Origin: Actinomycetota bacterium
GTDB taxonomy: Bacteria > Actinomycetota > UBA4738 > JBBDHU01
Reading direction: 5' to 3'
Length of the DNA stretch: 64,000 bases
NCBI GenBank assembly: GCA_040880705.1
Contig: JBBDHU010000003.1
Span: forward strand, 215,476 to 279,475
Both the position numbers and the translations under genes were made by a program. Position 1 is the first letter of the stretch; the number at the start of each line of letters is the position of its first letter. A model generated the notes under the pieces. The model was not told where the DNA came from and did not search any database. It saw only the letters and a program-made list of their open reading frames with translations. This document shows, one piece after another, positions 1 to 64,000 of the stretch.

Positions 1-41
1 ACGGAAGGTGCGGCCGATCTCGTGAAAGCGTCGAGCGAAGG

Positions 42-1208
42 ATGACGGAGCGCGAACGGATCCTCAGCGGCGTCCTCTACTGCGTGAAGGTCTTCCTCGC
101 GGTTCGGATCGGCCTGTTCGTTCTCAGTCTCGTCGCGGTGAACTTGATTCCGATACACGAGTTGGTGTTCCTTGACTTCCCCGGCTGGCCGGCGCACACA
201 CCGACTCCGGGAATACACAACATGTTTACCGCGCTCGAGCGCCAGGACGCCCTGTGGTTCCTTCGAATTGCGACGATCGGTTACGGGGAAGCCGACGGCA
301 GCGCGGCGTTCTTTCCCCTCTATCCGATGCTGATACGAGGCCTCTCGTTCGTGATCGGCGGCCACGAGCTGGCGGCAGCGCTGCTGATATCGAACCTGTC
401 CTTCCTTGGCGGCCTCTGCGTCCTCTTCTTCCTGACGACATCAGAGCTGTCCGAGTCCGCGGCGCGAAGGACGGTCGTGTACCTGGCCGTCTTCCCGACC
501 GCTTTCTTCTTCTTCGCTCCGTACAGCGAATCGCTCTTCCTGTTTCTCGCGGTCACCGCCTTCTGGGCCGCAAGGCGTTCGAAGTGGCCTCTCGCAGCAC
601 TGGCCGGGGCGCTCGCCGGCGCGACCCGCGGCGTCGGGGTCTTCATCGCCGTGGCGCTGGCGCTCGAGGCGCTGACCCAATCACGAGAGAAGCGCGGCGG
701 GCTACCGGGCAAGCTCGCTTGGTCCGCGGCGGCCGGCCTCGGGACCGTGGCGTACCTGGCTTTTCAGCGAATGCTTTCCGGCGACTGGCTGGCGCCGCTT
801 ACCCAGCAAGGAACGTGGCAACGCGAGGAGATGCTTCCGTGGGTCACGATCGGGCGCGCGACGCGAGAGGCATTCACGCTGATAAGCCAGCCGGGCGGGG
901 GCGTGTTCCTGATCGACTGGCTCGTGGTGGCGCCGGTTCTCGTGGCAGCCGTCTACGCGCTCTTCAGGTTTCGCCCCGCCTACAGCTTCTACACCTGGGC
1001 CTCGCTGCTCGTGCCGCTCACGCTCGTCTTCGAGCCCAGGCCGTTCCTTTCGATGCCTCGCTTCGCGCTTCCTCTGTTCCCCGTCTTTTGGTCCTTCGCC
1101 GCCTGGACGGAGAAGAGAAGGGTGTCTCACCAGGTCGTCCTGGGCGTGAGCGCGGCCGGGCTATGCCTGCTGACCTTGCTGTTCGTGAATTGGTACCCCA
1201 TTTTCTGA
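42..1208 (+). CDS. polytopic membrane protein, probable GT-C/PIG-V-like mannosyltransferase
   Basis: 388-aa ORF with about 9 hydrophobic helices. Loop motif QDALWFLRIATIGY..AAFFPLYPML resembles PIG-V/DUF2029-type membrane glycosyltransferases (family recalled, not searched). The overlapping 254..1228 frame is an Arg/Pro-rich artefact. Confidence 0.5.
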   Translation: MTERERILSGVLYCVKVFLAVRIGLFVLSLVAVNLIPIHELVFLDFPGWPAHTPTPGIHNMFTALERQDALWFLRIATIGYGEADGSAAFFPLYPMLIRGLSFVIGGHELAAALLISNLSFLGGLCVLFFLTTSELSESAARRTVVYLAVFPTAFFFFAPYSESLFLFLAVTAFWAARRSKWPLAALAGALAGATRGVGVFIAVALALEALTQSREKRGGLPGKLAWSAAAGLGTVAYLAFQRMLSGDWLAPLTQQGTWQREEMLPWVTIGRATREAFTLISQPGGGVFLIDWLVVAPVLVAAVYALFRFRPAYSFYTWASLLVPLTLVFEPRPFLSMPRFALPLFPVFWSFAAWTEKRRVSHQVVLGVSAAGLCLLTLLFVNWYPIF

Positions 1209-1229
1209 GCGACACTTCAACCGCCTAGA

Positions 1230-1916
1230 ATGAGGCCGCTCGCCGAGCGTGCACCCAGCCCGGAGCCGGGAGGGCTCGTGACTATCAAGGTTGCAATCGC
1301 GGACGATCACTCACTCGTTCGTCAGGGACTACGCCGCTATCTGGAGACCGCCGACGGTATCGAGGTGGTCGGCGAAGCTGCGAACGGCCAGGAATTGCTG
1401 GACCTCGTCTCGCACGACGCCCCCCAGATCGCGCTCGTGGACATTCGCATGCCCGAGATGGACGGCCTGGAGGCTGCCCGCCGGATGCGCGACGAGCACC
1501 CCGAGGTTGGAATCATCATGCTCTCCGCGTACGACGACCGGCAGTTCGTGGTCGAGGCGGTGCGCTCCGGCGCAAGGGGATACGTGCTCAAGGCCCGAGA
1601 CGCGGAGCACCTCATTCAGACCGTGAGGCTGGTCGCCGGCGGGAACATGGTCATCGATCCGCAGCTCGTGGTCGCGCTGGCGGAGGAGCTCTCGGACGCG
1701 AAGGAAAAGGACAGGAAGGCCGACACGCTGACCGCGCGCGAGATCGAGGTGCTTCAGCTCCTCGCCTTCGGACACACGAACCGAGACATCGCCGAGAAGC
1801 TGTTCATCTCGCCCGACACGGTGAAAACCCACCTCGAGCACATCTTCGAGAAGCTCGGAGCGTCGGACCGCACCGCGGCGGTTGCCGAGGCCCTGCGCCG
1901 CGGAGTAATCGAGTAG
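1230..1916 (+). CDS. NarL/FixJ-family response regulator (REC + LuxR HTH)
   Basis: Receiver motifs VAIADDH, VDIRMPEMDG and IIMLSAYDD. C-terminal LTAREIEVLQLLAFGHTNRDIAEKLFISPDTVKTHLEHIFEKLG. A GTG at 1278 preceded by GGGAGGG is an alternative start. Confidence 0.9.
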   Translation: MRPLAERAPSPEPGGLVTIKVAIADDHSLVRQGLRRYLETADGIEVVGEAANGQELLDLVSHDAPQIALVDIRMPEMDGLEAARRMRDEHPEVGIIMLSAYDDRQFVVEAVRSGARGYVLKARDAEHLIQTVRLVAGGNMVIDPQLVVALAEELSDAKEKDRKADTLTAREIEVLQLLAFGHTNRDIAEKLFISPDTVKTHLEHIFEKLGASDRTAAVAEALRRGVIE

Positions 1917-2026
1917 TCCTTTCGGGCCACCTGTTCGTCGCCCACATGGGCCAGAACAAAACCCCCCCGATCGGCCCCCTTTTTGACTTGGTAAAAATGC
2001 GGCTGCGCTCGCATAGTTGAGGGCAG

Positions 2027-4147
2027 ATGGCACGAGCTCTCGCGGCCAAGGGCTCGAGAGCGCCCTTGGTCGTAATCGCTGCGGCCGCGCTAACCGTTAT
2101 CGCGGTCGAGTTTGTATCGCCCGGCGGTACCCGGGTTCAAGACGTCGTGTCGGACGCGGTGATCCTCGGCTCGGCCCTGCTTTCGGCGGCGTTGATCCTT
2201 TGGAACGCGCGCGGCCCCGGCCCCATCGAAGGCAGGCTGCCGTTCGCCGCAGCAATGCTCACGCTGGCCCTTGCGAAAGCGATCGACATTCTCATGAACC
2301 TGTCCGGTCCGCCCGGGGATTCCACCAGCTCGACCGATCTGTTCTTCCTCATCATCGGCGCGCTGTTCCTCATCCCCGTCAGGACGCAGTTTCATCACCA
2401 CTTCGAGGACGCGGACCGAAGGGAGATCTGGGCGGACGTAGCTCTTATCGCCGCGGCCTTGATCGGTCCGGTTTACCTCGCGCTTCGGCCCGTCGGGGCG
2501 GATCAGGAGCTCGCCGCAATCATCTGGGCGGCGATCTTCGCAGCGACGACCGCAGCCGCCATCACCGCTTACGCGGCGGTCGTGATGTGGGTTCCCACGC
2601 GGGTCCACTTCCTCGAGTTCGCCGTCGTCGGTGCCTTTACGGGTGCGACGCTCGCGATCGGATCGGCTTGGATCCGCAACACCTCCTATTGGGGGAATGC
2701 GGCTCTCGATTTGACCGTCGCTCTGGCTTCGCTGGCACTGGCGGCCGTCGTCTGGTTCAAGGGGCGTGTCGCCGCCGAGCACCGGCAAGTCGAGAACGCG
2801 GGATGGGGCCGCGCAGCGCTCACGACTGCGGCGGTCCTGGCCGCGTCGGCCAGCCTCGGCATCGTGTCCACACTTCGCATCAGCGGCTCTGCCACTTCCA
2901 CGGAGGCGACGATTCTGTTCGCGCTTCTGGCGGCTGCCGTCGGCGCACGCATCCTCGTCAACCAGGTCCGCAGCATCCAGGCCTATCGCGAGACACGCCG
3001 GGCCCTCAAGGAGAAGGAATCCGCCCTTCACGGCGCCGACCAGGCGATGGTGCAGCTACAGGACGCGCTCGAGACGCTGAAGGATTCCGAGGAGCGCCTG
3101 CGGGTGCTCTTCGACGCCGCCTCCGACGGGATCGTCGAGATCGACGGCAACGGCGTCATCCGCCGTTCGAACGACGCGTTCTGCGCGATGGTCACGCTCG
3201 ATCGCGACTTCGTCGTCGGGCGCGAGTGGGATGAGGTCGCGCGCAGCGTCGACGGGGCCGACGCCTCGTTGGTTTCGCTTCCGGAGACCGGCCAGACCAC
3301 GCTCAGCCGCGAGGGTCACAGCGTGTTCCTCGAGGCCCGTACCTCGGAGATACCCGGCGAGAACCCGGGCCGGCTCCTTTTGGTCAGGGACGTAACGGCC
3401 ACGAAGGTCGCCGAGCAGACGATCCGATCGCTTTTCAAGTTCCTGCAGGACCGCGACGAGGACCGCACCCGCCTGCTCAAGCGAACCAACACCGCGATCG
3501 AATCCGAACGAAACCGCGTCGCGCGCGACCTTCACGACGGTCCGGTGCAGGGAGTCTCCGCCGCATCGCTATCGCTTGAAGCCGTCCTCTTGATGATCAA
3601 GGGGGAGGACATCCCTCGCGCTCGGGACACACTTGTGAAGGTGAGGAACCAGCTCTCGGAGGAAGCCGACAACCTGCGGCATCTTATGGGCAACCTCCGA
3701 CCGCCCCTCCTGGAGGAGCGCGGGTTGATCCCGGCGCTACAGGAAACGGTGTCCAGGTTCGGGCGGGACGCAGGCCTCGAGACCTCCTTCAGAAGCAGGG
3801 CGCTGGTCGACCTGCCGCCCGACATCGAGACCCTCGCCTACAGGCTGGTCCAGGAGGCCCTCTCGAACGCCGGCAAGCATTCGAAGGCGCGCAAGTTATC
3901 CGTCAGCGTGGACGCGGTGGCCGGGCAGCTTCGCATCGAGATTGGCGACGACGGGATCGGGTTCGATCCCTCCAATGCAAGGGATTTCCTGCGAATGGGC
4001 AAGGTCGGGCTCGCGTCCATGCGAGAGCGAATCGAACTCGCGAGCGGGACCTTCATGGTGCGCTCGAGCCACGGCGGCGGGACCACGATCATTGCGACCC
4101 TGCCCCTGGAAACGATCCCGGCCGCGTCCAGCATGATGGTGGAGTAG
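2027..4147 (+). CDS. membrane sensor histidine kinase (multi-TM, PAS, HisKA_3, HATPase_c)
   Basis: About 8 N-terminal hydrophobic helices; PAS block LRVLFDAASDGIVEIDGNGVIRRSN; H-box RVARDLHDGPVQ (HisKA_3); N/G boxes QEALSNAGKHS and DDGIGFD. Lies directly downstream of the NarL-type regulator. Confidence 0.9.
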   Translation: MARALAAKGSRAPLVVIAAAALTVIAVEFVSPGGTRVQDVVSDAVILGSALLSAALILWNARGPGPIEGRLPFAAAMLTLALAKAIDILMNLSGPPGDSTSSTDLFFLIIGALFLIPVRTQFHHHFEDADRREIWADVALIAAALIGPVYLALRPVGADQELAAIIWAAIFAATTAAAITAYAAVVMWVPTRVHFLEFAVVGAFTGATLAIGSAWIRNTSYWGNAALDLTVALASLALAAVVWFKGRVAAEHRQVENAGWGRAALTTAAVLAASASLGIVSTLRISGSATSTEATILFALLAAAVGARILVNQVRSIQAYRETRRALKEKESALHGADQAMVQLQDALETLKDSEERLRVLFDAASDGIVEIDGNGVIRRSNDAFCAMVTLDRDFVVGREWDEVARSVDGADASLVSLPETGQTTLSREGHSVFLEARTSEIPGENPGRLLLVRDVTATKVAEQTIRSLFKFLQDRDEDRTRLLKRTNTAIESERNRVARDLHDGPVQGVSAASLSLEAVLLMIKGEDIPRARDTLVKVRNQLSEEADNLRHLMGNLRPPLLEERGLIPALQETVSRFGRDAGLETSFRSRALVDLPPDIETLAYRLVQEALSNAGKHSKARKLSVSVDAVAGQLRIEIGDDGIGFDPSNARDFLRMGKVGLASMRERIELASGTFMVRSSHGGGTTIIATLPLETIPAASSMMVE

Positions 4148-6229
4148 CTAGGGCGTCGGCTCCGGCGGGCTCGGCCCGTCGGTCGGCTCCTCGCCCGGTT
4201 CCTCGTCCGGCTTCGGTTTAGGCGACGGCTCCTCGGCCGGCGGTGTGGTCGGCTCCGGAGCGGGCGGCGTGTAGCCCTTCTGGTTCCTGGAGAAGTCGGG
4301 CCTCGGGAAGTCCTCGAAATCGTCCGGATCGAGCTTCCTGATGCGCATGTAGTCCAGCATGAAGTCCTGCCAGATCTCGGCGGGGATCGTCCCGCCGTAG
4401 ACGGTCGGGACGCCCTCGACGTTGTACATCGGCTTCGGCCGCTTCGCGTAACCCATCCAGACGCAGGTCGAGAGCTCGCTCGTGTAACCGCAGAACCAGG
4501 CGTCCTTGTAATCCTGCGCCGTCCCCGTCTTCCCGGCGATGGCCACTCCGGGAATCGCCGCCGCGACGCCCGTTCCCTCGGTGACGACGTCCTTCAGCGC
4601 CCAAGAAACCAGCTTGGCGTCGTTCGGCTGGATCCCCTTGCCCTCTTGCGCGGCCGATTTGAACTTACGCACGCCGCCCGGCCCTTTGATCGACTCGATC
4701 GCCAGCGGCGCGTGATAGTCGCCTCCGGCCGCCAGCGTGGCGTACGCGGCAGTCATGTCCAGAGGCGTAACCCCCTGGCTTCCCAAAGTGATCGAGCATG
4801 GCACCGGCTTGTCGAACTTCGAATGGATCCCCATGGCCTTCGCAGTCTTGGCGACATTCTCGGGGCCGACCTCTGTGACGAGCTGCGCAAACACCGTGTT
4901 CACCGAATGCGCGGCTGCGGCCTCCAGGGTGAAGGTGCCGGCCTCGCTGGGATCGGCATTGCCGACCTCCCAGGGCGCTCCGCTCGGGTCGGCGCATTCG
5001 GGGTCCCGAATCACTATCGAAGATGGCCCGTTCCAGGTCGACGAGAGCGAATAGCCCTGCTGCATCGCGGCGGCCAGAGTGAAGGTCTTGAATGCCGATC
5101 CGGCCTGGCGTTCGGCTTGCGTCGCGAGGTTGAACTGCGACTCGGTGAAGTCGTCGCCTCCGACCATGGCGATGATGTCGCCGTTCTTGGGGTCGATCGC
5201 CACCAGCGCGGCCTGCGGATCGCCCTTGGCGTTCAAGTGCTGCCGGTAGACGATATCCTCGGCGGCCTGTTGGACCTCCAAGTCGAGCGTGGACTTGATG
5301 TTCAATCCGCCGCCGAGGACCGCCTCGCTCCCGTAGTTCGGGTCGTTGACCAGGTTGCGCCTTACGACCTCGGCGAAGTACGCGCCGGGGTAATCCGCGA
5401 AGCTCCGCCTGCTGACGGTCACCTTCCTCTCCTTTAGACGCGCTGCCGTTTCCGGGTCGATGTAACCGTCCTCGGCCATCCGGTCCAGGACGTAGTTCCG
5501 CCTGATCTTCGCCTCGATTCTGTGATCGACGGGGTCGAACCTGGAGGGCGCCGCGATCACGCCGGCGAGGGTCGCGGACTGGATCAGCGTCAGGTCGCGG
5601 GCCGGCTCGTCCCAGTAGGTGCGCGCGGCCGCCTCGACACCGTATGCGCCCTGGCCGAAGTAGATCGTGTTCAAGTACTTCTCGAGGATCTCGTCCTTCG
5701 ATAGCTCGCGTTCGAGTTTGACCGCGAGCATGGCCTCCTCGATCTTCCGCCGGAAGGTCCGCTCGCCGCCCGTGTACACGTTCTTCACGTACTGCTGGGT
5801 GATCGTCGAGCCGCCCTGTTCGATCGAGCGGTTCATGATGTCGGCGATCGCTGCGCGGGCGATCGCGATCGGGCTTATGCCCCCGTGCTCGTAGAAGTCC
5901 TTGTCCTCCGCGGCGATGACCGCGTTGCGAAGGGCCGGCGGCATGCTCTCAAGAGGGATGACCGTCCGGTCGACCTCGCTGTGGAAGGTCGTGATGAGCT
6001 TGCCGTTTCGATCCCTCAAGTGACTCGACTCGATCGGCGGCGGCGCGTCCGGAATATCGAGGTTTATGTAGACGAAGAAGAGCGCGCCGGCTACGGCCAG
6101 GAACCCGACGACCGGTACGAGCACGAAGAACCACCAGAACCGGCGAAAGAACCCGCGCTTCTTCTTGGATTTGGGCCCGCGCGAATACTTCGCGGACCTT
6201 CGAGGGGCAGTTCGGGAATCCACGGGCAA
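4148..6229 (-). CDS. class A penicillin-binding protein (transglycosylase/transpeptidase, PBP1 family)
   Basis: GT51 motifs EDKDFYEHGG, GGSTITQQ and RKIEE. Transpeptidase motifs SAFK (SxxK), SVN (SxN) and KTGT. N-terminal TM anchor and a Pro/Glu-rich C-terminal tail. Confidence 0.95.
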   Translation of the reverse strand: MPVDSRTAPRRSAKYSRGPKSKKKRGFFRRFWWFFVLVPVVGFLAVAGALFFVYINLDIPDAPPPIESSHLRDRNGKLITTFHSEVDRTVIPLESMPPALRNAVIAAEDKDFYEHGGISPIAIARAAIADIMNRSIEQGGSTITQQYVKNVYTGGERTFRRKIEEAMLAVKLERELSKDEILEKYLNTIYFGQGAYGVEAAARTYWDEPARDLTLIQSATLAGVIAAPSRFDPVDHRIEAKIRRNYVLDRMAEDGYIDPETAARLKERKVTVSRRSFADYPGAYFAEVVRRNLVNDPNYGSEAVLGGGLNIKSTLDLEVQQAAEDIVYRQHLNAKGDPQAALVAIDPKNGDIIAMVGGDDFTESQFNLATQAERQAGSAFKTFTLAAAMQQGYSLSSTWNGPSSIVIRDPECADPSGAPWEVGNADPSEAGTFTLEAAAAHSVNTVFAQLVTEVGPENVAKTAKAMGIHSKFDKPVPCSITLGSQGVTPLDMTAAYATLAAGGDYHAPLAIESIKGPGGVRKFKSAAQEGKGIQPNDAKLVSWALKDVVTEGTGVAAAIPGVAIAGKTGTAQDYKDAWFCGYTSELSTCVWMGYAKRPKPMYNVEGVPTVYGGTIPAEIWQDFMLDYMRIRKLDPDDFEDFPRPDFSRNQKGYTPPAPEPTTPPAEEPSPKPKPDEEPGEEPTDGPSPPEPTP

Positions 6230-6266
6230 GGCGAATCCATCCTACAGCGCGGTTTTCCAACTACTG

Positions 6267-6671
6267 CTAGCCGGCGTAACGGGCGGTGAAGGCCTCCGAG
6301 AGGTGGTTCCATGAACAGGAAGTGCAGACCTCGACTACATAGCATGCGGCGCCGCGGTGGCTGGCGGCCAAAACCAAAGCCTTGTCGAGCGCCCAGACCC
6401 TGCCGTTGTCGCGCTTGAGGTCTTCCCCGTAGACGTAAGCCAGCAGACGAAGCCCGCGCTCCTGGCAAACCGGGCACTCGCGAGATGCGCGCTCGCCAAC
6501 ATGCTTCGCGGCCCTGATCAGCTCCGGGTGGGCGTCGCAGATCTCGAACTGGGAGATCATCCCCCGGCGGAAATCCCGGAGAAGCGCCCTCTTGGCGAGG
6601 GTGTAGTCGACGACCCCCAGCGGGGATTTCTTCCGACCCGGCTTCTTCGCCGGCCCTTTTCGTGCCTGCAT
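6267..6671 (-). CDS. DUF5318-family protein (Rv0049-like, conserved next to PBP1 in actinobacteria)
   Basis: 134-aa ORF with CPVC...CTSC cysteine pairs and a DYTLAKRALL motif. Same position relative to the PBP1 gene as in mycobacteria (recalled synteny). Confidence 0.7.
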   Translation of the reverse strand: MQARKGPAKKPGRKKSPLGVVDYTLAKRALLRDFRRGMISQFEICDAHPELIRAAKHVGERASRECPVCQERGLRLLAYVYGEDLKRDNGRVWALDKALVLAASHRGAACYVVEVCTSCSWNHLSEAFTARYAG

Positions 6672-6759
6672 GGTGAGCGCATTCTACTCCCCCACCTCGA
6701 TTCGGTCGTGCTCAAGCCAGGCACCGTCCCGGCCGATAACTCCAGCAGGGAGAGCGCCC

Positions 6760-7692
6760 ATGGAAAGAGCGAACTCCATAGCCATTCCTAGAAGGCGGGC
6801 AGCCATTGCGCTACTGGTGGCGGCCCTCGTGGCCCCGATCGTCGTCGGCACCCAGGTGAACCGCGTGGAGACCCCGAGGTTCGTCTGGCACGACGGCGTC
6901 GCCGCCGAGATTCCTCCCGCCGGCACTGGAGTCAGGCTCGAAGCCGATACCCCGTCGGGGCACAAAGTGCTAACGGTCATCACGCAGAAGGACGGCACGG
7001 TCAGCATCGGGCGCGACAACCACGGAGGCTCGAGCGGCAATGAAGCCTCGCTCGCTTCCACGGCCGTCAGTGGAAAGAATCCCTGCCCGAACTGCCCGAC
7101 GGAATGCAAGGACGGCGCGTACTCACTGCTTAGCTACAAGGAAAGCACCGGGTTGAACTGGTACTTCAAACGCAGTTCGGCCCCCTCGAACGTCGGCGCC
7201 GACGCAGCGCAGTCAGCCCTGATCGCCGCGGCGAATAGGGTAAAGAACTCATCCAATGCCTGCCGGATCACGGATCAGGTGTCGGCTGTTCACACCTTCC
7301 TCGGCGACACCACGGCGTCGTCGAACATCTCGAAGGACATCCGGTGCCTCGCGAACGACAACCAGAGCACGGTGGACTTCGCGCCGCTCAACGCCCCGGC
7401 GGTAACCTGCGCGTGGTTCAGCGTCCTTCCGGGTGTAGACGAGGTGAGTGCGGCCGACATCCGCATAAACAGCGGCACGAAGTGGACGACCAAACCCGGC
7501 TCTTCCTCCTGCCGGCGCGCTTACGATGTCCAGGGTCTCGCGGCCCACGAGTTCGGACACGCGTTCGGCCTCGGGCACGTGAGCCCGTCGCACGGGAACC
7601 TCACGATGAGCACCTACGGCTTGCCGGACTGCTCGTCGGCGTACCGGACTTTCGGCAAGGGTGACGTGAAGGGCTTGCAGGCGCTTTACTGA
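6760..7692 (+). CDS. secreted matrixin-like (M10) zinc metalloprotease
   Basis: Zinc motif HEFGHAFGLGH followed by LTMSTYG (Met-turn). Signal-like N-terminus MERANSIAIPRRRAAIALLVAALVAP from the ATG at 6760; the ORF track starts earlier, at 6670. Confidence 0.8.
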   Translation: MERANSIAIPRRRAAIALLVAALVAPIVVGTQVNRVETPRFVWHDGVAAEIPPAGTGVRLEADTPSGHKVLTVITQKDGTVSIGRDNHGGSSGNEASLASTAVSGKNPCPNCPTECKDGAYSLLSYKESTGLNWYFKRSSAPSNVGADAAQSALIAAANRVKNSSNACRITDQVSAVHTFLGDTTASSNISKDIRCLANDNQSTVDFAPLNAPAVTCAWFSVLPGVDEVSAADIRINSGTKWTTKPGSSSCRRAYDVQGLAAHEFGHAFGLGHVSPSHGNLTMSTYGLPDCSSAYRTFGKGDVKGLQALY

Positions 7693-8051
7693 GGCAGATC
7701 GACAACGGCCCGGGCCGTGGCGCGAACTTCCCTGGGGCCCGGGACGAGAAGCAAGTCCCCAGTCGTTCGTTTCACCTCCACGACGGCCTGAATGGATCCA
7801 GGTGAGCAGTCACACCGGACGAGTTCCGCTCCGTTTGCCCTCGAGTACTCGGCAGCAACAGACTCGGGCGTCCTATCAGATGGGATCGCAAGCTCTTGCA
7901 CCGCCGCAAGCGCCGCCAGATCGGCAGCGCTTTGAGCACGCGCAGACGAAGACAGCGTTCGCGCCATGTCCGCCAAGCCAAGCACCAGGACCATCACCAT
8001 CAGCATCACCGCTGCGGCAAGCAACGTCACCGAACCCCGCTGAGCGGTCAC
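7686..8051 (-). CDS. TadE-like pseudopilin (Rv3654c family)
   Basis: N-terminal GSVTLLAAAVMLMVMVLVL hydrophobic segment, then SAADLAALAA. Last gene of the Tad operon. Confidence 0.7.
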   Translation of the reverse strand: MTAQRGSVTLLAAAVMLMVMVLVLGLADMARTLSSSARAQSAADLAALAAVQELAIPSDRTPESVAAEYSRANGAELVRCDCSPGSIQAVVEVKRTTGDLLLVPGPREVRATARAVVDLPQ

Positions 8052-8437
8052 GTGAACTCTTGTCTCGCGGTAGAAACCGAGTTCAGAGAGACTGAATCAG
8101 GGAACAGCTCCCCGACGAACGGTACTCCCGGTGCCGCCGAATACGAAACGGACGCGGTGACCGGATCACCCCGGCCTCCGTTGCGCGCAATGCTCACATC
8201 GAGCGCCTCTGGTTCGAGCCCGGGAGCCGCCCGTTCGGCGGCTACCCGGACTCGCTCGTCATCGGCGTCGAGTGCCGCCTCCCGAGCGGCGGCTCGCGAC
8301 GCTTGGACCACCAGCAGTTGATCGCGCATCAGCAGGCCAACCTGAACCAGTGCGAGCGTCAAGAACAGCAGGAGCGGAAGCACGAGAGCAAACTCGACAA
8401 CCGCCGACCCTCGCTCCTCAGATCGGCTAGTCCGCAC
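8048..8437 (-). CDS. TadE-family pilus assembly protein
   Basis: ERGSAVVEFALVLPLLLFLTLALVQVG is a typical TadE N-terminal motif. 4-nt overlap with the downstream gene. Confidence 0.75.
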   Translation of the reverse strand: MRTSRSEERGSAVVEFALVLPLLLFLTLALVQVGLLMRDQLLVVQASRAAAREAALDADDERVRVAAERAAPGLEPEALDVSIARNGGRGDPVTASVSYSAAPGVPFVGELFPDSVSLNSVSTARQEFT

Positions 8438-8627
8438 TTCCGGCCACCTGGTCGATGATGTTGTCGAAGAAGGAAGGCAGTTTTCCCGAAGATCTCGCCC
8501 AAGCGATCAGAACGACCGCTACGGCGGCAGCCGCAAGGATGACGAGCGCGTATTCGGCGGTTGTCTGCCCGGGTTCGCGTCGCAGCGATACACGCAAACC
8601 AAGAAACGATCGAAGGAACATGGTCAC
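8427..8627 (-). CDS. Flp-like pilin / DUF4244 small protein
   Basis: 66 aa. GQTTAEYALVILAAAAVAVVLIAW matches the Flp-type G/xxxEY processing motif followed by a hydrophobic helix. Confidence 0.65.
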   Translation of the reverse strand: MTMFLRSFLGLRVSLRREPGQTTAEYALVILAAAAVAVVLIAWARSSGKLPSFFDNIIDQVAGSAD

Positions 8628-8633
8628 CTCCTC

Positions 8634-9278
8634 TCAGTCAATCGACCTCAGAGTCGATAGCAGCACCGGTACGACGGTGAGGAGGAGGAAAGCCGGAAGG
8701 ACGAGGAAGACCAGCGGAAAAAGCATCTTGACCGGAGCACGCCGGGCGCGCTCGGATGCCCGGTCGCGTCTCGCCGCTCGAACCTGGTCGGCAATGCCAT
8801 TGATGGCCTTGGCAAGCGAAGCACCGAGAACCTCACTTCTCCTGAGCGTCGCGACGGCGCGCCGAAGATCGGCGAGTTGCAAGCGGTCGGCAAGTGCGCC
8901 AAGTTCGTCTCGCCACCTTCGACCGAGGTCAATCGACTGCATCGCCGCTTGGACTTCTTCGGCGAGAGGACCGTCGATTGCCTCAACCGATCGCCGTAGG
9001 GCAAGCGGCGTCGCAAGGCCCGCCGCGGAGCACGCCGCGATTGCATCGAACAGTTGAGGCAACTCGGCATCTGCGGCTTGAGTTCTCGCCCTCGCCGCAC
9101 TTGCGCCCGCGAGACTCGGAATCCACGAGCGGTACCATCGCACTCCCGTTTCCGACGAGCCCTCGGTCGGCTCGAAGTCGACGCCAACTCTCGCAATAAC
9201 GGCTCGATCCCGGATAAGGACGACGGAGGCACCAAGGCAGATCCCGGAAGCCACAGCGAACAAAGAAGCGAGAATCAT
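8634..9278 (-). CDS. type II secretion system F-domain protein (TadC-like)
   Basis: T2SSF-like membrane protein. The ATG at 9278 forms an ATGA overlap with the TadB stop; the ORF track extends to 9308. Confidence 0.75.
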   Translation of the reverse strand: MILASLFAVASGICLGASVVLIRDRAVIARVGVDFEPTEGSSETGVRWYRSWIPSLAGASAARARTQAADAELPQLFDAIAACSAAGLATPLALRRSVEAIDGPLAEEVQAAMQSIDLGRRWRDELGALADRLQLADLRRAVATLRRSEVLGASLAKAINGIADQVRAARRDRASERARRAPVKMLFPLVFLVLPAFLLLTVVPVLLSTLRSID

Positions 9279-10105
9279 GCCGCAACCCGAAGCAGACGAC
9301 GGATCCAAACGAACGCAGCGGCCTGCAGCAATCCTCCCAGAAGAATCGCCGCGATTCCCAATGGGGATCGATAGGCCGCTTCCATGTCCTCTCTGGAGAT
9401 TGCCGAAAGAAACAGGAAGAAGCCGATCGGCAGGAGCCCCAGGATGGCCCCGGACAACCGCGCCTGCGCCGTTAGCGAGCGAATCTCCCGCGACGCAGCC
9501 CTCCTCTCGGAGAGGGTTCGCGCGAGCTGATCTAGCACGACCGGCAAATCACCACCGGTGCGGTTGTGAAGACGAAGAACCGTCGCAAACAGGCGACCGT
9601 CGCGATTGGAGCGTGACGCCCACTCTTCGAGGGCTTCACCAAGAGGAATCCCCATGGATTCTCGTTCCACGACGGCAAGGAGCTCTTCGCGCAGAGGTGG
9701 ATTGCTTTCCTCGGCCGAGAACCTGACGGCCTGAGAAACGGAAAATCCCGCTCGCATCGCTTCCGCCACACATGCGGCGGCTTCCGCAAGCTGATCCTCG
9801 ACCAACTCACGGTGTCGCTCTCGCTGCCGTCGCCTCCGGAGAACCGGAAGGGCAACGACGGCCGTGATCGAGGCTGCCGCTCCAGCAGGTCCCGCTATGT
9901 ACCAGCCGGCGGCAAGACCACCCAGCGCTTTCGCCGAGGGCAGCGCGAGCCGTCGCAAACGGGCTGCTCGTGAACCCGTGAGGGGAACTCGAAAATGCGC
10001 TCCCGCGCGAACAAGCAAGGCGTCGCCTGTCCGGCAAGTTGCAGCCAATCCTCCAGCTACCCCCGCCAATACGAACGCGCCGACAGCCACTAAAGCAGGA
10101 GTCAT
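9275..10105 (-). CDS. type II secretion system F-domain protein (TadB-like)
   Basis: 276-aa membrane protein with a T2SSF core. ATGA overlap with the TadA stop at 10102-10105. Confidence 0.8.
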   Translation of the reverse strand: MTPALVAVGAFVLAGVAGGLAATCRTGDALLVRAGAHFRVPLTGSRAARLRRLALPSAKALGGLAAGWYIAGPAGAAASITAVVALPVLRRRRQRERHRELVEDQLAEAAACVAEAMRAGFSVSQAVRFSAEESNPPLREELLAVVERESMGIPLGEALEEWASRSNRDGRLFATVLRLHNRTGGDLPVVLDQLARTLSERRAASREIRSLTAQARLSGAILGLLPIGFFLFLSAISREDMEAAYRSPLGIAAILLGGLLQAAAFVWIRRLLRVAA

Positions 10106-11427
10106 CGAACCGTCACCGGCACATTTGTCTCAGACACGATCTCGGGTTCGTCCTCAACCTCGCTGTTCTCTATGAGCGCGTCACCCGCAAACATGGCGGC
10201 GGAAACCTCCTGGCCTCGCTCTCGAAGCACCTTGACGATCCTCGGTTCCGCTCCGGTGGTCGCAAACCGGTCGCGTCGACGATCGAAGAAATAGATTTCG
10301 GAGAGTTGAGGTTCACCTTCATTCAATCCTTCGAGGGCAGCCACTTCGCGGACGACGCGGCGCCCGCTGGGGAGTCTCGCCGTGTGAACGACGATGTCCA
10401 CAGCAGACGCGATCTGCGATCGAACGTGCTGCGCCGGCAGCGCAATGTCGGACATGAGCGCCATGGTTTCCAGGCGCCAGAGCAAGTGCCAGGGCGAGTT
10501 CGCGTGAGCAGTGGACATGGAACCCTCGTGACCCGTGTTCATCGCTTGAAGCATGTCGATGGCCTCACCACCGCGGACCTCCCCGACCACGATCCGGTCC
10601 GGGCGCATCCGGAGCGCGTTTCGGACGAGCTCGCGAACCGTAACCTCACCCTTGCCCTCGACATTCGGCGGCCGCGATTCGAGCGATATGACATGCGGTT
10701 GTGAGAGACGCAGTTCGGCTGCGTCTTCGATGGTGATCAAGCGTTCGCCGGCAGGAATGAACGCCGAGAGAACGTTCAGCAGCGTGGTTTTCCCAGAACC
10801 GGTCCCCCCCGAGACGATTATGTTCGCCTTCCCCCGGACGCACGCGGCCAAGAAGGCGAGCATGCGCCGATCGGTTGTTCCTTGTCGAACGAGGTCGTTC
10901 GGCGTCATCGGCATGAGGCCGAACTTGCGAATCGTGAGCGCAGGACCGCGAAGCGAAAGGGGCGGGATGATCGCGTGAACCCTCGAACCATCAGGAAGCC
11001 GAGCGTCCGCACAAGGCGACGATTCGTCGACTCTGAGTCCGAGAGGCGCGACAATACGCTCGATCACGTGAAGGACGGCCTCCTCCCCCTCGAATAGACC
11101 GCCCACCACCTTTTCGAGCCGCCCCTTTCGCTCCACGTACACGTCGTCGGGCCCGTTCACCATGACCTCGGTCACGTCTGGATCCCTTAGAAGGGATTCA
11201 AGCGGGCCGAGTCCGACGACTTGATCCGAGACCTCGTTGATTGCTTTCGTCAGTGCTTCATGAGGCAGGATGTCTCCTCGCTCGCGAAGGAGGCTCAGCG
11301 CTTCCTCTCTAACGCGAAGCCGCCGCTCGGCCGGCGACAGCCCCTGAAGATAGCCGGCGTCCACGCGTTCAAGCAGTCGGTCATGCAAATTGCGGCGCAC
11401 GTCAGGGGCCGAGCCGGTCTCAGTCAC
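10102..11427 (-). CDS. CpaF/TadA-family pilus assembly ATPase
   Basis: Walker A SGGTGSGKTT, Asp box ITIEDAAEL, Walker B/His box RPDRIVVGEVRG...GHEGSMSTAHAN. The GTG at 11427 overlaps the upstream stop (GTGACTGA). The 11520 start in the ORF track would overlap the ssd-like gene by 100 nt. Confidence 0.9.
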   Translation of the reverse strand: MTETGSAPDVRRNLHDRLLERVDAGYLQGLSPAERRLRVREEALSLLRERGDILPHEALTKAINEVSDQVVGLGPLESLLRDPDVTEVMVNGPDDVYVERKGRLEKVVGGLFEGEEAVLHVIERIVAPLGLRVDESSPCADARLPDGSRVHAIIPPLSLRGPALTIRKFGLMPMTPNDLVRQGTTDRRMLAFLAACVRGKANIIVSGGTGSGKTTLLNVLSAFIPAGERLITIEDAAELRLSQPHVISLESRPPNVEGKGEVTVRELVRNALRMRPDRIVVGEVRGGEAIDMLQAMNTGHEGSMSTAHANSPWHLLWRLETMALMSDIALPAQHVRSQIASAVDIVVHTARLPSGRRVVREVAALEGLNEGEPQLSEIYFFDRRRDRFATTGAEPRIVKVLRERGQEVSAAMFAGDALIENSEVEDEPEIVSETNVPVTVR

Positions 11428-12499
11428 GAGCGCCCTCGGCCAGCGATTTCGCAAGGTTCGTGATCGCCCGCGTGGCCCGCGAACGCCGGGGTATGAGCGT
11501 GCCCCTGTCCTGCGCCTCACGAACCGAGCGGTCCGATGGAATCACGGAGAGGGCTGGGCGGCCGAATACTCGATCGACGTCGGCCGGAACGATCGTGGAT
11601 CTGTCGGCCCTGTTGACGATGAACTCGCATCTGCCATCGAGTCGCAGTACGTCCAACGCCCGCTTGGCGCTGTGAAACGACAGCACATCCAGCGAGAGGA
11701 CGAGCAACACCCGATCGGCGAAGTCGGCCGCCAGTTTGGTCCGTTCGTCGAGCGCCCGTGGAAGGTGCAACAACACTATGTCGGCTGATGCTGCGGCGAG
11801 ATCCAGAAGAGCGGCATAGGCACTTGTGTCCAGGGGCTCGGAAGCTGACTCGCCGGACGAGAGGGCCACGCGAAAACCGGCCGGATGCGACCACAAGATC
11901 TCGTCGACATGCTCCGCGCCAAGTTCTCCCACGACCGGCCGTAGGTCCTCGATCGACCGCGCTCCCTCGTCACCGGTTACTCCGAGGGCCGCATTGATGT
12001 CGGCGAACTCTGGGTCCATCTCGAGCAGAAGACAGTTCTTTCCGAGTTGCGCGAGCGCGGCGGCAAGATGCGTCGCCACGAACGTTGCGCCGGCGCCCCC
12101 GCGCGGCCCGTAGACGGCCAGCACCTCGGCGCGACGTTCGGTTTCATGAGCAGCCGGCGGTAACGCTTTCGCCGCCGCACTCGCGAGCTTCTCTCGATCA
12201 TCAGGCCACACAAAGAACCCCTCCGCGCCTGCGTCAATGGCTGTACGAAGGGCGGCCACCGATTCGGACGTGTCGACGGCCAGAACGGATTGAGCCTGAG
12301 ACGACTCGACGCCGCGGAGCAACGACGGCGAGGCAATGATCGCGTTCGGCTCCAACTGGCGCACCGCTTCAGCCAGCTGGACATCGTCGCCGGCCGTCGC
12401 AACGACGCGAGTCCGCCCGGACCGATCCAGGAAATGGACGATCTCGTCCGCGGCGTCGGCCGCCTCGATGCCGAGCGCGATCCTGACTATTCCTTCCAA
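11420..12499 (-). CDS. CpaE/Ssd-like ParA/MinD-family ATPase with N-terminal receiver-like domain
   Basis: Deviant Walker A VYGPRGGAGATFVATHLA and an N-terminal CheY-like fold without an obvious phospho-Asp context. First gene of the Tad operon, as for Rv3660c (ssd). Confidence 0.75.
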   Translation of the reverse strand: MEGIVRIALGIEAADAADEIVHFLDRSGRTRVVATAGDDVQLAEAVRQLEPNAIIASPSLLRGVESSQAQSVLAVDTSESVAALRTAIDAGAEGFFVWPDDREKLASAAAKALPPAAHETERRAEVLAVYGPRGGAGATFVATHLAAALAQLGKNCLLLEMDPEFADINAALGVTGDEGARSIEDLRPVVGELGAEHVDEILWSHPAGFRVALSSGESASEPLDTSAYAALLDLAAASADIVLLHLPRALDERTKLAADFADRVLLVLSLDVLSFHSAKRALDVLRLDGRCEFIVNRADRSTIVPADVDRVFGRPALSVIPSDRSVREAQDRGTLIPRRSRATRAITNLAKSLAEGARD

Positions 12500-12659
12500 T
12501 TCCTCTCCTAACGGAAACTCTCGAGGAAGAGAGGGAGAGGCGGTGGCCCCGAACGCGCGAAAAGCAGACTAGATGGCAGCGAGCGCCCGGTGAATCACCA
12601 AAGCAGCCGATTTACGTTCATACGATGCCGGATGCGAGCGCCGCCGTTTGGGGGATTCG

Positions 12660-13307
12660 CTAGTCGTCCTCGGCGTCGTCCACGAGGTCGATACCTAGTC
12701 GGTCGAGTCTTACGCGATGCCGCTCGAGCAGTTCGAGCAGCAGCTTTTTCTCGCCCGCGACCCCGCCCATGAGTTCCCTTAGCTGCGACGCCTGATCCAA
12801 CGCCCGCGAGGTCTGTGTCAGCGCCTCGCCGGAGATCCTCCTCGAGTAGTGCGCGATCCGTTCGCGCACTCGTGGGTCGTCCTCCGTTGCCTTCTTAAGC
12901 TCATCCAGGGCGAAGGTTTCCTGCTGTTCCCTGTCCCCGAGCGTCTTTACGACTTCCGCCGAGATCGGGTCGAGCTTCGCCACCATCTCCTCGGCGAACT
13001 CCGAGGTGAGCGCATCCCCCACGTAGTGGAAGGTCTGTGCCTCGACCCAGTCCCCGGGCTTCGTCCTCTCGTGGAAAAGCTCGAAGAACGGACGGAACCG
13101 AAGCGCCATGTCGGGGGTGCCGATCTCGGCAAGGCGGGCCTCGACCAGTTCGCTGTTTCGCTCCTCTAAGGAGGCGACGTTCGCCTGCTCCTTCTTGGTG
13201 CGATCGTCCGGCGCCAGGCCGACGTTGTTGCGGGCGCGCTCGGCGGCCAGGCGCTCGCCGCACGCGAGCGCCGCGAGCAGCATCGCGACTGCCTCTTGAT
13301 CGGCCAC
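12660..13307 (-). CDS. ferritin-like fold protein (MiaE-like superfamily), function unknown
   Basis: 215-aa acidic helical ORF with good codon usage. Family assignment recalled from similar actinobacterial proteins, not verified. Confidence 0.5.
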   Translation of the reverse strand: MADQEAVAMLLAALACGERLAAERARNNVGLAPDDRTKKEQANVASLEERNSELVEARLAEIGTPDMALRFRPFFELFHERTKPGDWVEAQTFHYVGDALTSEFAEEMVAKLDPISAEVVKTLGDREQQETFALDELKKATEDDPRVRERIAHYSRRISGEALTQTSRALDQASQLRELMGGVAGEKKLLLELLERHRVRLDRLGIDLVDDAEDD

Positions 13308-13360
13308 GGCTCGATTCTAGTGCGCGCCCATGTCGTGCCCGGGACCACCAGATACCGAGA

Positions 13361-13642
13361 ATGTCCTACCCCGGGTCTAGGCTCGTGAACATGGGAACGG
13401 TCATAGATCTGGAGTCCAGGAGGCGCCGGCAGGATCCGGCGGTCGACAGGCTCTCACGGGCGATCGAAGTCCTGGAGCCGTTGGTGGACGGCGCTGAGGG
13501 CAAGCGCTCGCGTCACCCCGGATCTATCGAGACCGAGCTGCTCGCCATCACCGGTGCCATCGCCGGGGAGCGCCTCGACGAGGCCGCAACGCGCGCCGAA
13601 CAACTGGCCGCACGCCTGCGGCGCCTTGCGAAAAACGCGTAG
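13361..13642 (+). CDS. small hypothetical protein
   Basis: Coding-like C-terminal part of the 13037..13642 ORF (VIDLESRRRRQDPAVDRLSRAIEVLEPLVDG...). Start ambiguous (ATG at 13361 or 13391), no strong SD. Confidence 0.4.
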   Translation: MSYPGSRLVNMGTVIDLESRRRRQDPAVDRLSRAIEVLEPLVDGAEGKRSRHPGSIETELLAITGAIAGERLDEAATRAEQLAARLRRLAKNA

Positions 13643-13817
13643 GTTCGCCGAACCCGCGCATTAGAAAAGGGAGCAGCTAACAGGCGCTGTTTGCACTTGC
13701 TCGGTTGCCACGGCCTCCGGCCGGAGCACCCGGGCATGCCTCCCGCGGCAGTCCGCGCGTGGGTACTGCTCCCTTTACGGGATCGATTCTATTCCTGGCG
13801 CGCGAATTCACGAAACG

Positions 13818-13847
13818 GCAGGTCGCACCTGCGACGACGCGTTTTTT
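13818..13847. terminator. hairpin plus T6 tract in a convergent intergenic region (candidate bidirectional terminator)
   Basis: GCAGGT-CGC-ACCTGC stem-loop (13818..13832), then GACGACGCG and TTTTTT (13842..13847). On the minus strand the same hairpin lies about 20 nt past the HAD gene stop. The T tract is not adjacent to the stem, so this is weak. Confidence 0.4.
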
Positions 13848-13854
13848 GTCGTTC

Positions 13855-14646
13855 TTACGAGGCTTCTCTTCGGCGAGGTCTTAGGTAGACCCAGCCGACG
13901 ACGGCGGCCACTCCGGCGGCCGTCAGCGCCGCCGCAACCGGGCTGACGCGCTTGGTCGTAGCGCCGATCCTGGTGCGAAGCGGCACGGGGTGGCGGAAAT
14001 CGCGCACCGGCCAGCCGCGTTGTTCGGCCGCACGCCTCAGCTCACGGCTCGGGTTCACGGCGACCGCGTTGCCGACCTCCTCGAGCATGGGCAGGTCGGT
14101 GTGCGAGTCCGAATATGCATACGAAGCCTGGAGGTCGATCCCCTCGCGTTCGGCAAGCTTGCGGATCGCCTCGGCCTTGCCCTCGCCGTAGCAATAGAAC
14201 GCAAGCTCTCCGGTGTACTTGCCGTTTTCGACGCCGGCCTGGGTCGCGATCACGTTCGTCACGCCGAAGTGTTCGGCCAGCGGGCGAACCACTTCCTGCG
14301 GCGAGGACGAGACGATGTAGACCTCGCGGCCCTGCGAGCGGTGAAGCTCCATCAGGTCGAGGGCCTCCTGATAGACGTAAGGGTGGATCAGGTCGATCAC
14401 GACGCTTCGGACGAGATCCTCTACCTCGGCCTGGTCCCATCCCCTCGAGAGCCGAAGGATCGCTTCCTTGGCGCGGTCCATCCGGCGCTCGTCGGCGCCG
14501 ATCAGGATGTAGACGAACTGCGCGTAGGCACTCCTTAGAACCGCGAGGCGCGAGACCAGGCCGGCGCGGAACATCGGCCTGGTGAGGGCGAACGAGCTCG
14601 ACCTAGCCACGACGGTCTTGTCCAAGTCGAAGAACGCTGCCTCCAT
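13855..14646 (-). CDS. HAD-IB family hydrolase (SerB-like phosphatase)
   Basis: DxDxT motif FFDLDKTV; later motifs YIVSSSP and YSDSHTDLPML; C-terminal membrane-like tail. Confidence 0.85.
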   Translation of the reverse strand: MEAAFFDLDKTVVARSSSFALTRPMFRAGLVSRLAVLRSAYAQFVYILIGADERRMDRAKEAILRLSRGWDQAEVEDLVRSVVIDLIHPYVYQEALDLMELHRSQGREVYIVSSSPQEVVRPLAEHFGVTNVIATQAGVENGKYTGELAFYCYGEGKAEAIRKLAEREGIDLQASYAYSDSHTDLPMLEEVGNAVAVNPSRELRRAAEQRGWPVRDFRHPVPLRTRIGATTKRVSPVAAALTAAGVAAVVGWVYLRPRRREAS

Positions 14647-14730
14647 ACACTCAATGGTAGGGGTTCGCGGGCGTTAACTTCGGATTTCAGCCTCACGCGT
14701 GTACCATCCGTGGGCCGAGAGGGGGCCTGG

Positions 14731-15669
14731 ATGTCGATTCTCGTGACCGGGTCGATCGCGTTCGACAACATCATGGACTTCGACGGCCACTTCAAGGACC
14801 ACATCCTGCCCGAGAAGGTCCACGTCCTGTCGGTGAGCTTTCTGGTCGACACTCTGAAGCGCCAGCACGGGGGCGCGGCGGCGAACATCTCCTACAACCT
14901 GGCTCTTTTGGGCGAGCACCCGTGCATCCTGGCCGCGGTCGGCGACGACTTCGCGGAGTACCGGGCGTGGCTCGAGTCCCACGGCGTGGACTGCCAGTCG
15001 ATCCGGGTGGTTCCCGGCGAGTGGACGGCCTCTGCCTTCATCACGAACGACCGCGACAACAACCAGATCACGGGGTTCTATCCGGGGGCGATGCGCGGCG
15101 CGGCCGGATTGTCCTTGGACAAGGTGGACGGGGACGTCGGGTTGGCGGTGGTGTCGCCCGACGACCCGGCGGCCATGGCCCGCTACCCCGCCGAGTGCCG
15201 AGAACGCGGGATTCCTTATGTGTATAGCCCGGGCCAGCAGATCGTGGCGCTCTCTTCGGAGTCGTTACTCGACGGCTTGAAGGGTGCCCGCTGCGTGATC
15301 GGGAACGACTACGAGATGCAGATGATCGCCGAGAAGACCGGGATGCCGACCGAGGAGTTCCTCAACCACGCCGAAGTGGCGGTCACGACCATGGGCGAGG
15401 GCGGCTCGATCATCGAAACGGCTGACGGGCGGATCGAGCTGCCGGCGGCGGCGGCGGTTCGGGTTGTGGACCCGACCGGCGCAGGCGATGCGTATGTCGC
15501 GGGTGTCGCGCGAGGGCTGATGCGCGACGAGCCGCCGGAAGTCTACGGCCGCGTGGCCGCGATGGCCGGAACCTATGCAGTCGAGAACTACGGAACACAG
15601 GGTCACTCGTATTCGATGGAAGGATTCGCCACGCGCTACCGCGAAGCCTTCGGCCAAGAACTGCCCTGA
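14731..15669 (+). CDS. PfkB-family carbohydrate/nucleoside kinase
   Basis: N-terminal ILVTGSIAFDNIM, GGAAANI, and ATP-site motif DPTGAGDAYVAG. ATG at 14731 preceded by GAGAGGGGG. Confidence 0.85.
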   Translation: MSILVTGSIAFDNIMDFDGHFKDHILPEKVHVLSVSFLVDTLKRQHGGAAANISYNLALLGEHPCILAAVGDDFAEYRAWLESHGVDCQSIRVVPGEWTASAFITNDRDNNQITGFYPGAMRGAAGLSLDKVDGDVGLAVVSPDDPAAMARYPAECRERGIPYVYSPGQQIVALSSESLLDGLKGARCVIGNDYEMQMIAEKTGMPTEEFLNHAEVAVTTMGEGGSIIETADGRIELPAAAAVRVVDPTGAGDAYVAGVARGLMRDEPPEVYGRVAAMAGTYAVENYGTQGHSYSMEGFATRYREAFGQELP

Positions 15670-15704
15670 GCTTCGTTTTTGGGATGTTGTAGTATGCTAC
15701 GCCT

Positions 15705-15950
15705 ATGCTGACAGTGCCGGAAGCGGCCGCACGAAGCGGCCGGAACCCCGAGACCATTCGCCGGTGGATCCGATCCGGCAGGCTCCGCGCGAAAAGGGTC
15801 GGCACCCAGCACGTAATAGAAGAGGAAGACCTCCGCAATCTCGTTGAGCCCGATCACCTTCCCCTCCCGAAGGGTTGGAGGACCACAGCAACGGGCGAGC
15901 CGATGCCAGACGTGGTCGGGCTTATCCGGACGGCACGCGAAGGCCACTGA
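15705..15950 (+). CDS. excisionase/MerR-type HTH protein, probable antitoxin of the adjacent PIN toxin
   Basis: LTVPEAAARSGRNPETIRRWIRSGRLRAKRVG is a typical excisionase-family HTH. Ends 6 nt before the PIN gene. Confidence 0.7.
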   Translation: MLTVPEAAARSGRNPETIRRWIRSGRLRAKRVGTQHVIEEEDLRNLVEPDHLPLPKGWRTTATGEPMPDVVGLIRTAREGH

Positions 15951-15956
15951 CGACTC

Positions 15957-16346
15957 ATGCAGGTCGTTGATGCGAGCGTCGCTCTCCAGGCCTGCCTGTC
16001 GAAATCGGGATTCAGGCCACTCGGACGACGCGAAATGGTGGCCCCTCCCCTTCTCTGGTCCGAGGTCACTGCCGCGCTGCATCAGGCGATGTGGCGTGGC
16101 GCTATCAGCGAACGTCTCGCGGCATTGGCCTTGGAGCGTCTGGGGGAAACGCGAATTGCAACCCGGCGCCCGGCTCGGCTGTACTCGGAGGCTTGGGAAG
16201 TCGCTCAAGAGCTCGGTTGGGCGAAAACCTACGACGCCGAGTATGTGGCGCTCGCCCGCCTCCTCGCTTGTCCGCTCGTGACGATCGATGCGCGGCTGGC
16301 TCGCTCCGCCGAGCGGCTGGTTGAGATCGCCACACCCTCCAACTGA
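15957..16346 (+). CDS. PIN-domain ribonuclease toxin (VapC-like)
   Basis: 129 aa. N-terminal acidic VVDASV, central E (YSEAWE) and C-terminal LVTIDARL are typical PIN catalytic positions. Confidence 0.75.
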   Translation: MQVVDASVALQACLSKSGFRPLGRREMVAPPLLWSEVTAALHQAMWRGAISERLAALALERLGETRIATRRPARLYSEAWEVAQELGWAKTYDAEYVALARLLACPLVTIDARLARSAERLVEIATPSN

Positions 16347-16389
16347 GAACCCTCGTCAACCCGCGGGGCAGCGAGAGAAGAGCCCAGAA

Positions 16390-16818
16390 CTAGCTCCTCG
16401 ATAGTTCGACCGAACCCTCGGGAGCCGAAAGGGTCACGACCGCTCCAGAATCGGCGAACTTGACGACGAGTGGACCCGAGAGAATCACATCCGCGAACCT
16501 TTCGGAGAACTTCTCGGCCTGCCCGCCGCAACCGGCAAGCGTGCTGAAGGTTTCCTCCGAATCGATCCTCAACAAACCTTCTTCATATGCGTAGGGCCCA
16601 CCTAAGTGATTGCATCCCTCCCAGCCGGTTACTTCACCACCGCCGAAGGCCACCCAGGGTGGCTCCTGCGCGCGGGACACGTCCCCCATCGGCTTTCCGT
16701 CGAGGGACTTCACATTCCAACGACCTTCGAGGCGAGCACCTCCCCCCGTGCACACCGTCAGCATGGACACCATCGCGAGGGACATGAGAGCCAGCCGGCC
16801 TGCGTTCCTCGAGGGCAT
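16390..16818 (-). CDS. META-domain (HslJ-like) lipoprotein
   Basis: Signal plus lipobox MLTVCTGG. META core EGRWNVKSLDG...GGEVTGWEGCNHLGGPYAYEEG...STLAGCGG. Paralog of 22598..23056. Confidence 0.8.
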   Translation of the reverse strand: MPSRNAGRLALMSLAMVSMLTVCTGGGARLEGRWNVKSLDGKPMGDVSRAQEPPWVAFGGGEVTGWEGCNHLGGPYAYEEGLLRIDSEETFSTLAGCGGQAEKFSERFADVILSGPLVVKFADSGAVVTLSAPEGSVELSRS

Positions 16819-16826
16819 GAGGTTCG

Positions 16827-17258
16827 CTAGGCCGCGGTCACCTCGAAGTCGGCGGTTTCCTCACCGACGCTGATCGTGATCTCGCCCTCCGCCGTGGGCG
16901 AGGTCGATCCCGAGCAGGTGACGGAAACCATGTAAGGACCGGGGACAGCGTTGGCCGGCACGGTGATCGTCCCCGAGGACTCGGGGCCGCGCGGCACGTC
17001 GGCGACTGGCGACGCTCCGCCGCTCATGTACTGGTCCTCGGTGCCGGCGTGCATAGTCGCGTGCTTGTCGTCGGTCTCGTCGCAGCCCGAGACCGTCCAG
17101 GTGATCGGAGTCCCTGGCGCGCCGGACTCGGGATCGAGCGTTAGGCCACGGCCGCCGCCATCTCCGCCCTCGCCGGAGCTGCCGCCGCCGTTGCCGCTGC
17201 ACGCGACGGCAAGTATCGAGACCAGGATTAGGACGGCTCTTGCGAGGTTTCGATTCAT
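16827..17258 (-). CDS. secreted lipoprotein, unknown function
   Basis: From the ATG at 17258: MNRNLARAVLILVSILAVACSG (lipobox), a Gly/Ser linker, then a beta-rich domain with two Cys. Confidence 0.55.
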   Translation of the reverse strand: MNRNLARAVLILVSILAVACSGNGGGSSGEGGDGGGRGLTLDPESGAPGTPITWTVSGCDETDDKHATMHAGTEDQYMSGGASPVADVPRGPESSGTITVPANAVPGPYMVSVTCSGSTSPTAEGEITISVGEETADFEVTAA

Positions 17259-17346
17259 TCCGAGGCTCCCTCCGGTTGGGCGGTTCGCGTCCTTATAGCG
17301 CGTGGGCGGACGCGCGGGCAAGGCGAGGCCGCGTAAGCTCGCCCCC

Positions 17347-17439
17347 GGAGGCGACAGGGCACCTGGTGGGCCCCCCGGTCTTCAAAACCGGTGTGGGGGC
17401 GAAAGCTCCCAGGCGGGTTCGATTCCCGTCCGCCTCCGC
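17347..17439 (+). tRNA. selC: tRNA-Sec (anticodon TCA)
   Basis: Hand fold. Acceptor GGAGGCG/CGCCTCC (7 bp) plus T stem GGCGGG/CCCGTC (6 bp, one G-T) gives a 13-bp coaxial stack, the tRNA-Sec hallmark. Anticodon stem CCGGT/ACCGG with loop CTTCAAA (anticodon TCA). Long variable arm GGGGGC-GAAA-GCTCCC. T-loop TTCGATT. CCA not encoded. Confidence 0.85.
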
Positions 17440-17458
17440 GAATATGCTCTGACTACGA

Positions 17459-18397
17459 ATGGGCGTTTATCAGGACAGTGAAGGTCAAACAGTCTTCCTC
17501 GGGCATGGGTCCTGGCTCCTCACGCTCGATCTAGAAACCGAGCATGCCGCAGAGATCGAACTGGAAGGTGTGTCCACGGCTGATGTGATCCGTACCTCTG
17601 ATGGCCTGTTGGTCCTTGATGCGAGAATCAGGACAGCATTCTATTCATGGAAAAACGAGCTCCTCGTTGTGCCTTCTGAGGACCCGGCCAGAATCATCGG
17701 CCGAATGGCCCTGGACAAGGCGGGCCAGATCTCTTGGCAGGGGGATGCCGACGCATGGGCGGCTCTGCCGCGAATCCACAACGGGTATGTATGGGCGCAG
17801 GATGGATCTTGGAAGACCGATGTTCTCCTGCTCCGACACGACAACCCGGGCGAAGTCGAGTTCCTGCCACAACCACTATTCCCGGCCCCAATAGGGGACT
17901 CCCAAGTAAAAACAGCCTGCCTATCTGACGACAAGACTGCTCTCTTCGCCTATTTTGAGTGGATCCTCGTAACCGACTTGATGACTAAGGACACTCTCAG
18001 AACGATCACGCTGCCGTCGATTCTGTCCGACGACGCACCTCTGCGAGTCGAGGAGTCTTTGGGCAATGTGTGGTTCGTGACTGACACCCTGCTCGGGTTC
18101 GCGGATTTAGCCACGGGTGAGACGAAATCGATCGACGTTGGGAAACTCCGAGAAGGCGACTACATAGCCGACTTCGCTCCAGATCCAGCCTTTGACTCTT
18201 TTGCGGTTGCGCTGCTCAGAAGTGGTGCGGTAGTTTTGGTTAATGCGGAGACGCTGTCGATCACCGGCGTCTTTGAGACGGGAGAGCAAATCGGTTCGCT
18301 CGCGTTGCTCGGAGATGGGCGGGTTGTCTACCAGCCGTGGGCCAAGGGAAGACTGGTGATTGCGAGGCTGGACGACCGATCCCGAAGGGCAAACTAG
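17459..18397 (+). CDS. hypothetical protein (312 aa, no recognisable motif; possibly a beta-rich repeat fold)
   Basis: Long ORF starting 20 nt after the tRNA, with lower GC. No signal peptide or catalytic motif recognised. Confidence 0.5.
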   Translation: MGVYQDSEGQTVFLGHGSWLLTLDLETEHAAEIELEGVSTADVIRTSDGLLVLDARIRTAFYSWKNELLVVPSEDPARIIGRMALDKAGQISWQGDADAWAALPRIHNGYVWAQDGSWKTDVLLLRHDNPGEVEFLPQPLFPAPIGDSQVKTACLSDDKTALFAYFEWILVTDLMTKDTLRTITLPSILSDDAPLRVEESLGNVWFVTDTLLGFADLATGETKSIDVGKLREGDYIADFAPDPAFDSFAVALLRSGAVVLVNAETLSITGVFETGEQIGSLALLGDGRVVYQPWAKGRLVIARLDDRSRRAN

Positions 18398-18486
18398 TTC
18401 CCCCAAATGCGTGGGCACCGCAATCGGTTCTCATCCTGCCAGGAACTGGACGAGTTGGCGCGATGACAGTTTGGTGACCTGACGAA

Positions 18487-18993
18487 GTGGAGAATCCCAA
18501 GGCCCCGATTCGTGACTCCGAGGTGTCCTTGCGCACCTATCGTCGTCGGCTTCTCTCGGTAGCCGGCACGACCATCGCGTGTATCTGGATACTGCTAGCT
18601 GTAATCGTTATAGTCTGGATGCTTCTAACCCCCGAACAATTCCGAGGTGTGGTCGTGCAGGCGATCGCAGCGGCCGTGATATACGCAGCGGTCGGCGTGG
18701 CTTTGCTGAGGACCGCAATCACCGGCATCAAAACATACCCTGAAGGTTTGCGCGTCATCAATTTCTGGCGGAGCCGAAGGTTTGGGTGGAGCGAGGTCAA
18801 GGAGTTTCAGGACAAGCGATGGCTGATATACCCGCACGTCTGCCATCTCAAGACTCGCACTGGCCATATCCTCCCGATTCCTTCAATTTCAGGCTGGTCG
18901 TTCTTTCGAGGAGAATGGTTCACTGAAACGATGCAGGAACTCCGAGGGGAATTGGACGCGCGGGGGCAGAAACTGTCGGCCGACTCCCACTAA
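18487..18993 (+). CDS. membrane protein with C-terminal bacterial PH-like domain (tentative)
   Basis: Two TM helices (IACIWILLAVIVIVWMLL, AIAAAVIYAAVGVALL), then GIKTYPEGLRVINFWRSRRFGWSEVKEF, which resembles bPH-type domains (recalled). GTG start. Confidence 0.5.
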   Translation: MENPKAPIRDSEVSLRTYRRRLLSVAGTTIACIWILLAVIVIVWMLLTPEQFRGVVVQAIAAAVIYAAVGVALLRTAITGIKTYPEGLRVINFWRSRRFGWSEVKEFQDKRWLIYPHVCHLKTRTGHILPIPSISGWSFFRGEWFTETMQELRGELDARGQKLSADSH

Positions 18994-19084
18994 ACGTGAA
19001 TTAGGATAAGAAGTCACCCAAGGCAACTTGGTGGAGCAGCACACCTCCGGTAACGTCGGCAATTCCTTCTGGTGGCCCTCGATC

Positions 19085-19202
19085 AGGCACCCGCATGGAC
19101 TAGTGCGGACCAATGTGGACGACCTCGCGCTCGAAGTAGGCCCGCGCGGACGCATCTGGACGGCCAAGGACGGATCCCACCCGCTCTTCAACCTGTGAGA
19201 GC
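19085..19202 (+). repeat. element arm B: 10-bp-phased GGAC repeats plus a degenerate tRNA-Sec anticodon-arm copy
   Basis: GGAC at 19097, 19107, 19117, 19148, 19158 and 19168 (spacing 10, 10, 31, 10, 10), followed by GGATCCCACCCGCTCTTCAA. Homologous to 20859..21010. Confidence 0.8.
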
Positions 19203-19243
19203 GCGAAAGCTCCCAGGCGGGTTCGATTCCCGTCCGCCTCCGC
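19203..19243 (+). repeat. 41-nt perfect direct repeat of tRNA-Sec positions 17399..17439 (attR-like)
   Basis: GCGAAAGCTCCCAGGCGGGTTCGATTCCCGTCCGCCTCCGC is identical to the variable-arm-to-3'-end part of selC. Confidence 0.9.
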
Positions 19244-19257
19244 TACGGTGAGGAAGA

Positions 19258-20226
19258 TTGCCTCGCCGGCACACGCATCGATATCATCCCGACATGGTCA
19301 CGCGGAAGGCGCGTTCGGTGATCGTCGGTACGCTGACCGCTGCACTCGTCATCGGCGGCCTCGTTGCACTTCGAGTCACCTGGAACAACCCTGACCGTTC
19401 ATCGCAAGGCAATCGCGCCCACGGAAGGATCGTTTTCGCTGCAAATGTTGCCGACAGGTGGCGGCTGTTCACGATGAACTCCGACGGCACAGAACGCCGC
19501 GAGCCGATCGGAGGCGCCGGCGGGTACTCATCGGATTGGTCACCTGATGGCAGCCACATCGTCTACGAGACTGTGGGCGGTGAGTTGTGGACGATGAATG
19601 CCGATGGAAGCAACAAACACCAGATCGTGAGAGGCAACGAACCTCTTTGGTCGCCGGATGGAAATCGCATCGTCTTCGAGAGGATGTGTAGGCCAACACG
19701 AGTTGTTTGGTTCGACAAGGGAGTGGCGGGTTCGGCAAGCTGCGTCTTCATCGTCAATTCGGACGGAAAGGATTCACATGAGCTTCTCCTGTCCAAAAAC
19801 CTGAGTGATTCGCCTATATCCTGGTTCCCAGATGGCGAACGCATTCTCCTGAGCCGCGCGAGTCGGCTCGGTACAAGTCTTTGGGAAGTAAATGCCGATG
19901 GGACGCAACCGCGGAGATTAATTCCGTGGAAGGAACCCGGTGAGGCAGGAGAGTTCTCCCTTTCCCCTAAGGGCAGCCTCCTGGCCTTCTCCAAGGGTGA
20001 AGACATATGGACAATGAGCTTGGACGGAGGCAATGAGGTACAGCTGACATCCGGTCCGGGCTACTCGAGCAACCCTGCATGGTCGCCTGATGGCGCAAGA
20101 ATTGTTTTCAGCCGGGGTGGGGACATCTGGGTTATGGACGCGAGCGGGGCTAATGAGCGTGCCGTTACCAGCAGCGGTTATCGACCGGAGGAGCTAGCTC
20201 CCGTCTGGGGCGTCGCCCCGACTTGA
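19258..20226 (+). CDS. TolB-like PD40 beta-propeller repeat protein with N-terminal TM/signal anchor
   Basis: Repeated WSPDGxxIV(F/Y) motifs (DWSPDGSHIVYE, LWSPDGNRIVFER, SWFPDGERILLSR, AWSPDGARIVFSRGGDIWVM). TTG start preceded by GAGGAAG; an alternative ATG is at 19294. Confidence 0.8.
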   Translation: MPRRHTHRYHPDMVTRKARSVIVGTLTAALVIGGLVALRVTWNNPDRSSQGNRAHGRIVFAANVADRWRLFTMNSDGTERREPIGGAGGYSSDWSPDGSHIVYETVGGELWTMNADGSNKHQIVRGNEPLWSPDGNRIVFERMCRPTRVVWFDKGVAGSASCVFIVNSDGKDSHELLLSKNLSDSPISWFPDGERILLSRASRLGTSLWEVNADGTQPRRLIPWKEPGEAGEFSLSPKGSLLAFSKGEDIWTMSLDGGNEVQLTSGPGYSSNPAWSPDGARIVFSRGGDIWVMDASGANERAVTSSGYRPEELAPVWGVAPT

Positions 20227-20247
20227 ACCCGGGTTAGCGCGCGGCCT

Positions 20248-20271
20248 GGTTCGATTCCCGTCCGCCTCCGC
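20248..20271 (+). repeat. 24-nt perfect direct repeat of the tRNA-Sec 3' end (17416..17439)
   Basis: GGTTCGATTCCCGTCCGCCTCCGC, located 22 nt after the PD40 gene stop. Confidence 0.85.
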
Positions 20272-20308
20272 TAGAGGGTGTCCGCAGGTACGCGATAATG
20301 GCGACGTC

Positions 20309-20839
20309 GTGTCCAGGAATCTCGAACGGGTTCTGACCGCCCTTCTCGTGTGTGTTGCACTACTGGTGGGCTGCACTGCCCCCGGATCATCCAAGAATGA
20401 GCAGACCACGAGCACTGACCCACGACCCTCCTCGGCGCGCATCTCGCTCACGGGAGAGGGGATGGACCTGAGCCTTCCCGATGGCGGCTTCACACAACTG
20501 TCTATCCGCGGGGTAGGCGGCAACCCCATAGCCTCAGATGATCGCGCGGAGCGCTTTGCCGGATTGAACTCGCTCCAGGAAGCATTCGAGGGGGGTCCGG
20601 TTGCAGCGGTCGCTGTGGCCGATCAACCTGCGGAGGATGGCGCCGATTCTCTGGTTCTCACGCTCGGGCGTTGCTGCCGCTACTTGGTAAACGCAAACAC
20701 TCTCGTCTTCGAGAACGTGAAGATGGTCACCGGGGATTACCCTCCAAGCCTGCAGCCATGGGTTGGCACCCGCTTCCAGACGCCTCCCGAGCGACTCGGC
20801 GGGATCACCCTTTACATAGAAACCTCCCCCGCAGGATGA
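20309..20839 (+). CDS. lipoprotein, unknown function
   Basis: MSRNLERVLTALLVCVALLVGCTAPG (lipobox LVGC). 176 aa, no other motif. Confidence 0.6.
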   Translation: MSRNLERVLTALLVCVALLVGCTAPGSSKNEQTTSTDPRPSSARISLTGEGMDLSLPDGGFTQLSIRGVGGNPIASDDRAERFAGLNSLQEAFEGGPVAAVAVADQPAEDGADSLVLTLGRCCRYLVNANTLVFENVKMVTGDYPPSLQPWVGTRFQTPPERLGGITLYIETSPAG

Positions 20840-20858
20840 CCCACGCGGCTTTGTGTTA

Positions 20859-21010
20859 GGCACCCGAGGTCCCCGAGTGTGTCGCCCGGCTCACAACGCC
20901 TAGAGAATTCGTTCATGGACCCGCGTGGACTGGCGTGGACCGCGTGGACACTTCGCGCTCGGAGTGGACTCGCGTGGACGTAGCTACCCCCGTGGACGGA
21001 TCCCACCCGC
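20859..21010 (+). repeat. element arm D: 9-10-bp-phased (C)GTGGAC repeats plus a degenerate tRNA-Sec anticodon-arm copy
   Basis: GGAC at 20917, 20927, 20937, 20946, 20966, 20976 and 20994. Begins AGGCACCCG and ends GGATCCCACCCGC, like arm B. Confidence 0.8.
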
Positions 21011-21049
21011 CTTCAAAATCGGTGTGGGGGCGAAAGCTCCCAGGCGGGT
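21011..21049 (+). repeat. 39-nt copy (1 mismatch) of the tRNA-Sec anticodon-loop-to-T-loop segment (17380..17418)
   Basis: CTTCAAAATCGGTGTGGGGGCGAAAGCTCCCAGGCGGGT. Similarity stops abruptly inside the T-loop. Confidence 0.85.
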
Positions 21050-21128
21050 CGAGCATCGGCCCGCTGATGGTTCGAATCCATCCGGGCCAGCACCGCCCTG
21101 ACGCTCTCCATCGTCGCGCGCCTCTGGG

Positions 21129-21806
21129 ATGCTTCCCGGCATGGACAAGTCTGATCCCTCGTACAAGGGGCAGTCCGGGTACAACGCGGCGATGCTCGCG
21201 ATCTACGACGTGTGGGTGCTGAAGTTCATGACGAAGGCGGTCTGGAAGGTTCCCGTGGCACCGGGCGTCGACAGATATCGACAGCACATGGGGCACCGAC
21301 ACCTCGATGTTGGGCCGGGGACCGGCTACTTCATCGAGAAGGCGGACCCGCCCCGCGGCACGGAGATCACGCTCCTAGATCCCAATCAGACCGTGCTTCG
21401 CCACGTGGCGAAGCGACTCGAGGAATGGCATCCGATCACCGTTGAGGCCGACGTCATGAAGCCCCTCCCGGTCGACGGACCGTTCGACTCCGCGGCACTC
21501 AGCTTCGTCCTTCACTGCCTTCGCGGGCCAGAGGGAAACAAGGCGCTCGCCGTTAGGAACATCGCGGATGTCCTCAGCCCGGAGGGGGTCCTCTTCGGCG
21601 GGACGGTCCTCGGCCTCGAGGGTAACCACACGAAGTCCGCGCGCGCGTTCCTGCGAGCAGCCAACAAGCAAGGGGCCTTCGACAACGTGGACGACACTGC
21701 GGAGGGGCTCCGCCGCATTCTGGAGATGTCTTTCAGCGCCGTGGATGTCGACGTCGTCGGTTCTGCGGCCCTCTTTGCTGCGGCCAGGCCACGGTCCCGC
21801 TCCTAG
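21129..21806 (+). CDS. class I SAM-dependent methyltransferase
   Basis: Motif I HLDVGPGTGYF, post-I LLDPN, motif II/III region FDSAALSFVLHCL. Confidence 0.85.
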   Translation: MLPGMDKSDPSYKGQSGYNAAMLAIYDVWVLKFMTKAVWKVPVAPGVDRYRQHMGHRHLDVGPGTGYFIEKADPPRGTEITLLDPNQTVLRHVAKRLEEWHPITVEADVMKPLPVDGPFDSAALSFVLHCLRGPEGNKALAVRNIADVLSPEGVLFGGTVLGLEGNHTKSARAFLRAANKQGAFDNVDDTAEGLRRILEMSFSAVDVDVVGSAALFAAARPRSRS

Positions 21807-21890
21807 ACGCCGCCCGGTCGCGGGCGCACAACCCCGAGGGCAGGGTTGGCTGGGCCCTCCCGCTGTGATCCGACATGGTAGAAACCGACG

Positions 21891-22340
21891 ATGAAGGACG
21901 ATGAAGCCGGCATGCCGGCTGCCGGCTCGGAAAGGGGCGGGCAATTCACCCGACTCCTTCTGCGCGTAGCGCTCACGGTGGGTGCTCTTGCGCTGACTCA
22001 GGTCGCCGCCTCAGCCGAGCGGAGTTGGGAGCGGATCGCGGCAAGAACCTTTGACTACGGCTGGGTGGGATGGATCCCTTGGCTCATCCTCTTCGCTCTT
22101 TCCGGAGCACTCTTCGGTCTCGCGATATGGCTACCTCGGCGGGCGAGCTACCACTTGAGGCCGTCCGTCTTGCTCGGCGTCCTGCCGCTCCTCTTGATCG
22201 CGTACCCGATCGCGTGGTTGAACGGCATCACTCTGCCGTTTCTCGACGAGCCGCCTCTCCACGATCAACTCGAACTGCTCGGCTTTCTCGTCGGCCTTTC
22301 GATCGCGTCGGGCTTCATGGAACCGAGGACTGCTTCCTAA
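21891..22340 (+). CDS. small integral membrane protein (paralog of 23056..23517)
   Basis: 4 TM. Shares LLRVAL..GALA, GW(I/V)PWL.LFAL.G.LFGLA(I/M)WLPRR and [12 protein letters not shown] blocks with 23056..23517. Confidence 0.55.
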   Translation: MKDDEAGMPAAGSERGGQFTRLLLRVALTVGALALTQVAASAERSWERIAARTFDYGWVGWIPWLILFALSGALFGLAIWLPRRASYHLRPSVLLGVLPLLLIAYPIAWLNGITLPFLDEPPLHDQLELLGFLVGLSIASGFMEPRTAS

Positions 22341-22349
22341 CAACTTCCC

Positions 22350-22493
22350 TCAGGCGATCGTGACCGTTCCTGGCATGCCGTAATCCCAGTGGCCGGGGGC
22401 GTGGCAGCCGAATAACAGCGCGCCGGGCCCTTCGAAGGTGTATGTCGTTGAGCGCGTGGCGCCCGCGGGCAGGCGCTGCGTGATGTTGCTCAA
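22350..22493 (-). pseudogene. cupredoxin (type-1 copper protein) C-terminal remnant
   Basis: Minus-strand frame ending TGA at 22352..22350 reads ...SNITQRLPAGATRSTTYTFEGPGALLFGCHAPGHWDYGMPGTVTIA*, containing the C-x4-H-x4-M copper-ligand loop. The frame is closed upstream by TAG (22545..22547) with no ATG or GTG start. A possible N-terminal piece (SDHTRVIEQ) sits in another frame. Confidence 0.55.
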
Positions 22494-22597
22494 TGACCCG
22501 CGTGTGATCCGACTTCGACATTGATACCTCCCTCTTGTCAGTCGCTATTGTGTCCTTCGTGGGCACCTTGCGCAGCAGGCGTCATCGTAGAGTCCAC

Positions 22598-23056
22598 ATG
22601 AGTCTCGGACGCAAGGTCGTCGTCGTCTCCATCGCGGCATTCTCCCTGGTCGCGTGTGTAAGGGGTTTCACCGGCCTGGAAGGGCGTTGGAACGTGGAGT
22701 CGCTCAACGGTCGTCAGATCCTTTACGCCGGTAGTCAAGAGCCGCTTTGGATGATCTTCCGGGGCGGGGAACTAAGCGGTTGGGAAGGCTGCAATCACTT
22801 CGGAGGGCCCTACGTCTACGAAGGTGACTCGGTAGGAGTCGCCTGGCAAATGATGACGGCGATTGGCTGCGGGCGGCGACCTGAGGAGTTCTTGGATGTG
22901 ATCCAGTCGGATCCCTTTGTGGTCACCTTCGACGATTCGGGAATGAGGATGACAATCACATCTGAGAAAGGTTCTGTAGAACTATCGAGAGACCTTTGCA
23001 CCAAGGAGAACCCCAGACACTTCGTCGAGTGGGACAAACCCGAGAAGGTCTGTTGA
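22598..23056 (+). CDS. META-domain (HslJ-like) lipoprotein, second copy
   Basis: From the ATG at 22598: MSLGRKVVVVSIAAFSLVAC (lipobox). EGRWNVESLNG...GGELSGWEGCNHFGGPYVYEG. Its stop overlaps the next start (TGATG). Confidence 0.8.
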   Translation: MSLGRKVVVVSIAAFSLVACVRGFTGLEGRWNVESLNGRQILYAGSQEPLWMIFRGGELSGWEGCNHFGGPYVYEGDSVGVAWQMMTAIGCGRRPEEFLDVIQSDPFVVTFDDSGMRMTITSEKGSVELSRDLCTKENPRHFVEWDKPEKVC

Positions 23057-23517
23057 TGGAAAAGGGTGACGCAAGCCGGCGGATCGAGACACTACGTACG
23101 CTTCTGCGAGTCGCGCTCGCGGCGGGCGCCCTGGCGATCGGTCATGTTGCGACACTGGCTCAAAGACGATGGCTGGTGATCGTAGAATACGGCGCCAACA
23201 TCGGCGTCGGGGGTTGGATTCCCTGGCTAAGCCTCTTCGCCCTGGCCGGGGGACTCTTCGGCCTTGCGATGTGGCTTCCGCGGCGGGTTGGGTACCGGTT
23301 GGGACCGCCGGTTCTGATCGGTTTCCTTCCGCTCCTCGTTCTTATCTACGCGATCGGCTACCTCGGGTACGCCCCATACTTTCTCGGATACGAAAACAGC
23401 CCGCTTCTCACCGAGGAGCCCCCGATCTACGACCAGGTCCCGCTGCTCGCCTTCCTTATCGGTCTTTCAATCGCGTCGGGTTTCATGGAAACGGGGAAGG
23501 CTTCGCGGGTACGCTAA
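23056..23517 (+). CDS. small integral membrane protein (paralog of 21891..22340)
   Basis: ATG at 23056 overlaps the META gene stop by 1 nt. Same 4-TM layout and conserved blocks as 21891..22340. Confidence 0.6.
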
Positions 23518-23521
23518 CCAC

Positions 23522-25348
<1,827 letters not shown>

Positions 25349-25368
25349 CCTCCGAATAAACTGGCTGA

Positions 25369-26061
25369 GTGACCACAAGGACTCTGGCGGGCGTGCTCCT
25401 TGTAGTCGCGCCCATCTGGTTCAACATCTGGTTCGCGGTGCTCGCGCGCCGGTTCGATTACCCGGACATCCTTCGTAAGCCGATCGAGGAAATCCTCTCG
25501 CGCTTTCGAGCCGGCGGATCCGGCTTGATCCTCATCTGGTGGGCCTTTGCGGCATCCGGTGGACTGTTCGTCGCTGCAGCCGTTCTGCTTTCCATTGTGC
25601 TGTTTCCGCAGGCAAAAACGGCGTCTGTCGTCGCCCTAGTCGTTGGGGTGCTCGCCGGGCTGGTCCAGGTTCTCGGGCTTCTGCGGTGGGTCTACCTCGT
25701 GCCCTCGCTCGCGCGCGCGTACGGCGATGCGGAGGCGAGTGAGGCGACGCAGTCGGCGGTTGAAGTCACGTTTCGCGCGTTCCACCACTACTTGGGAGTC
25801 GGAGTCGGTGAGCACCTCGGCTATCTGCTGACCGGCGCTTGGACCGGCTTCGTCGGATTCGCGATCCTGACCGGCGATGCGTTGGCGCCCTGGCTCGGTT
25901 GGGTTGCGCTTCCTCTTGCCGTTGGGCTAGTTGCCGCTTCCGTTGAATTCCTCGGGCCGAACGAGGAGCGTGGGTGGGCGTTGGCCGGCAAAGCCGTCCC
26001 ACTGCTCTACATTGCGTGGTCGCTCTGGCTCCTCGCCGTGGGGCTTTCGCTAATCATCTGA
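25369..26061 (+). CDS. DUF4386-like integral membrane protein
   Basis: 230 aa, 6 TM, GTG start. Family recalled from overall pattern only. Confidence 0.5.
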   Translation: MTTRTLAGVLLVVAPIWFNIWFAVLARRFDYPDILRKPIEEILSRFRAGGSGLILIWWAFAASGGLFVAAAVLLSIVLFPQAKTASVVALVVGVLAGLVQVLGLLRWVYLVPSLARAYGDAEASEATQSAVEVTFRAFHHYLGVGVGEHLGYLLTGAWTGFVGFAILTGDALAPWLGWVALPLAVGLVAASVEFLGPNEERGWALAGKAVPLLYIAWSLWLLAVGLSLII

Positions 26062-26154
26062 GTTCGGCCCACGGCTGCTACGCGGCCTACAGAATGATGC
26101 CCAGGTGACGGGATTCGTGCGCCGAGCGCGTCGGGGCTAGTCTTTCTCCCGGCG

Positions 26155-27768
26155 ATGAGACCACAAAGTGAAGCCGAACAGGCCGCCAAGCTCCGCCTCG
26201 CCCTCAAGGCGGGGGAATTGGGGCTCTGGTCCTGGGATCCGAAGAGCGGCTCGGTCGAATGGGACGAGAAGCTCGAGGAGATATTCGGCCTTCCCCCCGG
26301 CGGCTTCGACGGCAAATACGAGACGTACCTCTCCCTACTTCACGACGACGACAGGGAATCGGTCTTGAGAGCCATCGAGGAGGCGCTCGAAACCAAGACC
26401 GGCCACCACGTCATCCACCGCATAGTCAGGCCTGGCGGAGAGATCGCATGGATGGAGGGCTGGGGCACCGTCCAACTCGACGACTCGAATGAAGTCGTGA
26501 GCTTGCTTGGCGTTGCCCGTGACGTAACCGCCCGGCAACGAGCAATCGATTCGAAGGCTCGCCTTCAAACCATCACGGACGCCGCGATCGGGCGCCTCAG
26601 CGTAGGTGACCTAACGAAGGAACTCGTCGCTCGCATCCGTGACACGATCGAAGCGGACACCGCCCGGCTCCTGCTCCTTTCTCCCGACGGCACATATCTT
26701 TCCGGAGGCGGAGCTATCGGGCCCGAGGGACCGATGGAAGACCCGGTCCCCATTCCTGTTGGCCATGGGTTCGCGGGCGGCATCGCAGCCACGAGGAGGC
26801 CCCGTCTCGTCTTCGATATTTCCTCGATCGAACTGATCGGTCCATTCCTCAAGAACGCGGGAGTCCGATCTGTCGCCGGAGTACCCGTAATAGAGGGCGG
26901 CGATCTCTTGGGAGTGCTCCACGTCGGGAGCCGCACGCCGCGCCAATTCGACGACCAGGACGTTGCCGTTCTCGAACACGCCGCCGATCGGATCGGCGTA
27001 GCGCTCCGAAGGGCGAGAGCGGAAGACAGCGTGCGCAGGACGGCCGATGCGCTGCAACGAAGCCTCCTGCCCAAGTCGGTTCCGGCGATACCGGGATTGG
27101 ACATAGCGGCCAGCTACCATTCCGCCGGCGGAGATCTCGTCGGGGGGGACTTCTACGACGTCTTTCAGGCCTCCGACACCAGTTGGTGCGTTGCGATCGG
27201 GGACGTTGAGGGAAAAGGAGTCGATGCGGCGACGATGACTTCGCTCGTTCGCCACACGATCAGGGCTGCCACCCGGTTCCACCAAAAGCCAAGCGAGATC
27301 TTGGAAACCGTCCACGAGGCCGTTCGCGAGGCGGCGACGGATACCTTCTGCACGGCGTTGATCGCCTTGGTCGAGCCTGAGAACACGATGCCGACTATCA
27401 CCTTCGCGTGCGGTGGACATCCGCTTCCCCTGCTGGTTCATGGAGACGATGCGCAGCTCGTGGGACAGCCGGGAACGCTGCTCGGATTGATCGATCCGGC
27501 CAGTGCCAGCGACACGACGCTCAACCTGTCGGATGCCGATTGGCTCCTTCTCTACACCGACGGTCTCACCGACGTGCCCCCGCCGTTCGGCCTGGACGAC
27601 GAGGCTCTGCGAGAGATGGCATCGGCTTGCACGCGAGCCACCGCCTGGGAAATCGCGGACAGCGTCGAGAAGGCGCTCGAGAACATACTGCCCTTCGAGA
27701 AACGGACCGACGACACGGCCTTCGTCGTCATCCGCCCGGTTATTCCTCCGCTTTCGACGCCTAATTAG
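26155..27768 (+). CDS. PAS-GAF-PP2C (SpoIIE-type) serine phosphatase
   Basis: PAS (GELGLWSWDPKSGSVEWDEKLEEIFG), a GAF region, and PP2C/SpoIIE motifs GGDFYDV, GDVEGKGVDAA and LLLYTDGLTD. Confidence 0.9.
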   Translation: MRPQSEAEQAAKLRLALKAGELGLWSWDPKSGSVEWDEKLEEIFGLPPGGFDGKYETYLSLLHDDDRESVLRAIEEALETKTGHHVIHRIVRPGGEIAWMEGWGTVQLDDSNEVVSLLGVARDVTARQRAIDSKARLQTITDAAIGRLSVGDLTKELVARIRDTIEADTARLLLLSPDGTYLSGGGAIGPEGPMEDPVPIPVGHGFAGGIAATRRPRLVFDISSIELIGPFLKNAGVRSVAGVPVIEGGDLLGVLHVGSRTPRQFDDQDVAVLEHAADRIGVALRRARAEDSVRRTADALQRSLLPKSVPAIPGLDIAASYHSAGGDLVGGDFYDVFQASDTSWCVAIGDVEGKGVDAATMTSLVRHTIRAATRFHQKPSEILETVHEAVREAATDTFCTALIALVEPENTMPTITFACGGHPLPLLVHGDDAQLVGQPGTLLGLIDPASASDTTLNLSDADWLLLYTDGLTDVPPPFGLDDEALREMASACTRATAWEIADSVEKALENILPFEKRTDDTAFVVIRPVIPPLSTPN

Positions 27769-28716
27769 CTATCCCAGGGCCGCCGGAGCCGTCGGTTCTT
27801 CCTGAGGCCGGCTGCCGAAGCGTTCGCGCGCAACAATCGCGCCCGTCGCGGCGAGAACGACCGCGCCGCCGGCTATCGACAGAGGAGTCATCGCCTCGTT
27901 CAGCAGGATCCACCCGGCCGTCGCGGCCACGACCGGCATGCTTTGCATCACGAGTGATCCGAGCCACGCTTCGACGTGGCGGTGGGACCACGCGAGGGCC
28001 AGGTGTCCGGCGGCACCCGATATCACCGTCGTGTACGCGAGCCAGATCCATTCCTCTCCTTGCGGAGGCGCCAGCGAAACGCCCGACGCAACCGTCACCA
28101 CCGTCACTGCCCCGCCCGCCACGACCATGACCGTCGTCATGTATTCGAGCGTCCCGACCTTCAGCTTGGTTCGCACTCGTTTCGAGAACAACCAGTACCC
28201 GGTCCACGACAGAGTCGAGGCTGCTGCAAACGCGTCACCCAACGGGCGCCAGGCCGGGGAGCCGAACGACCCGAGCGCGACCAGCCCCACCCCGGCGATC
28301 GACGCCGCCATGAGCATTGCTTCCTTGCGCCCGATTCGTTCGCCGAACCAGCGCGCGGCACCGATCGCGATGAAAACGGGAGATATCGCGCCGATGATGG
28401 TCGCGTTTGCGGCTGTAGTGATGCGAAACGCGTTGAAGGTCAGAACCAGGTCGGCGGCGAATAGCAAGCCTCCCGGCCAGCACGCGCGGATCACCTCCCA
28501 GCGCAGCCGCCGGCGCATGGCCAGAAGCGCGACTGCGTAGATCAGGATCCCGAACCAAAGTCTGTAGGTTGCGAACGCGAGAGTAGGCATCTCGACCTGC
28601 TTGAGAACTATCGGAAGCAGGCCCCAAACGACGGTGGCGTAACCGACCGCGGCTATGCCGGGCGTGCGTCGCGGACCCATGCCCCACGCTACCCGACTTG
28701 CGCTGAGGGAATCCAA
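27769..28716 (-). CDS. EamA/DMT-family transporter
   Basis: 315 aa, about 10 TM, duplicated EamA halves. Confidence 0.85.
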   Translation of the reverse strand: MDSLSASRVAWGMGPRRTPGIAAVGYATVVWGLLPIVLKQVEMPTLAFATYRLWFGILIYAVALLAMRRRLRWEVIRACWPGGLLFAADLVLTFNAFRITTAANATIIGAISPVFIAIGAARWFGERIGRKEAMLMAASIAGVGLVALGSFGSPAWRPLGDAFAAASTLSWTGYWLFSKRVRTKLKVGTLEYMTTVMVVAGGAVTVVTVASGVSLAPPQGEEWIWLAYTTVISGAAGHLALAWSHRHVEAWLGSLVMQSMPVVAATAGWILLNEAMTPLSIAGGAVVLAATGAIVARERFGSRPQEEPTAPAALG

Positions 28717-28757
28717 GGACTACGAATACCCACAAGTCACAGGATGAGGGGACGTTC

Positions 28758-29297
28758 ATGAGCTTCACCACTCGAGAGTTATGGACGATCGTCCACGGCA
28801 TGGGCCTCGGGGCGGCCTTCCTTCTTGCGTTTGCGGGAGGACTCGCCGGGCTTTGGAGTCTTCGCCCCGGATTGATCACCGAGGCCGGAATCGTCGAGCG
28901 CACCAAACGCCTCAAGATAGGCACTTGGGCCATGGCTCTGGCCGCGTGGCTGACCGTCATAACCGGCACCTTCATCGTGTACCCGTGGTACCGCGCCGAC
29001 ACCGGCGCATGCGAGGAGGAGCTGACCGCCGGGTGCGGCGCGAGGTTCGCCCTCCTCGCCGACGAGGCCAAGGCTCAGTGGCACGAATTCGGCATGGAGT
29101 GGAAGGAACACATCGCCTGGATCGCGCCGATGCTCGCAACTGCGGTTGCCGTTGCCGTCTCTTACTACGGAGTCAAGCTGGTCCGCGAGCAAGGCGTGAA
29201 GAAAGCCCTGATCGTCGCGTTCTCGGCGGCGTTCGTCATCGCCGCGATCGCCGGCGCGTTGGGCGCCTTCATCACCAAGTCCGCGCCGGTCGCCTGA
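28758..29297 (+). CDS. integral membrane protein, unknown function (4 TM, conserved His/Trp loop)
   Basis: ATG preceded by GAGGGG. Loop YPWYRADTGACEEELTAGCG...QWHEFGMEWKEH between helices. Confidence 0.5.
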   Translation: MSFTTRELWTIVHGMGLGAAFLLAFAGGLAGLWSLRPGLITEAGIVERTKRLKIGTWAMALAAWLTVITGTFIVYPWYRADTGACEEELTAGCGARFALLADEAKAQWHEFGMEWKEHIAWIAPMLATAVAVAVSYYGVKLVREQGVKKALIVAFSAAFVIAAIAGALGAFITKSAPVA

Positions 29298-29307
29298 GGG
29301 AGGGATC

Positions 29308-29667
29308 ATGACCGAGGTTCGCCAGGTCACACAGCAAGCCGGCGAGGGGCACAAGACGTTCGGCCCCGTCGCCGCCGTGTTCATCGCCGCCGGGCTGGGC
29401 TCTTTGGTTCTCGGCGTCCTGACGACGCTTGCCGAGGGCAGCGAAGGCATCAAATCGGGCCTCGAGTGGTCGAAGTCCGTCGGCCCTTTGATAGGGAAGA
29501 CACTCGTCGCGACTGCTACGTTTGTCGTCTCGTGGGGAGTGCTGTCGGCCGCATGGAGAAGGAAGGATCCGAAACCTAGGACTATCTGGGTCTGGACGAC
29601 GATCCTGGTGCTGGCCGGTGTCGTCATGACTTTCCCGATCTTCTTCCAGCTCTTCGCGGCGGAATAG
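29308..29667 (+). CDS. small integral membrane protein, unknown function
   Basis: 119 aa, 3 TM. Starts 10 nt after the previous gene, with GGGAGGG upstream. Confidence 0.5.
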   Translation: MTEVRQVTQQAGEGHKTFGPVAAVFIAAGLGSLVLGVLTTLAEGSEGIKSGLEWSKSVGPLIGKTLVATATFVVSWGVLSAAWRRKDPKPRTIWVWTTILVLAGVVMTFPIFFQLFAAE

Positions 29668-29757
29668 GCTGGCGGACAAACCGAAGGTCTCGCCACGATT
29701 TGCAATAATGGAGCCATACTGGTCGTCTATCCTGGTTGACCGACAAGGGAGGGCTGA

Positions 29758-30117
29758 ATGAGCGCAGAAAAGAAGAGCTTTGATTCACCGGACGAGAAGA
29801 GGGCAATCGGCAACGGCCAAGCTGACGTCGTGAACTTCGACACCGCTAGCGCGGCGCGTGCCACCATGCAGCCCGGCTGGCGCTGGTCCACGGACGTCAA
29901 ACCGATAGTCGGGACGGAAAGCTGCCAGGCCGACCACCTCGGATACGTCGTGTCGGGGCGCCTGCACGTAGTTACCGATGACGGCGGCGAGGCCGAGGTG
30001 GGCCCGGGCGACGCCTACGTCATACACCCGGGCCACGATTCGTGGGTTGTCGGCGACGAACCCTTCGTCGGTTTGGAGTTCCAAAGCAAGACTGCCGAGA
30101 CGTACGCGAAGACTTAG
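29758..30117 (+). CDS. cupin-domain protein
   Basis: 119 aa with HLGYVVSGRLHVVTDDGGE...GDAYVIHPGHDSWV, typical of the cupin_2 barrel. Confidence 0.7.
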   Translation: MSAEKKSFDSPDEKRAIGNGQADVVNFDTASAARATMQPGWRWSTDVKPIVGTESCQADHLGYVVSGRLHVVTDDGGEAEVGPGDAYVIHPGHDSWVVGDEPFVGLEFQSKTAETYAKT

Positions 30118-30136
30118 CGGGAAAGCACCAAACCGC

Positions 30137-30601
30137 ATGGGAGGAACGACTACCTATACCGCGCATGTTGATCGGAGCCCTGAGCAGGTTTTCGCACTCC
30201 TATCCGACATAGACCGGCACTCCGAGTGGTCGGTCAAGACTTTTCGTTCCGAGAAACGGGGCGACGGGCCGGTCGGCGTCGGCACGGTCTACGAGACTCA
30301 CGGCTGGCTGCCGGGCCAGGGCAAGGACCACGAGAACACCGTCACGATCACGGCATTCGAACCGGGCAAGCGCTTCGCGTTCGACGCGAAGGACCCCCGG
30401 GGGCCGGTAATTCCCAGCGACTACGTCCTTACGCCCGAAGGCGGAGGCACGCGCGTGGAGCGCACGATGACGATGCCGAAGCCCGACGGTTTCCAAGGTG
30501 TCATGTGGCCGGTCATCTTCCCGATGCTGGTCAAGCCGGCGATCCAGAAGAACCTCAACATGTTCAAGGCCAAGGCGGAGGAGCAACCGGCCGCCGGGTG
30601 A
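30137..30601 (+). CDS. SRPBCC (polyketide cyclase/START-like) family protein
   Basis: From the ATG at 30137: TYTAHVDRSPEQVFALLSDIDRHSEWS, typical of the SRPBCC N-terminus. The ORF-track start at 29978 overlaps the cupin gene. Confidence 0.75.
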   Translation: MGGTTTYTAHVDRSPEQVFALLSDIDRHSEWSVKTFRSEKRGDGPVGVGTVYETHGWLPGQGKDHENTVTITAFEPGKRFAFDAKDPRGPVIPSDYVLTPEGGGTRVERTMTMPKPDGFQGVMWPVIFPMLVKPAIQKNLNMFKAKAEEQPAAG

Positions 30602-30607
30602 CCGGCC

Positions 30608-32161
30608 CTATTCCACGCCTACCTCTATGGTGTGCCAGCCGGTCGCGCCGTCGGGGAACGGTTCCTGCATAGTTTCGGGTTGCGTTTCGCCCTCGCCGTC
30701 GGTCGCGCGCACCTGTAGCGTGTGCTGCCCGGGCGTTGCATTCCACCGATAAACCCACTGTTTCCAAGTGTCTATCGTTCCGCCCGAACCGAGCTGAGCC
30801 GCCCCCGCTACCGCGCCGTCGACCAGCACCTCGACCCGCTCGATACCGCGATGCTGAGCCCACGCAATCCCGGCAACCGGAACCTCCCCGGCCGCAAGGT
30901 TGCTCTTCGAACGGGGTGTGTCTATGCGCGACTGCGTCTTGATCGGCGCTTGCTCGGCCCATCCCCGCCTGACCCAGTACGGATCGAACGCCTCGAAGGT
31001 GGTCAGCTCCATGTCCACGACCCATTTGGTTGCCGACACGTAGCCGTACAGGCCGGGCACGATCTGGCGAACCGGAAACCCGTGCTCGAGCGGCAACGGT
31101 TCTCCGTTCATTCCGTATGCGAGCATCGCGTCGCGTCCGTCCATGATCGCTTCGACGGGGGTTCCGAGCGTGAAGCCGTCGACCGACGTCGACACGAGCT
31201 GCGTGGCATCCGAATGCACGCCGGCTTCGCGAAGCAGATCCGCGAAGGAAGTGCCGAGCCAGATCGCGTTCCCGATGTATTTGCCGCCCACCGGATTCGA
31301 CACGCAAGCGAGCGTGATCTCGCGCTCGATGGCCGGGCGGGACATCAGCGCCTCCAAGTTCAATGTCAGCTCGCGATCCACCATCCCGTGAATCCGCAGC
31401 CGCCATTCCTCCGCCATGACCTTCGGCACGATCAGCGAGGTGTCGACCCGGTAGAACTCGTCATTGGGGGTGAGGAAGGGCGTCAGGCCCGGCGCCTTCA
31501 ATGCATCTCCGGTCGTCGCCCCCGGAGTATTTGCGGTGGAAGGCAGCACGACTTTCTCGCGCGATGCTTCGACGTCGAAGCGCTTCTGTAGCAACACACG
31601 GCCGGCAGCCCCGGCCGCCAACGAAGTTCCGGCGACCGCGAAGCCCGTGAGCATGAAGCGGCGGCGCGCCGGATCCGGGATCGTTTCCGGCGAGGCGTCG
31701 GAAGGCAGGAGCCCTCGTGATTCCGCCCCGGCGACCGCGAACCTCGTGAGCAGGCTGAGCGCTATCGCGCCCGCGACGGCACCGGCGATCGCGGGGAGTA
31801 CGTCTGCCTGGCCCGCCGCCGGGCGCGAGGCCGCGGCGAACGCCCCTGCGAGACCGAAAGCTGCCAACGCCACGAAGCCGACCCATCTTCGGCGCATCGT
31901 GATCACTCCGACCCCGGCCGCGACCAGCCCGAGCACCACATAGATCCCGGCCAGCAAGACCAGCTTGTCGTTGGCCCCGAATGTTCGAATCGCAAACGAC
32001 TTCAGCCACTCGGGAGTTGCATCAACGAGGGCGCTGCCGACGACGATTATCGGAGCGGAGGCTTCCCCTATGAACCCGGCAACCAGCCCGGCACCGCCCA
32101 GGGCGGCGGCGGCGGTCAACACGCCCACGACCGCACCTCGCTGCCAGGACTCGCGCTGCAC
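30608..32161 (-). CDS. membrane-anchored molybdopterin-dependent oxidoreductase (sulfite-oxidase/MsrP fold)
   Basis: N-terminal ~180 aa with about 5 TM helices. Moco domain with FYRVDTS, TLACVSNPVGG (Cys ligand region) and GFPVRQIVPGLYGYVSATKWV, plus a C-terminal Ig-like domain. Confidence 0.85.
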   Translation of the reverse strand: MQRESWQRGAVVGVLTAAAALGGAGLVAGFIGEASAPIIVVGSALVDATPEWLKSFAIRTFGANDKLVLLAGIYVVLGLVAAGVGVITMRRRWVGFVALAAFGLAGAFAAASRPAAGQADVLPAIAGAVAGAIALSLLTRFAVAGAESRGLLPSDASPETIPDPARRRFMLTGFAVAGTSLAAGAAGRVLLQKRFDVEASREKVVLPSTANTPGATTGDALKAPGLTPFLTPNDEFYRVDTSLIVPKVMAEEWRLRIHGMVDRELTLNLEALMSRPAIEREITLACVSNPVGGKYIGNAIWLGTSFADLLREAGVHSDATQLVSTSVDGFTLGTPVEAIMDGRDAMLAYGMNGEPLPLEHGFPVRQIVPGLYGYVSATKWVVDMELTTFEAFDPYWVRRGWAEQAPIKTQSRIDTPRSKSNLAAGEVPVAGIAWAQHRGIERVEVLVDGAVAGAAQLGSGGTIDTWKQWVYRWNATPGQHTLQVRATDGEGETQPETMQEPFPDGATGWHTIEVGVE

Positions 32162-32199
32162 CCACCCATCTTCTCAGCAATCCCTTCTAGGATTCCCCG

Positions 32200-33069
32200 A
32201 TGCCGCTTTTGCTCGCGCTCGCGGCCGCCGGAATGTGGGGCGCCGCCGACTTCATGGGAGGAATGGCCGCCCGGCTTTGGAGCGCCTTCCGAGTCGCGTT
32301 CGTCGGTCAATTGATCGGCCTGGCGCTAGTGGTGGCCGCACTTCCGATTCTGCCGGGGGAGGCCATCCGCGCCGACCTGCTTTGGGGTGCCGCGGCCGGA
32401 GTGTTCGGGGGTCTCGGGGCGTTGTTTCTCTATCGCGGACTGGCCGAGGGCCAGATGAACGTCGTTGCGCCCATCACCGCGGTAACTGCGGCGGTACTTC
32501 CGGCCGGAGCAGGGCTCGCCCTAGGAGAGACGCCCGAGCCGGCGGCCTCGGCCGGCGTCGCGCTGGCGATCGGCGCGGTGGCCCTGCTCGGCATGCAGCA
32601 ACACCCGCACAGTGAAGACGAGGCTGCGCCGACGGGAAGGATTCTCTCCCTTCGCGGCCTCGGTACGGCCCTCGTGGCGGGTATCGGTTTCGGACTCTTC
32701 TTCACGCTGATCGCGCAAACCAGCGTCGAATCCGGACTCTGGCCGCTCCTTTCGAATCGCCTCATGTCCTGCACGATCCTCGGCGCCATCCTCGTGGTCT
32801 GGAGCTTGCGCCGGAACTCGCCGGGGGGGAAGGGCGGCGCGTGGCTGGCCACGGGTTCGGGAACTCTCGACATGACGGCAAACGTCGCCTACCTGTTGGC
32901 TGCACAGAGGGGCTCGCTGGCGCTGGTCGCGGTGCTGGCCTCGCTCTACCCGGCCGGGACCGTGCTTCTTTCGAGATTCGTCCTAAAGGAACCGTTGGGC
33001 AAGCTTCACGCGGCCGGACTGCTTCTAGCCCTGATCGCGATCGTGTTGATCACGGGTTACGGAGCCTGA
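32200..33069 (+). CDS. EamA/DMT-family transporter
   Basis: 289 aa, about 10 TM, EamA repeats. Confidence 0.8.
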   Translation: MPLLLALAAAGMWGAADFMGGMAARLWSAFRVAFVGQLIGLALVVAALPILPGEAIRADLLWGAAAGVFGGLGALFLYRGLAEGQMNVVAPITAVTAAVLPAGAGLALGETPEPAASAGVALAIGAVALLGMQQHPHSEDEAAPTGRILSLRGLGTALVAGIGFGLFFTLIAQTSVESGLWPLLSNRLMSCTILGAILVVWSLRRNSPGGKGGAWLATGSGTLDMTANVAYLLAAQRGSLALVAVLASLYPAGTVLLSRFVLKEPLGKLHAAGLLLALIAIVLITGYGA

Positions 33070-33070
33070 G

Positions 33071-33265
33071 TCACGCCCTGTAGAAAGGGTGACTGTAGGA
33101 AGGCTCGGTATGCAACGCGCAGGTGGGCGTCGCGTTGTAGGTGGAAAGGATGGTCGAGCATTCCGGCTCCTCGCAGACGCGTCCCCTTGCGGGACGGGAC
33201 GAAGCCTCCCTGCCGCGTTCGGGTGTTCCGACATGAGTGCCGCCCCTGCCTGTTGGTCGAGCCAC
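33071..33265 (-). CDS. small basic protein with CxxxC...CxxH zinc-ribbon-like motif (hypothetical)
   Basis: 64 aa: RVCEEPECSTILSTYNATPTCALH. Sits just downstream of the csp terminator. Coding status uncertain. Confidence 0.4.
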   Translation of the reverse strand: MARPTGRGGTHVGTPERGREASSRPARGRVCEEPECSTILSTYNATPTCALHTEPSYSHPFYRA

Positions 33266-33284
33266 GCCTCTCCTCTCGATCGCC

Positions 33285-33316
33285 GAAGGAGAAAGGGACC
33301 CGCCGAGGCGGGTCCC
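33285..33316 (-). terminator. intrinsic terminator of the cold-shock gene
   Basis: Minus strand: GGGACCCGCC-TC-GGCGGGTCCC (10-bp perfect stem, 33316..33295) followed by TTTCTCCTT, 18 nt after the csp stop. Confidence 0.6.
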
Positions 33317-33334
33317 CTACCCTGATGGATGCTC

Positions 33335-33541
33335 CTAAGAAACGGGCCTGAGATTGGCGGCCTGGGGACCCTTTTGTCCCTGGGTCACGTCGAACTCGAC
33401 CTTCTGCCCCTCATCCAGACTCTTGTAGCCCTCGCCTTGAATCGCACTGAAATGCACGAAGACGTCGGGGCTTCCGTCGTCGGGAGTGACGAATCCGTAG
33501 CCCTTCTCGGAGCTGAACCACTTCACAACACCGGTTGCCAC
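33335..33541 (-). CDS. cspA: cold-shock protein (CspA family)
   Basis: RNP1 KGYGFV and RNP2 VFVHFS. GTG at 33541 lies 6 nt after AAAGGAGGGAG and gives MATGVVKWF; the ORF-track TTG at 33547 is less likely. Confidence 0.95.
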
Positions 33542-33767
33542 TAGCAACTCCCTCCTTTCTTCGGCCGTCCCCGGTCACTGAGCGCCGGCTGGGCCGCCGA
33601 TGCCTCCGGCACCGGCAAGGGAACTGCTCGTAGCGAACTGCGATGCTGCACCCTCGGGGAAACCGTACCATGCAAGGCGGTCCCGACGGTACTCCCCCAG
33701 TTCAGGCACAAGCTCGTCCCCTCGAATCAGCCTCCACGGAAGAACCGGACGGGGTACCCTGCACCGC

Positions 33768-34910
33768 ATGGCCGAAAAGGCTGAGGGTGACTCCCGCTGG
33801 CCCTCCATGGGCTACCTCGCCAAAGCCACCATCACCGTCGGGCTGGCCATCGCTCTTCTCCTCGCCGCGTTCGAGGCGTCCGGGATCCTCGTCCTTTTGA
33901 TCATCGCGATCGTCTTCGCCGTAGGTCTGGACCCGGCAGTGCAGATCTTGCAGAAACGGTTCCACGTCAAGCGGGGCACTGCCGTCGGGATCATCTTCGT
34001 AGGTGCGACGTCGTTCGTCCTTCTGTTCATTTGGCTCGTCGTACCGCCCCTGATTGGGCAGGTCACCGAGCTTGCCGACGACATACCCGCGTACGTCGCC
34101 GATCTCCAGGAGCGAAATGACGGATTGGGGAAGTTCCTATCCAAGGGCGATCTGGAAGAGAAAATCAAGGACTTCGTCTCCCAGATCCCACAGGCAATCG
34201 CCTCGTCCTTCGGCACGATCGTCGGCGTGACCGGGGCGATCACGGGCGTGCTATTCAACACGCTGACCGTAGTCGTTCTGACCATCTACTTCATGCTGGC
34301 CCTGCCCAGGATGCGAAAGACGGCCTCGCTGTTGTTCGCCGCCGAGAGTCGGGAGCAAGCCGAGAGGGTGATCGATGAGTCGGTTGCGAAGATCGGGGGT
34401 TACGTCTCGGGAAACTTCGTGACATCCGGAGTCTGCGCGATTCTCGCCGGCATCGCTTTGATCGCGCTCGGCGTCCCGTTCGCAGTTCCTCTTGCGCTCT
34501 GGGCCGGTCTCGCCGACCTGATCCCACAGGTGGGGTCGTACTTAGGCGCGGCGCCGGCAATAATCGTCGCGTTCTTCGATTCGCCGCTCCTGGCCGTCGC
34601 CGTGCTCGTGTACTTCATCGTCTACCAACAGTTCGAGAACTACTTCTTGGTGCCGCGGGTGATGAAGAACGCCGTGGACCTGTCGGCCGCGGCCGTCTTG
34701 GTGAGCACGCTGATCGGCGCCAGCCTGGCCGGCTTCGCCGGCGCCCTGCTTGCGCTGCCCGTGGCCGCCACGATCAAGGTGGTGGTGGTCGAGATCTGGC
34801 TCGGGGACCGCCTTCGTGATGCGGAGGCGAAGGACCATCCCCCCGAGGAACGGAAACGCCGGAGGCTGTTGCGCAAGCGGCTGAAGGGCGGCACCGGCGC
34901 GAGGGAATGA
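33768..34910 (+). CDS. AI-2E/PerM-family transporter
   Basis: From the ATG at 33768. 8 TM with the typical long central loop, LIPQVGSYLGAAPA motif and a basic C-terminal tail. Confidence 0.85.
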   Translation: MAEKAEGDSRWPSMGYLAKATITVGLAIALLLAAFEASGILVLLIIAIVFAVGLDPAVQILQKRFHVKRGTAVGIIFVGATSFVLLFIWLVVPPLIGQVTELADDIPAYVADLQERNDGLGKFLSKGDLEEKIKDFVSQIPQAIASSFGTIVGVTGAITGVLFNTLTVVVLTIYFMLALPRMRKTASLLFAAESREQAERVIDESVAKIGGYVSGNFVTSGVCAILAGIALIALGVPFAVPLALWAGLADLIPQVGSYLGAAPAIIVAFFDSPLLAVAVLVYFIVYQQFENYFLVPRVMKNAVDLSAAAVLVSTLIGASLAGFAGALLALPVAATIKVVVVEIWLGDRLRDAEAKDHPPEERKRRRLLRKRLKGGTGARE

Positions 34911-34973
34911 CTAGAATTTACCCTAAGTAGTCGGACGCCCGGTTTCTGCCGATACTGCAGGAAGAGGCGGGGG

Positions 34974-37886
34974 TTGCCGATGGCCGCAACGCGAAAGAGC
35001 GGTGCCGCGGGGAGTCGGTCCGGCACGGCCGGCGGCAAGCGCAAAACCAAATCCGTTTCTCGCAAGACACAGGATCGCAAGAAACCTCCCGGAGGGAAAG
35101 ACTCTCGAGCCAGCGAACGCCGCTTTCGCGATCTCCTCGAAGCCTCCCCACAGGGAATCGTAGTTGTGGACACCGACGGCACGATAGTCACGGTCAACGC
35201 GGAGCTGGAGCGGATGTTCGGTTATTCGCGAATCGAGCTCATCGGCCATCGGGTGGAGTCGTTGTTGCCGGAGCGCTACCACGAGGATCACCTCCGGCAC
35301 AGGGCCGAGTTCATGACCGCCCCGCGGACCCGGCCGATGGGAGTCGGTCTCGAGCTATTCGGTCTCCACAAGAACGGGTCGGAGTTCCCCGTAGAGATCG
35401 GCCTGAGCGCGATCGACACCGATGAGGGCGTACTGGCGACGGCGAGCATCAGCGACATCACGCGGCGAAAACAGGCGGAGGAAAAACTTCGAGACAGCGA
35501 ACGCCGGTTCCGCGACCTCCTCGAGGGTTCACCCGAAGGGATCTTGGTGGCGGACGCCGAGGGGAAAATCATGATCGTGAACGCGCGATTGGAGGAGATG
35601 TTCGGTTACAAGCGTGAGGAACTGGCGGGACGACGGATCGAGACCCTCCTTCCCGAACGGTTCCGAGACACTCACCTGGGCTTCCGGTCCGATTTCATGC
35701 GATCACCTCAAACCAGACCCATGGGCCAGGGGCGCGAGCTTTTCGGCCTGAAGAAGAACGGCGAGGAGTTCCCGATCGAAATCGGCCTGAGTTCGATCGA
35801 AACCGCGGACGGCGTGCTGGCAACCGCCAGCGTCAGCGACATCTCGGCCAGGAAGGACGCGGAGGAAAGCCTTCGCCAAAGCGAGGAGAAGTTTCGCGAT
35901 CTCCTCGAGGGCTCACCCGAGGGAATCGTGGTTGTCGACGCTGAAGGCAGGATTGTGATCGTCAATGCACAGGTCGAGCGCATGTTCGGGTACGAGCGCG
36001 CGCAACTAGTAGGCAGCAAAGTGGAGAGCCTTCTCCCCGAGCGCTTTCGAAAGCGGCATGCCGGGCACCGCGCCGGGTACATGGAAGCCCCCCGAACGCG
36101 CACGATGGGGGAGGACTTGGATCTGTTCGGGCTGACCAAGAGCGGTAAGGAGTTTCCGGTCGAGATCGGCCTCAGCTCTGTCAGGACCGGCCAGGGAGTG
36201 CTTGCGACCGCGAGCATCATCGACGTCACCAAACGAAGGGAGGCCGAGGCGGCGCATCGTGAGGCCGAGGAGCGTTTCCGACTCCTGATCGAGGGCGTGC
36301 GGGACTACGGCATCTACATGCTCGATGAGGACGGCCGGGTGACGACATGGAATGCGGGAGCGGAGCGGCTCGAGGGGTACCGGGCCGACGAGATCATCGG
36401 GGCCCATATCTCCCGCTTCTTCACCCCCGAGGACATCGAGGCCGGCAAGCCAGAGGAAGGCCTTCGACTCGCCTCGGAGCATGGCGTCCACGAGTCGGAG
36501 GGATGGCGTGTCAGAAAGGACGGTACGCGTTTTTGGGCATCGGCTTTGATCACCGCTCTTCGAGACGACGGAGACCTGCGCGGATTCTCCAAGATCACTC
36601 GCGACATCACCGAGAAGAAGCGCTCCGAGGACGCCCTCCGAAGACTGGCGGCCCGGCTCCAGACCCTGCACGAGATCGACGCGAGCATCCTTGCAGCCGT
36701 GTCGCTGGACGATCTGTTCAAGACGGCCCTGAGCAGTCTGAGGAGCGTGATCCCCAGCGAGCGCGCCGCTGTTTCGCTCCACGACCTCGACAGAAAGGTG
36801 GCCAACTACGCGGCGGCCGAAGCGGAGGCGTCGGTGGGCGAGATCCGAACCGGAGAGATACCGCTCGGGGACATTCCGGACCTGGATTCGATCCTCGCGG
36901 CGCCCACGACGATCATCGACCTCACCGAGGTCCACGACCGGGCGCAGGCCTACGGACTGCTCTACAACGCGGGATTGCGGAGCCTGCTCACCGCCCCGAT
37001 GCACGCGGACGGCAAGCCCTTCGGAAACCTCACCGTCTACTCCACCGACGCGGAGCGGTTCAACGACGAGCACCGCAAGATAATCCGCGAGCTGGCCGAC
37101 CAGCTGGCCGTCGCCTTCCAGCAAACCCGGCTCCGCGAATCGCTTCGAGAGCACTCGCAGATGCTCGAACGGCGGGTCGCGGAGCGCACGAGAGAACTCC
37201 GCGAGATCAACGCGGAACTTGATTCGTTCTCTTATTCGGTCTCGCACGACCTGCGCGCACCTTTGCGCGCGATGCAGGGCTTGACCAGCGCGCTCCTCGA
37301 GGATTACGGCGACCGCCTCGACGAGACGGGGAAGGACTTTGCGGCACGCATCGTCGGGGCAGCCCGGCGGATGGACGACATGATCCGGGACCTGCTCTCC
37401 TACAGCAGGCTGACTCGCGCGGACATCGAATTGTCTACTGTAGATCTAGCGGACGTACTGAACGTCGTACGCGAGCAGTTCTCCGGCCAGCTGCAAGATC
37501 GAGGTGGGGCGGTGCATGTCGAGGAACCGTTGCCTTTGGTTAGGGCGCACAAACCTACACTTACTCATGTGCTGTTGAATCTCCTGACCAACGCGATCAA
37601 GTTCGTCGAGGAAGGAACCGCACCGATGATCGAGATCACTGCGGAACGATCCGGTCCCTCGGTAACGCTCCGGGTCAAGGACAACGGCATAGGCATAGCA
37701 CCGGAGCACCAAGAACGTATTTTCGGGATGCTCGAGCGGCTTCACGGAGTCGATACATACGAGGGGACCGGGATCGGCCTGGCGATCGTTCGCAGAGGGG
37801 CCGAACGCATGGGCGGCAGAGTAGGCGTGGAATCGCGGGCGGGAAAGGGCAGCACGTTCTGGGTCGAGCTGCCCGTGGACGGATAG
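34974..37886 (+). CDS. soluble multi-sensor histidine kinase (basic tail, 3 tandem PAS, 4th PAS, GAF, HisKA, HATPase_c)
   Basis: Three 128-aa PAS repeats, a fourth PAS (FRLLIEGVRDYGIYMLDEDGRVTTWNAGAERLEGY), a GAF region, H-box FSYSVSHDLRAPL, N box LLNLLTNAIKF, G boxes DNGIGI and GTGIGLAIV. No TM segment. Confidence 0.9.
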   Translation: MPMAATRKSGAAGSRSGTAGGKRKTKSVSRKTQDRKKPPGGKDSRASERRFRDLLEASPQGIVVVDTDGTIVTVNAELERMFGYSRIELIGHRVESLLPERYHEDHLRHRAEFMTAPRTRPMGVGLELFGLHKNGSEFPVEIGLSAIDTDEGVLATASISDITRRKQAEEKLRDSERRFRDLLEGSPEGILVADAEGKIMIVNARLEEMFGYKREELAGRRIETLLPERFRDTHLGFRSDFMRSPQTRPMGQGRELFGLKKNGEEFPIEIGLSSIETADGVLATASVSDISARKDAEESLRQSEEKFRDLLEGSPEGIVVVDAEGRIVIVNAQVERMFGYERAQLVGSKVESLLPERFRKRHAGHRAGYMEAPRTRTMGEDLDLFGLTKSGKEFPVEIGLSSVRTGQGVLATASIIDVTKRREAEAAHREAEERFRLLIEGVRDYGIYMLDEDGRVTTWNAGAERLEGYRADEIIGAHISRFFTPEDIEAGKPEEGLRLASEHGVHESEGWRVRKDGTRFWASALITALRDDGDLRGFSKITRDITEKKRSEDALRRLAARLQTLHEIDASILAAVSLDDLFKTALSSLRSVIPSERAAVSLHDLDRKVANYAAAEAEASVGEIRTGEIPLGDIPDLDSILAAPTTIIDLTEVHDRAQAYGLLYNAGLRSLLTAPMHADGKPFGNLTVYSTDAERFNDEHRKIIRELADQLAVAFQQTRLRESLREHSQMLERRVAERTRELREINAELDSFSYSVSHDLRAPLRAMQGLTSALLEDYGDRLDETGKDFAARIVGAARRMDDMIRDLLSYSRLTRADIELSTVDLADVLNVVREQFSGQLQDRGGAVHVEEPLPLVRAHKPTLTHVLLNLLTNAIKFVEEGTAPMIEITAERSGPSVTLRVKDNGIGIAPEHQERIFGMLERLHGVDTYEGTGIGLAIVRRGAERMGGRVGVESRAGKGSTFWVELPVDG

Positions 37887-37982
37887 CCGGTCCAATCCCG
37901 CTCGATTCTTGAACGAATCCTTATCGAGTTCAAACGCCCCGCTGATGGCCGCGGCCGACATTCATCTTGATCGGAGGCAGCT

Positions 37983-38147
37983 ATGACAAAGCCGATGGAA
38001 TCGCGGGCCGGCAATCTTGGTCCCATCTCGGAGGGACGGCTGCTTGCCGTCGACGCCGCGATCGCAAGACTGTCTTCGGAGGAGCGCAATCGCTTGATCG
38101 AAATCATGATCAGAATGCAGGAGCGCAGCCACCAAACGACAGGCTAG
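37983..38147 (+). CDS. unannotated 54-codon ORF (hypothetical small helical protein)
   Basis: ATG 6 nt after GGAGG: MTKPMESRAGNLGPISEGRLLAVDAAIARLSSEERNRLIEIMIRMQERSHQTTG*. GC3-rich codon usage. Below the 60-aa cut-off of the ORF track. Confidence 0.45.
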   Translation: MTKPMESRAGNLGPISEGRLLAVDAAIARLSSEERNRLIEIMIRMQERSHQTTG

Positions 38148-38156
38148 GCACGCTTC

Positions 38157-38182
38157 GGGCCCGGGCCCTGCGGCCCGGGCCC
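38157..38182 (+). terminator. perfect 11-bp GC hairpin (terminator-like / processing site)
   Basis: GGGCCCGGGCC-CTGC-GGCCCGGGCCC, 10 nt after the small-ORF stop. No U tract. Confidence 0.45.
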
Positions 38183-38253
38183 TGGCGTCGGTTCGGAAGC
38201 CGCGAACCAAACCCCTCGGATGAGGCAATCTCCTAAAGAGGGGGTGGGTCGCG

Positions 38254-38613
38254 GTGCCGACGGAGGAGCTGGCCCTTGTTCCGGCTACCGCAGCTGCCGC
38301 TGAAACCGAAACGGAGCCGCCCAAAGGACTAGTCCATACGGATGGTTTTCCGCCACGGCTGACATCGCGCGAAATGCAGACGTTGACATTACTCGCCTCC
38401 GGTTTCTCCACCAGGGAGGCTGCATATGAGCTGCAACTCAGCCATCAAGCAGTCACCTATCACGTAGGCAATCTCCTCAGGAAAACAGGGACGAGAAACC
38501 GGGCAGCCCTGGTCGCCCGTGCCTACGTTTGGGAACTCCTCCCGATCGATCGCTGGCCTCCCGAGGGACGGATCCCGAACCGGTGGGAGAGGGGCAGCCA
38601 AACGCGCAGCTGA
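38254..38613 (+). CDS. receiver-less LuxR-family HTH transcription factor
   Basis: GTG start after GAGGGGG. LTSREMQTLTLLASGFSTREAAYELQLSHQAVTYHVGNLLRKTG. The N-terminal 40 aa is low complexity, with no REC domain. Confidence 0.8.
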   Translation: MPTEELALVPATAAAAETETEPPKGLVHTDGFPPRLTSREMQTLTLLASGFSTREAAYELQLSHQAVTYHVGNLLRKTGTRNRAALVARAYVWELLPIDRWPPEGRIPNRWERGSQTRS

Positions 38614-38633
38614 CCGGCCGCCGCCCTAATTAC

Positions 38634-38667
38634 CTGTACTTATGCCACCCAAAGCCGATAAATACAG
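38634..38667. promoter_or_regulatory. AT-rich imperfect inverted repeat (candidate operator/promoter of the REC-kinase operon)
   Basis: CTGTACTTAT-N14-ATAAATACAG (9/10 complementary) in an unusually AT-rich 60-nt patch, 27 nt upstream of the TTG start (RBS AGGAGG at 38681). Confidence 0.3.
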
Positions 38668-38693
38668 TGAATGAAACCTGAGGAGGTTGTGCC

Positions 38694-39143
38694 TTGAGAC
38701 TGGAGCCGGACACGATCCTCATTGCCGAAGACGACCCGAACGACGCGCTCTTGGTTCAGCGTGCGTTCCGGACCGCGCGTCTGGCAAATCCGATCCAGGT
38801 AGTCGGCGACGGTGAAAGGGCCATCGCCTATATCTCCGGCGTTCCCCCGTACGACGATCGAGAGAAATACCCAATGCCTATGTTGGTCCTGCTGGATCTC
38901 AAGATGCCGAGAAAGGGTGGCCACGAGGTTCTCGAGTGGATTCGCGCGCAACCCGGAATCAAGAGGCTGCCGGTCGTAGTCCTCACCTCGTCGAGCGAGA
39001 TGATCGACATCAACCGCGCATACGATCTAGGTGCAAACTCCTACCTCGTCAAGCCCGTGGAATTCGAGGCTCTTCTCGAAATGGTGAAGGAGCTGAACCT
39101 CTACTGGGCCGTCATGAACAAGTTAGGCAGCGTCCAGGAATGA
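38694..39143 (+). CDS. stand-alone receiver (CheY/Rcp1-like) response regulator
   Basis: ILIAEDDPNDALL, VLLDLKMPRKGG, VVVLTSS, ANSYLVKP, and a C-terminal LNLYWAVMN typical of phytochrome-associated single-domain regulators. Confidence 0.9.
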   Translation: MRLEPDTILIAEDDPNDALLVQRAFRTARLANPIQVVGDGERAIAYISGVPPYDDREKYPMPMLVLLDLKMPRKGGHEVLEWIRAQPGIKRLPVVVLTSSSEMIDINRAYDLGANSYLVKPVEFEALLEMVKELNLYWAVMNKLGSVQE

Positions 39144-41857
39144 CCGCCAGAAGGTTCAGCCTGCTGATTGTCGAGGACAATCCCGACGACCGTATTTTGG
39201 TCACGCGGGCACTGAAGAAGGAATTCGCCCACCTCGACGCAACAGCCATCGGAGAGCAGGGTGAATTCGAGGCCGCCCTGAACGACTGGAATTTCGATGT
39301 CGTCGTCACCGACTTCGCCATCGGTTGGACCGATGGACTCGAGGTTCTCCGGCGGGTAAAGGAGTTTGACGCCGATTGTCCGGTGATCATGTTCTCCGGC
39401 ACGAGCGGGGAGGAAACGGCCGTCGCCGCCATGAAGGCCGGTGTCGACGACTTCGTACTCAAGTCTCCCGATCACATCACGCACCTAACCGTTGCGGTGA
39501 ACTCCGCGCTTGACAAACGAGAACGGCACCGCGCAGTGGGCGTGGCGGAGACGGCCCTTCGAGCCAGCGAGTTGAGGTTTCGAACCCTTTCGCTCGAGGC
39601 GCCGGTCGGCATATTCGAAACCGACGCCGACGGGCAATGCATCTTTACGAATAAGAAGTGGAACGGATTGTCGGGGATCTCCACTGAGGACGCGCTGGGC
39701 GACGGCTGGGCCAAGGCGCTGCATCCCGACGACCGAGACCGAGTATTCGAACAATGGACCCGCGCACTCGAGGAAGTCGGGGAGTTCAAGGCCGAGTACC
39801 GCTTTCGCACCCCCGACGGCGTCGTCAGCTGGCTGTCCGGCCAGGCCGCCCCGCTGCTAAGCGGATCAGGCGTTCTCATCGGTTACATCGGAACCATCAC
39901 CGACATAACCGAGCGAAGGGAGACCGAGGAGCGCCTTCGCCAGGCGGAACGAGAGTACCGCTCTCTAGTAGAGGGCAGTCCCGCCATCGTGTACCGGGCT
40001 CCCTACGAGCCGGACCCCAAGATCAGCTACGTCAGCCCTCAGATCGAGATGCTGGGCTTTTCTATGGAAGAGTTCGCGGCCGACCCCGATGCCAACTGGA
40101 GGAACATGGTGCATCCCGACGACCGTGTCCGGGAGCGAGCGGCCGCCGATCACGCCAAGGAAACCGGGGAGAAATTCGACGAGGAATACCGGGTAATCAC
40201 GCCCCAGGGGAAGACACTCTGGGTTCACGACTCCGCTGAGGTTGTCCGGAACGGAGACGGAGAGCCGCTCCACTGGCAGGGGATCGTGTTGGACGTCAGT
40301 TCCGCCAAGGAGGCGGAGGCACAGTTGCGCGAGGCCGAGGAGAGGTACCGCTCCCTCGTCGAGCGCATCCCCGCTGTGACCTACATACAGGTCGCCGACC
40401 CCAGTTCCCCCTTCGGATATCGCTATACCTACGTCAGCCCGCAGGTGGGATCAATACTCGGCCTAACGGCGGAGGAATGGATGGACGATCCCTCGAGGTT
40501 CAGGGACATGATCCACGCCGACGACCGGGAGTGGGTGCTCCAGCTCGAGGATCGCGCAGCCGAAACTGGTGACTCCTACAAGATCGAGTACCGAATGGTC
40601 GTCGGCCCCGGGAAAACCAAATGGGTTCGTGAGGAGGCCTATCTGCTCAGGGACGAGGAGGGGGCCCCCGTCCACTGGCAAGGAATCATCACTGACATCA
40701 CGGAGGAGAGAAGGGTCGGTGAAACGAAGCTCGCCCGAGAGGCCGCCGAACATGCCAACCGGGCGAAGAGCGAGTTCCTCTCCCGAATGAGCCACGAGCT
40801 GCGCACCCCCATGAACGCCGTACTCGGATTCGCGCAGTTGCTGGGGCTGGAAGAGCTTCCCGCCGATCAGCAAGAATCCGTCGACCAGATCCTCAAGGCC
40901 GGGCGTCACCTACTGAACCTCATCGACGAGGTACTCGACATATCGCGGATCGAGATCGGATCGATGACCTTGTCCCTCGAACCCGTGTTGGTACAAGAGG
41001 TCGTCGGCGAATCCGTGGATCTGATTCACCCTCTTGCGGCCGACGCGGGCATCCAGCTGAATGTGCAGGATCCAGGAATTCGCACGGTCATGGCGGATCG
41101 CCAGCGGTTGAAGCAGGTCTTGATCAACCTGCTGTCCAACGGGGTCAAGTACAACCGAAAGAACGGGAAGGTGGAGGTCGAATGTACCAACCGCGAGGAC
41201 GGCCGAGTCGAGATAACGGTGGCGGATACCGGGCCTGGCATCCCCGGCGCGCTCATCGATGCGATATTCGCCCCATTCGAACGCCTGGGCGCCGAAGCTA
41301 CCGCCATCGAGGGAACGGGGCTCGGGCTTTCACTGAGCAGGACGCTGATCGAGGCGATGGGCGGAACCCTCGAGGTCGAGAGCATCATGGATGTGGGGAG
41401 CAACTTCAAGATCCTGCTGCCGCAGGCGGAGGCCCGAACGGAGCCCGATGGAGCCCATGAACCGACGCAGGCGACGCTGCCCTCGGCAGGAGCGGAAACC
41501 CGCACGATCCTCTACATCGAGGACAACCTTTCCAATCTCAAACTTGTCGAACGAATCCTAGAACGTCGCCCGGAAGTGAAGCTGCTCTCTGCAATGCAGG
41601 GCCGTCTGGGCTTGGAACTTGCTCGCAAGCATCACCCCGACCTCATACTGCTGGACGTTCACCTGCCGGATCTACCGGGCGATGAAATTCTCAGGGACCT
41701 GTCCGCGACTCCCGAGCTTCGCGCCATACCGGTGATCATGCTGACCGCCGACGCCAGTCCGACACATGCCGCAGCCTTGAAAGCCCAGGGCGCTACCGAC
41801 TACCTGACCAAGCCGCTGGACATCCAGCGGTTCCTCGACGTCATCGACTCGATCTGA
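39140..41857 (+). CDS. hybrid histidine kinase (REC, 3 PAS, HisKA, HATPase_c, REC)
   Basis: ATG at 39140 in an ATGA overlap with the previous stop. LLIVEDNPDD receiver, three PAS/PAC units, H-box FLSRMSHELRTPMNAV, N box LINLLSNGVKY, G boxes DTGPGI and GTGLGLS, and a C-terminal receiver ILYIEDNLSN...LLDVHLPDLPG...VIMLTAD. The ORF-track start at 38936 is out of frame with the REC gene and spurious. Confidence 0.9.
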   Translation: MTARRFSLLIVEDNPDDRILVTRALKKEFAHLDATAIGEQGEFEAALNDWNFDVVVTDFAIGWTDGLEVLRRVKEFDADCPVIMFSGTSGEETAVAAMKAGVDDFVLKSPDHITHLTVAVNSALDKRERHRAVGVAETALRASELRFRTLSLEAPVGIFETDADGQCIFTNKKWNGLSGISTEDALGDGWAKALHPDDRDRVFEQWTRALEEVGEFKAEYRFRTPDGVVSWLSGQAAPLLSGSGVLIGYIGTITDITERRETEERLRQAEREYRSLVEGSPAIVYRAPYEPDPKISYVSPQIEMLGFSMEEFAADPDANWRNMVHPDDRVRERAAADHAKETGEKFDEEYRVITPQGKTLWVHDSAEVVRNGDGEPLHWQGIVLDVSSAKEAEAQLREAEERYRSLVERIPAVTYIQVADPSSPFGYRYTYVSPQVGSILGLTAEEWMDDPSRFRDMIHADDREWVLQLEDRAAETGDSYKIEYRMVVGPGKTKWVREEAYLLRDEEGAPVHWQGIITDITEERRVGETKLAREAAEHANRAKSEFLSRMSHELRTPMNAVLGFAQLLGLEELPADQQESVDQILKAGRHLLNLIDEVLDISRIEIGSMTLSLEPVLVQEVVGESVDLIHPLAADAGIQLNVQDPGIRTVMADRQRLKQVLINLLSNGVKYNRKNGKVEVECTNREDGRVEITVADTGPGIPGALIDAIFAPFERLGAEATAIEGTGLGLSLSRTLIEAMGGTLEVESIMDVGSNFKILLPQAEARTEPDGAHEPTQATLPSAGAETRTILYIEDNLSNLKLVERILERRPEVKLLSAMQGRLGLELARKHHPDLILLDVHLPDLPGDEILRDLSATPELRAIPVIMLTADASPTHAAALKAQGATDYLTKPLDIQRFLDVIDSI

Positions 41858-41861
41858 CGGG

Positions 41862-43070
41862 GTGACGATGCGAGATCACGAACAAGTCGCCGAGGCGGTC
41901 TTCCTGGTCGTGGACGACGAGCCCGCCAACACGGCGCTCGTCGAACGGATCCTGAGGCGGGAGGGATACTCGAACATCAACTGCATCAATGATTCGCGAG
42001 AGGCGCTCTCGACTTACAGGGAATCCAATCCGGACATGGTGCTCCTCGACATGCTCATGCCGCACATGGACGGATTCGCCGTCTTGGAGGAACTTGGCCG
42101 GGAGATCCCCGGGGACGAATTCGTTCCGATCGTAGTGCTGACCGCCGACACCAACGAGGAGACGCGAAAACGAGCGCTTTGGATGGGAGCCACGGACTTC
42201 CTGACCAAACCCTTCGACCACATCGAGGTCGTGTTCCGCATACGCAACCTTCTGGAGACGAGAGCTCTGCACGTGAGTCTTCGAGAACACAACCGCCGCT
42301 TGGACGCGGCCGTGGCCGATCGGACCACGGAACTGCGGGAGAGCCTGGAACTGCTGAGGAGGTCCGATAAGCAGCGCCGGGCTTTGATGGCGCACCTGGT
42401 CGAGGCCCAGGAGGAAGAACGCCAGCGGATCGCGGCGGACGTGCACGACGACTCCGTGCAAGTGATGGCGGCGGTGGCGATGCGCCTCGAGATGCTCAGG
42501 TCACGAATCAGCGATCCCGACGACATCGAGGCTCTCAAGGAACTGGAGAAGACGACTCACGACGCCGTGTCGCGCCTTCGATACTTGCTGTTCGAGCTGC
42601 GCCCTCCGTCGCTGGACAGCGACGGACTTGCCGCAGCGATCCGCGAATACCTACAGAAGGCGAGCACCGACCCCGCTTCCGGTTCGGGCTTCTCGTTCGA
42701 TGTTGAGAGCGAGATGCGATCGGAGCCCCCGCCCGAGATCCGAACGACCCTTTACAGGATCGTCCAGGAAGCCCTCAACAACGTGCGCAAACACGCCCGC
42801 GCCGATCAGGTCAAGGTCGTTCTCGATGAGAGAGACGGGGGTTTCCTGGCCCGCGTTTCCGATGACGGCCGCGGGTTCGAGATGAACCACCAAGGGTCGA
42901 GGGTCCCAGGGCACATCGGTTTGAGCGCCATGGTCGAAAGAGCGGAGATGGCGGGCGGCTGGTGCCACCTCGCCAGCAGTCCGGGAAGCGGCACCACCGT
43001 CGAGGCTTGGGTCCCGGCATCGCTTCAGAAGAGGGATAGGACTCAAGATCCTGCCGGAGTCGGAACATGA
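41862..43070 (+). CDS. receiver-fused HisKA_3 histidine kinase (REC, DHp, HATPase_c)
   Basis: VFLVVDDEPAN...VLLDMLMPHMDG...VVLTAD receiver. H-box RIAADVHDDSVQ. N/G boxes QEALNNVRKHA and DDGRGFE. Confidence 0.9.
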   Translation: MTMRDHEQVAEAVFLVVDDEPANTALVERILRREGYSNINCINDSREALSTYRESNPDMVLLDMLMPHMDGFAVLEELGREIPGDEFVPIVVLTADTNEETRKRALWMGATDFLTKPFDHIEVVFRIRNLLETRALHVSLREHNRRLDAAVADRTTELRESLELLRRSDKQRRALMAHLVEAQEEERQRIAADVHDDSVQVMAAVAMRLEMLRSRISDPDDIEALKELEKTTHDAVSRLRYLLFELRPPSLDSDGLAAAIREYLQKASTDPASGSGFSFDVESEMRSEPPPEIRTTLYRIVQEALNNVRKHARADQVKVVLDERDGGFLARVSDDGRGFEMNHQGSRVPGHIGLSAMVERAEMAGGWCHLASSPGSGTTVEAWVPASLQKRDRTQDPAGVGT

Positions 43071-44167
43071 CTCTAGCGGGAAAGGCAAGAGGCGATGCGG
43101 TAACCAAGCCGGGGCCTCACATCAAGCATTCCCGAATACTGATCGTGGACGACGAGCCCACGAACGTGCGCCTCCTCGAACGAATGCTCGAAAAAGCCGG
43201 GTACACAAGCATCGAGAGCACTTCGGATCCGACGAAAGTCGCCAAGCTTTACGGCGGTTTCGATCCCGATTTGATACTGCTCGACTTGATCATGCCCGGA
43301 ATGGACGGCCACGCCGTGATGGCAGATCTCGGCCCGCGAATACCGGAGGGCGACTACCTCCCGATCCTTGTCTTGACGGCCGACGTGACACAGGAGGCGA
43401 AGGAAAGGAGTCTCGCCTCCGGAGCGCGAGATTTCTTGACGAAACCATTCGACGCGACCGAAGTACTGCTCCGGGTCAAGAACCTTCTCGAGACGCGTGG
43501 CCTCCACATGGAGTTGCAGCACTACAGCGAGGGACTCGAGCACAAGGTTCGCGAACGGACGTTCCAGCTGGAGAAGACTCAACTGGAGATCCTGGATCGC
43601 CTGGCGCTTGCCGCCGAGTTCAGGGACTACGAAACGGGCGAGCACACGACGAGAGTGGGGAGGATGGCGGCGCAGCTGGCGCGGGCGATCTCCCTTTCCG
43701 AAGACGAGGCAATGCTCATCGGAGACGCGGCCCGGCTCCACGACGTCGGGAAGATAGCGATCCCTGACGGCATACTCCTGAAACCCGGGAAACTCACTGT
43801 GCAGGAATTCGAACAGGTGAAGACCCATGTAGACGTGGGTGCCAGGTTGTTGTCAGGCGGTGAATTCCCGCTACTGATCAAGGCAGAGGAGATCGCCGCG
43901 AACCACCATGAGAAGTGGGATGGAACCGGGTACAAGGGAGTGGCCGGAGACGCAATTCCGATCTCGGCGCGAGTCTCTGCCGTAGCCGATGTCTTCGATG
44001 CGCTGACCCACAAGCGCCCCTACAAGGAGGCATGGCCGGCCGAGGTCGCCGTAGCGGAGATCGAGTCGCAGAACGGAAGGCACTTCGATCCGGCGATAGT
44101 GAAGGAATTCTTGAAGATCGACGAAATCGTGGGTTTCGTCGGAGGAGCCGGAACAGATGGGGACTGA
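43067..44167 (+). CDS. response regulator with HD-GYP domain (RpfG-type c-di-GMP phosphodiesterase)
   Basis: ILIVDDEPTN...LLDLIMPGMDG...VLTAD receiver. HD-GYP core RLHDVGKIAIPD...HHEKWDGTGYKG. ATGA overlap with the upstream kinase. Confidence 0.9.
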   Translation: MTLAGKARGDAVTKPGPHIKHSRILIVDDEPTNVRLLERMLEKAGYTSIESTSDPTKVAKLYGGFDPDLILLDLIMPGMDGHAVMADLGPRIPEGDYLPILVLTADVTQEAKERSLASGARDFLTKPFDATEVLLRVKNLLETRGLHMELQHYSEGLEHKVRERTFQLEKTQLEILDRLALAAEFRDYETGEHTTRVGRMAAQLARAISLSEDEAMLIGDAARLHDVGKIAIPDGILLKPGKLTVQEFEQVKTHVDVGARLLSGGEFPLLIKAEEIAANHHEKWDGTGYKGVAGDAIPISARVSAVADVFDALTHKRPYKEAWPAEVAVAEIESQNGRHFDPAIVKEFLKIDEIVGFVGGAGTDGD

Positions 44168-44861
44168 AAAAGACCAAAGGATGAGAGCGCTCGTCGTAGA
44201 CGACGCCCCGGAATTCCACGAGCTGGTGGGCGGCCCCCTCAAGGCGGACGGCTTCGACGTTGAAACGGCGGAGGACGGCGAACGGGCGGTCGAGCTGGCG
44301 AAGGATTTCGAGCCCGAGGTGATAGTGCTCGATGTGGGACTGCCCAAGATCGACGGCGTCGAAGCCTGCCGGCGAATCCGGACCTTCAGTGACGCTTACA
44401 TAGTCATGCTGACCGTTCGCGACGAGGAGGTGGACAAGCTTATCGGGCTCTCCGTCGGGGCCGACGACTACATGACTAAGCCTTTCTCCCCACGAGAGCT
44501 GATCGCACGGATACACGCGATGCTCAGGCGTCCCCAGGCTCAGGCGGGCAGTACCGGCGCAAGGAAGTTCGGAGATCTGACCATCGACCCGGAGGCACGC
44601 GAGTGCTTCGTCGGCAGCAACGCGATTGAGCTGACCCGCATGGAGTTCGACCTGCTCGACACGCTTTCCTCGCGACCGAAGGTCGTCTTCAGCCGCGCCC
44701 TGCTGCTCGAGAAGATCTGGGGAGAGAACTACGTCGGCGACGACCACGTGGTCGACGTGCACATCGCGGAACTTCGCAAGAAGCTGGGCGACGATTACAA
44801 GACGCCCCGATTCATCCGAACGGTACGCGGGGTTGGCTACCGGATGGCAGAGTCGGCCTAG
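44157..44861 (+). CDS. OmpR/PhoB-family response regulator
   Basis: ALVVDDAPEF...VLDVGLPKIDG...MLTVRD receiver. Winged helix LTRMEFDLLDTLSSRP...FIRTVRGVGYRM. 11-nt overlap with the upstream gene. Confidence 0.92.
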   Translation: MGTEKDQRMRALVVDDAPEFHELVGGPLKADGFDVETAEDGERAVELAKDFEPEVIVLDVGLPKIDGVEACRRIRTFSDAYIVMLTVRDEEVDKLIGLSVGADDYMTKPFSPRELIARIHAMLRRPQAQAGSTGARKFGDLTIDPEARECFVGSNAIELTRMEFDLLDTLSSRPKVVFSRALLLEKIWGENYVGDDHVVDVHIAELRKKLGDDYKTPRFIRTVRGVGYRMAESA

Positions 44862-45589
44862 ACGGGATCCTTTCCACCCATTCTCAACCCGGCAACGGCG
44901 TTCGCGACTCGCTCGGATTCGAGCCTGAGAGCATCGAGCCTGCCGGTCGCGCCCTCGGTCGTCCCGGAACGCCCCAGCTCCTCGAGCTCGGCACAGATGT
45001 TCGACAGCTCCTCGGCCGAAAAAACCGAGGCCGCCGACCTGAGCGCATGCGCCGCGTCACGCAACGCCACCGGGTCTTGCCGCTCGATCGCCTCACGGAT
45101 GGCGGATTGCCGTTCGCGCAACCTCGACAAGTAGAGATCGGCAAGGCGCGAGAGCGTAGCTGGATCGATTTCGTCTCGCAACCCATCCAGACCTACTCGC
45201 GATATCCCGGCCGGCACGCCGTAGGGGATGTCCACTTCCGGCAGCCACCGGATGATCACCGTAGCGAGGTCCTCGAGCATCACCGGCTTGGCGAGGAAGC
45301 CATCCATCCCGGCCTCGAGACACTCGATTCGGTCGATCTCGGTGGCGCTGGCCGTCATGGCGAGGATGGGCACGTGCCGGCCGCTCGTTCCTTCGGCCGA
45401 GCGAATCGAGCGGGTCGCCGCCAACCCATCCATCTCAGGCATGTGCAGATCCATGAATATCAGTGCCGGAGAGCCCGCACCGACTGCCTCGACGGCCTCT
45501 CGGCCGTTTTGAGCCGTCTTCGCCACGAGCCCGAACTTCGCCAGCTGACGCACCGCGAGCGTTCTATTCGCCGCGTCGTCGTCCACCAC
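44858..45589 (-). CDS. receiver-Hpt phosphotransfer protein
   Basis: Receiver FMDLHMPEMDG...ILAMTAS...DGFLAKP. C-terminal Hpt helix with AAHALRSAASVFSAEEL (HxxKG-like phospho-His context). The first canonical start (GTG 45589) cuts the beta-1 strand (see findings). Confidence 0.8.
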   Translation of the reverse strand: MVDDDAANRTLAVRQLAKFGLVAKTAQNGREAVEAVGAGSPALIFMDLHMPEMDGLAATRSIRSAEGTSGRHVPILAMTASATEIDRIECLEAGMDGFLAKPVMLEDLATVIIRWLPEVDIPYGVPAGISRVGLDGLRDEIDPATLSRLADLYLSRLRERQSAIREAIERQDPVALRDAAHALRSAASVFSAEELSNICAELEELGRSGTTEGATGRLDALRLESERVANAVAGLRMGGKDPV

Positions 45590-45651
45590 GAGAACGCTGA
45601 TCTGAACACCTCCGATGTCCCCTCCGGATCGCGCCAGAGCATAATCGCCTA

Positions 45652-46749
45652 ATGGAAACGAGGCGAGCGCGCGACCTTGGGATCGAGATCGGCCGGTTTT
45701 CTCCGGGCCCGCTCAATGCGATCACGGACGTTCCGGGAGTTCGCGTGGGACATTCGACCGTGATCCGAGGATCTGGTCCCGGGGCGGTGCGAACCGGCGT
45801 AACGGCGGTTTGGCCGCGCGAACGGCCGTGGCGCGATCGAGTCTTCGCCGGCACGGCCGTGCTGAACGGCTACGGGGAGCTGATCGGCATCAGCCATATC
45901 GACGAGCTGGGATTGCTGCCGACGCCCGTCGTTCTGACTTCCAGCCTCTCGATCGGTCTCGCCTACGACGCGACGGCAAAATGGATACACGAGACCGACC
46001 CGGGCCTCGACGAAGTCCCGATGCCGGTCGTGACCGAATGCGACGACGGCTTCCTGAACGACTCACACTCGTTCCCACTGGCATCGGAGGATGTCTTCCG
46101 CGCCCTCGAGAACAGCCACGACGGCGAGGTCGAGGAGGGATGCGTCGGAGCCGGCACCGGGATGCAATGCTTCGACTTCAAAGGTGGGATCGGGACCGCC
46201 TCCCGGATCCTTCCATCCGATGCCGGCGGATACGTCGTCGGCGCGCTGGTGCTGACGAACTTCGGCTCCAGGCCGGATCTCCTCATCGCCGGCGTCCCGG
46301 TCGGAAGGGAGATCACCGACCTGATGCCGTCAGCGCATTCGGAGGGTTCCGCAATCGCGATCGCCGCGACTAACGCCCCGATGCTGCCCCACCAACTGAA
46401 TCGCCTGGCTCTCCGCGCCGGCTTCGGGCTCGTTCGAAGCGGCTCCATCGCCGAGAACTGGTCCGGCGAGTTGCTGCTGGCATTCTCGACGGCCCAGACC
46501 GTTCCGCTGGAGGTCAAGGCGCCGAGGACGTCTGTCGAAGCCCTTCCGGACGGAGTCGGCAACATGCAGTCGAAGGTTTACAACGCGCTTTTCGGTGCCG
46601 CCGTCGAATCCGTCGAGGAAGCAGTCGCCAACGCGCTACTCCTGTCGGAGACCATGGAGGGCCGCGACGGGAACGTGCTTCACGCTCTCCCCGTGGAGCG
46701 AACCCTCGAGATCCTTCGCCGCCACGGCCGGGCCGGGGCGCCGAGTTAA
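45652..46749 (+). CDS. DmpA/BapA-family (peptidase S58) aminopeptidase
   Basis: ARDLGIEIGRFSPGPLNAITDVPGVRVGH, VLTSS, the self-processing region EGSAIAIAATNAP, and a LAFST motif. Confidence 0.8.
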   Translation: METRRARDLGIEIGRFSPGPLNAITDVPGVRVGHSTVIRGSGPGAVRTGVTAVWPRERPWRDRVFAGTAVLNGYGELIGISHIDELGLLPTPVVLTSSLSIGLAYDATAKWIHETDPGLDEVPMPVVTECDDGFLNDSHSFPLASEDVFRALENSHDGEVEEGCVGAGTGMQCFDFKGGIGTASRILPSDAGGYVVGALVLTNFGSRPDLLIAGVPVGREITDLMPSAHSEGSAIAIAATNAPMLPHQLNRLALRAGFGLVRSGSIAENWSGELLLAFSTAQTVPLEVKAPRTSVEALPDGVGNMQSKVYNALFGAAVESVEEAVANALLLSETMEGRDGNVLHALPVERTLEILRRHGRAGAPS

Positions 46750-47912
46750 GCCGAGCGTTCACCCTTCGACTCGCGTTCGGCTTGCGTGGGGAGCCAGAAC
46801 TCCACCGTCGTCCCCTCCCCGGGATTGCTTTCAACGTTGCACCAGCCGCCGGACAGCTCGGCTCGTTCCCGCATCGCTATGAGTCCGAGGTGTCCGGCCT
46901 TCGACAGCTCGGGACTATCCACAGAGAAACCCTTCCCGTCGTCCGCTATGCGAACGAGGACGCCCGCGCCCTTCGTTTCCAGAAGGACGTTCACACGAGC
47001 CGCCCCAGCGTGCTTGCGAACGTTCGTGATCGCTTCCTGCGCTATGCGGTAGAGGGTGGTCCGCGTATCGCCCTCGGGATCGTCCTCGAGAAAATCGTCG
47101 AGTCCGAACTCGAACCCGGCCTCTTTGGAGGTCTTCTGCAGGTACTCCCGGAGCGCCGCGACGAGCCCATCGGCATCGAGCGCCGGGGGACGAAGCTCGA
47201 AGACCAGATGGCGAAGACGATCGATGGCATGGTTGACCGTGTCGCCCAAACCCCGCAACTCCTCTTTCCGCTCTCCAGAGACGTGGTCGTAGAAGGTCTG
47301 GAGCTGGAGGCCGACGGAGGCCATGACCTGAATCGAGTCGTCGTGGATGTCCGCCGCGATCCGTCGCCGCTCTTGTTCCCGAGTCTCCTCGAGGCGCCCG
47401 AGCAGCATCCGCCGCTCGGCCATCGCGCCCCGGAGCATGTCGAGACTTCGCTTCAGTTTCGCTTCGGCCCTCTTCAGCTCGGTAATGTCCATCATCACGC
47501 CGCGCCAGAACAGGGGACGGTCTTCGTCGTCATACACGATTGTGGCTTCGTCCCTGATCCACACGTCGCGGCCGTCCTTCGCCAGCAGCCGGTATTCGGC
47601 GCGGAACGGCTCACCCGTGGCGTTACTGCGAATGTTCGCGTCCAGGACCCAATCGAGATCATCGGGATGAATCTGCTTTACCCATAGGTCCGGAGCCGCC
47701 AGCCACTCGTCCGTGGTGAAACCGAGAATGTCGATTGACTGAGGGCTCATGTAGAGAGCGGTACTCACATCGTCGACGGCGTCCACATACACGATGGCGG
47801 GGACGCCTTCAATGAGATGGCGAAACCCTCCTTTCTCCTCGAGGAGCCGGCCGGCGGACTCGGGCGAGTGAGGTGATTTCGGCGTCACGGCCCGCCTCCG
47901 ATGGCTCCGCAA
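46746..47912 (-). CDS. soluble PAS-HisKA_3 histidine kinase
   Basis: PAS/PAC (FRHLIEGVPAIVYVD...WIRDEATIVYDD...WRGVMMDITELK). H-box RIAADIHDDSIQ. N/G boxes QEAITNVRKHA and DDGKGFS. Paralog of the 41862..43070 kinase core. The 5' end overlaps the M20 gene stop by 28 nt, so the true start may be internal. Confidence 0.85.
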   Translation of the reverse strand: MRSHRRRAVTPKSPHSPESAGRLLEEKGGFRHLIEGVPAIVYVDAVDDVSTALYMSPQSIDILGFTTDEWLAAPDLWVKQIHPDDLDWVLDANIRSNATGEPFRAEYRLLAKDGRDVWIRDEATIVYDDEDRPLFWRGVMMDITELKRAEAKLKRSLDMLRGAMAERRMLLGRLEETREQERRRIAADIHDDSIQVMASVGLQLQTFYDHVSGERKEELRGLGDTVNHAIDRLRHLVFELRPPALDADGLVAALREYLQKTSKEAGFEFGLDDFLEDDPEGDTRTTLYRIAQEAITNVRKHAGAARVNVLLETKGAGVLVRIADDGKGFSVDSPELSKAGHLGLIAMRERAELSGGWCNVESNPGEGTTVEFWLPTQAERESKGERSA

Positions 47913-49063
47913 CGCTCAATCAGCGAGGCGAGCATGGCGCTTCGCGGAACGAGGCTGTCGAGGTCCATCCATTCGTCGGGACCGTGGTCCCCGCCCCCCA
48001 CCGGACCGAGCCCATCGAGCGTCGGTACGCCGGCGGCAGCGGTCGTATTCGCGTCCGATGCACCTCCGGTCACGGTGTCTCGGACCTCGAAACCAAGCTC
48101 GCCGGCAGTCTGCCGGGCGAGGTCGACGAGCTTCGCCGTCCCCTCGGACTTCTCCATTGGACGGTGCCACCTGCGAACCTCGGCAACGGCGGTGGTTCCT
48201 TCCACGGTCGAAGACTCACAGATGCGGCGAATCTCCGCTTCCGCTTCGGCAAGAGTGGGCTCCTCGGGCGAGCGGACATCCACCTGCATCGTGCAGCCAT
48301 CGGGGACGACGTTCGGCCTGGTGCCTCCGCCTATGACCCCGACGTTCACCGTCACTCCGGGCCATCTCCCGTTCAAATCGTGAACGGCAATCGTTTTGTG
48401 AGCGGCCTCGAGGATCGCGCTTCGGCCGCTTTCCGGCTCGACGCCGGCGTGCGCCGCCTTACCCATGATCTCGATCAAGACGTCGGAGACTCCCTTTCGA
48501 GCGGACACGATGTCGCCGTTCCCGCGGGCGCTCTCCAGGACGAGCGCCACATCGGCCGATGACGCGAGTTCCTTGATTATCGGGCCGGAGAACGGAGATC
48601 CGATCTCCTCGTCGGGGTTGCATACGTATGTAAGGCTTCCGATTTCTGCGCGGGCTTCCCGCAGCGCATCCGCAGCGAAGAAGCCGAACAGCAAGCCGCT
48701 CTTCATATCGGACACTCCAGGACCCTTCGCGCGCGTGCCGTCGATAGTAAAGGGCCGCTCCGAGGCAGTCCCGTCGGGGAACACCGTGTCCATGTGTCCG
48801 ATCATCAGAATCCTGGGGCGGGCGGCTCCGGCGAGACGGCCGACGAGAAGATCGCCGAGGCGGTCCCGGCCGGGGCCGGGCTCGTGCGGGCGGCGTTCCA
48901 CATCCCACCCGCCCGCGGAGAAACGCTCCTCGCACAAATCGGCAACGCGATTGACCCCCGATGGCGAGAAGCTGCCGGAATCCGTGTTCACCATCTCGGA
49001 CAGATCGTCTATGAACTCGTCACGGCGTCGCTCCAAGTGCGCTGCGAGGTCGCGGGGGTCCAT
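47885..49063 (-). CDS. M20-family metallopeptidase (carboxypeptidase G2-like)
   Basis: From the ATG at 49063: MDPRDLAAHLERRRDEFIDDLSEMVNTDSGS, MIGHMDTVFP, NPDEEIGSP, and a C-terminal GGGDHGPDEW. The ORF-track extension to 49573 is antisense to plsC and Arg/Pro-rich. Confidence 0.85.
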   Translation of the reverse strand: MDPRDLAAHLERRRDEFIDDLSEMVNTDSGSFSPSGVNRVADLCEERFSAGGWDVERRPHEPGPGRDRLGDLLVGRLAGAARPRILMIGHMDTVFPDGTASERPFTIDGTRAKGPGVSDMKSGLLFGFFAADALREARAEIGSLTYVCNPDEEIGSPFSGPIIKELASSADVALVLESARGNGDIVSARKGVSDVLIEIMGKAAHAGVEPESGRSAILEAAHKTIAVHDLNGRWPGVTVNVGVIGGGTRPNVVPDGCTMQVDVRSPEEPTLAEAEAEIRRICESSTVEGTTAVAEVRRWHRPMEKSEGTAKLVDLARQTAGELGFEVRDTVTGGASDANTTAAAGVPTLDGLGPVGGGDHGPDEWMDLDSLVPRSAMLASLIERCGAIGGGP

Positions 49064-49099
49064 CCGGCGGCAAGTATATGGGGGCGGTAGCATCCGCGC

Positions 49100-49765
49100 G
49101 TGCATCCGCGAGACAATCAATTGGACTTCTGGTGGAAACTCGCCTTGGCCACGGTCGGGGGGATCATCAACACGGGTTTTCGGCTGCGGCGAATAGATGC
49201 AGAGCGCATCCCGGACTCCGGGGCGATTCTGGCGGCCAACCACATGAGCGTGCTCGATCCGATCGTCATCGCGGTGCTTGCGGCAGAGCGGGGCCGCACA
49301 CTCCGATTCCTGGCCGCCGCCGAGGCGTTCAAGATCCCCGTAGTCGGGTGGGGGCTGCGGCGACTGAGCCAGATACCGATTCGCCGTGGCGAAAGGGATC
49401 AAGGGGCGCTGGATACCGCCGCGGAGGTGATCCGCACCGGCGCGCTCGCCGGCATCTTCCCCGAGGGAAGGGTGAACGACCTGCCGGACCTCTTGGAGGG
49501 AAGGCGCGGTGCGGCGAGACTCGCCCTCGCAAGCGGCGCCCCATTCGTTCCCGTCGGCATTTGGGGTACGCACAGGCGCTGGCCGAAGACCGGGCTCACC
49601 TTCAAACGGCCGCTCAGGCCGGAACTCGCAGTTGCCTTCGGCGATCCGATATACCCATCAGGCGACGCCGCTTCGGCGGACGACCTTCGCAAGATCACGG
49701 AAACGCTGATGGAAGCCATCGAGAAGCAGCGTGAGAGGGCGCGGCAGGCTGCCGGCCCGGATTAG
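49100..49765 (+). CDS. 1-acyl-sn-glycerol-3-phosphate (lysophospholipid) acyltransferase
   Basis: HX4D motif NHMSVLD, FPEGR block, IPVGIWG. GTG start. Confidence 0.85.
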   Translation: MHPRDNQLDFWWKLALATVGGIINTGFRLRRIDAERIPDSGAILAANHMSVLDPIVIAVLAAERGRTLRFLAAAEAFKIPVVGWGLRRLSQIPIRRGERDQGALDTAAEVIRTGALAGIFPEGRVNDLPDLLEGRRGAARLALASGAPFVPVGIWGTHRRWPKTGLTFKRPLRPELAVAFGDPIYPSGDAASADDLRKITETLMEAIEKQRERARQAAGPD

Positions 49766-49770
49766 GCCGT

Positions 49771-50703
49771 CTAGGTGGCTGCGGCGGCCGCGATCGGGTC
49801 TGAGTCGCGCAGCTTGCGAAGCGCCTCGCGCTCAATCAGCCGGACACGCTCGCCCGAAAGCCCAAGGACCTTGCCGGTCTCGCGAAGAGACATCGGCTGG
49901 CCGTTCTCAAGGCCGTAGCGAAGCGCGACCACCTGGCGCTCGCGTTCGTCCAGCACGCGCGAAACCGCGTCGGCGATCTCCTCGCGAAGCAGAGAGTCCT
50001 CGACCTCGTTGAACGGAGACTCGGAGTCGGCTTCCTCGATCAGGTCGCCCAATTCGCTGTCCTCGCCAACGGGCGACTGCAGGGAAAGCGGCTCGCGCCG
50101 TCCCATCTCGGTGAGGTCGTCTATCTCCTCCGTTGTGGCGTCTATGGCTTTCGCCAGCTCCTCGCGAGTGGGCTCGCGGCCCATCATCTGCGCGAACTGG
50201 AACCTGGTGCGGTTCAGCTTGCGAAGCCGGTCGTGGATGTGGACGGGCAGGCGGATCGAACGCGACCTGTCGGCGATCGCTCGAGTGATCCCCTGGCGGA
50301 TCCACCAAGTGGCGTACGTGGAGAACTTGAACCCGCGGCGCCAGTCGAACAGCTCGACGGCTCGCATCAGTCCGATGTTGCCCTCCTGGATGAGATCGAG
50401 CAGCGGCAGTCCCTGGCCCTGGTACTTGCGGGCGACGGAGACCACCAGCCGGAGGTTGGCCATGATGAAGCGCTGCCGTGCGGCCTCGGCCTTCCGAACG
50501 GCCGACTTGGCCTTCATGATCGAGGTGCGAGCGCGAAGGCGGCCCGCCTGGAGCTTCTCCTCCGACTCCTTGCCGGCCTCGATGGTCATGGCGAGCTCGA
50601 CCTCTTCCTCCTTCGTGAGGAGAGGCTCCCTGGCCGCGGCCTCAAGGTAAAGCCGCAGGTCGTCTGCGTCGTCAGTGCCCAGTGGGCGAGCCGGCTCTGC
50701 CAT
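49771..50703 (-). CDS. sigma-70 family RNA polymerase sigma factor (group 1/2, RpoD/SigB-like, 310 aa)
   Basis: Region 1.2 [17 protein letters not shown], region 2 [12 protein letters not shown]...[18 protein letters not shown]...[16 protein letters not shown], region 4.2 [27 protein letters not shown]. Confidence 0.95.
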
Positions 50704-51056
50704 GTTCTCCTTCTTCTCTCCTGCCTTTCGGACCCATTTCGGCCGTGCTTGAAGCCACCCTTAGCTTCGGTACCCAGGCGGCGCACGGCAACGGTAGGCG
50801 CAGCAAAATTGGCCTCAGCGGCCACCTGTACCAATGGTAATTGGGAGGCCCCAATTTGTAAAGACGCGAGTTGTTGAGAAGTGGTTACAACCCCCTCTAC
50901 GAGTTGGGGTATGGTTGGCCGAGTCAGGATCTAGGGGGAAATATGGAGGACGGTTCAGGGAGTGCCGGAGGTGCCACAGAGGCCCTAAGGCCCAGGGGAA
51001 TCGGCGACATCCTGAGCGCGGCTTTCGAGATCTACAAGCGAAACTGACAGGCCCTC

Positions 51057-51758
51057 GTGACGATGGTAGCGATCGTGGCGATCCCGGTTTCGCTGATCCA
51101 GTACTACATCATCAGGGAACTCGTCCTCACCGAGAGAACGATCCTCATCACGGAGGCCGGCGAGGTCCAAGTGACGAGCGGCTTCTACCGGTCCTTGGGG
51201 GCGTCCGCGCTCGCGAACCTATTCGTGCTGATCATGACTTACGTCCTCCTGGCGGCCATCACCAAAGCCGCTGCCGACGACATCGTGGGACGGACTCCGA
51301 GCGTAGGCGAGAGCTACCGATTCGGATTCAACAAGTTCTTCTCGGTGCTTTGGATCTCGATCCTGGCCGGGCTGATCGTGGCTGGAGGCTTGATCCTTCT
51401 GATCATCCCCGGAATCATCTTCGCGGTGAAGCTGACGACTGCGATCCCGTCGCTCGTCGTCGAAAACAAGCGCGGGACCCAGGCGATCGGCCGGTCTTGG
51501 AACCTGACGAAGGGCCACTTCTGGCACGTTCTCGGTGCCGTGGTGGTCTCGGCCATCCTTACCGGTGTGGTTTCGGCAATCATCAGCGGACCGTTCAGCG
51601 GGTGGTTCCTGGGAGGCCTTTTCTCGGGGATCGCGATGTCGATCACGATGCCCTTCTCCTCTTTGGTTCTGGTCCTGTTGTACACGGACCTTCGCGTTCG
51701 TAAGGAGAACCTGGACGTCCCGACGCTCAGGGCAGAGCTCGAGAGGCAGTCCGCTTAG
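51057..51758 (+). CDS. polytopic membrane protein (DUF975/GDPD-membrane-domain-like). The reading frame continues upstream through an in-frame TGA to an ATG at 50943.
   Basis: GTG-started 233-aa ORF with 5-6 TM. An upstream 34 codons (ATG 50943, RBS AGGGGGA) encode the expected N-terminus IGDILSAAFEIYKRN, followed by TGA at 51045. Confidence 0.6.
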   Translation: MTMVAIVAIPVSLIQYYIIRELVLTERTILITEAGEVQVTSGFYRSLGASALANLFVLIMTYVLLAAITKAAADDIVGRTPSVGESYRFGFNKFFSVLWISILAGLIVAGGLILLIIPGIIFAVKLTTAIPSLVVENKRGTQAIGRSWNLTKGHFWHVLGAVVVSAILTGVVSAIISGPFSGWFLGGLFSGIAMSITMPFSSLVLVLLYTDLRVRKENLDVPTLRAELERQSA

Positions 51759-51771
51759 AGGCCTTCTTCGC

Positions 51772-51789
51772 GTGCGGCCAAAGCCGCAC
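51772..51789. terminator. GC hairpin in a convergent intergenic region
   Basis: GTGCGGC-CAAA-GCCGCAC (7-bp stem), 14 nt after the membrane-protein stop and 48 nt after the MpaB stop. No U tract. Confidence 0.4.
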
Positions 51790-51837
51790 ACGTCTGGGGA
51801 CGAGCGGTAGCAAGAAGCGAAGAACCGCGGAGGACAA

Positions 51838-52584
51838 CTACGCCCTTGCCCGCCGGGCAGTTGATTGACGGAGCCCGAATCCCTCACGAATGTGCCCCGG
51901 CAACATCTCGATCGTCAGCGCACGCATCCAGGCCGAGACGGGCCTCAGAATGAACGGGACATCCGGTGAGACGATGCCGTCGCGCAGCGCAAGGGCGTCG
52001 TCGCTCACCTCCAACGTCGGGATCGTCGCCTCCATGTATGAATGGAAGTCCTCGAGCGTCTCAGGCAGAACTTCGTCCGGGACGCGCAGAACCGTCGCCT
52101 GGCGCTTCATCTCCTGGTAGTAGCGCTCTTTCTCGACGGCGCGAAGCAGCCCGACCAACCGTTCGTAAGTGACGAGCGCGGAATCGACCAGCGTCGCGTG
52201 AACCCATAGAAGCAGCTCGGGGTCGAGGGCATCGTATTCGACACCCTCGCCGGAGGTTCCCCGAACTCCTTCGTGAACGTGCGTCACCCGATCGGCGGCC
52301 TCTTTCCACTGGTTCGAGTCCCCGAACGAGATCGTCAGCATCGCGTCGAGCGTTCGCCATAGCCGTTCGAAGGAATCACGCGGGAACTGGCTGTGCTGGG
52401 CTACACCGGCGGCGACCAGGGGGTGTGCGACCTGCATGAGCAGCGCGCGCCCCCCGCCGACGATCATCGCGGCCTCGCCGTTCACTTTCCACGCGACGGA
52501 GTCCGGCCCGAACAATCCCGGGTCGCCCGGTGCGCCCGATCGTGCCCGGGGAAAGTCGCGCAGCACGCCGGAGATGGAACTCAA
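51838..52584 (-). CDS. MpaB/DUF2236-family oxygenase
   Basis: 248 aa. GPDSVAWKVNGEAAMIVGGGRALLMQVAHPLVAAGV is characteristic of the ER-bound-oxygenase MpaB / rubber-oxygenase fold family. Confidence 0.75.
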   Translation of the reverse strand: MSSISGVLRDFPRARSGAPGDPGLFGPDSVAWKVNGEAAMIVGGGRALLMQVAHPLVAAGVAQHSQFPRDSFERLWRTLDAMLTISFGDSNQWKEAADRVTHVHEGVRGTSGEGVEYDALDPELLLWVHATLVDSALVTYERLVGLLRAVEKERYYQEMKRQATVLRVPDEVLPETLEDFHSYMEATIPTLEVSDDALALRDGIVSPDVPFILRPVSAWMRALTIEMLPGHIREGFGLRQSTARRARA

Positions 52585-53249
52585 TCCTCGAACACGCCGT
52601 TTCTTACACCAAAGGTCACGGCCTCGAGTTTGGAATGGACGCTCAACTTAGCAAGCATGTTTGCGACGTGCGTCTGCACGGTCCTCGGGCTGATGTGCAG
52701 TCGGTTCGCGATCTCCTCGTTACGGACGAAGTCGGGAAGGAGCCCGAGGATCTCGCGCTCCCGCTTGGTGAGGCTCTCCAGGCGCTCGCGGGCGTCTTTA
52801 GCCTCCTCACGCTCCCGAGCCACTTGCCGGAGCACCCTTGCCAGGGTGGCGGGATCAACGAGCACCTCTCCTCTCGCTGCGTCCTTCACCGCCCGCAGCA
52901 CGCTGTCGATGACCTCCGACTTCGAGAGAAACCCGGAGGCCCCCGCTTCGATCGCCTCGACGAGCAGCCGCTGATCCTCTTGTCCGGTGACGATCACAAC
53001 CTTGGTGTGCGGGGACACCTCCTTGATCCGGCGGGTGGCGTCGATTCCGGCGAGTCGCCCGTCGAACGCGACGTCCATGAGGACGACGTCTGGCGCATCG
53101 TTCCGGCAAATCTCCACGGCGTCCTCGGGATCCGAGACCGGCCCGGCGGGCATGGACAATTGGCCGTCGCGGTCGACGACCATCGCGAGTGCGTCTGTCA
53201 GCAGCTTGTGGTCGTCACATATGAGAAGCGTCACCTGGTCACCGTTCAC
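52581..53249 (-). CDS. NarL/FixJ-family response regulator
   Basis: LLICDDHKLL, VLMDVAFDG, VVIVTGQED. HTH LTKREREILGLL...NEEIANRLHISPRTVQTHVANMLAKL. 4-nt overlaps on both sides. Confidence 0.92.
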   Translation of the reverse strand: MNGDQVTLLICDDHKLLTDALAMVVDRDGQLSMPAGPVSDPEDAVEICRNDAPDVVLMDVAFDGRLAGIDATRRIKEVSPHTKVVIVTGQEDQRLLVEAIEAGASGFLSKSEVIDSVLRAVKDAARGEVLVDPATLARVLRQVAREREEAKDARERLESLTKREREILGLLPDFVRNEEIANRLHISPRTVQTHVANMLAKLSVHSKLEAVTFGVRNGVFED

Positions 53250-54586
53250 GCCGGCACCCTTCCGCGCGGCAGCGCAACCCGGAACGAGGCACCACCACCG
53301 GTGCGCTCCTCGACCCAGGCGAGGCCGCCGTGAAGTTGGGCGAACCGGGCGACCAATGAGAGGCCGATGCCCGCGCCGGTCGGCAGCAGCGATCCCTCGT
53401 CGCCGCCCCGGCGAAACGGCTCAAAGATCGTCTCGCGAAGCGCCTGGGGGACGCCCTCGCCGGCATCCTCCACGGCGATCAGGGCCCGGTCCTCCTCCGC
53501 CCGCACCCGCACCCACACCGGCACGGCCTTGGCAGTGTGCTTCGTAGCGTTCAAGACCAGATTCTCGACTATGCGCTCCACGAGAACCGGATCGGCTCGA
53601 ATTACCAGCGCCTCCACCTCGACTTGGATGCTTCTGCCCGGGGGAAGATCCAATTCTCCGGAAACGCGTTCTACGAGTTCGCCTATATCGAAGGTTTCCC
53701 GCCTGGGCTCGAGGATTCCCTTATCCAGCCGGTCGAGGTCGAGCAGGTTCGTAACGAGCCGGTCCATCTTGCGCGTGCTGTTCTCGATGCCTTCGAGCAA
53801 GCGGTGTGCATCTTCCGGCGACACCTTCACCGCGTGGTTGTCGAGTAGAAGCGTCGTAGCTCCAAGGATCGCCGAGAGCGGGCCTTTCAAGTCGTGCGAG
53901 ACCGCATGAAGGAGCGTGCCCTTCAGGCTGTCCAGCGCTTTCAACTGCTCCTCGGCCTGCTTCTGCGCGGTGATGTCGAACATCACGCCCTGAACGGCGA
54001 CGGGTTCGCCATTCCAATCCCGCGCGATCACGTCGTCCTCTCGGATCCAAACGACCCTTCCCCCCCTTGCGATCATGCGGTACTCCATGGTCCACGGCTC
54101 GCCAGTCTCCCGTCTGCGCATGTATTCGTCGAAGACTTCGTCCCTATCGTCGGGGTGCAGAGCCTCGAACCAGAGACCAGGGTTCGCGTTCCATTCCTCC
54201 AGGGGATACTCAAGCAGGCTCTCGACCTGGGGACTGATGTAAACGGTCGTGCCCTTGTCATCGAGGGCGTCGGTGTACACGACCGCCGGGATCCGCTCAA
54301 CGAGCGCACGAAACCTCGCTTCCGCCCCGCTGAGGCCGAACTCGCCCGGCACCGGGGCCTGCCCGCTCCCGCCGAACCGTCCGGGCGCAGGCTCCTTCCG
54401 CGCTTTTTCCCAACGAGCGCGCGCCGCCCTGCTGGCGATTTCCGAGCGCTGTTTCTTGGATAGCTTCGCCGCCCGGGCAGGTCCCCCTTTCAGGCCTCCC
54501 CTCCTGCCGAGGGCCGACGCATCCGGGTGCTTGCTTGAGCGGTCAGGCACCTGTGAAGGATGCTCCCGCGAGTCCGCGCTCGTCAA
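53246..54586 (-). CDS. soluble PAS-HisKA histidine kinase with a basic N-terminal tail
   Basis: PAS/PAC (FRALVERIPAVVYTD...WIREDDVIARD...VQGVMFDITAQK), H-box LLHAVSHDLKGPLSA, N box LVLNATKH, G boxes DAGEGV and GAGIGLS. Confidence 0.9.
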   Translation of the reverse strand: MTSADSREHPSQVPDRSSKHPDASALGRRGGLKGGPARAAKLSKKQRSEIASRAARARWEKARKEPAPGRFGGSGQAPVPGEFGLSGAEARFRALVERIPAVVYTDALDDKGTTVYISPQVESLLEYPLEEWNANPGLWFEALHPDDRDEVFDEYMRRRETGEPWTMEYRMIARGGRVVWIREDDVIARDWNGEPVAVQGVMFDITAQKQAEEQLKALDSLKGTLLHAVSHDLKGPLSAILGATTLLLDNHAVKVSPEDAHRLLEGIENSTRKMDRLVTNLLDLDRLDKGILEPRRETFDIGELVERVSGELDLPPGRSIQVEVEALVIRADPVLVERIVENLVLNATKHTAKAVPVWVRVRAEEDRALIAVEDAGEGVPQALRETIFEPFRRGGDEGSLLPTGAGIGLSLVARFAQLHGGLAWVEERTGGGASFRVALPRGRVPA

Positions 54587-54720
54587 GAGCTACCCACCAG
54601 GATGTAATGGCGGCTATGTCAAAACACGTACTCGAAGTTGGGCCGTCCACTGAATTGACGGGTGGCTTGCTTGAGCTGATTCTGGCCCGGTGAACTACTA
54701 GCCGCTTGGAAGGGGAGAAG

Positions 54721-56067
54721 ATGCTCAAGCAACTTCGGACGATCGTGGCGGGGGCTCTCGTCGTAGGGCTCACGATGATGTTGATAGTGGCGTCGGGAAG
54801 TGCGGGAGGCGCGCCCAAAGCCAAGCCATCCCCTACGCCCACTCCGACTACGTCACCTCCGCCGACAGGCGGCTTCGACGCGGCGAAGGTGTGGAACACA
54901 ACCGGTGACGACTGGGAACCCGCGATCGCGGCCGACCCGAGGGCGGGCTCGAGCATCGTGTACCAGGCAACGACACGCTACGGAGGAGCCAAGGCTTGCT
55001 CGAGATGCCCCGACCCGGCGATCATCGTTCGCCGCTCCACCGACGCCGGGGCCACCTGGGGACCGGACAACTTCATCTGCGCTTGCCAGGGTAGAAAGGC
55101 GCAGAACGATCCCGAGATCGAGGTTGCGAACGACGGGACGATCTACGCCGCCTGGCTGAACGACTTCAATCCGGGCGTCGCCTTCGCGAAGTCATCGGAC
55201 GGAGGCACTACCTGGACGGCACCGATTCATGTCGACGGCAAGGGGTTGAATTGGTCCGACAAACCCATAATCGCGATCTCGCCCAGCGGCCAGGACGTCT
55301 ACATAGCGTTCAATCACAGCGACAGCTATATGGTTGCGTCCCACGACTTCGGTGCAAGCTTCTCCGCTCCGGTGCAGACCAACACGGATGACCTTTACTG
55401 GTTCGCAGAGGGAGGGGGCGTCGCGCCCAACGGGGACGCGTACTTCTCAGAGAGCGGCGAGGTAGCGTCGCACAGTGCGTCGGGAGACGTCCAACTCGCC
55501 GTCCTGCGATCGACGAACGGCGGCACTTCCTGGACGCACACCTACATCGACACGAGCAAGGAATTCCCGCCTGCGTGTTGCGGCTCATCCGTGGACTTCT
55601 TCGCCTCACAGGCCGCAATGGCGATCGATCCGGCAGGCAAGATAATGGTCGCGTACACGCTGAATACGACGGCCGGCGCACCCAAGGCCCTGTACATCAC
55701 GACCTCCACGGATGGAGTCACATGGGCTCCGCGCACTCTGGTCAATTCGCAAGGTGACAGCGGGTTCCCCGCCATCACCGCGGGCTCCGCCGCCGGCGAC
55801 TTCCGCCTTGCATGGCAGGACGACCGGGGAGGCGCATGGAATACCTACTACAGGCGAACGACCAACGGCGGCACCAGTTTCGCTACCGAGGTGAAGCTCT
55901 CGAACGTAACGACGGGGGCGCCGTACAAGTTGGCAGCGGGATACGCATTCCCATACGGGGACTATTTCGAGATCGACGCGAACTCGGCCGGAACGAACTT
56001 CGTGATCTGGGGCGAGGGCCCCGACTACATCGGCCCCGGCGGGAGCTGGTTCACCCGAGGGGTATAG
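54721..56067 (+). CDS. secreted BNR/Asp-box repeat (sialidase-fold beta-propeller) protein
   Basis: Signal MLKQLRTIVAGALVVGLTMMLIVASGSAGG and a Pro/Thr linker. Asp-boxes STDAGATWG, SSDGGTTWT, STNGGTSWT, STDGVTWA, TTNGGTSF. Confidence 0.8.
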   Translation: MLKQLRTIVAGALVVGLTMMLIVASGSAGGAPKAKPSPTPTPTTSPPPTGGFDAAKVWNTTGDDWEPAIAADPRAGSSIVYQATTRYGGAKACSRCPDPAIIVRRSTDAGATWGPDNFICACQGRKAQNDPEIEVANDGTIYAAWLNDFNPGVAFAKSSDGGTTWTAPIHVDGKGLNWSDKPIIAISPSGQDVYIAFNHSDSYMVASHDFGASFSAPVQTNTDDLYWFAEGGGVAPNGDAYFSESGEVASHSASGDVQLAVLRSTNGGTSWTHTYIDTSKEFPPACCGSSVDFFASQAAMAIDPAGKIMVAYTLNTTAGAPKALYITTSTDGVTWAPRTLVNSQGDSGFPAITAGSAAGDFRLAWQDDRGGAWNTYYRRTTNGGTSFATEVKLSNVTTGAPYKLAAGYAFPYGDYFEIDANSAGTNFVIWGEGPDYIGPGGSWFTRGV

Positions 56068-56074
56068 GAGGAAC

Positions 56075-57028
56075 TTAGGGGGCGCTGCCTGGCTCGAGGA
56101 GCGCTTGAGCCGGGCGCCTCGCCCCCAACTCTGAGATCACCATCGCGCCGACCATCAGCAACGCGCCTACAAGCTGGTGGGGCCGAAGCCGGTCGCCCAC
56201 CCAGATCGCCGACGACACGGCCGCAACGAGCGATTCTCCGGCCAGAACGATCGCGGCCCGCGAGGCGGTGATCTCCTTCTGGGCCAGGACTTGAAAGGTG
56301 TACCCAAGGCCCGTGCCGACGATCCCCGTGATCAAGAGCAGATGCCAGACGTGAAGCGAGCCTTGTGTGTCGAGCCCTTGGCCGGCCACCAGCGTGAAGA
56401 CGAGCTGAAACAACGCGGTCGCCCCCATCTGAACAACGGCGATCAGCGCGGGATCGAAGCGATCGGCCATCCGGCCGATCGAGATCACGTGGGCCGTCCA
56501 TCCCAGCGTGCCGACGAGAACGAGCAGGTCTCCGAGACCCGGCGCCGACAGCCGGCTGATCGAAGGCGCCGACAGTAGGAACAACCCCACGACCGCCAGG
56601 CCGACTCCGGCCCAAGCCCCCCGTCCCGGGGCTTGCCGGAAAACCGCGAACATGGCGAGCGGCGTGAGCACCACATACATGCCCGTGATCAAACCGGCGT
56701 TGGTGGCCGTGGTGAGCGACGTCCCCCACGTCTGGAACAGATAGCCGCCGAAGATCAACGCGCCGAGGAAAAAGCCCGGGCCCAGGAAGCCGCGAAGCGA
56801 AACGAGCGTGATCCTGCCGCGGGCGATGAACGGCACGGTTATGGCGATGGCCAGGAACCCAAGCAGCCGCGTCCAGAACATGAAGGGCCCGATCTCGAGT
56901 TCGCCGAGCGCGAGCTTGGCCGAAGGAAAGGTGATCCCCCACATCAGGGGGGTCAGGTAGAGAAAGATCCTTGCGTCGAGCCGAGTGCGGGAGGGCCTCA
57001 AGCCGCGATCGTTCGTTCTGCCGCCCAC
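56075..57028 (-). CDS. EamA/DMT-family transporter
   Basis: 317 aa, about 10 TM. The start overlaps the AAA+ gene 3' end by 31 nt. Confidence 0.85.
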   Translation of the reverse strand: MGGRTNDRGLRPSRTRLDARIFLYLTPLMWGITFPSAKLALGELEIGPFMFWTRLLGFLAIAITVPFIARGRITLVSLRGFLGPGFFLGALIFGGYLFQTWGTSLTTATNAGLITGMYVVLTPLAMFAVFRQAPGRGAWAGVGLAVVGLFLLSAPSISRLSAPGLGDLLVLVGTLGWTAHVISIGRMADRFDPALIAVVQMGATALFQLVFTLVAGQGLDTQGSLHVWHLLLITGIVGTGLGYTFQVLAQKEITASRAAIVLAGESLVAAVSSAIWVGDRLRPHQLVGALLMVGAMVISELGARRPAQALLEPGSAP

Positions 57029-58476
57029 TCTCGAAGGCGCGCGATGTCCTCCGCCTTGGATTTCGACAAAGGAACCGTCGCTGAGAGCTCACGGAGCAAA
57101 TCGTCGGTGGTCAACTCCCGCGAGTCGGCGAACGCACGGTAGAGCGCCCCCACCACGGCGGCTTCGATCTCGGCTCCGGAGAATGAGTTCGACGCCGCGG
57201 AAAGCGCCGCGATGTCGAACAGATTCGGGTCGCGTTTCCTTCGAACGAGATGCAGACGGAAGATTTCCCCGCGTTCCTTCTCGTCGGGAAGGTCAACGAA
57301 GAAGATCTCGTCGAAGCGGCCCTTCCTGAGAAATTCCGGCGGCAGGAGATCAACTTCGTTGCATGTGGCGATCAGGAAGACTCCGGGCGGCCGGTCCTGC
57401 ATCCACCGAAGGAACGTTCCCCGCAGCCGCTGGCTAACCCCGCTGTCGCCCATGGACTCGGCGGCGAGGCCTTTCTCTATCTCGTCGATCCAAAGGACGA
57501 CCGGCGCCATCGCCTCGACGGTCTTCAAGGAATCTCTGAGGCGCTGCTCCGATTGGCCGACGTAAGGGCCGTACAAGCGGGCAGGGTCGAGAAGGATCAG
57601 CGGAAGGTGCCAGGTGTGCGCCAGCGTTTTCGCGACGAGCGACTTTCCGCACCCGGGCACCCCGGTGAGCAATACGCCCCGAGGTGGGTCGAGTCCGAAC
57701 TCCTCCGCGCCTTCGCCGAACGCCCGGCCCCGAAGCCGCAGCCAGTCCTTCAAGTTCTCCAGCCCGCCGACGTTCTTGAGCGTCCCGGCCGTGGACTCGA
57801 CCAGCTCGAGGACCCCGTCGGACTCCAGCAATTCGGCCTTCGCCTTTCGGATGAACTCGACGTCGGCGTCGGTCACCGCCTGGTCCTCGAAGGCAGCTTC
57901 TTGAATCAGCTGAGCGGCCTCCTGGATCGTGAGGCCCCGTAGCGCCTCGACGAGTCCGGCGATCCCGGCGGCATCGAGCGACACGGGGATGCCGCGAACG
58001 GAGAGTTCGTCGAGCGTCCTGCGAACCATCTCCTCGATCTCTTCCTTGGTCGGAGCGCTGAGCGTCCACGGAAGCGCGAGGCCCTTCAATTCCTCGGGCA
58101 ACGTCTTCCCAGGGGAGGTCAGAACAATCGTCCTGCCGGGCTTTCCCTCTTGAGCAAGCTCTTTCATTCGCCGAACTACCACGGGGTCCTCGACGACGTG
58201 TTGTGCGTCGGCGAAAACGAACACGGCGGGCCCTGCGATCTCGGAGACGAAGTCGAGAGCCTTCTTGCAGTCGGCCGTCATGTACTGCTTGTTGTCGGTG
58301 CCGTCCCGAGTCAGGCCTTTCGTGACCGACCACGTCCAAACTGGAACGCCGACGGTTTCCGCTGCACGGCGAAGTATCGAGAGAAATCGCGTCTCGTCGG
58401 TCACCTCAGCGACAATCAGGGGATGACGCGAAGCGATCAGCACCCGGAGGTCCCGGCTGTTGTCCATCGCGGGCAA
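56998..58476 (-). CDS. AAA+ ATPase (single classical AAA module with ~230-aa N-terminal domain)
   Basis: Walker A GVLLTGVPGCGKS, Walker B VVLWIDEIEK, sensor/Arg-finger region ATCN...LRKGRFDEIFFVDLP. Confidence 0.85.
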   Translation of the reverse strand: MPAMDNSRDLRVLIASRHPLIVAEVTDETRFLSILRRAAETVGVPVWTWSVTKGLTRDGTDNKQYMTADCKKALDFVSEIAGPAVFVFADAQHVVEDPVVVRRMKELAQEGKPGRTIVLTSPGKTLPEELKGLALPWTLSAPTKEEIEEMVRRTLDELSVRGIPVSLDAAGIAGLVEALRGLTIQEAAQLIQEAAFEDQAVTDADVEFIRKAKAELLESDGVLELVESTAGTLKNVGGLENLKDWLRLRGRAFGEGAEEFGLDPPRGVLLTGVPGCGKSLVAKTLAHTWHLPLILLDPARLYGPYVGQSEQRLRDSLKTVEAMAPVVLWIDEIEKGLAAESMGDSGVSQRLRGTFLRWMQDRPPGVFLIATCNEVDLLPPEFLRKGRFDEIFFVDLPDEKERGEIFRLHLVRRKRDPNLFDIAALSAASNSFSGAEIEAAVVGALYRAFADSRELTTDDLLRELSATVPLSKSKAEDIARLREWAAERTIAA

Positions 58477-58507
58477 GGGTACCGTCCCGCGACGGTACGC
58501 TGAAGCA

Positions 58508-59428
58508 GTGAGTGAAGCCGGAATCGAGCGGACGGCCGACGCCGACGGTCCCGTCTACTTCCGCGAGTGGGACGGCCCGGAAGGCCTGACGTTTGTCTGC
58601 ATCCACGGGTTGGGGGGCTCACACGTGAATTGGCGGCGAGTGGCCCCGGGCCTGGCCGAGCGCGGAAGGGTGCTCACGGTCGACCTCGCGGGTTTCGGCC
58701 GTACGCCGCTAGGTGGTCGCGGTTCGGATCTCGCCTCGAACCGCCGGCTCATCTCCGCGTTCCTTCGAGAGGCGACCTCGGGGCCGGTGGTGCTCGTCGG
58801 CAACTCGATGGGTGGGTCGCTGTCGATCCTTCAGGCGGCGGTCGAGCCGTGGTCGGTCGCGGGACTGATCCTCTCGAGCCCGGCGGTGCCCTGGGCAAGA
58901 GGTGGGCGCCCGGCGGCGATCGTCGCGGGATCATTCGCGCTTTATCGAATCCCCGGGATCGGAGAGCGTTTCGGAAGATGGCGCATCCAGGCACTGACGC
59001 CCGAGCGAATCGTCGAGATGGGATTTCACCTGACGACGGCGGATCCCGCGTCGGTCGACGAGGGAACCTGGGCGGCACACGTCGAGATGGCACGCGAAAG
59101 GCAAGCCGACCCCGACGCCGTTCCGGCATTCCTCGAAGCTGCGCGCTCGCTTCTGTCGCTTGGGTCTCGCCGAAAGCTTGCGCGGGACCTGATGCGGCGG
59201 GTGTCGTGCCCCGTGCTGCACTTGCACGGAGGACGGGATCGTTTCGTTCCTCTGGCGTTCGCCAAGGCGGCGTCGCTACAACCCAACTGGGAGCTTCGCG
59301 TTTTCGACGACCTCGGTCACGCCTTGCAGATCGAAGCGCCGGATCTGTGGCTCGATGCAGTCGGCGAATGGCTGGATCGCGCTCCCCTCGCGGAACGGGC
59401 GGCGCGCACGGGGAACCCGGGCGCGTAG
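58508..59428 (+). CDS. alpha/beta-fold hydrolase
   Basis: HG box FVCIHGLGGS, nucleophile elbow GNSMGG, C-terminal His DDLGHALQIE. GTG at 58508. The ORF-track TTG at 58460 would overlap the divergent AAA+ start. Confidence 0.8.
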   Translation: MSEAGIERTADADGPVYFREWDGPEGLTFVCIHGLGGSHVNWRRVAPGLAERGRVLTVDLAGFGRTPLGGRGSDLASNRRLISAFLREATSGPVVLVGNSMGGSLSILQAAVEPWSVAGLILSSPAVPWARGGRPAAIVAGSFALYRIPGIGERFGRWRIQALTPERIVEMGFHLTTADPASVDEGTWAAHVEMARERQADPDAVPAFLEAARSLLSLGSRRKLARDLMRRVSCPVLHLHGGRDRFVPLAFAKAASLQPNWELRVFDDLGHALQIEAPDLWLDAVGEWLDRAPLAERAARTGNPGA

Positions 59429-59497
59429 CAGGCAGTCGATTTGGCGGTAGGCCGCGTCCTGTGTGAGGGTGGAACCCTGCAACCGAAAGGGGACGAG

Positions 59498-59770
59498 ATG
59501 TCGGTAATCGTGCAGTTCATAGTGAAGGTCCCGGACGCGGACAAATTCGTGGCCGTGTCCAAGAAATACGAGCCGATGATGGAAGCCGAGGGGGCGCGGA
59601 ACCAAAGTCTCCACGAGGACGAGAACGAACCCGGCCTGATGTCCTCGATGTCGGAGTGGGACAACCACGACCAGATGCACGGCGCGTCGGAGAAGTACGG
59701 AGGCCAGTTCAACGAGGAACTGGGCGCCGGCGAGCTCGACTGGGCAACCCACATCTGGCACAAGAAGTAA
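59498..59770 (+). CDS. small ABM/Dabb-like (ferredoxin-fold) protein, hypothetical
   Basis: 90 aa from the ATG at 59498: VIVQFIVKVPDADKFVAVSKKYEPMMEAEGA...MSEWDNHDQM. Fold call is tentative. Confidence 0.5.
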   Translation: MSVIVQFIVKVPDADKFVAVSKKYEPMMEAEGARNQSLHEDENEPGLMSSMSEWDNHDQMHGASEKYGGQFNEELGAGELDWATHIWHKK

Positions 59771-59774
59771 CGAC

Positions 59775-61049
59775 TCAGGTTTCGGGAAGCGGCGGGGCCC
59801 GGGTCAGGAACCGGCCGCCCAACTGTTCCAACTCGAGCGCGGTCCGAAGCAGGAGTTCGTCTTCTCCGGCGCGCGCGATCAGTTGCGCGCCCACGGGCAG
59901 GCCTTGGGCAGTTCTGCCTGCTGGGATCGAAATGGCCGGAACGCCGGCCATGCTGACCGGACGGGTAAAACGCGAGGTCCCTCCCAGGTGGACATCGACC
60001 GTTTTCCCGTTCCCTACGGCCACTTCTTCCTCGTTCGGGCGAGGCGCCGGGTAAGGAGCCGACGGCGCAAGGAGAACATCGACTCCGTCGAACCTGCGCG
60101 CGAACCACTCGCCGGCCCTGTCCGGACGCTTGCGAAGGGCCGCTTTCTCCTCGTCGGTCAGGCCGGTGCCGCGAGCGACGAACCCGGCGGTGGGCGGGAA
60201 AAGCCTGTCGCGCCGTTCGGGGAGTTCAGGATGCGACTCCACGAGTTCCATGCACACGAAGTCCGGCCACGATTCGAAGGCGAACTCGATCCCTTCGCCG
60301 TCGACATCGACGACCTCAATTCCCAGCGATTCGAGCCCTTTGCGCACGGCGCCGACGGCTGTTCGAATCTCCGGATGAACGTGAGACGCGAAGAACCCGC
60401 CGAGCAAGCCCGCACGGCGGGGAAGTCCGGGAGTCTTCGATGGGCCGGATAGCACGCGCCAGAGGCGGCCGAGTTCGGCTGCGGTCGCGGCCATCGGCCC
60501 CGGGCAGTCGAGCGAAGGCGCGAGCGGCATGACGCCGTCGAGCGACAGCCGTCCGTGAGTCGGCTTCAGGCCCCAGCATCCGCAAAGCACGCTTGGGTTG
60601 CGGATCGAGCCGCCGGTGTCGGTGCCGAGCGCCATGGAGGCGCACCGCGTTGCGACCGCCGCCGCCGATCCCCCGCTCGATCCGCCGGTGATCCGCGACG
60701 GGTCCCAAGGATTTGCGGTCGGGCCGCACGCCGAGACCTGATTCGTCCCCCCCATTGCCAGCTCGTGCATGTTGGTCTTGCCGACGAGAACGGCCCCGGC
60801 GACTCGAAGACGGCCGACGAGCTCCGCGTCGTCCTCAGCCACGTTGCCATCGTACGCACGGCTGCACCCGGTGGTCTCGCGCCCGGCCACGTCGAAGAGG
60901 TCCTTCACCACAACCGGAACGCCACGGAGAGGTCCCTCGGGCGCCCGTCCGGCCGCCTCGCGAGCGTCTTTAGGCCACACTTGGCTAAACGCGTTCGTAA
61001 CCGGCTGCCAGCGCTCGATCAGATCGAGCGACTCGTCGACCCGGGTCAA
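59775..61049 (-). CDS. amidase-signature family amidase (GatA-like)
   Basis: Signature GGSSGGSAAAVA...LGTDTGGSIRNPS with the Ser-cisSer-Lys context (VVVKDLFDV). Confidence 0.9.
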   Translation of the reverse strand: MTRVDESLDLIERWQPVTNAFSQVWPKDAREAAGRAPEGPLRGVPVVVKDLFDVAGRETTGCSRAYDGNVAEDDAELVGRLRVAGAVLVGKTNMHELAMGGTNQVSACGPTANPWDPSRITGGSSGGSAAAVATRCASMALGTDTGGSIRNPSVLCGCWGLKPTHGRLSLDGVMPLAPSLDCPGPMAATAAELGRLWRVLSGPSKTPGLPRRAGLLGGFFASHVHPEIRTAVGAVRKGLESLGIEVVDVDGEGIEFAFESWPDFVCMELVESHPELPERRDRLFPPTAGFVARGTGLTDEEKAALRKRPDRAGEWFARRFDGVDVLLAPSAPYPAPRPNEEEVAVGNGKTVDVHLGGTSRFTRPVSMAGVPAISIPAGRTAQGLPVGAQLIARAGEDELLLRTALELEQLGGRFLTRAPPLPET

Positions 61050-61822
61050 ACCAGAAACTCGTTCGCGCGCTGAATCAGTTCTGGAATTGCATCGACCAGC
61101 TCGTCTGTCCCGGGGAAGACGCGCAGCTCGGCGTTCGGCATCACATCGGCGAGGATCTCGCCGATGACGGCGGGGTGGATCGGGTCACCCTGCATGCAGA
61201 TGATGAAAACCGGCGCGTTCACCGCACGCAGCATCTCGCGGTCCGGAACCGGATATTCCTCTACGATCTCGCGAATCGCGCGTGCGACGCCGATCGGGTT
61301 CACGTCCTCCCACATCGCGCGCGATAGGTCGCGCAGCCACGGCGCTTGTGTATATTCCTCGATCCGGTCGGGGTTTGCCATGATGGCGTCGATCGCTTCC
61401 TCCTTCGGCTTCGTCTCGAGGATCTCGGCGGTCTCCAGAAAACGGTCCTTCAGTTCGAAGGGAAGATCCAAGCCCGCGGGAAGCAGGAAGACGAGCCGCT
61501 CGAAGCGATCCGGCTCCCGGGTCAGCAGATTGCAGATCGCGCCGGCCCCGAGGGAGGTACCTATCGCGCGGGTTGCGTCGTATTCACGCGCAACCGCGTC
61601 CAGGTCACCGGCGAAATCGGAGAATCTATAGCCGCTATCCGGCACGCTCGAATGACCGTGGCCTCGGAAACAGAAGCGAACCTTCTTCCCGGGGAGGAAG
61701 GGCGTGAGCTGCGCCAGCTCATGGCACGAATTCGTCAAACCGTGGGCCAGGACCGAAACGGGCTCACCGTCGCCGTCGATTTCGGCGTGAAGCGTTGCGT
61801 CTTGCGTAACGATCTCGGCCAT
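61046..61822 (-). CDS. alpha/beta-fold hydrolase
   Basis: VLAHGLTNS, nucleophile elbow GTSLGAG, C-terminal GDPIHP. 4-nt overlap with the amidase gene. Confidence 0.8.
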   Translation of the reverse strand: MAEIVTQDATLHAEIDGDGEPVSVLAHGLTNSCHELAQLTPFLPGKKVRFCFRGHGHSSVPDSGYRFSDFAGDLDAVAREYDATRAIGTSLGAGAICNLLTREPDRFERLVFLLPAGLDLPFELKDRFLETAEILETKPKEEAIDAIMANPDRIEEYTQAPWLRDLSRAMWEDVNPIGVARAIREIVEEYPVPDREMLRAVNAPVFIICMQGDPIHPAVIGEILADVMPNAELRVFPGTDELVDAIPELIQRANEFLV

Positions 61823-61858
61823 GCCGCTACCTTACCGGCGTGTATAGGCTGTGCGGAG

Positions 61859-62098
61859 ATGAGCGAAGAAGTACACCACTACGACGCCGAGGATCTCGGC
61901 TGTGCGGAAGGCTTGCCGGCGGAGTGGAAGAAGCAATTGGAAGGGATCCCGGTAGGCGACGTGCTCGAGACCGTGGCGCGCGACCCGTCGGCCCGCGACG
62001 ACCTCCCGGCGCTCGCGAGGATGCTCGGCCACGAGGTCCTTTCCAGCGAGTGGGGCGAGGACGCGTCGGTGATCGTCTCCGTCAAGAGAATGAAATGA
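61859..62098 (+). CDS. TusA/SirA-like sulfur-carrier protein (non-canonical Cys motif)
   Basis: 79 aa from the ATG at 61859. YDAEDLGCAEGLP replaces the usual CPxP. C-terminal two-layer fold pattern VLETVARDPSARDDLPALARMLGHEV. Confidence 0.65.
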   Translation: MSEEVHHYDAEDLGCAEGLPAEWKKQLEGIPVGDVLETVARDPSARDDLPALARMLGHEVLSSEWGEDASVIVSVKRMK

Positions 62099-62108
62099 GG
62101 GAGAGGCA

Positions 62109-62474
62109 ATGAGCGATCGAATGATATTCACCTGCACCTACGGGAAAGAGGAGCCCGAACGCGCAACCCTTCCCTTCGTTGCTGCGAACGTTGCGGCAAC
62201 CGCCGGGCTGCAGGCCACCGTCGTGTGCTCGATCGAGGCCGTTTGGACGGGAACCACCGGGGGCGCCGACGGGATCCAAGCGGTGGGCTTGCCGGCCCTG
62301 TCCGACCTATTTACCGAGTTCGTGGAGAAGGGCGGCGAGGTGTGGCTTTGCCAGTCGTGCGCAAAGCCTCGCGGGATCACAGATGACAAGCTGGCCAAGG
62401 GTGCGGCGATCGTGGGCGCAGCGAAGGTGATCGAGGAGCTTGCATCGGGTGCGAAGGCGGTGAACTTCGCTTGA
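62109..62474 (+). CDS. DsrE/DsrF-family protein
   Basis: 121 aa. MIFTCTYGKEEPERATLPF..., a second Cys pair LCQSC, typical DsrE-like length and pattern. Confidence 0.75.
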   Translation: MSDRMIFTCTYGKEEPERATLPFVAANVAATAGLQATVVCSIEAVWTGTTGGADGIQAVGLPALSDLFTEFVEKGGEVWLCQSCAKPRGITDDKLAKGAAIVGAAKVIEELASGAKAVNFA

Positions 62475-62752
62475 CGGAAGTCGGGGTCGAGCGCACCGAC
62501 GACACCGGGGGCGCCTTCACTTTCAACGTCCGGGTCGCCGATCGGGGTTCGGAAACGATACACGCGGTGACCCTGGGTTCGGACGACTTCGCCCGCCTAG
62601 CGCGGGAAGGCGAGCAGCCTGAAGCCTTCGTCCAGCGCTGCTTCGACTTCCTGCTGGAACGAGAATCGAAGGAATCGATCCTGCCGAACTTCGACGTCTT
62701 AGCGATCGGGCGTTACTTCCCCGAGTTCGAGGACACGATCACCGGAGCCTAG
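62471..62752 (+). CDS. hypothetical protein (93 aa), translationally coupled to the DsrE-like gene
   Basis: TTG overlaps the upstream TGA (TTGA). Acidic protein ending ILPNFDVLAIGRYFPEFEDTI. Confidence 0.5.
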   Translation: MTEVGVERTDDTGGAFTFNVRVADRGSETIHAVTLGSDDFARLAREGEQPEAFVQRCFDFLLERESKESILPNFDVLAIGRYFPEFEDTITGA

Positions 62753-64000
62753 TCGCCGATCCCCGTCGCGATCTGTTGCGGAGTCAAGTCGTCCGAAACG
62801 CGACGGTAGAGTCCGAGTTTCCCGGCCCAGGCTCCCAGCGCCGCCGCAACCAGCACCAGGACCAGCCCGTAAGCGGCTACCACGTAGTCGAGATCAACTT
62901 TCGCGCTGGCCGCAACGAATAGCACCGCCGCCGGGATGGCGTAAGAAAGCGCATATGTGATGTCGAACAGCGCGTATGCGCGGCCGCGGAAGTCGTCCGG
63001 CAACGACTGCTGTGTCACGGTGTCGGCCGCGACCTTGACCATGAAGAATCCGAAACCGGCGAAGAAAGTGGCCGCGTAGCGGCCTGCGGATGTGAAGGGC
63101 ACAAGCAACGCCGCCCCCCCGGCGAGGAACATGAAGGTCACCACGACCTTGGCCGGCGCGCGATTGTCCTTCACCTTCTGCGCGTAAAAGAGCCCGATCG
63201 CGGCGCCGATCCCCGCGAAGATCACGCTGACGATGACCTCCGTTTGGGCCCCGCCACCGGCCCCCTTCGCCCCGGTGAGGGTCTCGAAGGCCGCAAACGA
63301 TATCGACAGGCCGATGAACCCGAACACCAGCGTTCGTGTGAACCAGAACGAGAGGATGCCGAAACCGGCGGCCGGGCGCTTTCTTACCTCGCGTATCCCA
63401 GCCACGACGCTTCGCAGTACGCCGCGAAGCGCCGCGCCTATCGTCCCCGACGGTGTGCCTGATTCGAGACGCCCGATGTCTCTCGCGAACCTGCCGGCGA
63501 TGGCATACAGAGCGATTGCCAGAACGGCGATGAACCCGGTGTTCAGATCCTTGAAGATCGTGCCGACCGCAACGGCGAAGATCGCACCGCCGGCCTGGAA
63601 GATCGTGCCGCCTGCTTGCGAGAGGGAATTGGCGAGGAGGAGGTCCTTGCCTCCCACCGCGTCCGGCAGACCCGCGCCCTTGATAAGCAACGTCAAGCGG
63701 AACCCCGCCAGCACGAGCAAGGCGAGCGCGGAGAGAATCGCGACGGAGTCGACGCCGAGCAGGAGCATCGCCACCGCCAGCACCATCAATGCAGCCCGCG
63801 CATAGTTAGCCACGACCAGCAGCCGCCGGCGGTCGAAGCGATCCGCGAGAACCCCGACGATCGGGGCAATAACCGCGAAAGGTAGGTAGGTAAGGAAAAC
63901 GAGCGCCATCAGGTCTCGCCCGGTCTTCGCATCGTCGGGGTTGAGCGCCGCAGTAAGGATCGTTCCCGCGACAACGCCGTCACCGGCCATCGACAGGAAC
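62749..64000 (-). CDS. MFS transporter (5'-truncated by the window edge)
   Basis: About 11 TM visible. GVLADRFDRRRLL loop motif. The frame stays open upstream of 63990 to the window end (..FLSMAGDG). Confidence 0.8.
   Translation of the reverse strand, partial: FLSMAGDGVVAGTILTAALNPDDAKTGRDLMALVFLTYLPFAVIAPIVGVLADRFDRRRLLVVANYARAALMVLAVAMLLLGVDSVAILSALALLVLAGFRLTLLIKGAGLPDAVGGKDLLLANSLSQAGGTIFQAGGAIFAVAVGTIFKDLNTGFIAVLAIALYAIAGRFARDIGRLESGTPSGTIGAALRGVLRSVVAGIREVRKRPAAGFGILSFWFTRTLVFGFIGLSISFAAFETLTGAKGAGGGAQTEVIVSVIFAGIGAAIGLFYAQKVKDNRAPAKVVVTFMFLAGGAALLVPFTSAGRYAATFFAGFGFFMVKVAADTVTQQSLPDDFRGRAYALFDITYALSYAIPAAVLFVAASAKVDLDYVVAAYGLVLVLVAAALGAWAGKLGLYRRVSDDLTPQQIATGIGD

Follow-up and report, generated by a model that had tools for sequence, protein, structure and literature searches.

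The window analysed is the 64,000-nt stretch at positions 215,476-279,475 of contig JBBDHU010000003.1 (GCA_040880705.1; Actinomycetota bacterium, UBA4738, JBBDHU01). The source organism is an uncultured soil actinobacterium. The only tRNA gene that ARAGORN detects in this window is selC, the gene for tRNA-Sec. It is complete, as the preliminary description had it, with a covariance score well above threshold (77.1 bits against a gathering score of 47) and a stable cloverleaf fold (z=-3.4). Together with p164, selC lies directly upstream of an array of small gene blocks, each introduced by the tRNA gene or by a partial copy of it. The array contains the following features.

17347-17439, plus strand: selC, intact tRNA-Sec gene, anticodon TCA (ARAGORN, Rfam RF01852)
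17440-19078, plus strand: cargo of block A, genes A312 (17459-18397) and A168 (18487-18993)
19079-19184, plus strand: right-end arm of element A (putative P-arm remnant), four S-Y-GGAC repeats and the 17-mer GGACGGATCCCACCCGC
19185-19243, plus strand: copy 2, attR-like 3' part of selC; 19203-19243 exact (selC positions 53-93), 19185-19202 diverged
19244-20247, plus strand: block B, one gene for a PD40/TolB-like beta-propeller protein, from 19258 or 19294 to 20226
20248-20271, plus strand: copy 3, 3' end of selC (positions 70-93), exact over 24 nt, a short core from the T stem-loop
20272-20908, plus strand: cargo of block C, gene C176 (20309-20839), predicted lipoprotein with lipobox LVGC
20909-21010, plus strand: right-end arm of element C (putative P-arm remnant), six S-Y-GGAC repeats and the same 17-mer
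21011-21049, plus strand: copy 4, attR-like core, selC positions 34-72 (39 nt, one mismatch)
21065-21092, plus strand: 3' fragment of tRNA-Gln(CTG), T arm and acceptor strand, exact over 28 nt
21068-21820, plus strand: methyltransferase unit with MT225 (21129-21806), headed by the tRNA-Gln fragment and strain-specific at this locus
21891-22340, plus strand: p149, membrane protein, a 52% paralog of p173 (22996-23517)
22345-22471, minus strand: 3' remnant of a cupredoxin gene, 93.7% identical to L128 2909-3035

The selC fragments at 19203, 20248 and 21011 all lie on the same strand as the intact tRNA. Sequence comparison reproduces the positions given earlier for the exact 41-nt and 24-nt copies and for the 39-nt copy with one mismatch. 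The block sizes of 1.8, 1.0 and 0.8 kb (spacings of 1804, 1028 and 799 nt) are also reproduced, as are the reading frames opening just past selC and the copies, at 20, 15 (or 51, if the NCBI gene start is used), 38 and 80 nt. The 24-mer occurs three times in the window when up to three mismatches are allowed, whereas 0.01 occurrences are expected from shuffled sequence. No promoter-like or terminator-like site is present in the gap between selC and A312.

The three copies differ in extent. The similarity of copy 2 to selC, though diverged, reaches back to the anticodon loop, with segment 19185-19202 corresponding to the anticodon loop and variable arm. Its mismatches are clustered (five in 19 nt, none in 41 nt; Fisher p=0.002), which makes it probable that the 5' part of copy 2 comes from the inserting element. 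Copy 4 starts in the anticodon loop and is truncated at the T stem. Islander records two standard attP classes, one centred on the anticodon and the other in the T-stem region (PMC4383910). The starts of copy 4 (position 34, anticodon loop) and copy 3 (position 70, T stem) are located at or near these standard crossover regions. Copy 2, exact only from position 53, makes no clean fit to a canonical crossover site, which speaks against an origin from integrated islands. The regions of copies 2 and 3 fold no better than shuffled sequence (z=-1.85 and +0.53). A sub-threshold tRNA-like stretch is found at 20187-20247, upstream of copy 3.

The blocks carry one or two genes each. The two proteins of block A have no match in Pfam, PHROG, NCBIfam or PADLOC; A168, a small membrane protein, shows a weak PH-like match. 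Remote homologs of A312 are encoded directly after RHS toxins, and this family context suggests that A312 is probably an orphan RHS-toxin immunity protein. The propeller protein of block B possesses an N-terminal membrane anchor and matches Pfam PD40 (1.7e-20) and a TolB-type model in NCBIfam; it is a singleton at 90% identity. C176 has no family match in Pfam, PHROG or NCBIfam. Searches of the same three collections reveal no integration or transfer genes in the blocks, and none of A312, A168, the PD40 protein and C176 occurs at 90% identity or more outside the source genome. The preliminary description called the blocks AT-richer than their flanks, and windowed GC and codon usage agree. GC is 56.9% in block A, 58.7% in block B and 62.8% in block C against 63.7% for the window, and GC3 is 0.64-0.67 (0.64-0.66 in block A) against 0.82-0.87 in the HAD, PfkB, p164 and BipA genes. 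Moving away from selC, GC rises toward the host value (56.9, 58.7, 62.8 and 64.5%).

Upstream of copies 2 and 4 lie arms of about 105 nt that are not tRNA sequence but are homologous to each other, at 76% identity. The 17-mer GGACGGATCCCACCCGC is found twice against 0.07 expected, and the GGAC repeats of the arms are phased about 10 nt apart, with a background of 1.8 per kb. These repeats are presumed to be binding sites of an integrase or excision factor. No GGAC arm is present at copy 3, and comparison of the left ends of the blocks reveals neither common sequence nor a recognisable left arm. Because copies 2 and 4 carry the GGAC arm and copy 3 is a short core from the T loop, at least two classes of element were involved. 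The arm homology already disfavours a local duplication by slippage, segmental duplication or gene conversion, a process that would be in line with close direct repeats on one strand. In addition, the intervening DNA shows no duplication and has a foreign composition, the boundaries of two of the three copies are at or near standard crossover regions, and the arm shared by two copies is also found at the selC of another strain, beside integrase-bearing DNA. Duplication without site-specific recombination is thus extremely improbable.

At the distal end, a 15-nt linker separates copy 4 from the tRNA-Gln(CTG) fragment. Positions 21057-21063 and this fragment together form a minihelix-like dyad, and the region 21011-21100 folds with z=-3.3. 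A 22-mer from the fragment matches four metagenome contigs, always within a real tRNA-Gln gene, and 27-30 nt of the fragment are identical to the tRNA-Gln genes of these contigs. The MT225 unit is 95.0% identical at the nucleotide level over 755 nt to soil contigs L138-L141, with homology beginning at the T loop, and the other genes of these contigs have no match in the window. At 90% identity or more, MT225 falls in a cluster of 53 members, and it matches phrog_2132 (3.7e-31). Its unit is the only one that recurs elsewhere, there in a non-array context. Beyond it, p149 is the last strain-specific gene before homology to a sister strain (GCA_040878365.1) returns. The cupredoxin remnant corresponds to a segment inside an intact gene of that strain and marks a loss of 5.9 kb relative to it, which indicates that deletion has been active near selC.

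Pfam detected no domain of an integrase, excisionase or transposase in the 64 kb, consistent with the earlier claim that the window lacks a recombinase. The search combined precomputed Pfam annotation for 7459-21213, 21372-35348 and about 33.6-50.6 kb with Pfam scans. Particularly, PF00589 is absent from the blocks and from the whole window, and the blocks contain no integrase pseudogene or fragment, so the deletion of an integrase there would be a deduced step rather than a visible one.

The sister strain is closely related to the source genome, with 99% amino acid identity in BipA and about 95% nucleotide identity. It retains selC and the upstream p164 at 97-98%, and its tRNA-Sec is identical. 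Downstream of selC, it carries a different block of 3.56 kb followed by a 60-nt selC copy (positions 34-93). Past this copy are a 290-aa ORF, a 375-aa tyrosine integrase and an Xre-type regulator. The integrase is phage-type (L130 1279-2406; phrog_1, 1.5e-58), a singleton at 90% identity present on one contig only, and the sole related integrase that was found. The contig on the BipA side (L128) contains a GGAC arm and then a full-length but mutated selC fragment, so that the sister counterpart of copy 4 reaches the 3' end of the tRNA. The arm of element C is 88-89% identical to this sister arm (L128 1438-1541), and that of element A is 74% identical to it. The sister array is carried on two unjoined contigs, so its integrase and GGAC arm may belong to different elements. 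Gene orientation in the sister array is mixed, and the proteins of our blocks have no homolog in the two sister-strain loci retrieved. The preliminary description had suggested looking for block presence/absence polymorphism between related selC loci and for an integrase-bearing relative; both exist. The case that it thought would tell against mobile elements, an invariant arrangement and no relative with an integrase, is not what is seen, since the locus is hypervariable and an integrase lies at the selC of the sister strain.

Strain variation also bears on the integrity of the assembly. The locus is present in a second NCBI MAG, GCA_040904185.1, and in Logan contigs of SRR27977663, all derived from one read set. 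Islands of co-occurring strains could have been stitched together at the tRNA-derived repeats: the locus is strain-variable, its version differs between the sister samples SRR27977662 and SRR27977663, the NCBI MAG contig breaks at 21213/21372, the Logan contigs break within the 41-nt repeat, and all assemblies of the window come from the same reads. Against this, the repeats of 24-59 nt are below read length and below the top k-mers of standard assemblers, and a break in the 41-nt repeat is expected at k=31. Moreover, the 409-kb source contig agrees exactly with the NCBI contig across copies 2-4, and Logan contig L003 spans copies 3-4 and the NCBI break with 100% identity. Only two exact 41-nt copies exist, so the linear order is the sole one that uses all pieces, a circle apart. 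The composition gradient and the pairing of the arms are also coherent. An artefact of metagenome assembly is therefore very improbable.

Related arrangements occur at selC in other genomes. Among 122 exact matches to the 24-mer in other genomes, 15 lie outside any predicted tRNA; in one case the locus merely ends within the tRNA, and the others are partial copies, mostly starting at CTTCAAAA. An IMG/VR provirus has a tRNA-Sec gene, an integrase 76 nt downstream and a 26-nt attR about 38 kb away, and this attR has the same extent as the core of copy 3. Short integrase-less blocks are also found at selC in L088 and L096. In L088, selC is followed by three copies whose left and right arms are conserved, with single-gene blocks of mixed orientation and a 64-nt 'empty' unit. 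These sequence matches show selC to be in wide use as an attachment site across Actinomycetota.

We consider it likely that tyrosine-integrase islands inserted successively at selC and then decayed to CIME-like remnants. The data support the earlier view of tRNA 3' duplications as the footprint of tyrosine-integrase elements, and tandem decayed islands, one of the two explanations first put forward, fit all the evidence (arm homology, two att classes, composition gradient and sister strain). In this lineage selC would be an active hotspot for such elements. At least three of them would have inserted in turn into the 3' part of the tRNA, each insertion regenerating the gene and displacing the earlier 3' fragment downstream. 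Because each event would have pushed the prior fragment downstream, the site closest to selC would be the youngest, and selC at 17347-17439 would represent the regenerated target on the attL side of that integration. Elements A and C would belong to one family, with the GGAC arm of about 105 nt at the right end and att similarity back to the anticodon loop, and the middle element B would have used a short core from the T stem-loop. All three would have lost their integrase and most other DNA by deletion, leaving remnants of 0.7-1.8 kb, each with a cargo of one or two genes. The blocks would therefore be fossil or CIME-like rather than autonomous. The distal end would have been remodelled again, with copy 4 truncated and joined to the unit of the tRNA-Gln fragment and methyltransferase. 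Such a path from integration through decay to a CIME and accretion has been described (PMC5704250; PMC3146451).

One aspect of the array is tidier than random decay predicts: all block genes are co-oriented with selC, with an ORF 15-51 nt past the att copy. This would suit a functional cassette array, in which units of one or two genes, mobilizable in cis, are moved at selC-derived att sites by an integrase whose gene lies at another place in the genome or arrives on an incoming element. The blocks are small, single-purpose and oriented with selC, with an ORF right after each att copy, and two of them retain the phased-repeat arm at 76% identity. An integrase-bearing element at the same selC in the sister strain, the 95% identity of the MT225 unit, from the T loop, to soil contigs whose genes are otherwise unmatched, and the conserved arms, single-gene blocks and 'empty' unit of L088 also agree with this model. 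The preliminary description had raised it as an integron-like site serviced in trans, an idea that finds no support here. The att copies are heterogeneous (starts at 53, 70 and 34), with one truncated and copy 3 armless, and the left ends share nothing that could serve as a conserved left arm. The 64 kb yielded no recombinase, and the sister integrase is a singleton at 90% identity on one contig of another strain. Mixed orientation in the sister strain and L088 leaves no common promoter logic, no match to the block genes at 90% identity or more was found elsewhere, so that no cassette is seen in two places, and there is no sign of excision or block mobility. We therefore regard a functional cassette array as unlikely. 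In a broader and rather doubtful version, selC of soil Actinomycetota, and perhaps tRNA-Gln, anchors minimal one-gene units moved in trans by integrases of strain-variable elements. Each unit may then have nothing left but its tRNA-derived core and a short arm for protein binding, and the system would be a tDNA-based analogue of an integron. The arm on two blocks, the 95% identity of MT225 in an unrelated context and the L088 array fit this version.

Accretion and decay of islands at selC have counterparts in known systems. Tandem islands at tRNA and tmRNA genes (Reiter 1989; Williams 2002; Islander, PMC4383910) likewise show a regenerated tDNA, displaced same-strand 3' fragments at island ends with starts at or near both attP classes, stacked integrations and foreign, strain-specific content. 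Of the hallmarks of tDNA islands, our locus has the intact tRNA, displaced fragments, starts in crossover regions, foreign composition and presence/absence polymorphism (against the two retrieved sister loci), and the integrase inside the island is found in the sister strain but not here. Each member of an Islander array needs its own integrase, whereas the members here have none, measure 0.7-1.8 kb and target tRNA-Sec. As summarized in PMC5704250 (citing Pavlovic 2004 and Bellanger 2011), CIMEs arising by site-specific accretion have lost integration and transfer genes, keep att and stand in tandem at the 3' end of the target, and the history proposed there, integration, decay and new integration, is the same. 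Streptomyces pathogenicity islands (Zhang & Loria 2017), in the same summary, provide a comparison case of accretion. By definition a CIME has functional attL and attR, and some CIMEs have been shown to be mobilized in cis, whereas our blocks have right-end phased-repeat arms on A and C, unrecognisable left arms and one truncated att, copy 4.

The ssrA islands of Dehalococcoides (PMC3146451) also carry, past a single-copy gene, numerous direct repeats derived from a tDNA 3' end and are hypervariable between strains; 15 of them have no integration module and have been proposed as CIMEs, and a conserved motif lies just upstream of each repeat. They differ in using a serine recombinase and a 20-bp ssrA repeat and in carrying rdhA operons, whereas the selC locus has tRNA-Sec repeats of 24-60 nt and a tyrosine integrase in the sister strain. 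Islands at selC of Enterobacteriaceae (LEE and others, PMC6174562) share the hotspot and foreign DNA of varied size and content, but belong to another phylum and integrase lineage, are usually tens of kb long and often keep their integrase. The likeness to integron arrays is superficial, namely short units of one or two genes in series, repeats resembling recombination sites and no recombinase inside. Upstream of the array, where selC and p164 are located, intI, attI and Pc are absent, and the tRNA-derived direct repeats with a one-sided arm differ from attC hairpins, which are imperfect inverted repeats.

The selC array is thus a known kind of genome scar and not a new gene-capture system or mechanism. 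On this reading it is a clean case, and an unusually compact one, of islands accreting and decaying beside a tRNA gene, here in an uncultured actinobacterium. For annotation, the partial tRNA-Sec copies are not to be called as genes, the blocks deserve a flag for horizontal acquisition, and A312 is best labelled a probable orphan immunity gene. If the small blocks were mobile in trans, the locus would bear on the trading of single genes at tRNA hotspots.

A complete selC followed by three partial copies of itself, the arrangement on which the preliminary description was built, is confirmed by ARAGORN, Rfam, a repeat finder and direct comparison. The selC gene, a tRNA-Sec with anticodon TCA, is the sole tRNA called by ARAGORN within the 64-kb window, and its Rfam RF01852 score, 77 bits, exceeds the gathering score of 47. 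The copies, located by the repeat finder and direct comparison, and the features associated with them are as follows.

17347-17439, + strand: selC, tRNA-Sec
17459-18397: A312, gene of a 312-aa protein
19079-19184: GGAC arm, non-tRNA stretch preceding copy 2
19203-19243: copy 2, exact match to selC positions 53-93
20248-20271: copy 3, exact match to selC positions 70-93
20909-21010: GGAC arm preceding copy 4
21011-21049: copy 4, match to selC positions 34-72 with one mismatch
21065-21092: 3' fragment of a tRNA-Gln(CTG), exact over 28 nt, separated from copy 4 by a 15-nt linker

The 24-nt 3' end of selC occurs three times in the window at up to three mismatches, compared with 0.01 expected from shuffles. 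The start-to-start spacings from selC through copies 2, 3 and 4 (1804, 1028 and 799 nt) delimit blocks A, B and C, and the next ORF starts 15-80 nt from each copy, both in line with the preliminary description. In copy 2, the similarity to selC runs back in diverged form to the anticodon loop (19185-19202). Its differences are clustered, with five in the 19 nt of the 5' part and none in the 41-nt remainder (Fisher p=0.002), which suggests that the 5' part is more likely derived from an element than from a mutated tRNA. Copy 3 lacks a GGAC arm, and its identity begins at the T stem; anticodon-centred and T-stem starts are the two main attP classes in Islander (PMC4383910). Copy 4 is truncated, ending at selC position 72. 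Resemblance to tRNA-Sec in the 60 nt before copy 3 (20187-20271 region) is weak, at a sub-threshold 18.8 bits; these nucleotides carry a 5' GGAGG as well as a loop, CUUGAAC, that is like an anticodon loop and whose UGA is also the stop codon of the gene for the PD40 protein in block B.

The window sequence is identical in the NCBI MAG GCA_040904185.1 and in the Logan contigs of SRR27977663, all assemblies of the array deriving from one read set. The Logan contigs stop within the 41-nt repeat, as is inevitable at k=31, and one of them spans copies 3 and 4 together with the NCBI assembly break. This break lies at 21213-21372 inside MT225, a methyltransferase gene past copy 4, and may be caused by a 95%-identical MT225 unit in another abundant soil organism.

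The three blocks are AT-richer than the window, as first noted (GC 56.9, 58.7 and 62.8% for A, B and C versus 63.7%), and atypical in codon usage, with GC3 of 0.64-0.67 in their genes versus 0.82-0.87 in neighbouring housekeeping genes. Block A encodes A312 and A168, a 168-aa membrane protein whose PH-like match is sub-threshold. Block B encodes a PD40/TolB-like propeller, and block C a lipoprotein (C176). No defence-system model of PADLOC matched the block proteins, the methyltransferase and HTH matches being generic domains. In PHROG, their sole match is that of the PD40 protein to a family of unknown function, sub-threshold at E 0.0029. The initial view that no recombinase is recognisable also holds: integrase, excisionase and transposase domains are absent from the 64 kb, as judged from precomputed Pfam annotation (7459-21213, 21372-35348 and ~33.6-50.6 kb) and Pfam scans of the remaining long ORFs.

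A312 had been regarded as an orphan, and a word-indexed protein search indeed matched only the protein itself. This assignment is overturned by an exhaustive HMMER search, which gave 15 remote homologs of similar length with 25-35% identity. The genes of the two closest homologs, one of them at 8001-8918 of locus L142, each directly follow (abutting or overlapping) the gene of a ~2100-aa RHS/YD-shell protein. The slot directly after an RHS toxin gene is the classic position of the cognate immunity gene. Because the genes of these two distant homologs occupy this slot, A312, which stands alone after selC in the window, is probably an orphan immunity gene. An AlphaFold model of A312 built without an alignment reached a pLDDT of 35 and was unusable.

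The selC locus is hypervariable between close strains, the opposite of an invariant arrangement with no integrase-bearing relative. The sister strain GCA_040878365.1 shares 99% amino acid identity in BipA with the window organism and ~95% nucleotide identity over shared regions, and block presence/absence polymorphism is seen when the two are aligned at selC. Its HAD-side contig, L130, matches the window at 97-98% identity in selC and in p164, the gene upstream. Downstream of selC on this contig, a different 3.56-kb block with five small ORFs leads up to a 60-nt copy matching selC positions 34-93, past which lie a 290-aa ORF, a 375-aa tyrosine integrase (phrog_1, 1.5e-58), an Xre-type regulator and a 457-aa protein. 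Thus, an integrase-bearing element occupies the same selC in the sister strain. The BipA-side contig, L128, contains a GGAC arm 88-89% identical to that of copy 4, followed by a selC fragment that reaches the tRNA 3' end with three mutations. The integrase and this arm are on separate, unjoined contigs (the strain's JBBDMK010000017.1 and JBBDMK010000027.1 being the two concerned), and their belonging to the same element is only presumptive. Neither locus of the sister strain encodes a homolog of the block proteins or MT225. The integrase has no relatives in IMG/VR, and its identity to phage proteins is only ~30%, to generic phage integrases. Outside the array, inverted META-domain paralogs at 16390-16818 (- strand) and 22535-23056 (+ strand) bracket the selC region as inverted repeats of 75-90%, the upstream one missing in the sister strain. 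An HTH_17/PIN toxin-antitoxin pair lies upstream of selC (15705-16346), where the sister strain has PhdYeFM/PIN_3 instead.

The two GGAC arms are homologous non-tRNA stretches of ~105 nt with 76% mutual identity. Both end in the identical 17-mer GGACGGATCCCACCCGC, which matches twice in the window versus 0.07 expected. They contain four (copy 2) and six (copy 4) S-Y-GGAC repeats spaced by about one helical turn, the background across the window being 1.8 per kb. In lambda-type attP sites, phased direct repeats beside the core have the look of arm-type integrase or excision-factor sites. On this resemblance, we propose that the GGAC stretches are right-end arms from two related elements, carrying putative integrase or excision-factor sites. 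A168 and C176 are unrelated proteins, and therefore the arm homology stops short of the genes. The single IMG/VR match of the 17-mer lies in coding sequence with no tRNA core after it and is attributed to chance; in JGI metagenomes, the pattern of arm plus anticodon loop had no match, leaving no intact relative of a GGAC-arm element there.

The distal end contains a fourth strain-specific unit, tied to a second tRNA-derived site and fused to the truncated copy 4. A 22-mer from the tRNA-Gln fragment matched four metagenome contigs, each time within a real tRNA-Gln gene. Soil contigs L138-L141, which come from three other projects, share a stretch with the window at 95.0% identity (21068-21820), running from the T stem of the fragment to 14 nt beyond the MT225 stop; the surrounding genes on these contigs have no counterpart in the window. 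There, too, a tRNA-Gln 3' fragment heads the unit, and it reaches back to the anticodon. The T stems of the two versions differ by paired changes (GATGG/CCATC against CTTGG/CCAGG). Two unrelated genes take the position of MT225 in the sister strain, whose homology to the window resumes at 22345 in a 3' remnant of a cupredoxin gene (22345-22471, - strand). The window lacks 5.9 kb of the sister strain (L128 2914-8945), encoding cupredoxin, DUF2330, a BBE oxidase, DUF1697 and ADH. The junction between copy 4 and the tRNA-Gln fragment could have originated by deletion, by imprecise excision capturing flanking DNA or by secondary-site integration. In the strain-specific stretch, p149 (21891-22340) is a 52% paralog of p173 (22996-23517), the gene directly upstream of BipA.

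The selC 24-mer is conserved across Actinomycetota (at least 120 loci in a genome scan). Among the 122 matches listed, 99 lie in tRNA-Sec, 8 in CUA-anticodon tRNA-Sec genes of Geodermatophilaceae and 15 outside called tRNAs. Of these 15, one is a tRNA interrupted where the locus ends, and the others are partial copies. The partial copies in other genomes, among the matches listed, mostly begin at the anticodon loop, and ORF clustering around the 15 revealed nothing in common, integrases included. The intact pattern is present in an IMG/VR provirus, with a tRNA-Sec, an integrase 76 nt downstream and a 26-nt core from the T stem ~38 kb away; therefore, selC is a regular attachment site in the phylum. 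In the attR of this provirus (L125 599-660, - strand, UViG_3300033168_000020), the acceptor 5' strand GGAGGCGG directly precedes the selC T arm, forming a perfect acceptor/T-arm minihelix, and the tRNA-Gln fragment of the window (21057-21092) has the same architecture. The eight tRNA-Sec-like genes that share this 3' end and that ARAGORN labels 'tRNA-Pyl(cta)' (L044, L047, L050, L071, L072, L082, L105 and L111) come from six named Geodermatophilaceae genomes and two MAGs labelled only Actinomycetota and Mycobacteriales; UAG-recoded tRNA-Sec were reportedly described in Geodermatophilaceae by Mukai et al. in 2016. Relatives anchored on the flanking HAD gene (61-71% amino acid identity) proved too distant as an empty-site reference; they carry a Pat-type acetyltransferase directly after selC, which is absent from the window.

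Stacked integration followed by decay, the first of the two readings originally offered, is the simplest, textbook account of the array. Elements of at least two att classes would have integrated successively into selC in the Campbell manner, the youngest lying nearest the tRNA, and deletion would then have removed the recombination module and most of the DNA of each. This account is favoured because the arms of blocks A and C pair, the right end of block B is a short T-stem core, composition is graded toward the host value with distance from selC, deletion is documented next door by the cupredoxin remnant, and the sister strain has an array of its own. It leaves unexplained the ORF starts very near each att copy, the co-orientation of all block genes with selC and the exactness of copy 2 from position 53 only, and no integrase remnant is visible in the array.

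The other reading, an integron-like array of small units at selC-derived att sites serviced in trans, would fit the small size and shared orientation of the units, the conservation of the arm, the reappearance of the MT225 unit elsewhere and a comparable array in the Actinomycetota MAG BP_567 (L088 1148-5380, JAXDJH010000016.1). In the latter, selC is followed at +68, +2583 and +4117 nt by three 3'-end copies with T-stem starts and conserved arms on both sides (~30-nt left, ~48-nt right), enclosing a 64-nt 'empty' unit, a GH92 glycosidase gene and a hydrolase-adenylate-cyclase gene, with no integrase between the copies. In Planotetraspora (L096), a selC copy lies 768 nt after selC. The flanks of copy 3 have no homology to the T-loop-type sites of L088 or the provirus. 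We nevertheless consider an integron-like array very improbable: the att copies of the window are heterogeneous, one being truncated, the left arms of its blocks share nothing, genes face both ways in the sister strain and L088, no block gene occurs elsewhere at ≥90% identity, and the sole related integrase is a singleton, seen on one contig in a different strain. Moreover, intI, attI, Pc and attC, which define integrons, are all absent, and the analogy is not supported.

Accretion and decay match the sequence of events described in reviews, in which an element integrates, decays to a cis-mobilizable element (CIME) and is joined by the next (PMC5704250). For Dehalococcoides ssrA, a closely similar picture has been published, in which 15 islands lack an integration module (PMC3146451). 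The array has the features of a decayed tDNA island array except the integrase, presumably missing by decay. The mechanism is already known; the initial observation is confirmed and extended. Among the side findings, the fusion of selC and tRNA-Gln fragments, the methyltransferase unit with its 95% identity to soil contigs, the L088 array and the gene probably encoding an orphan RHS immunity protein each deserve mention in annotation.
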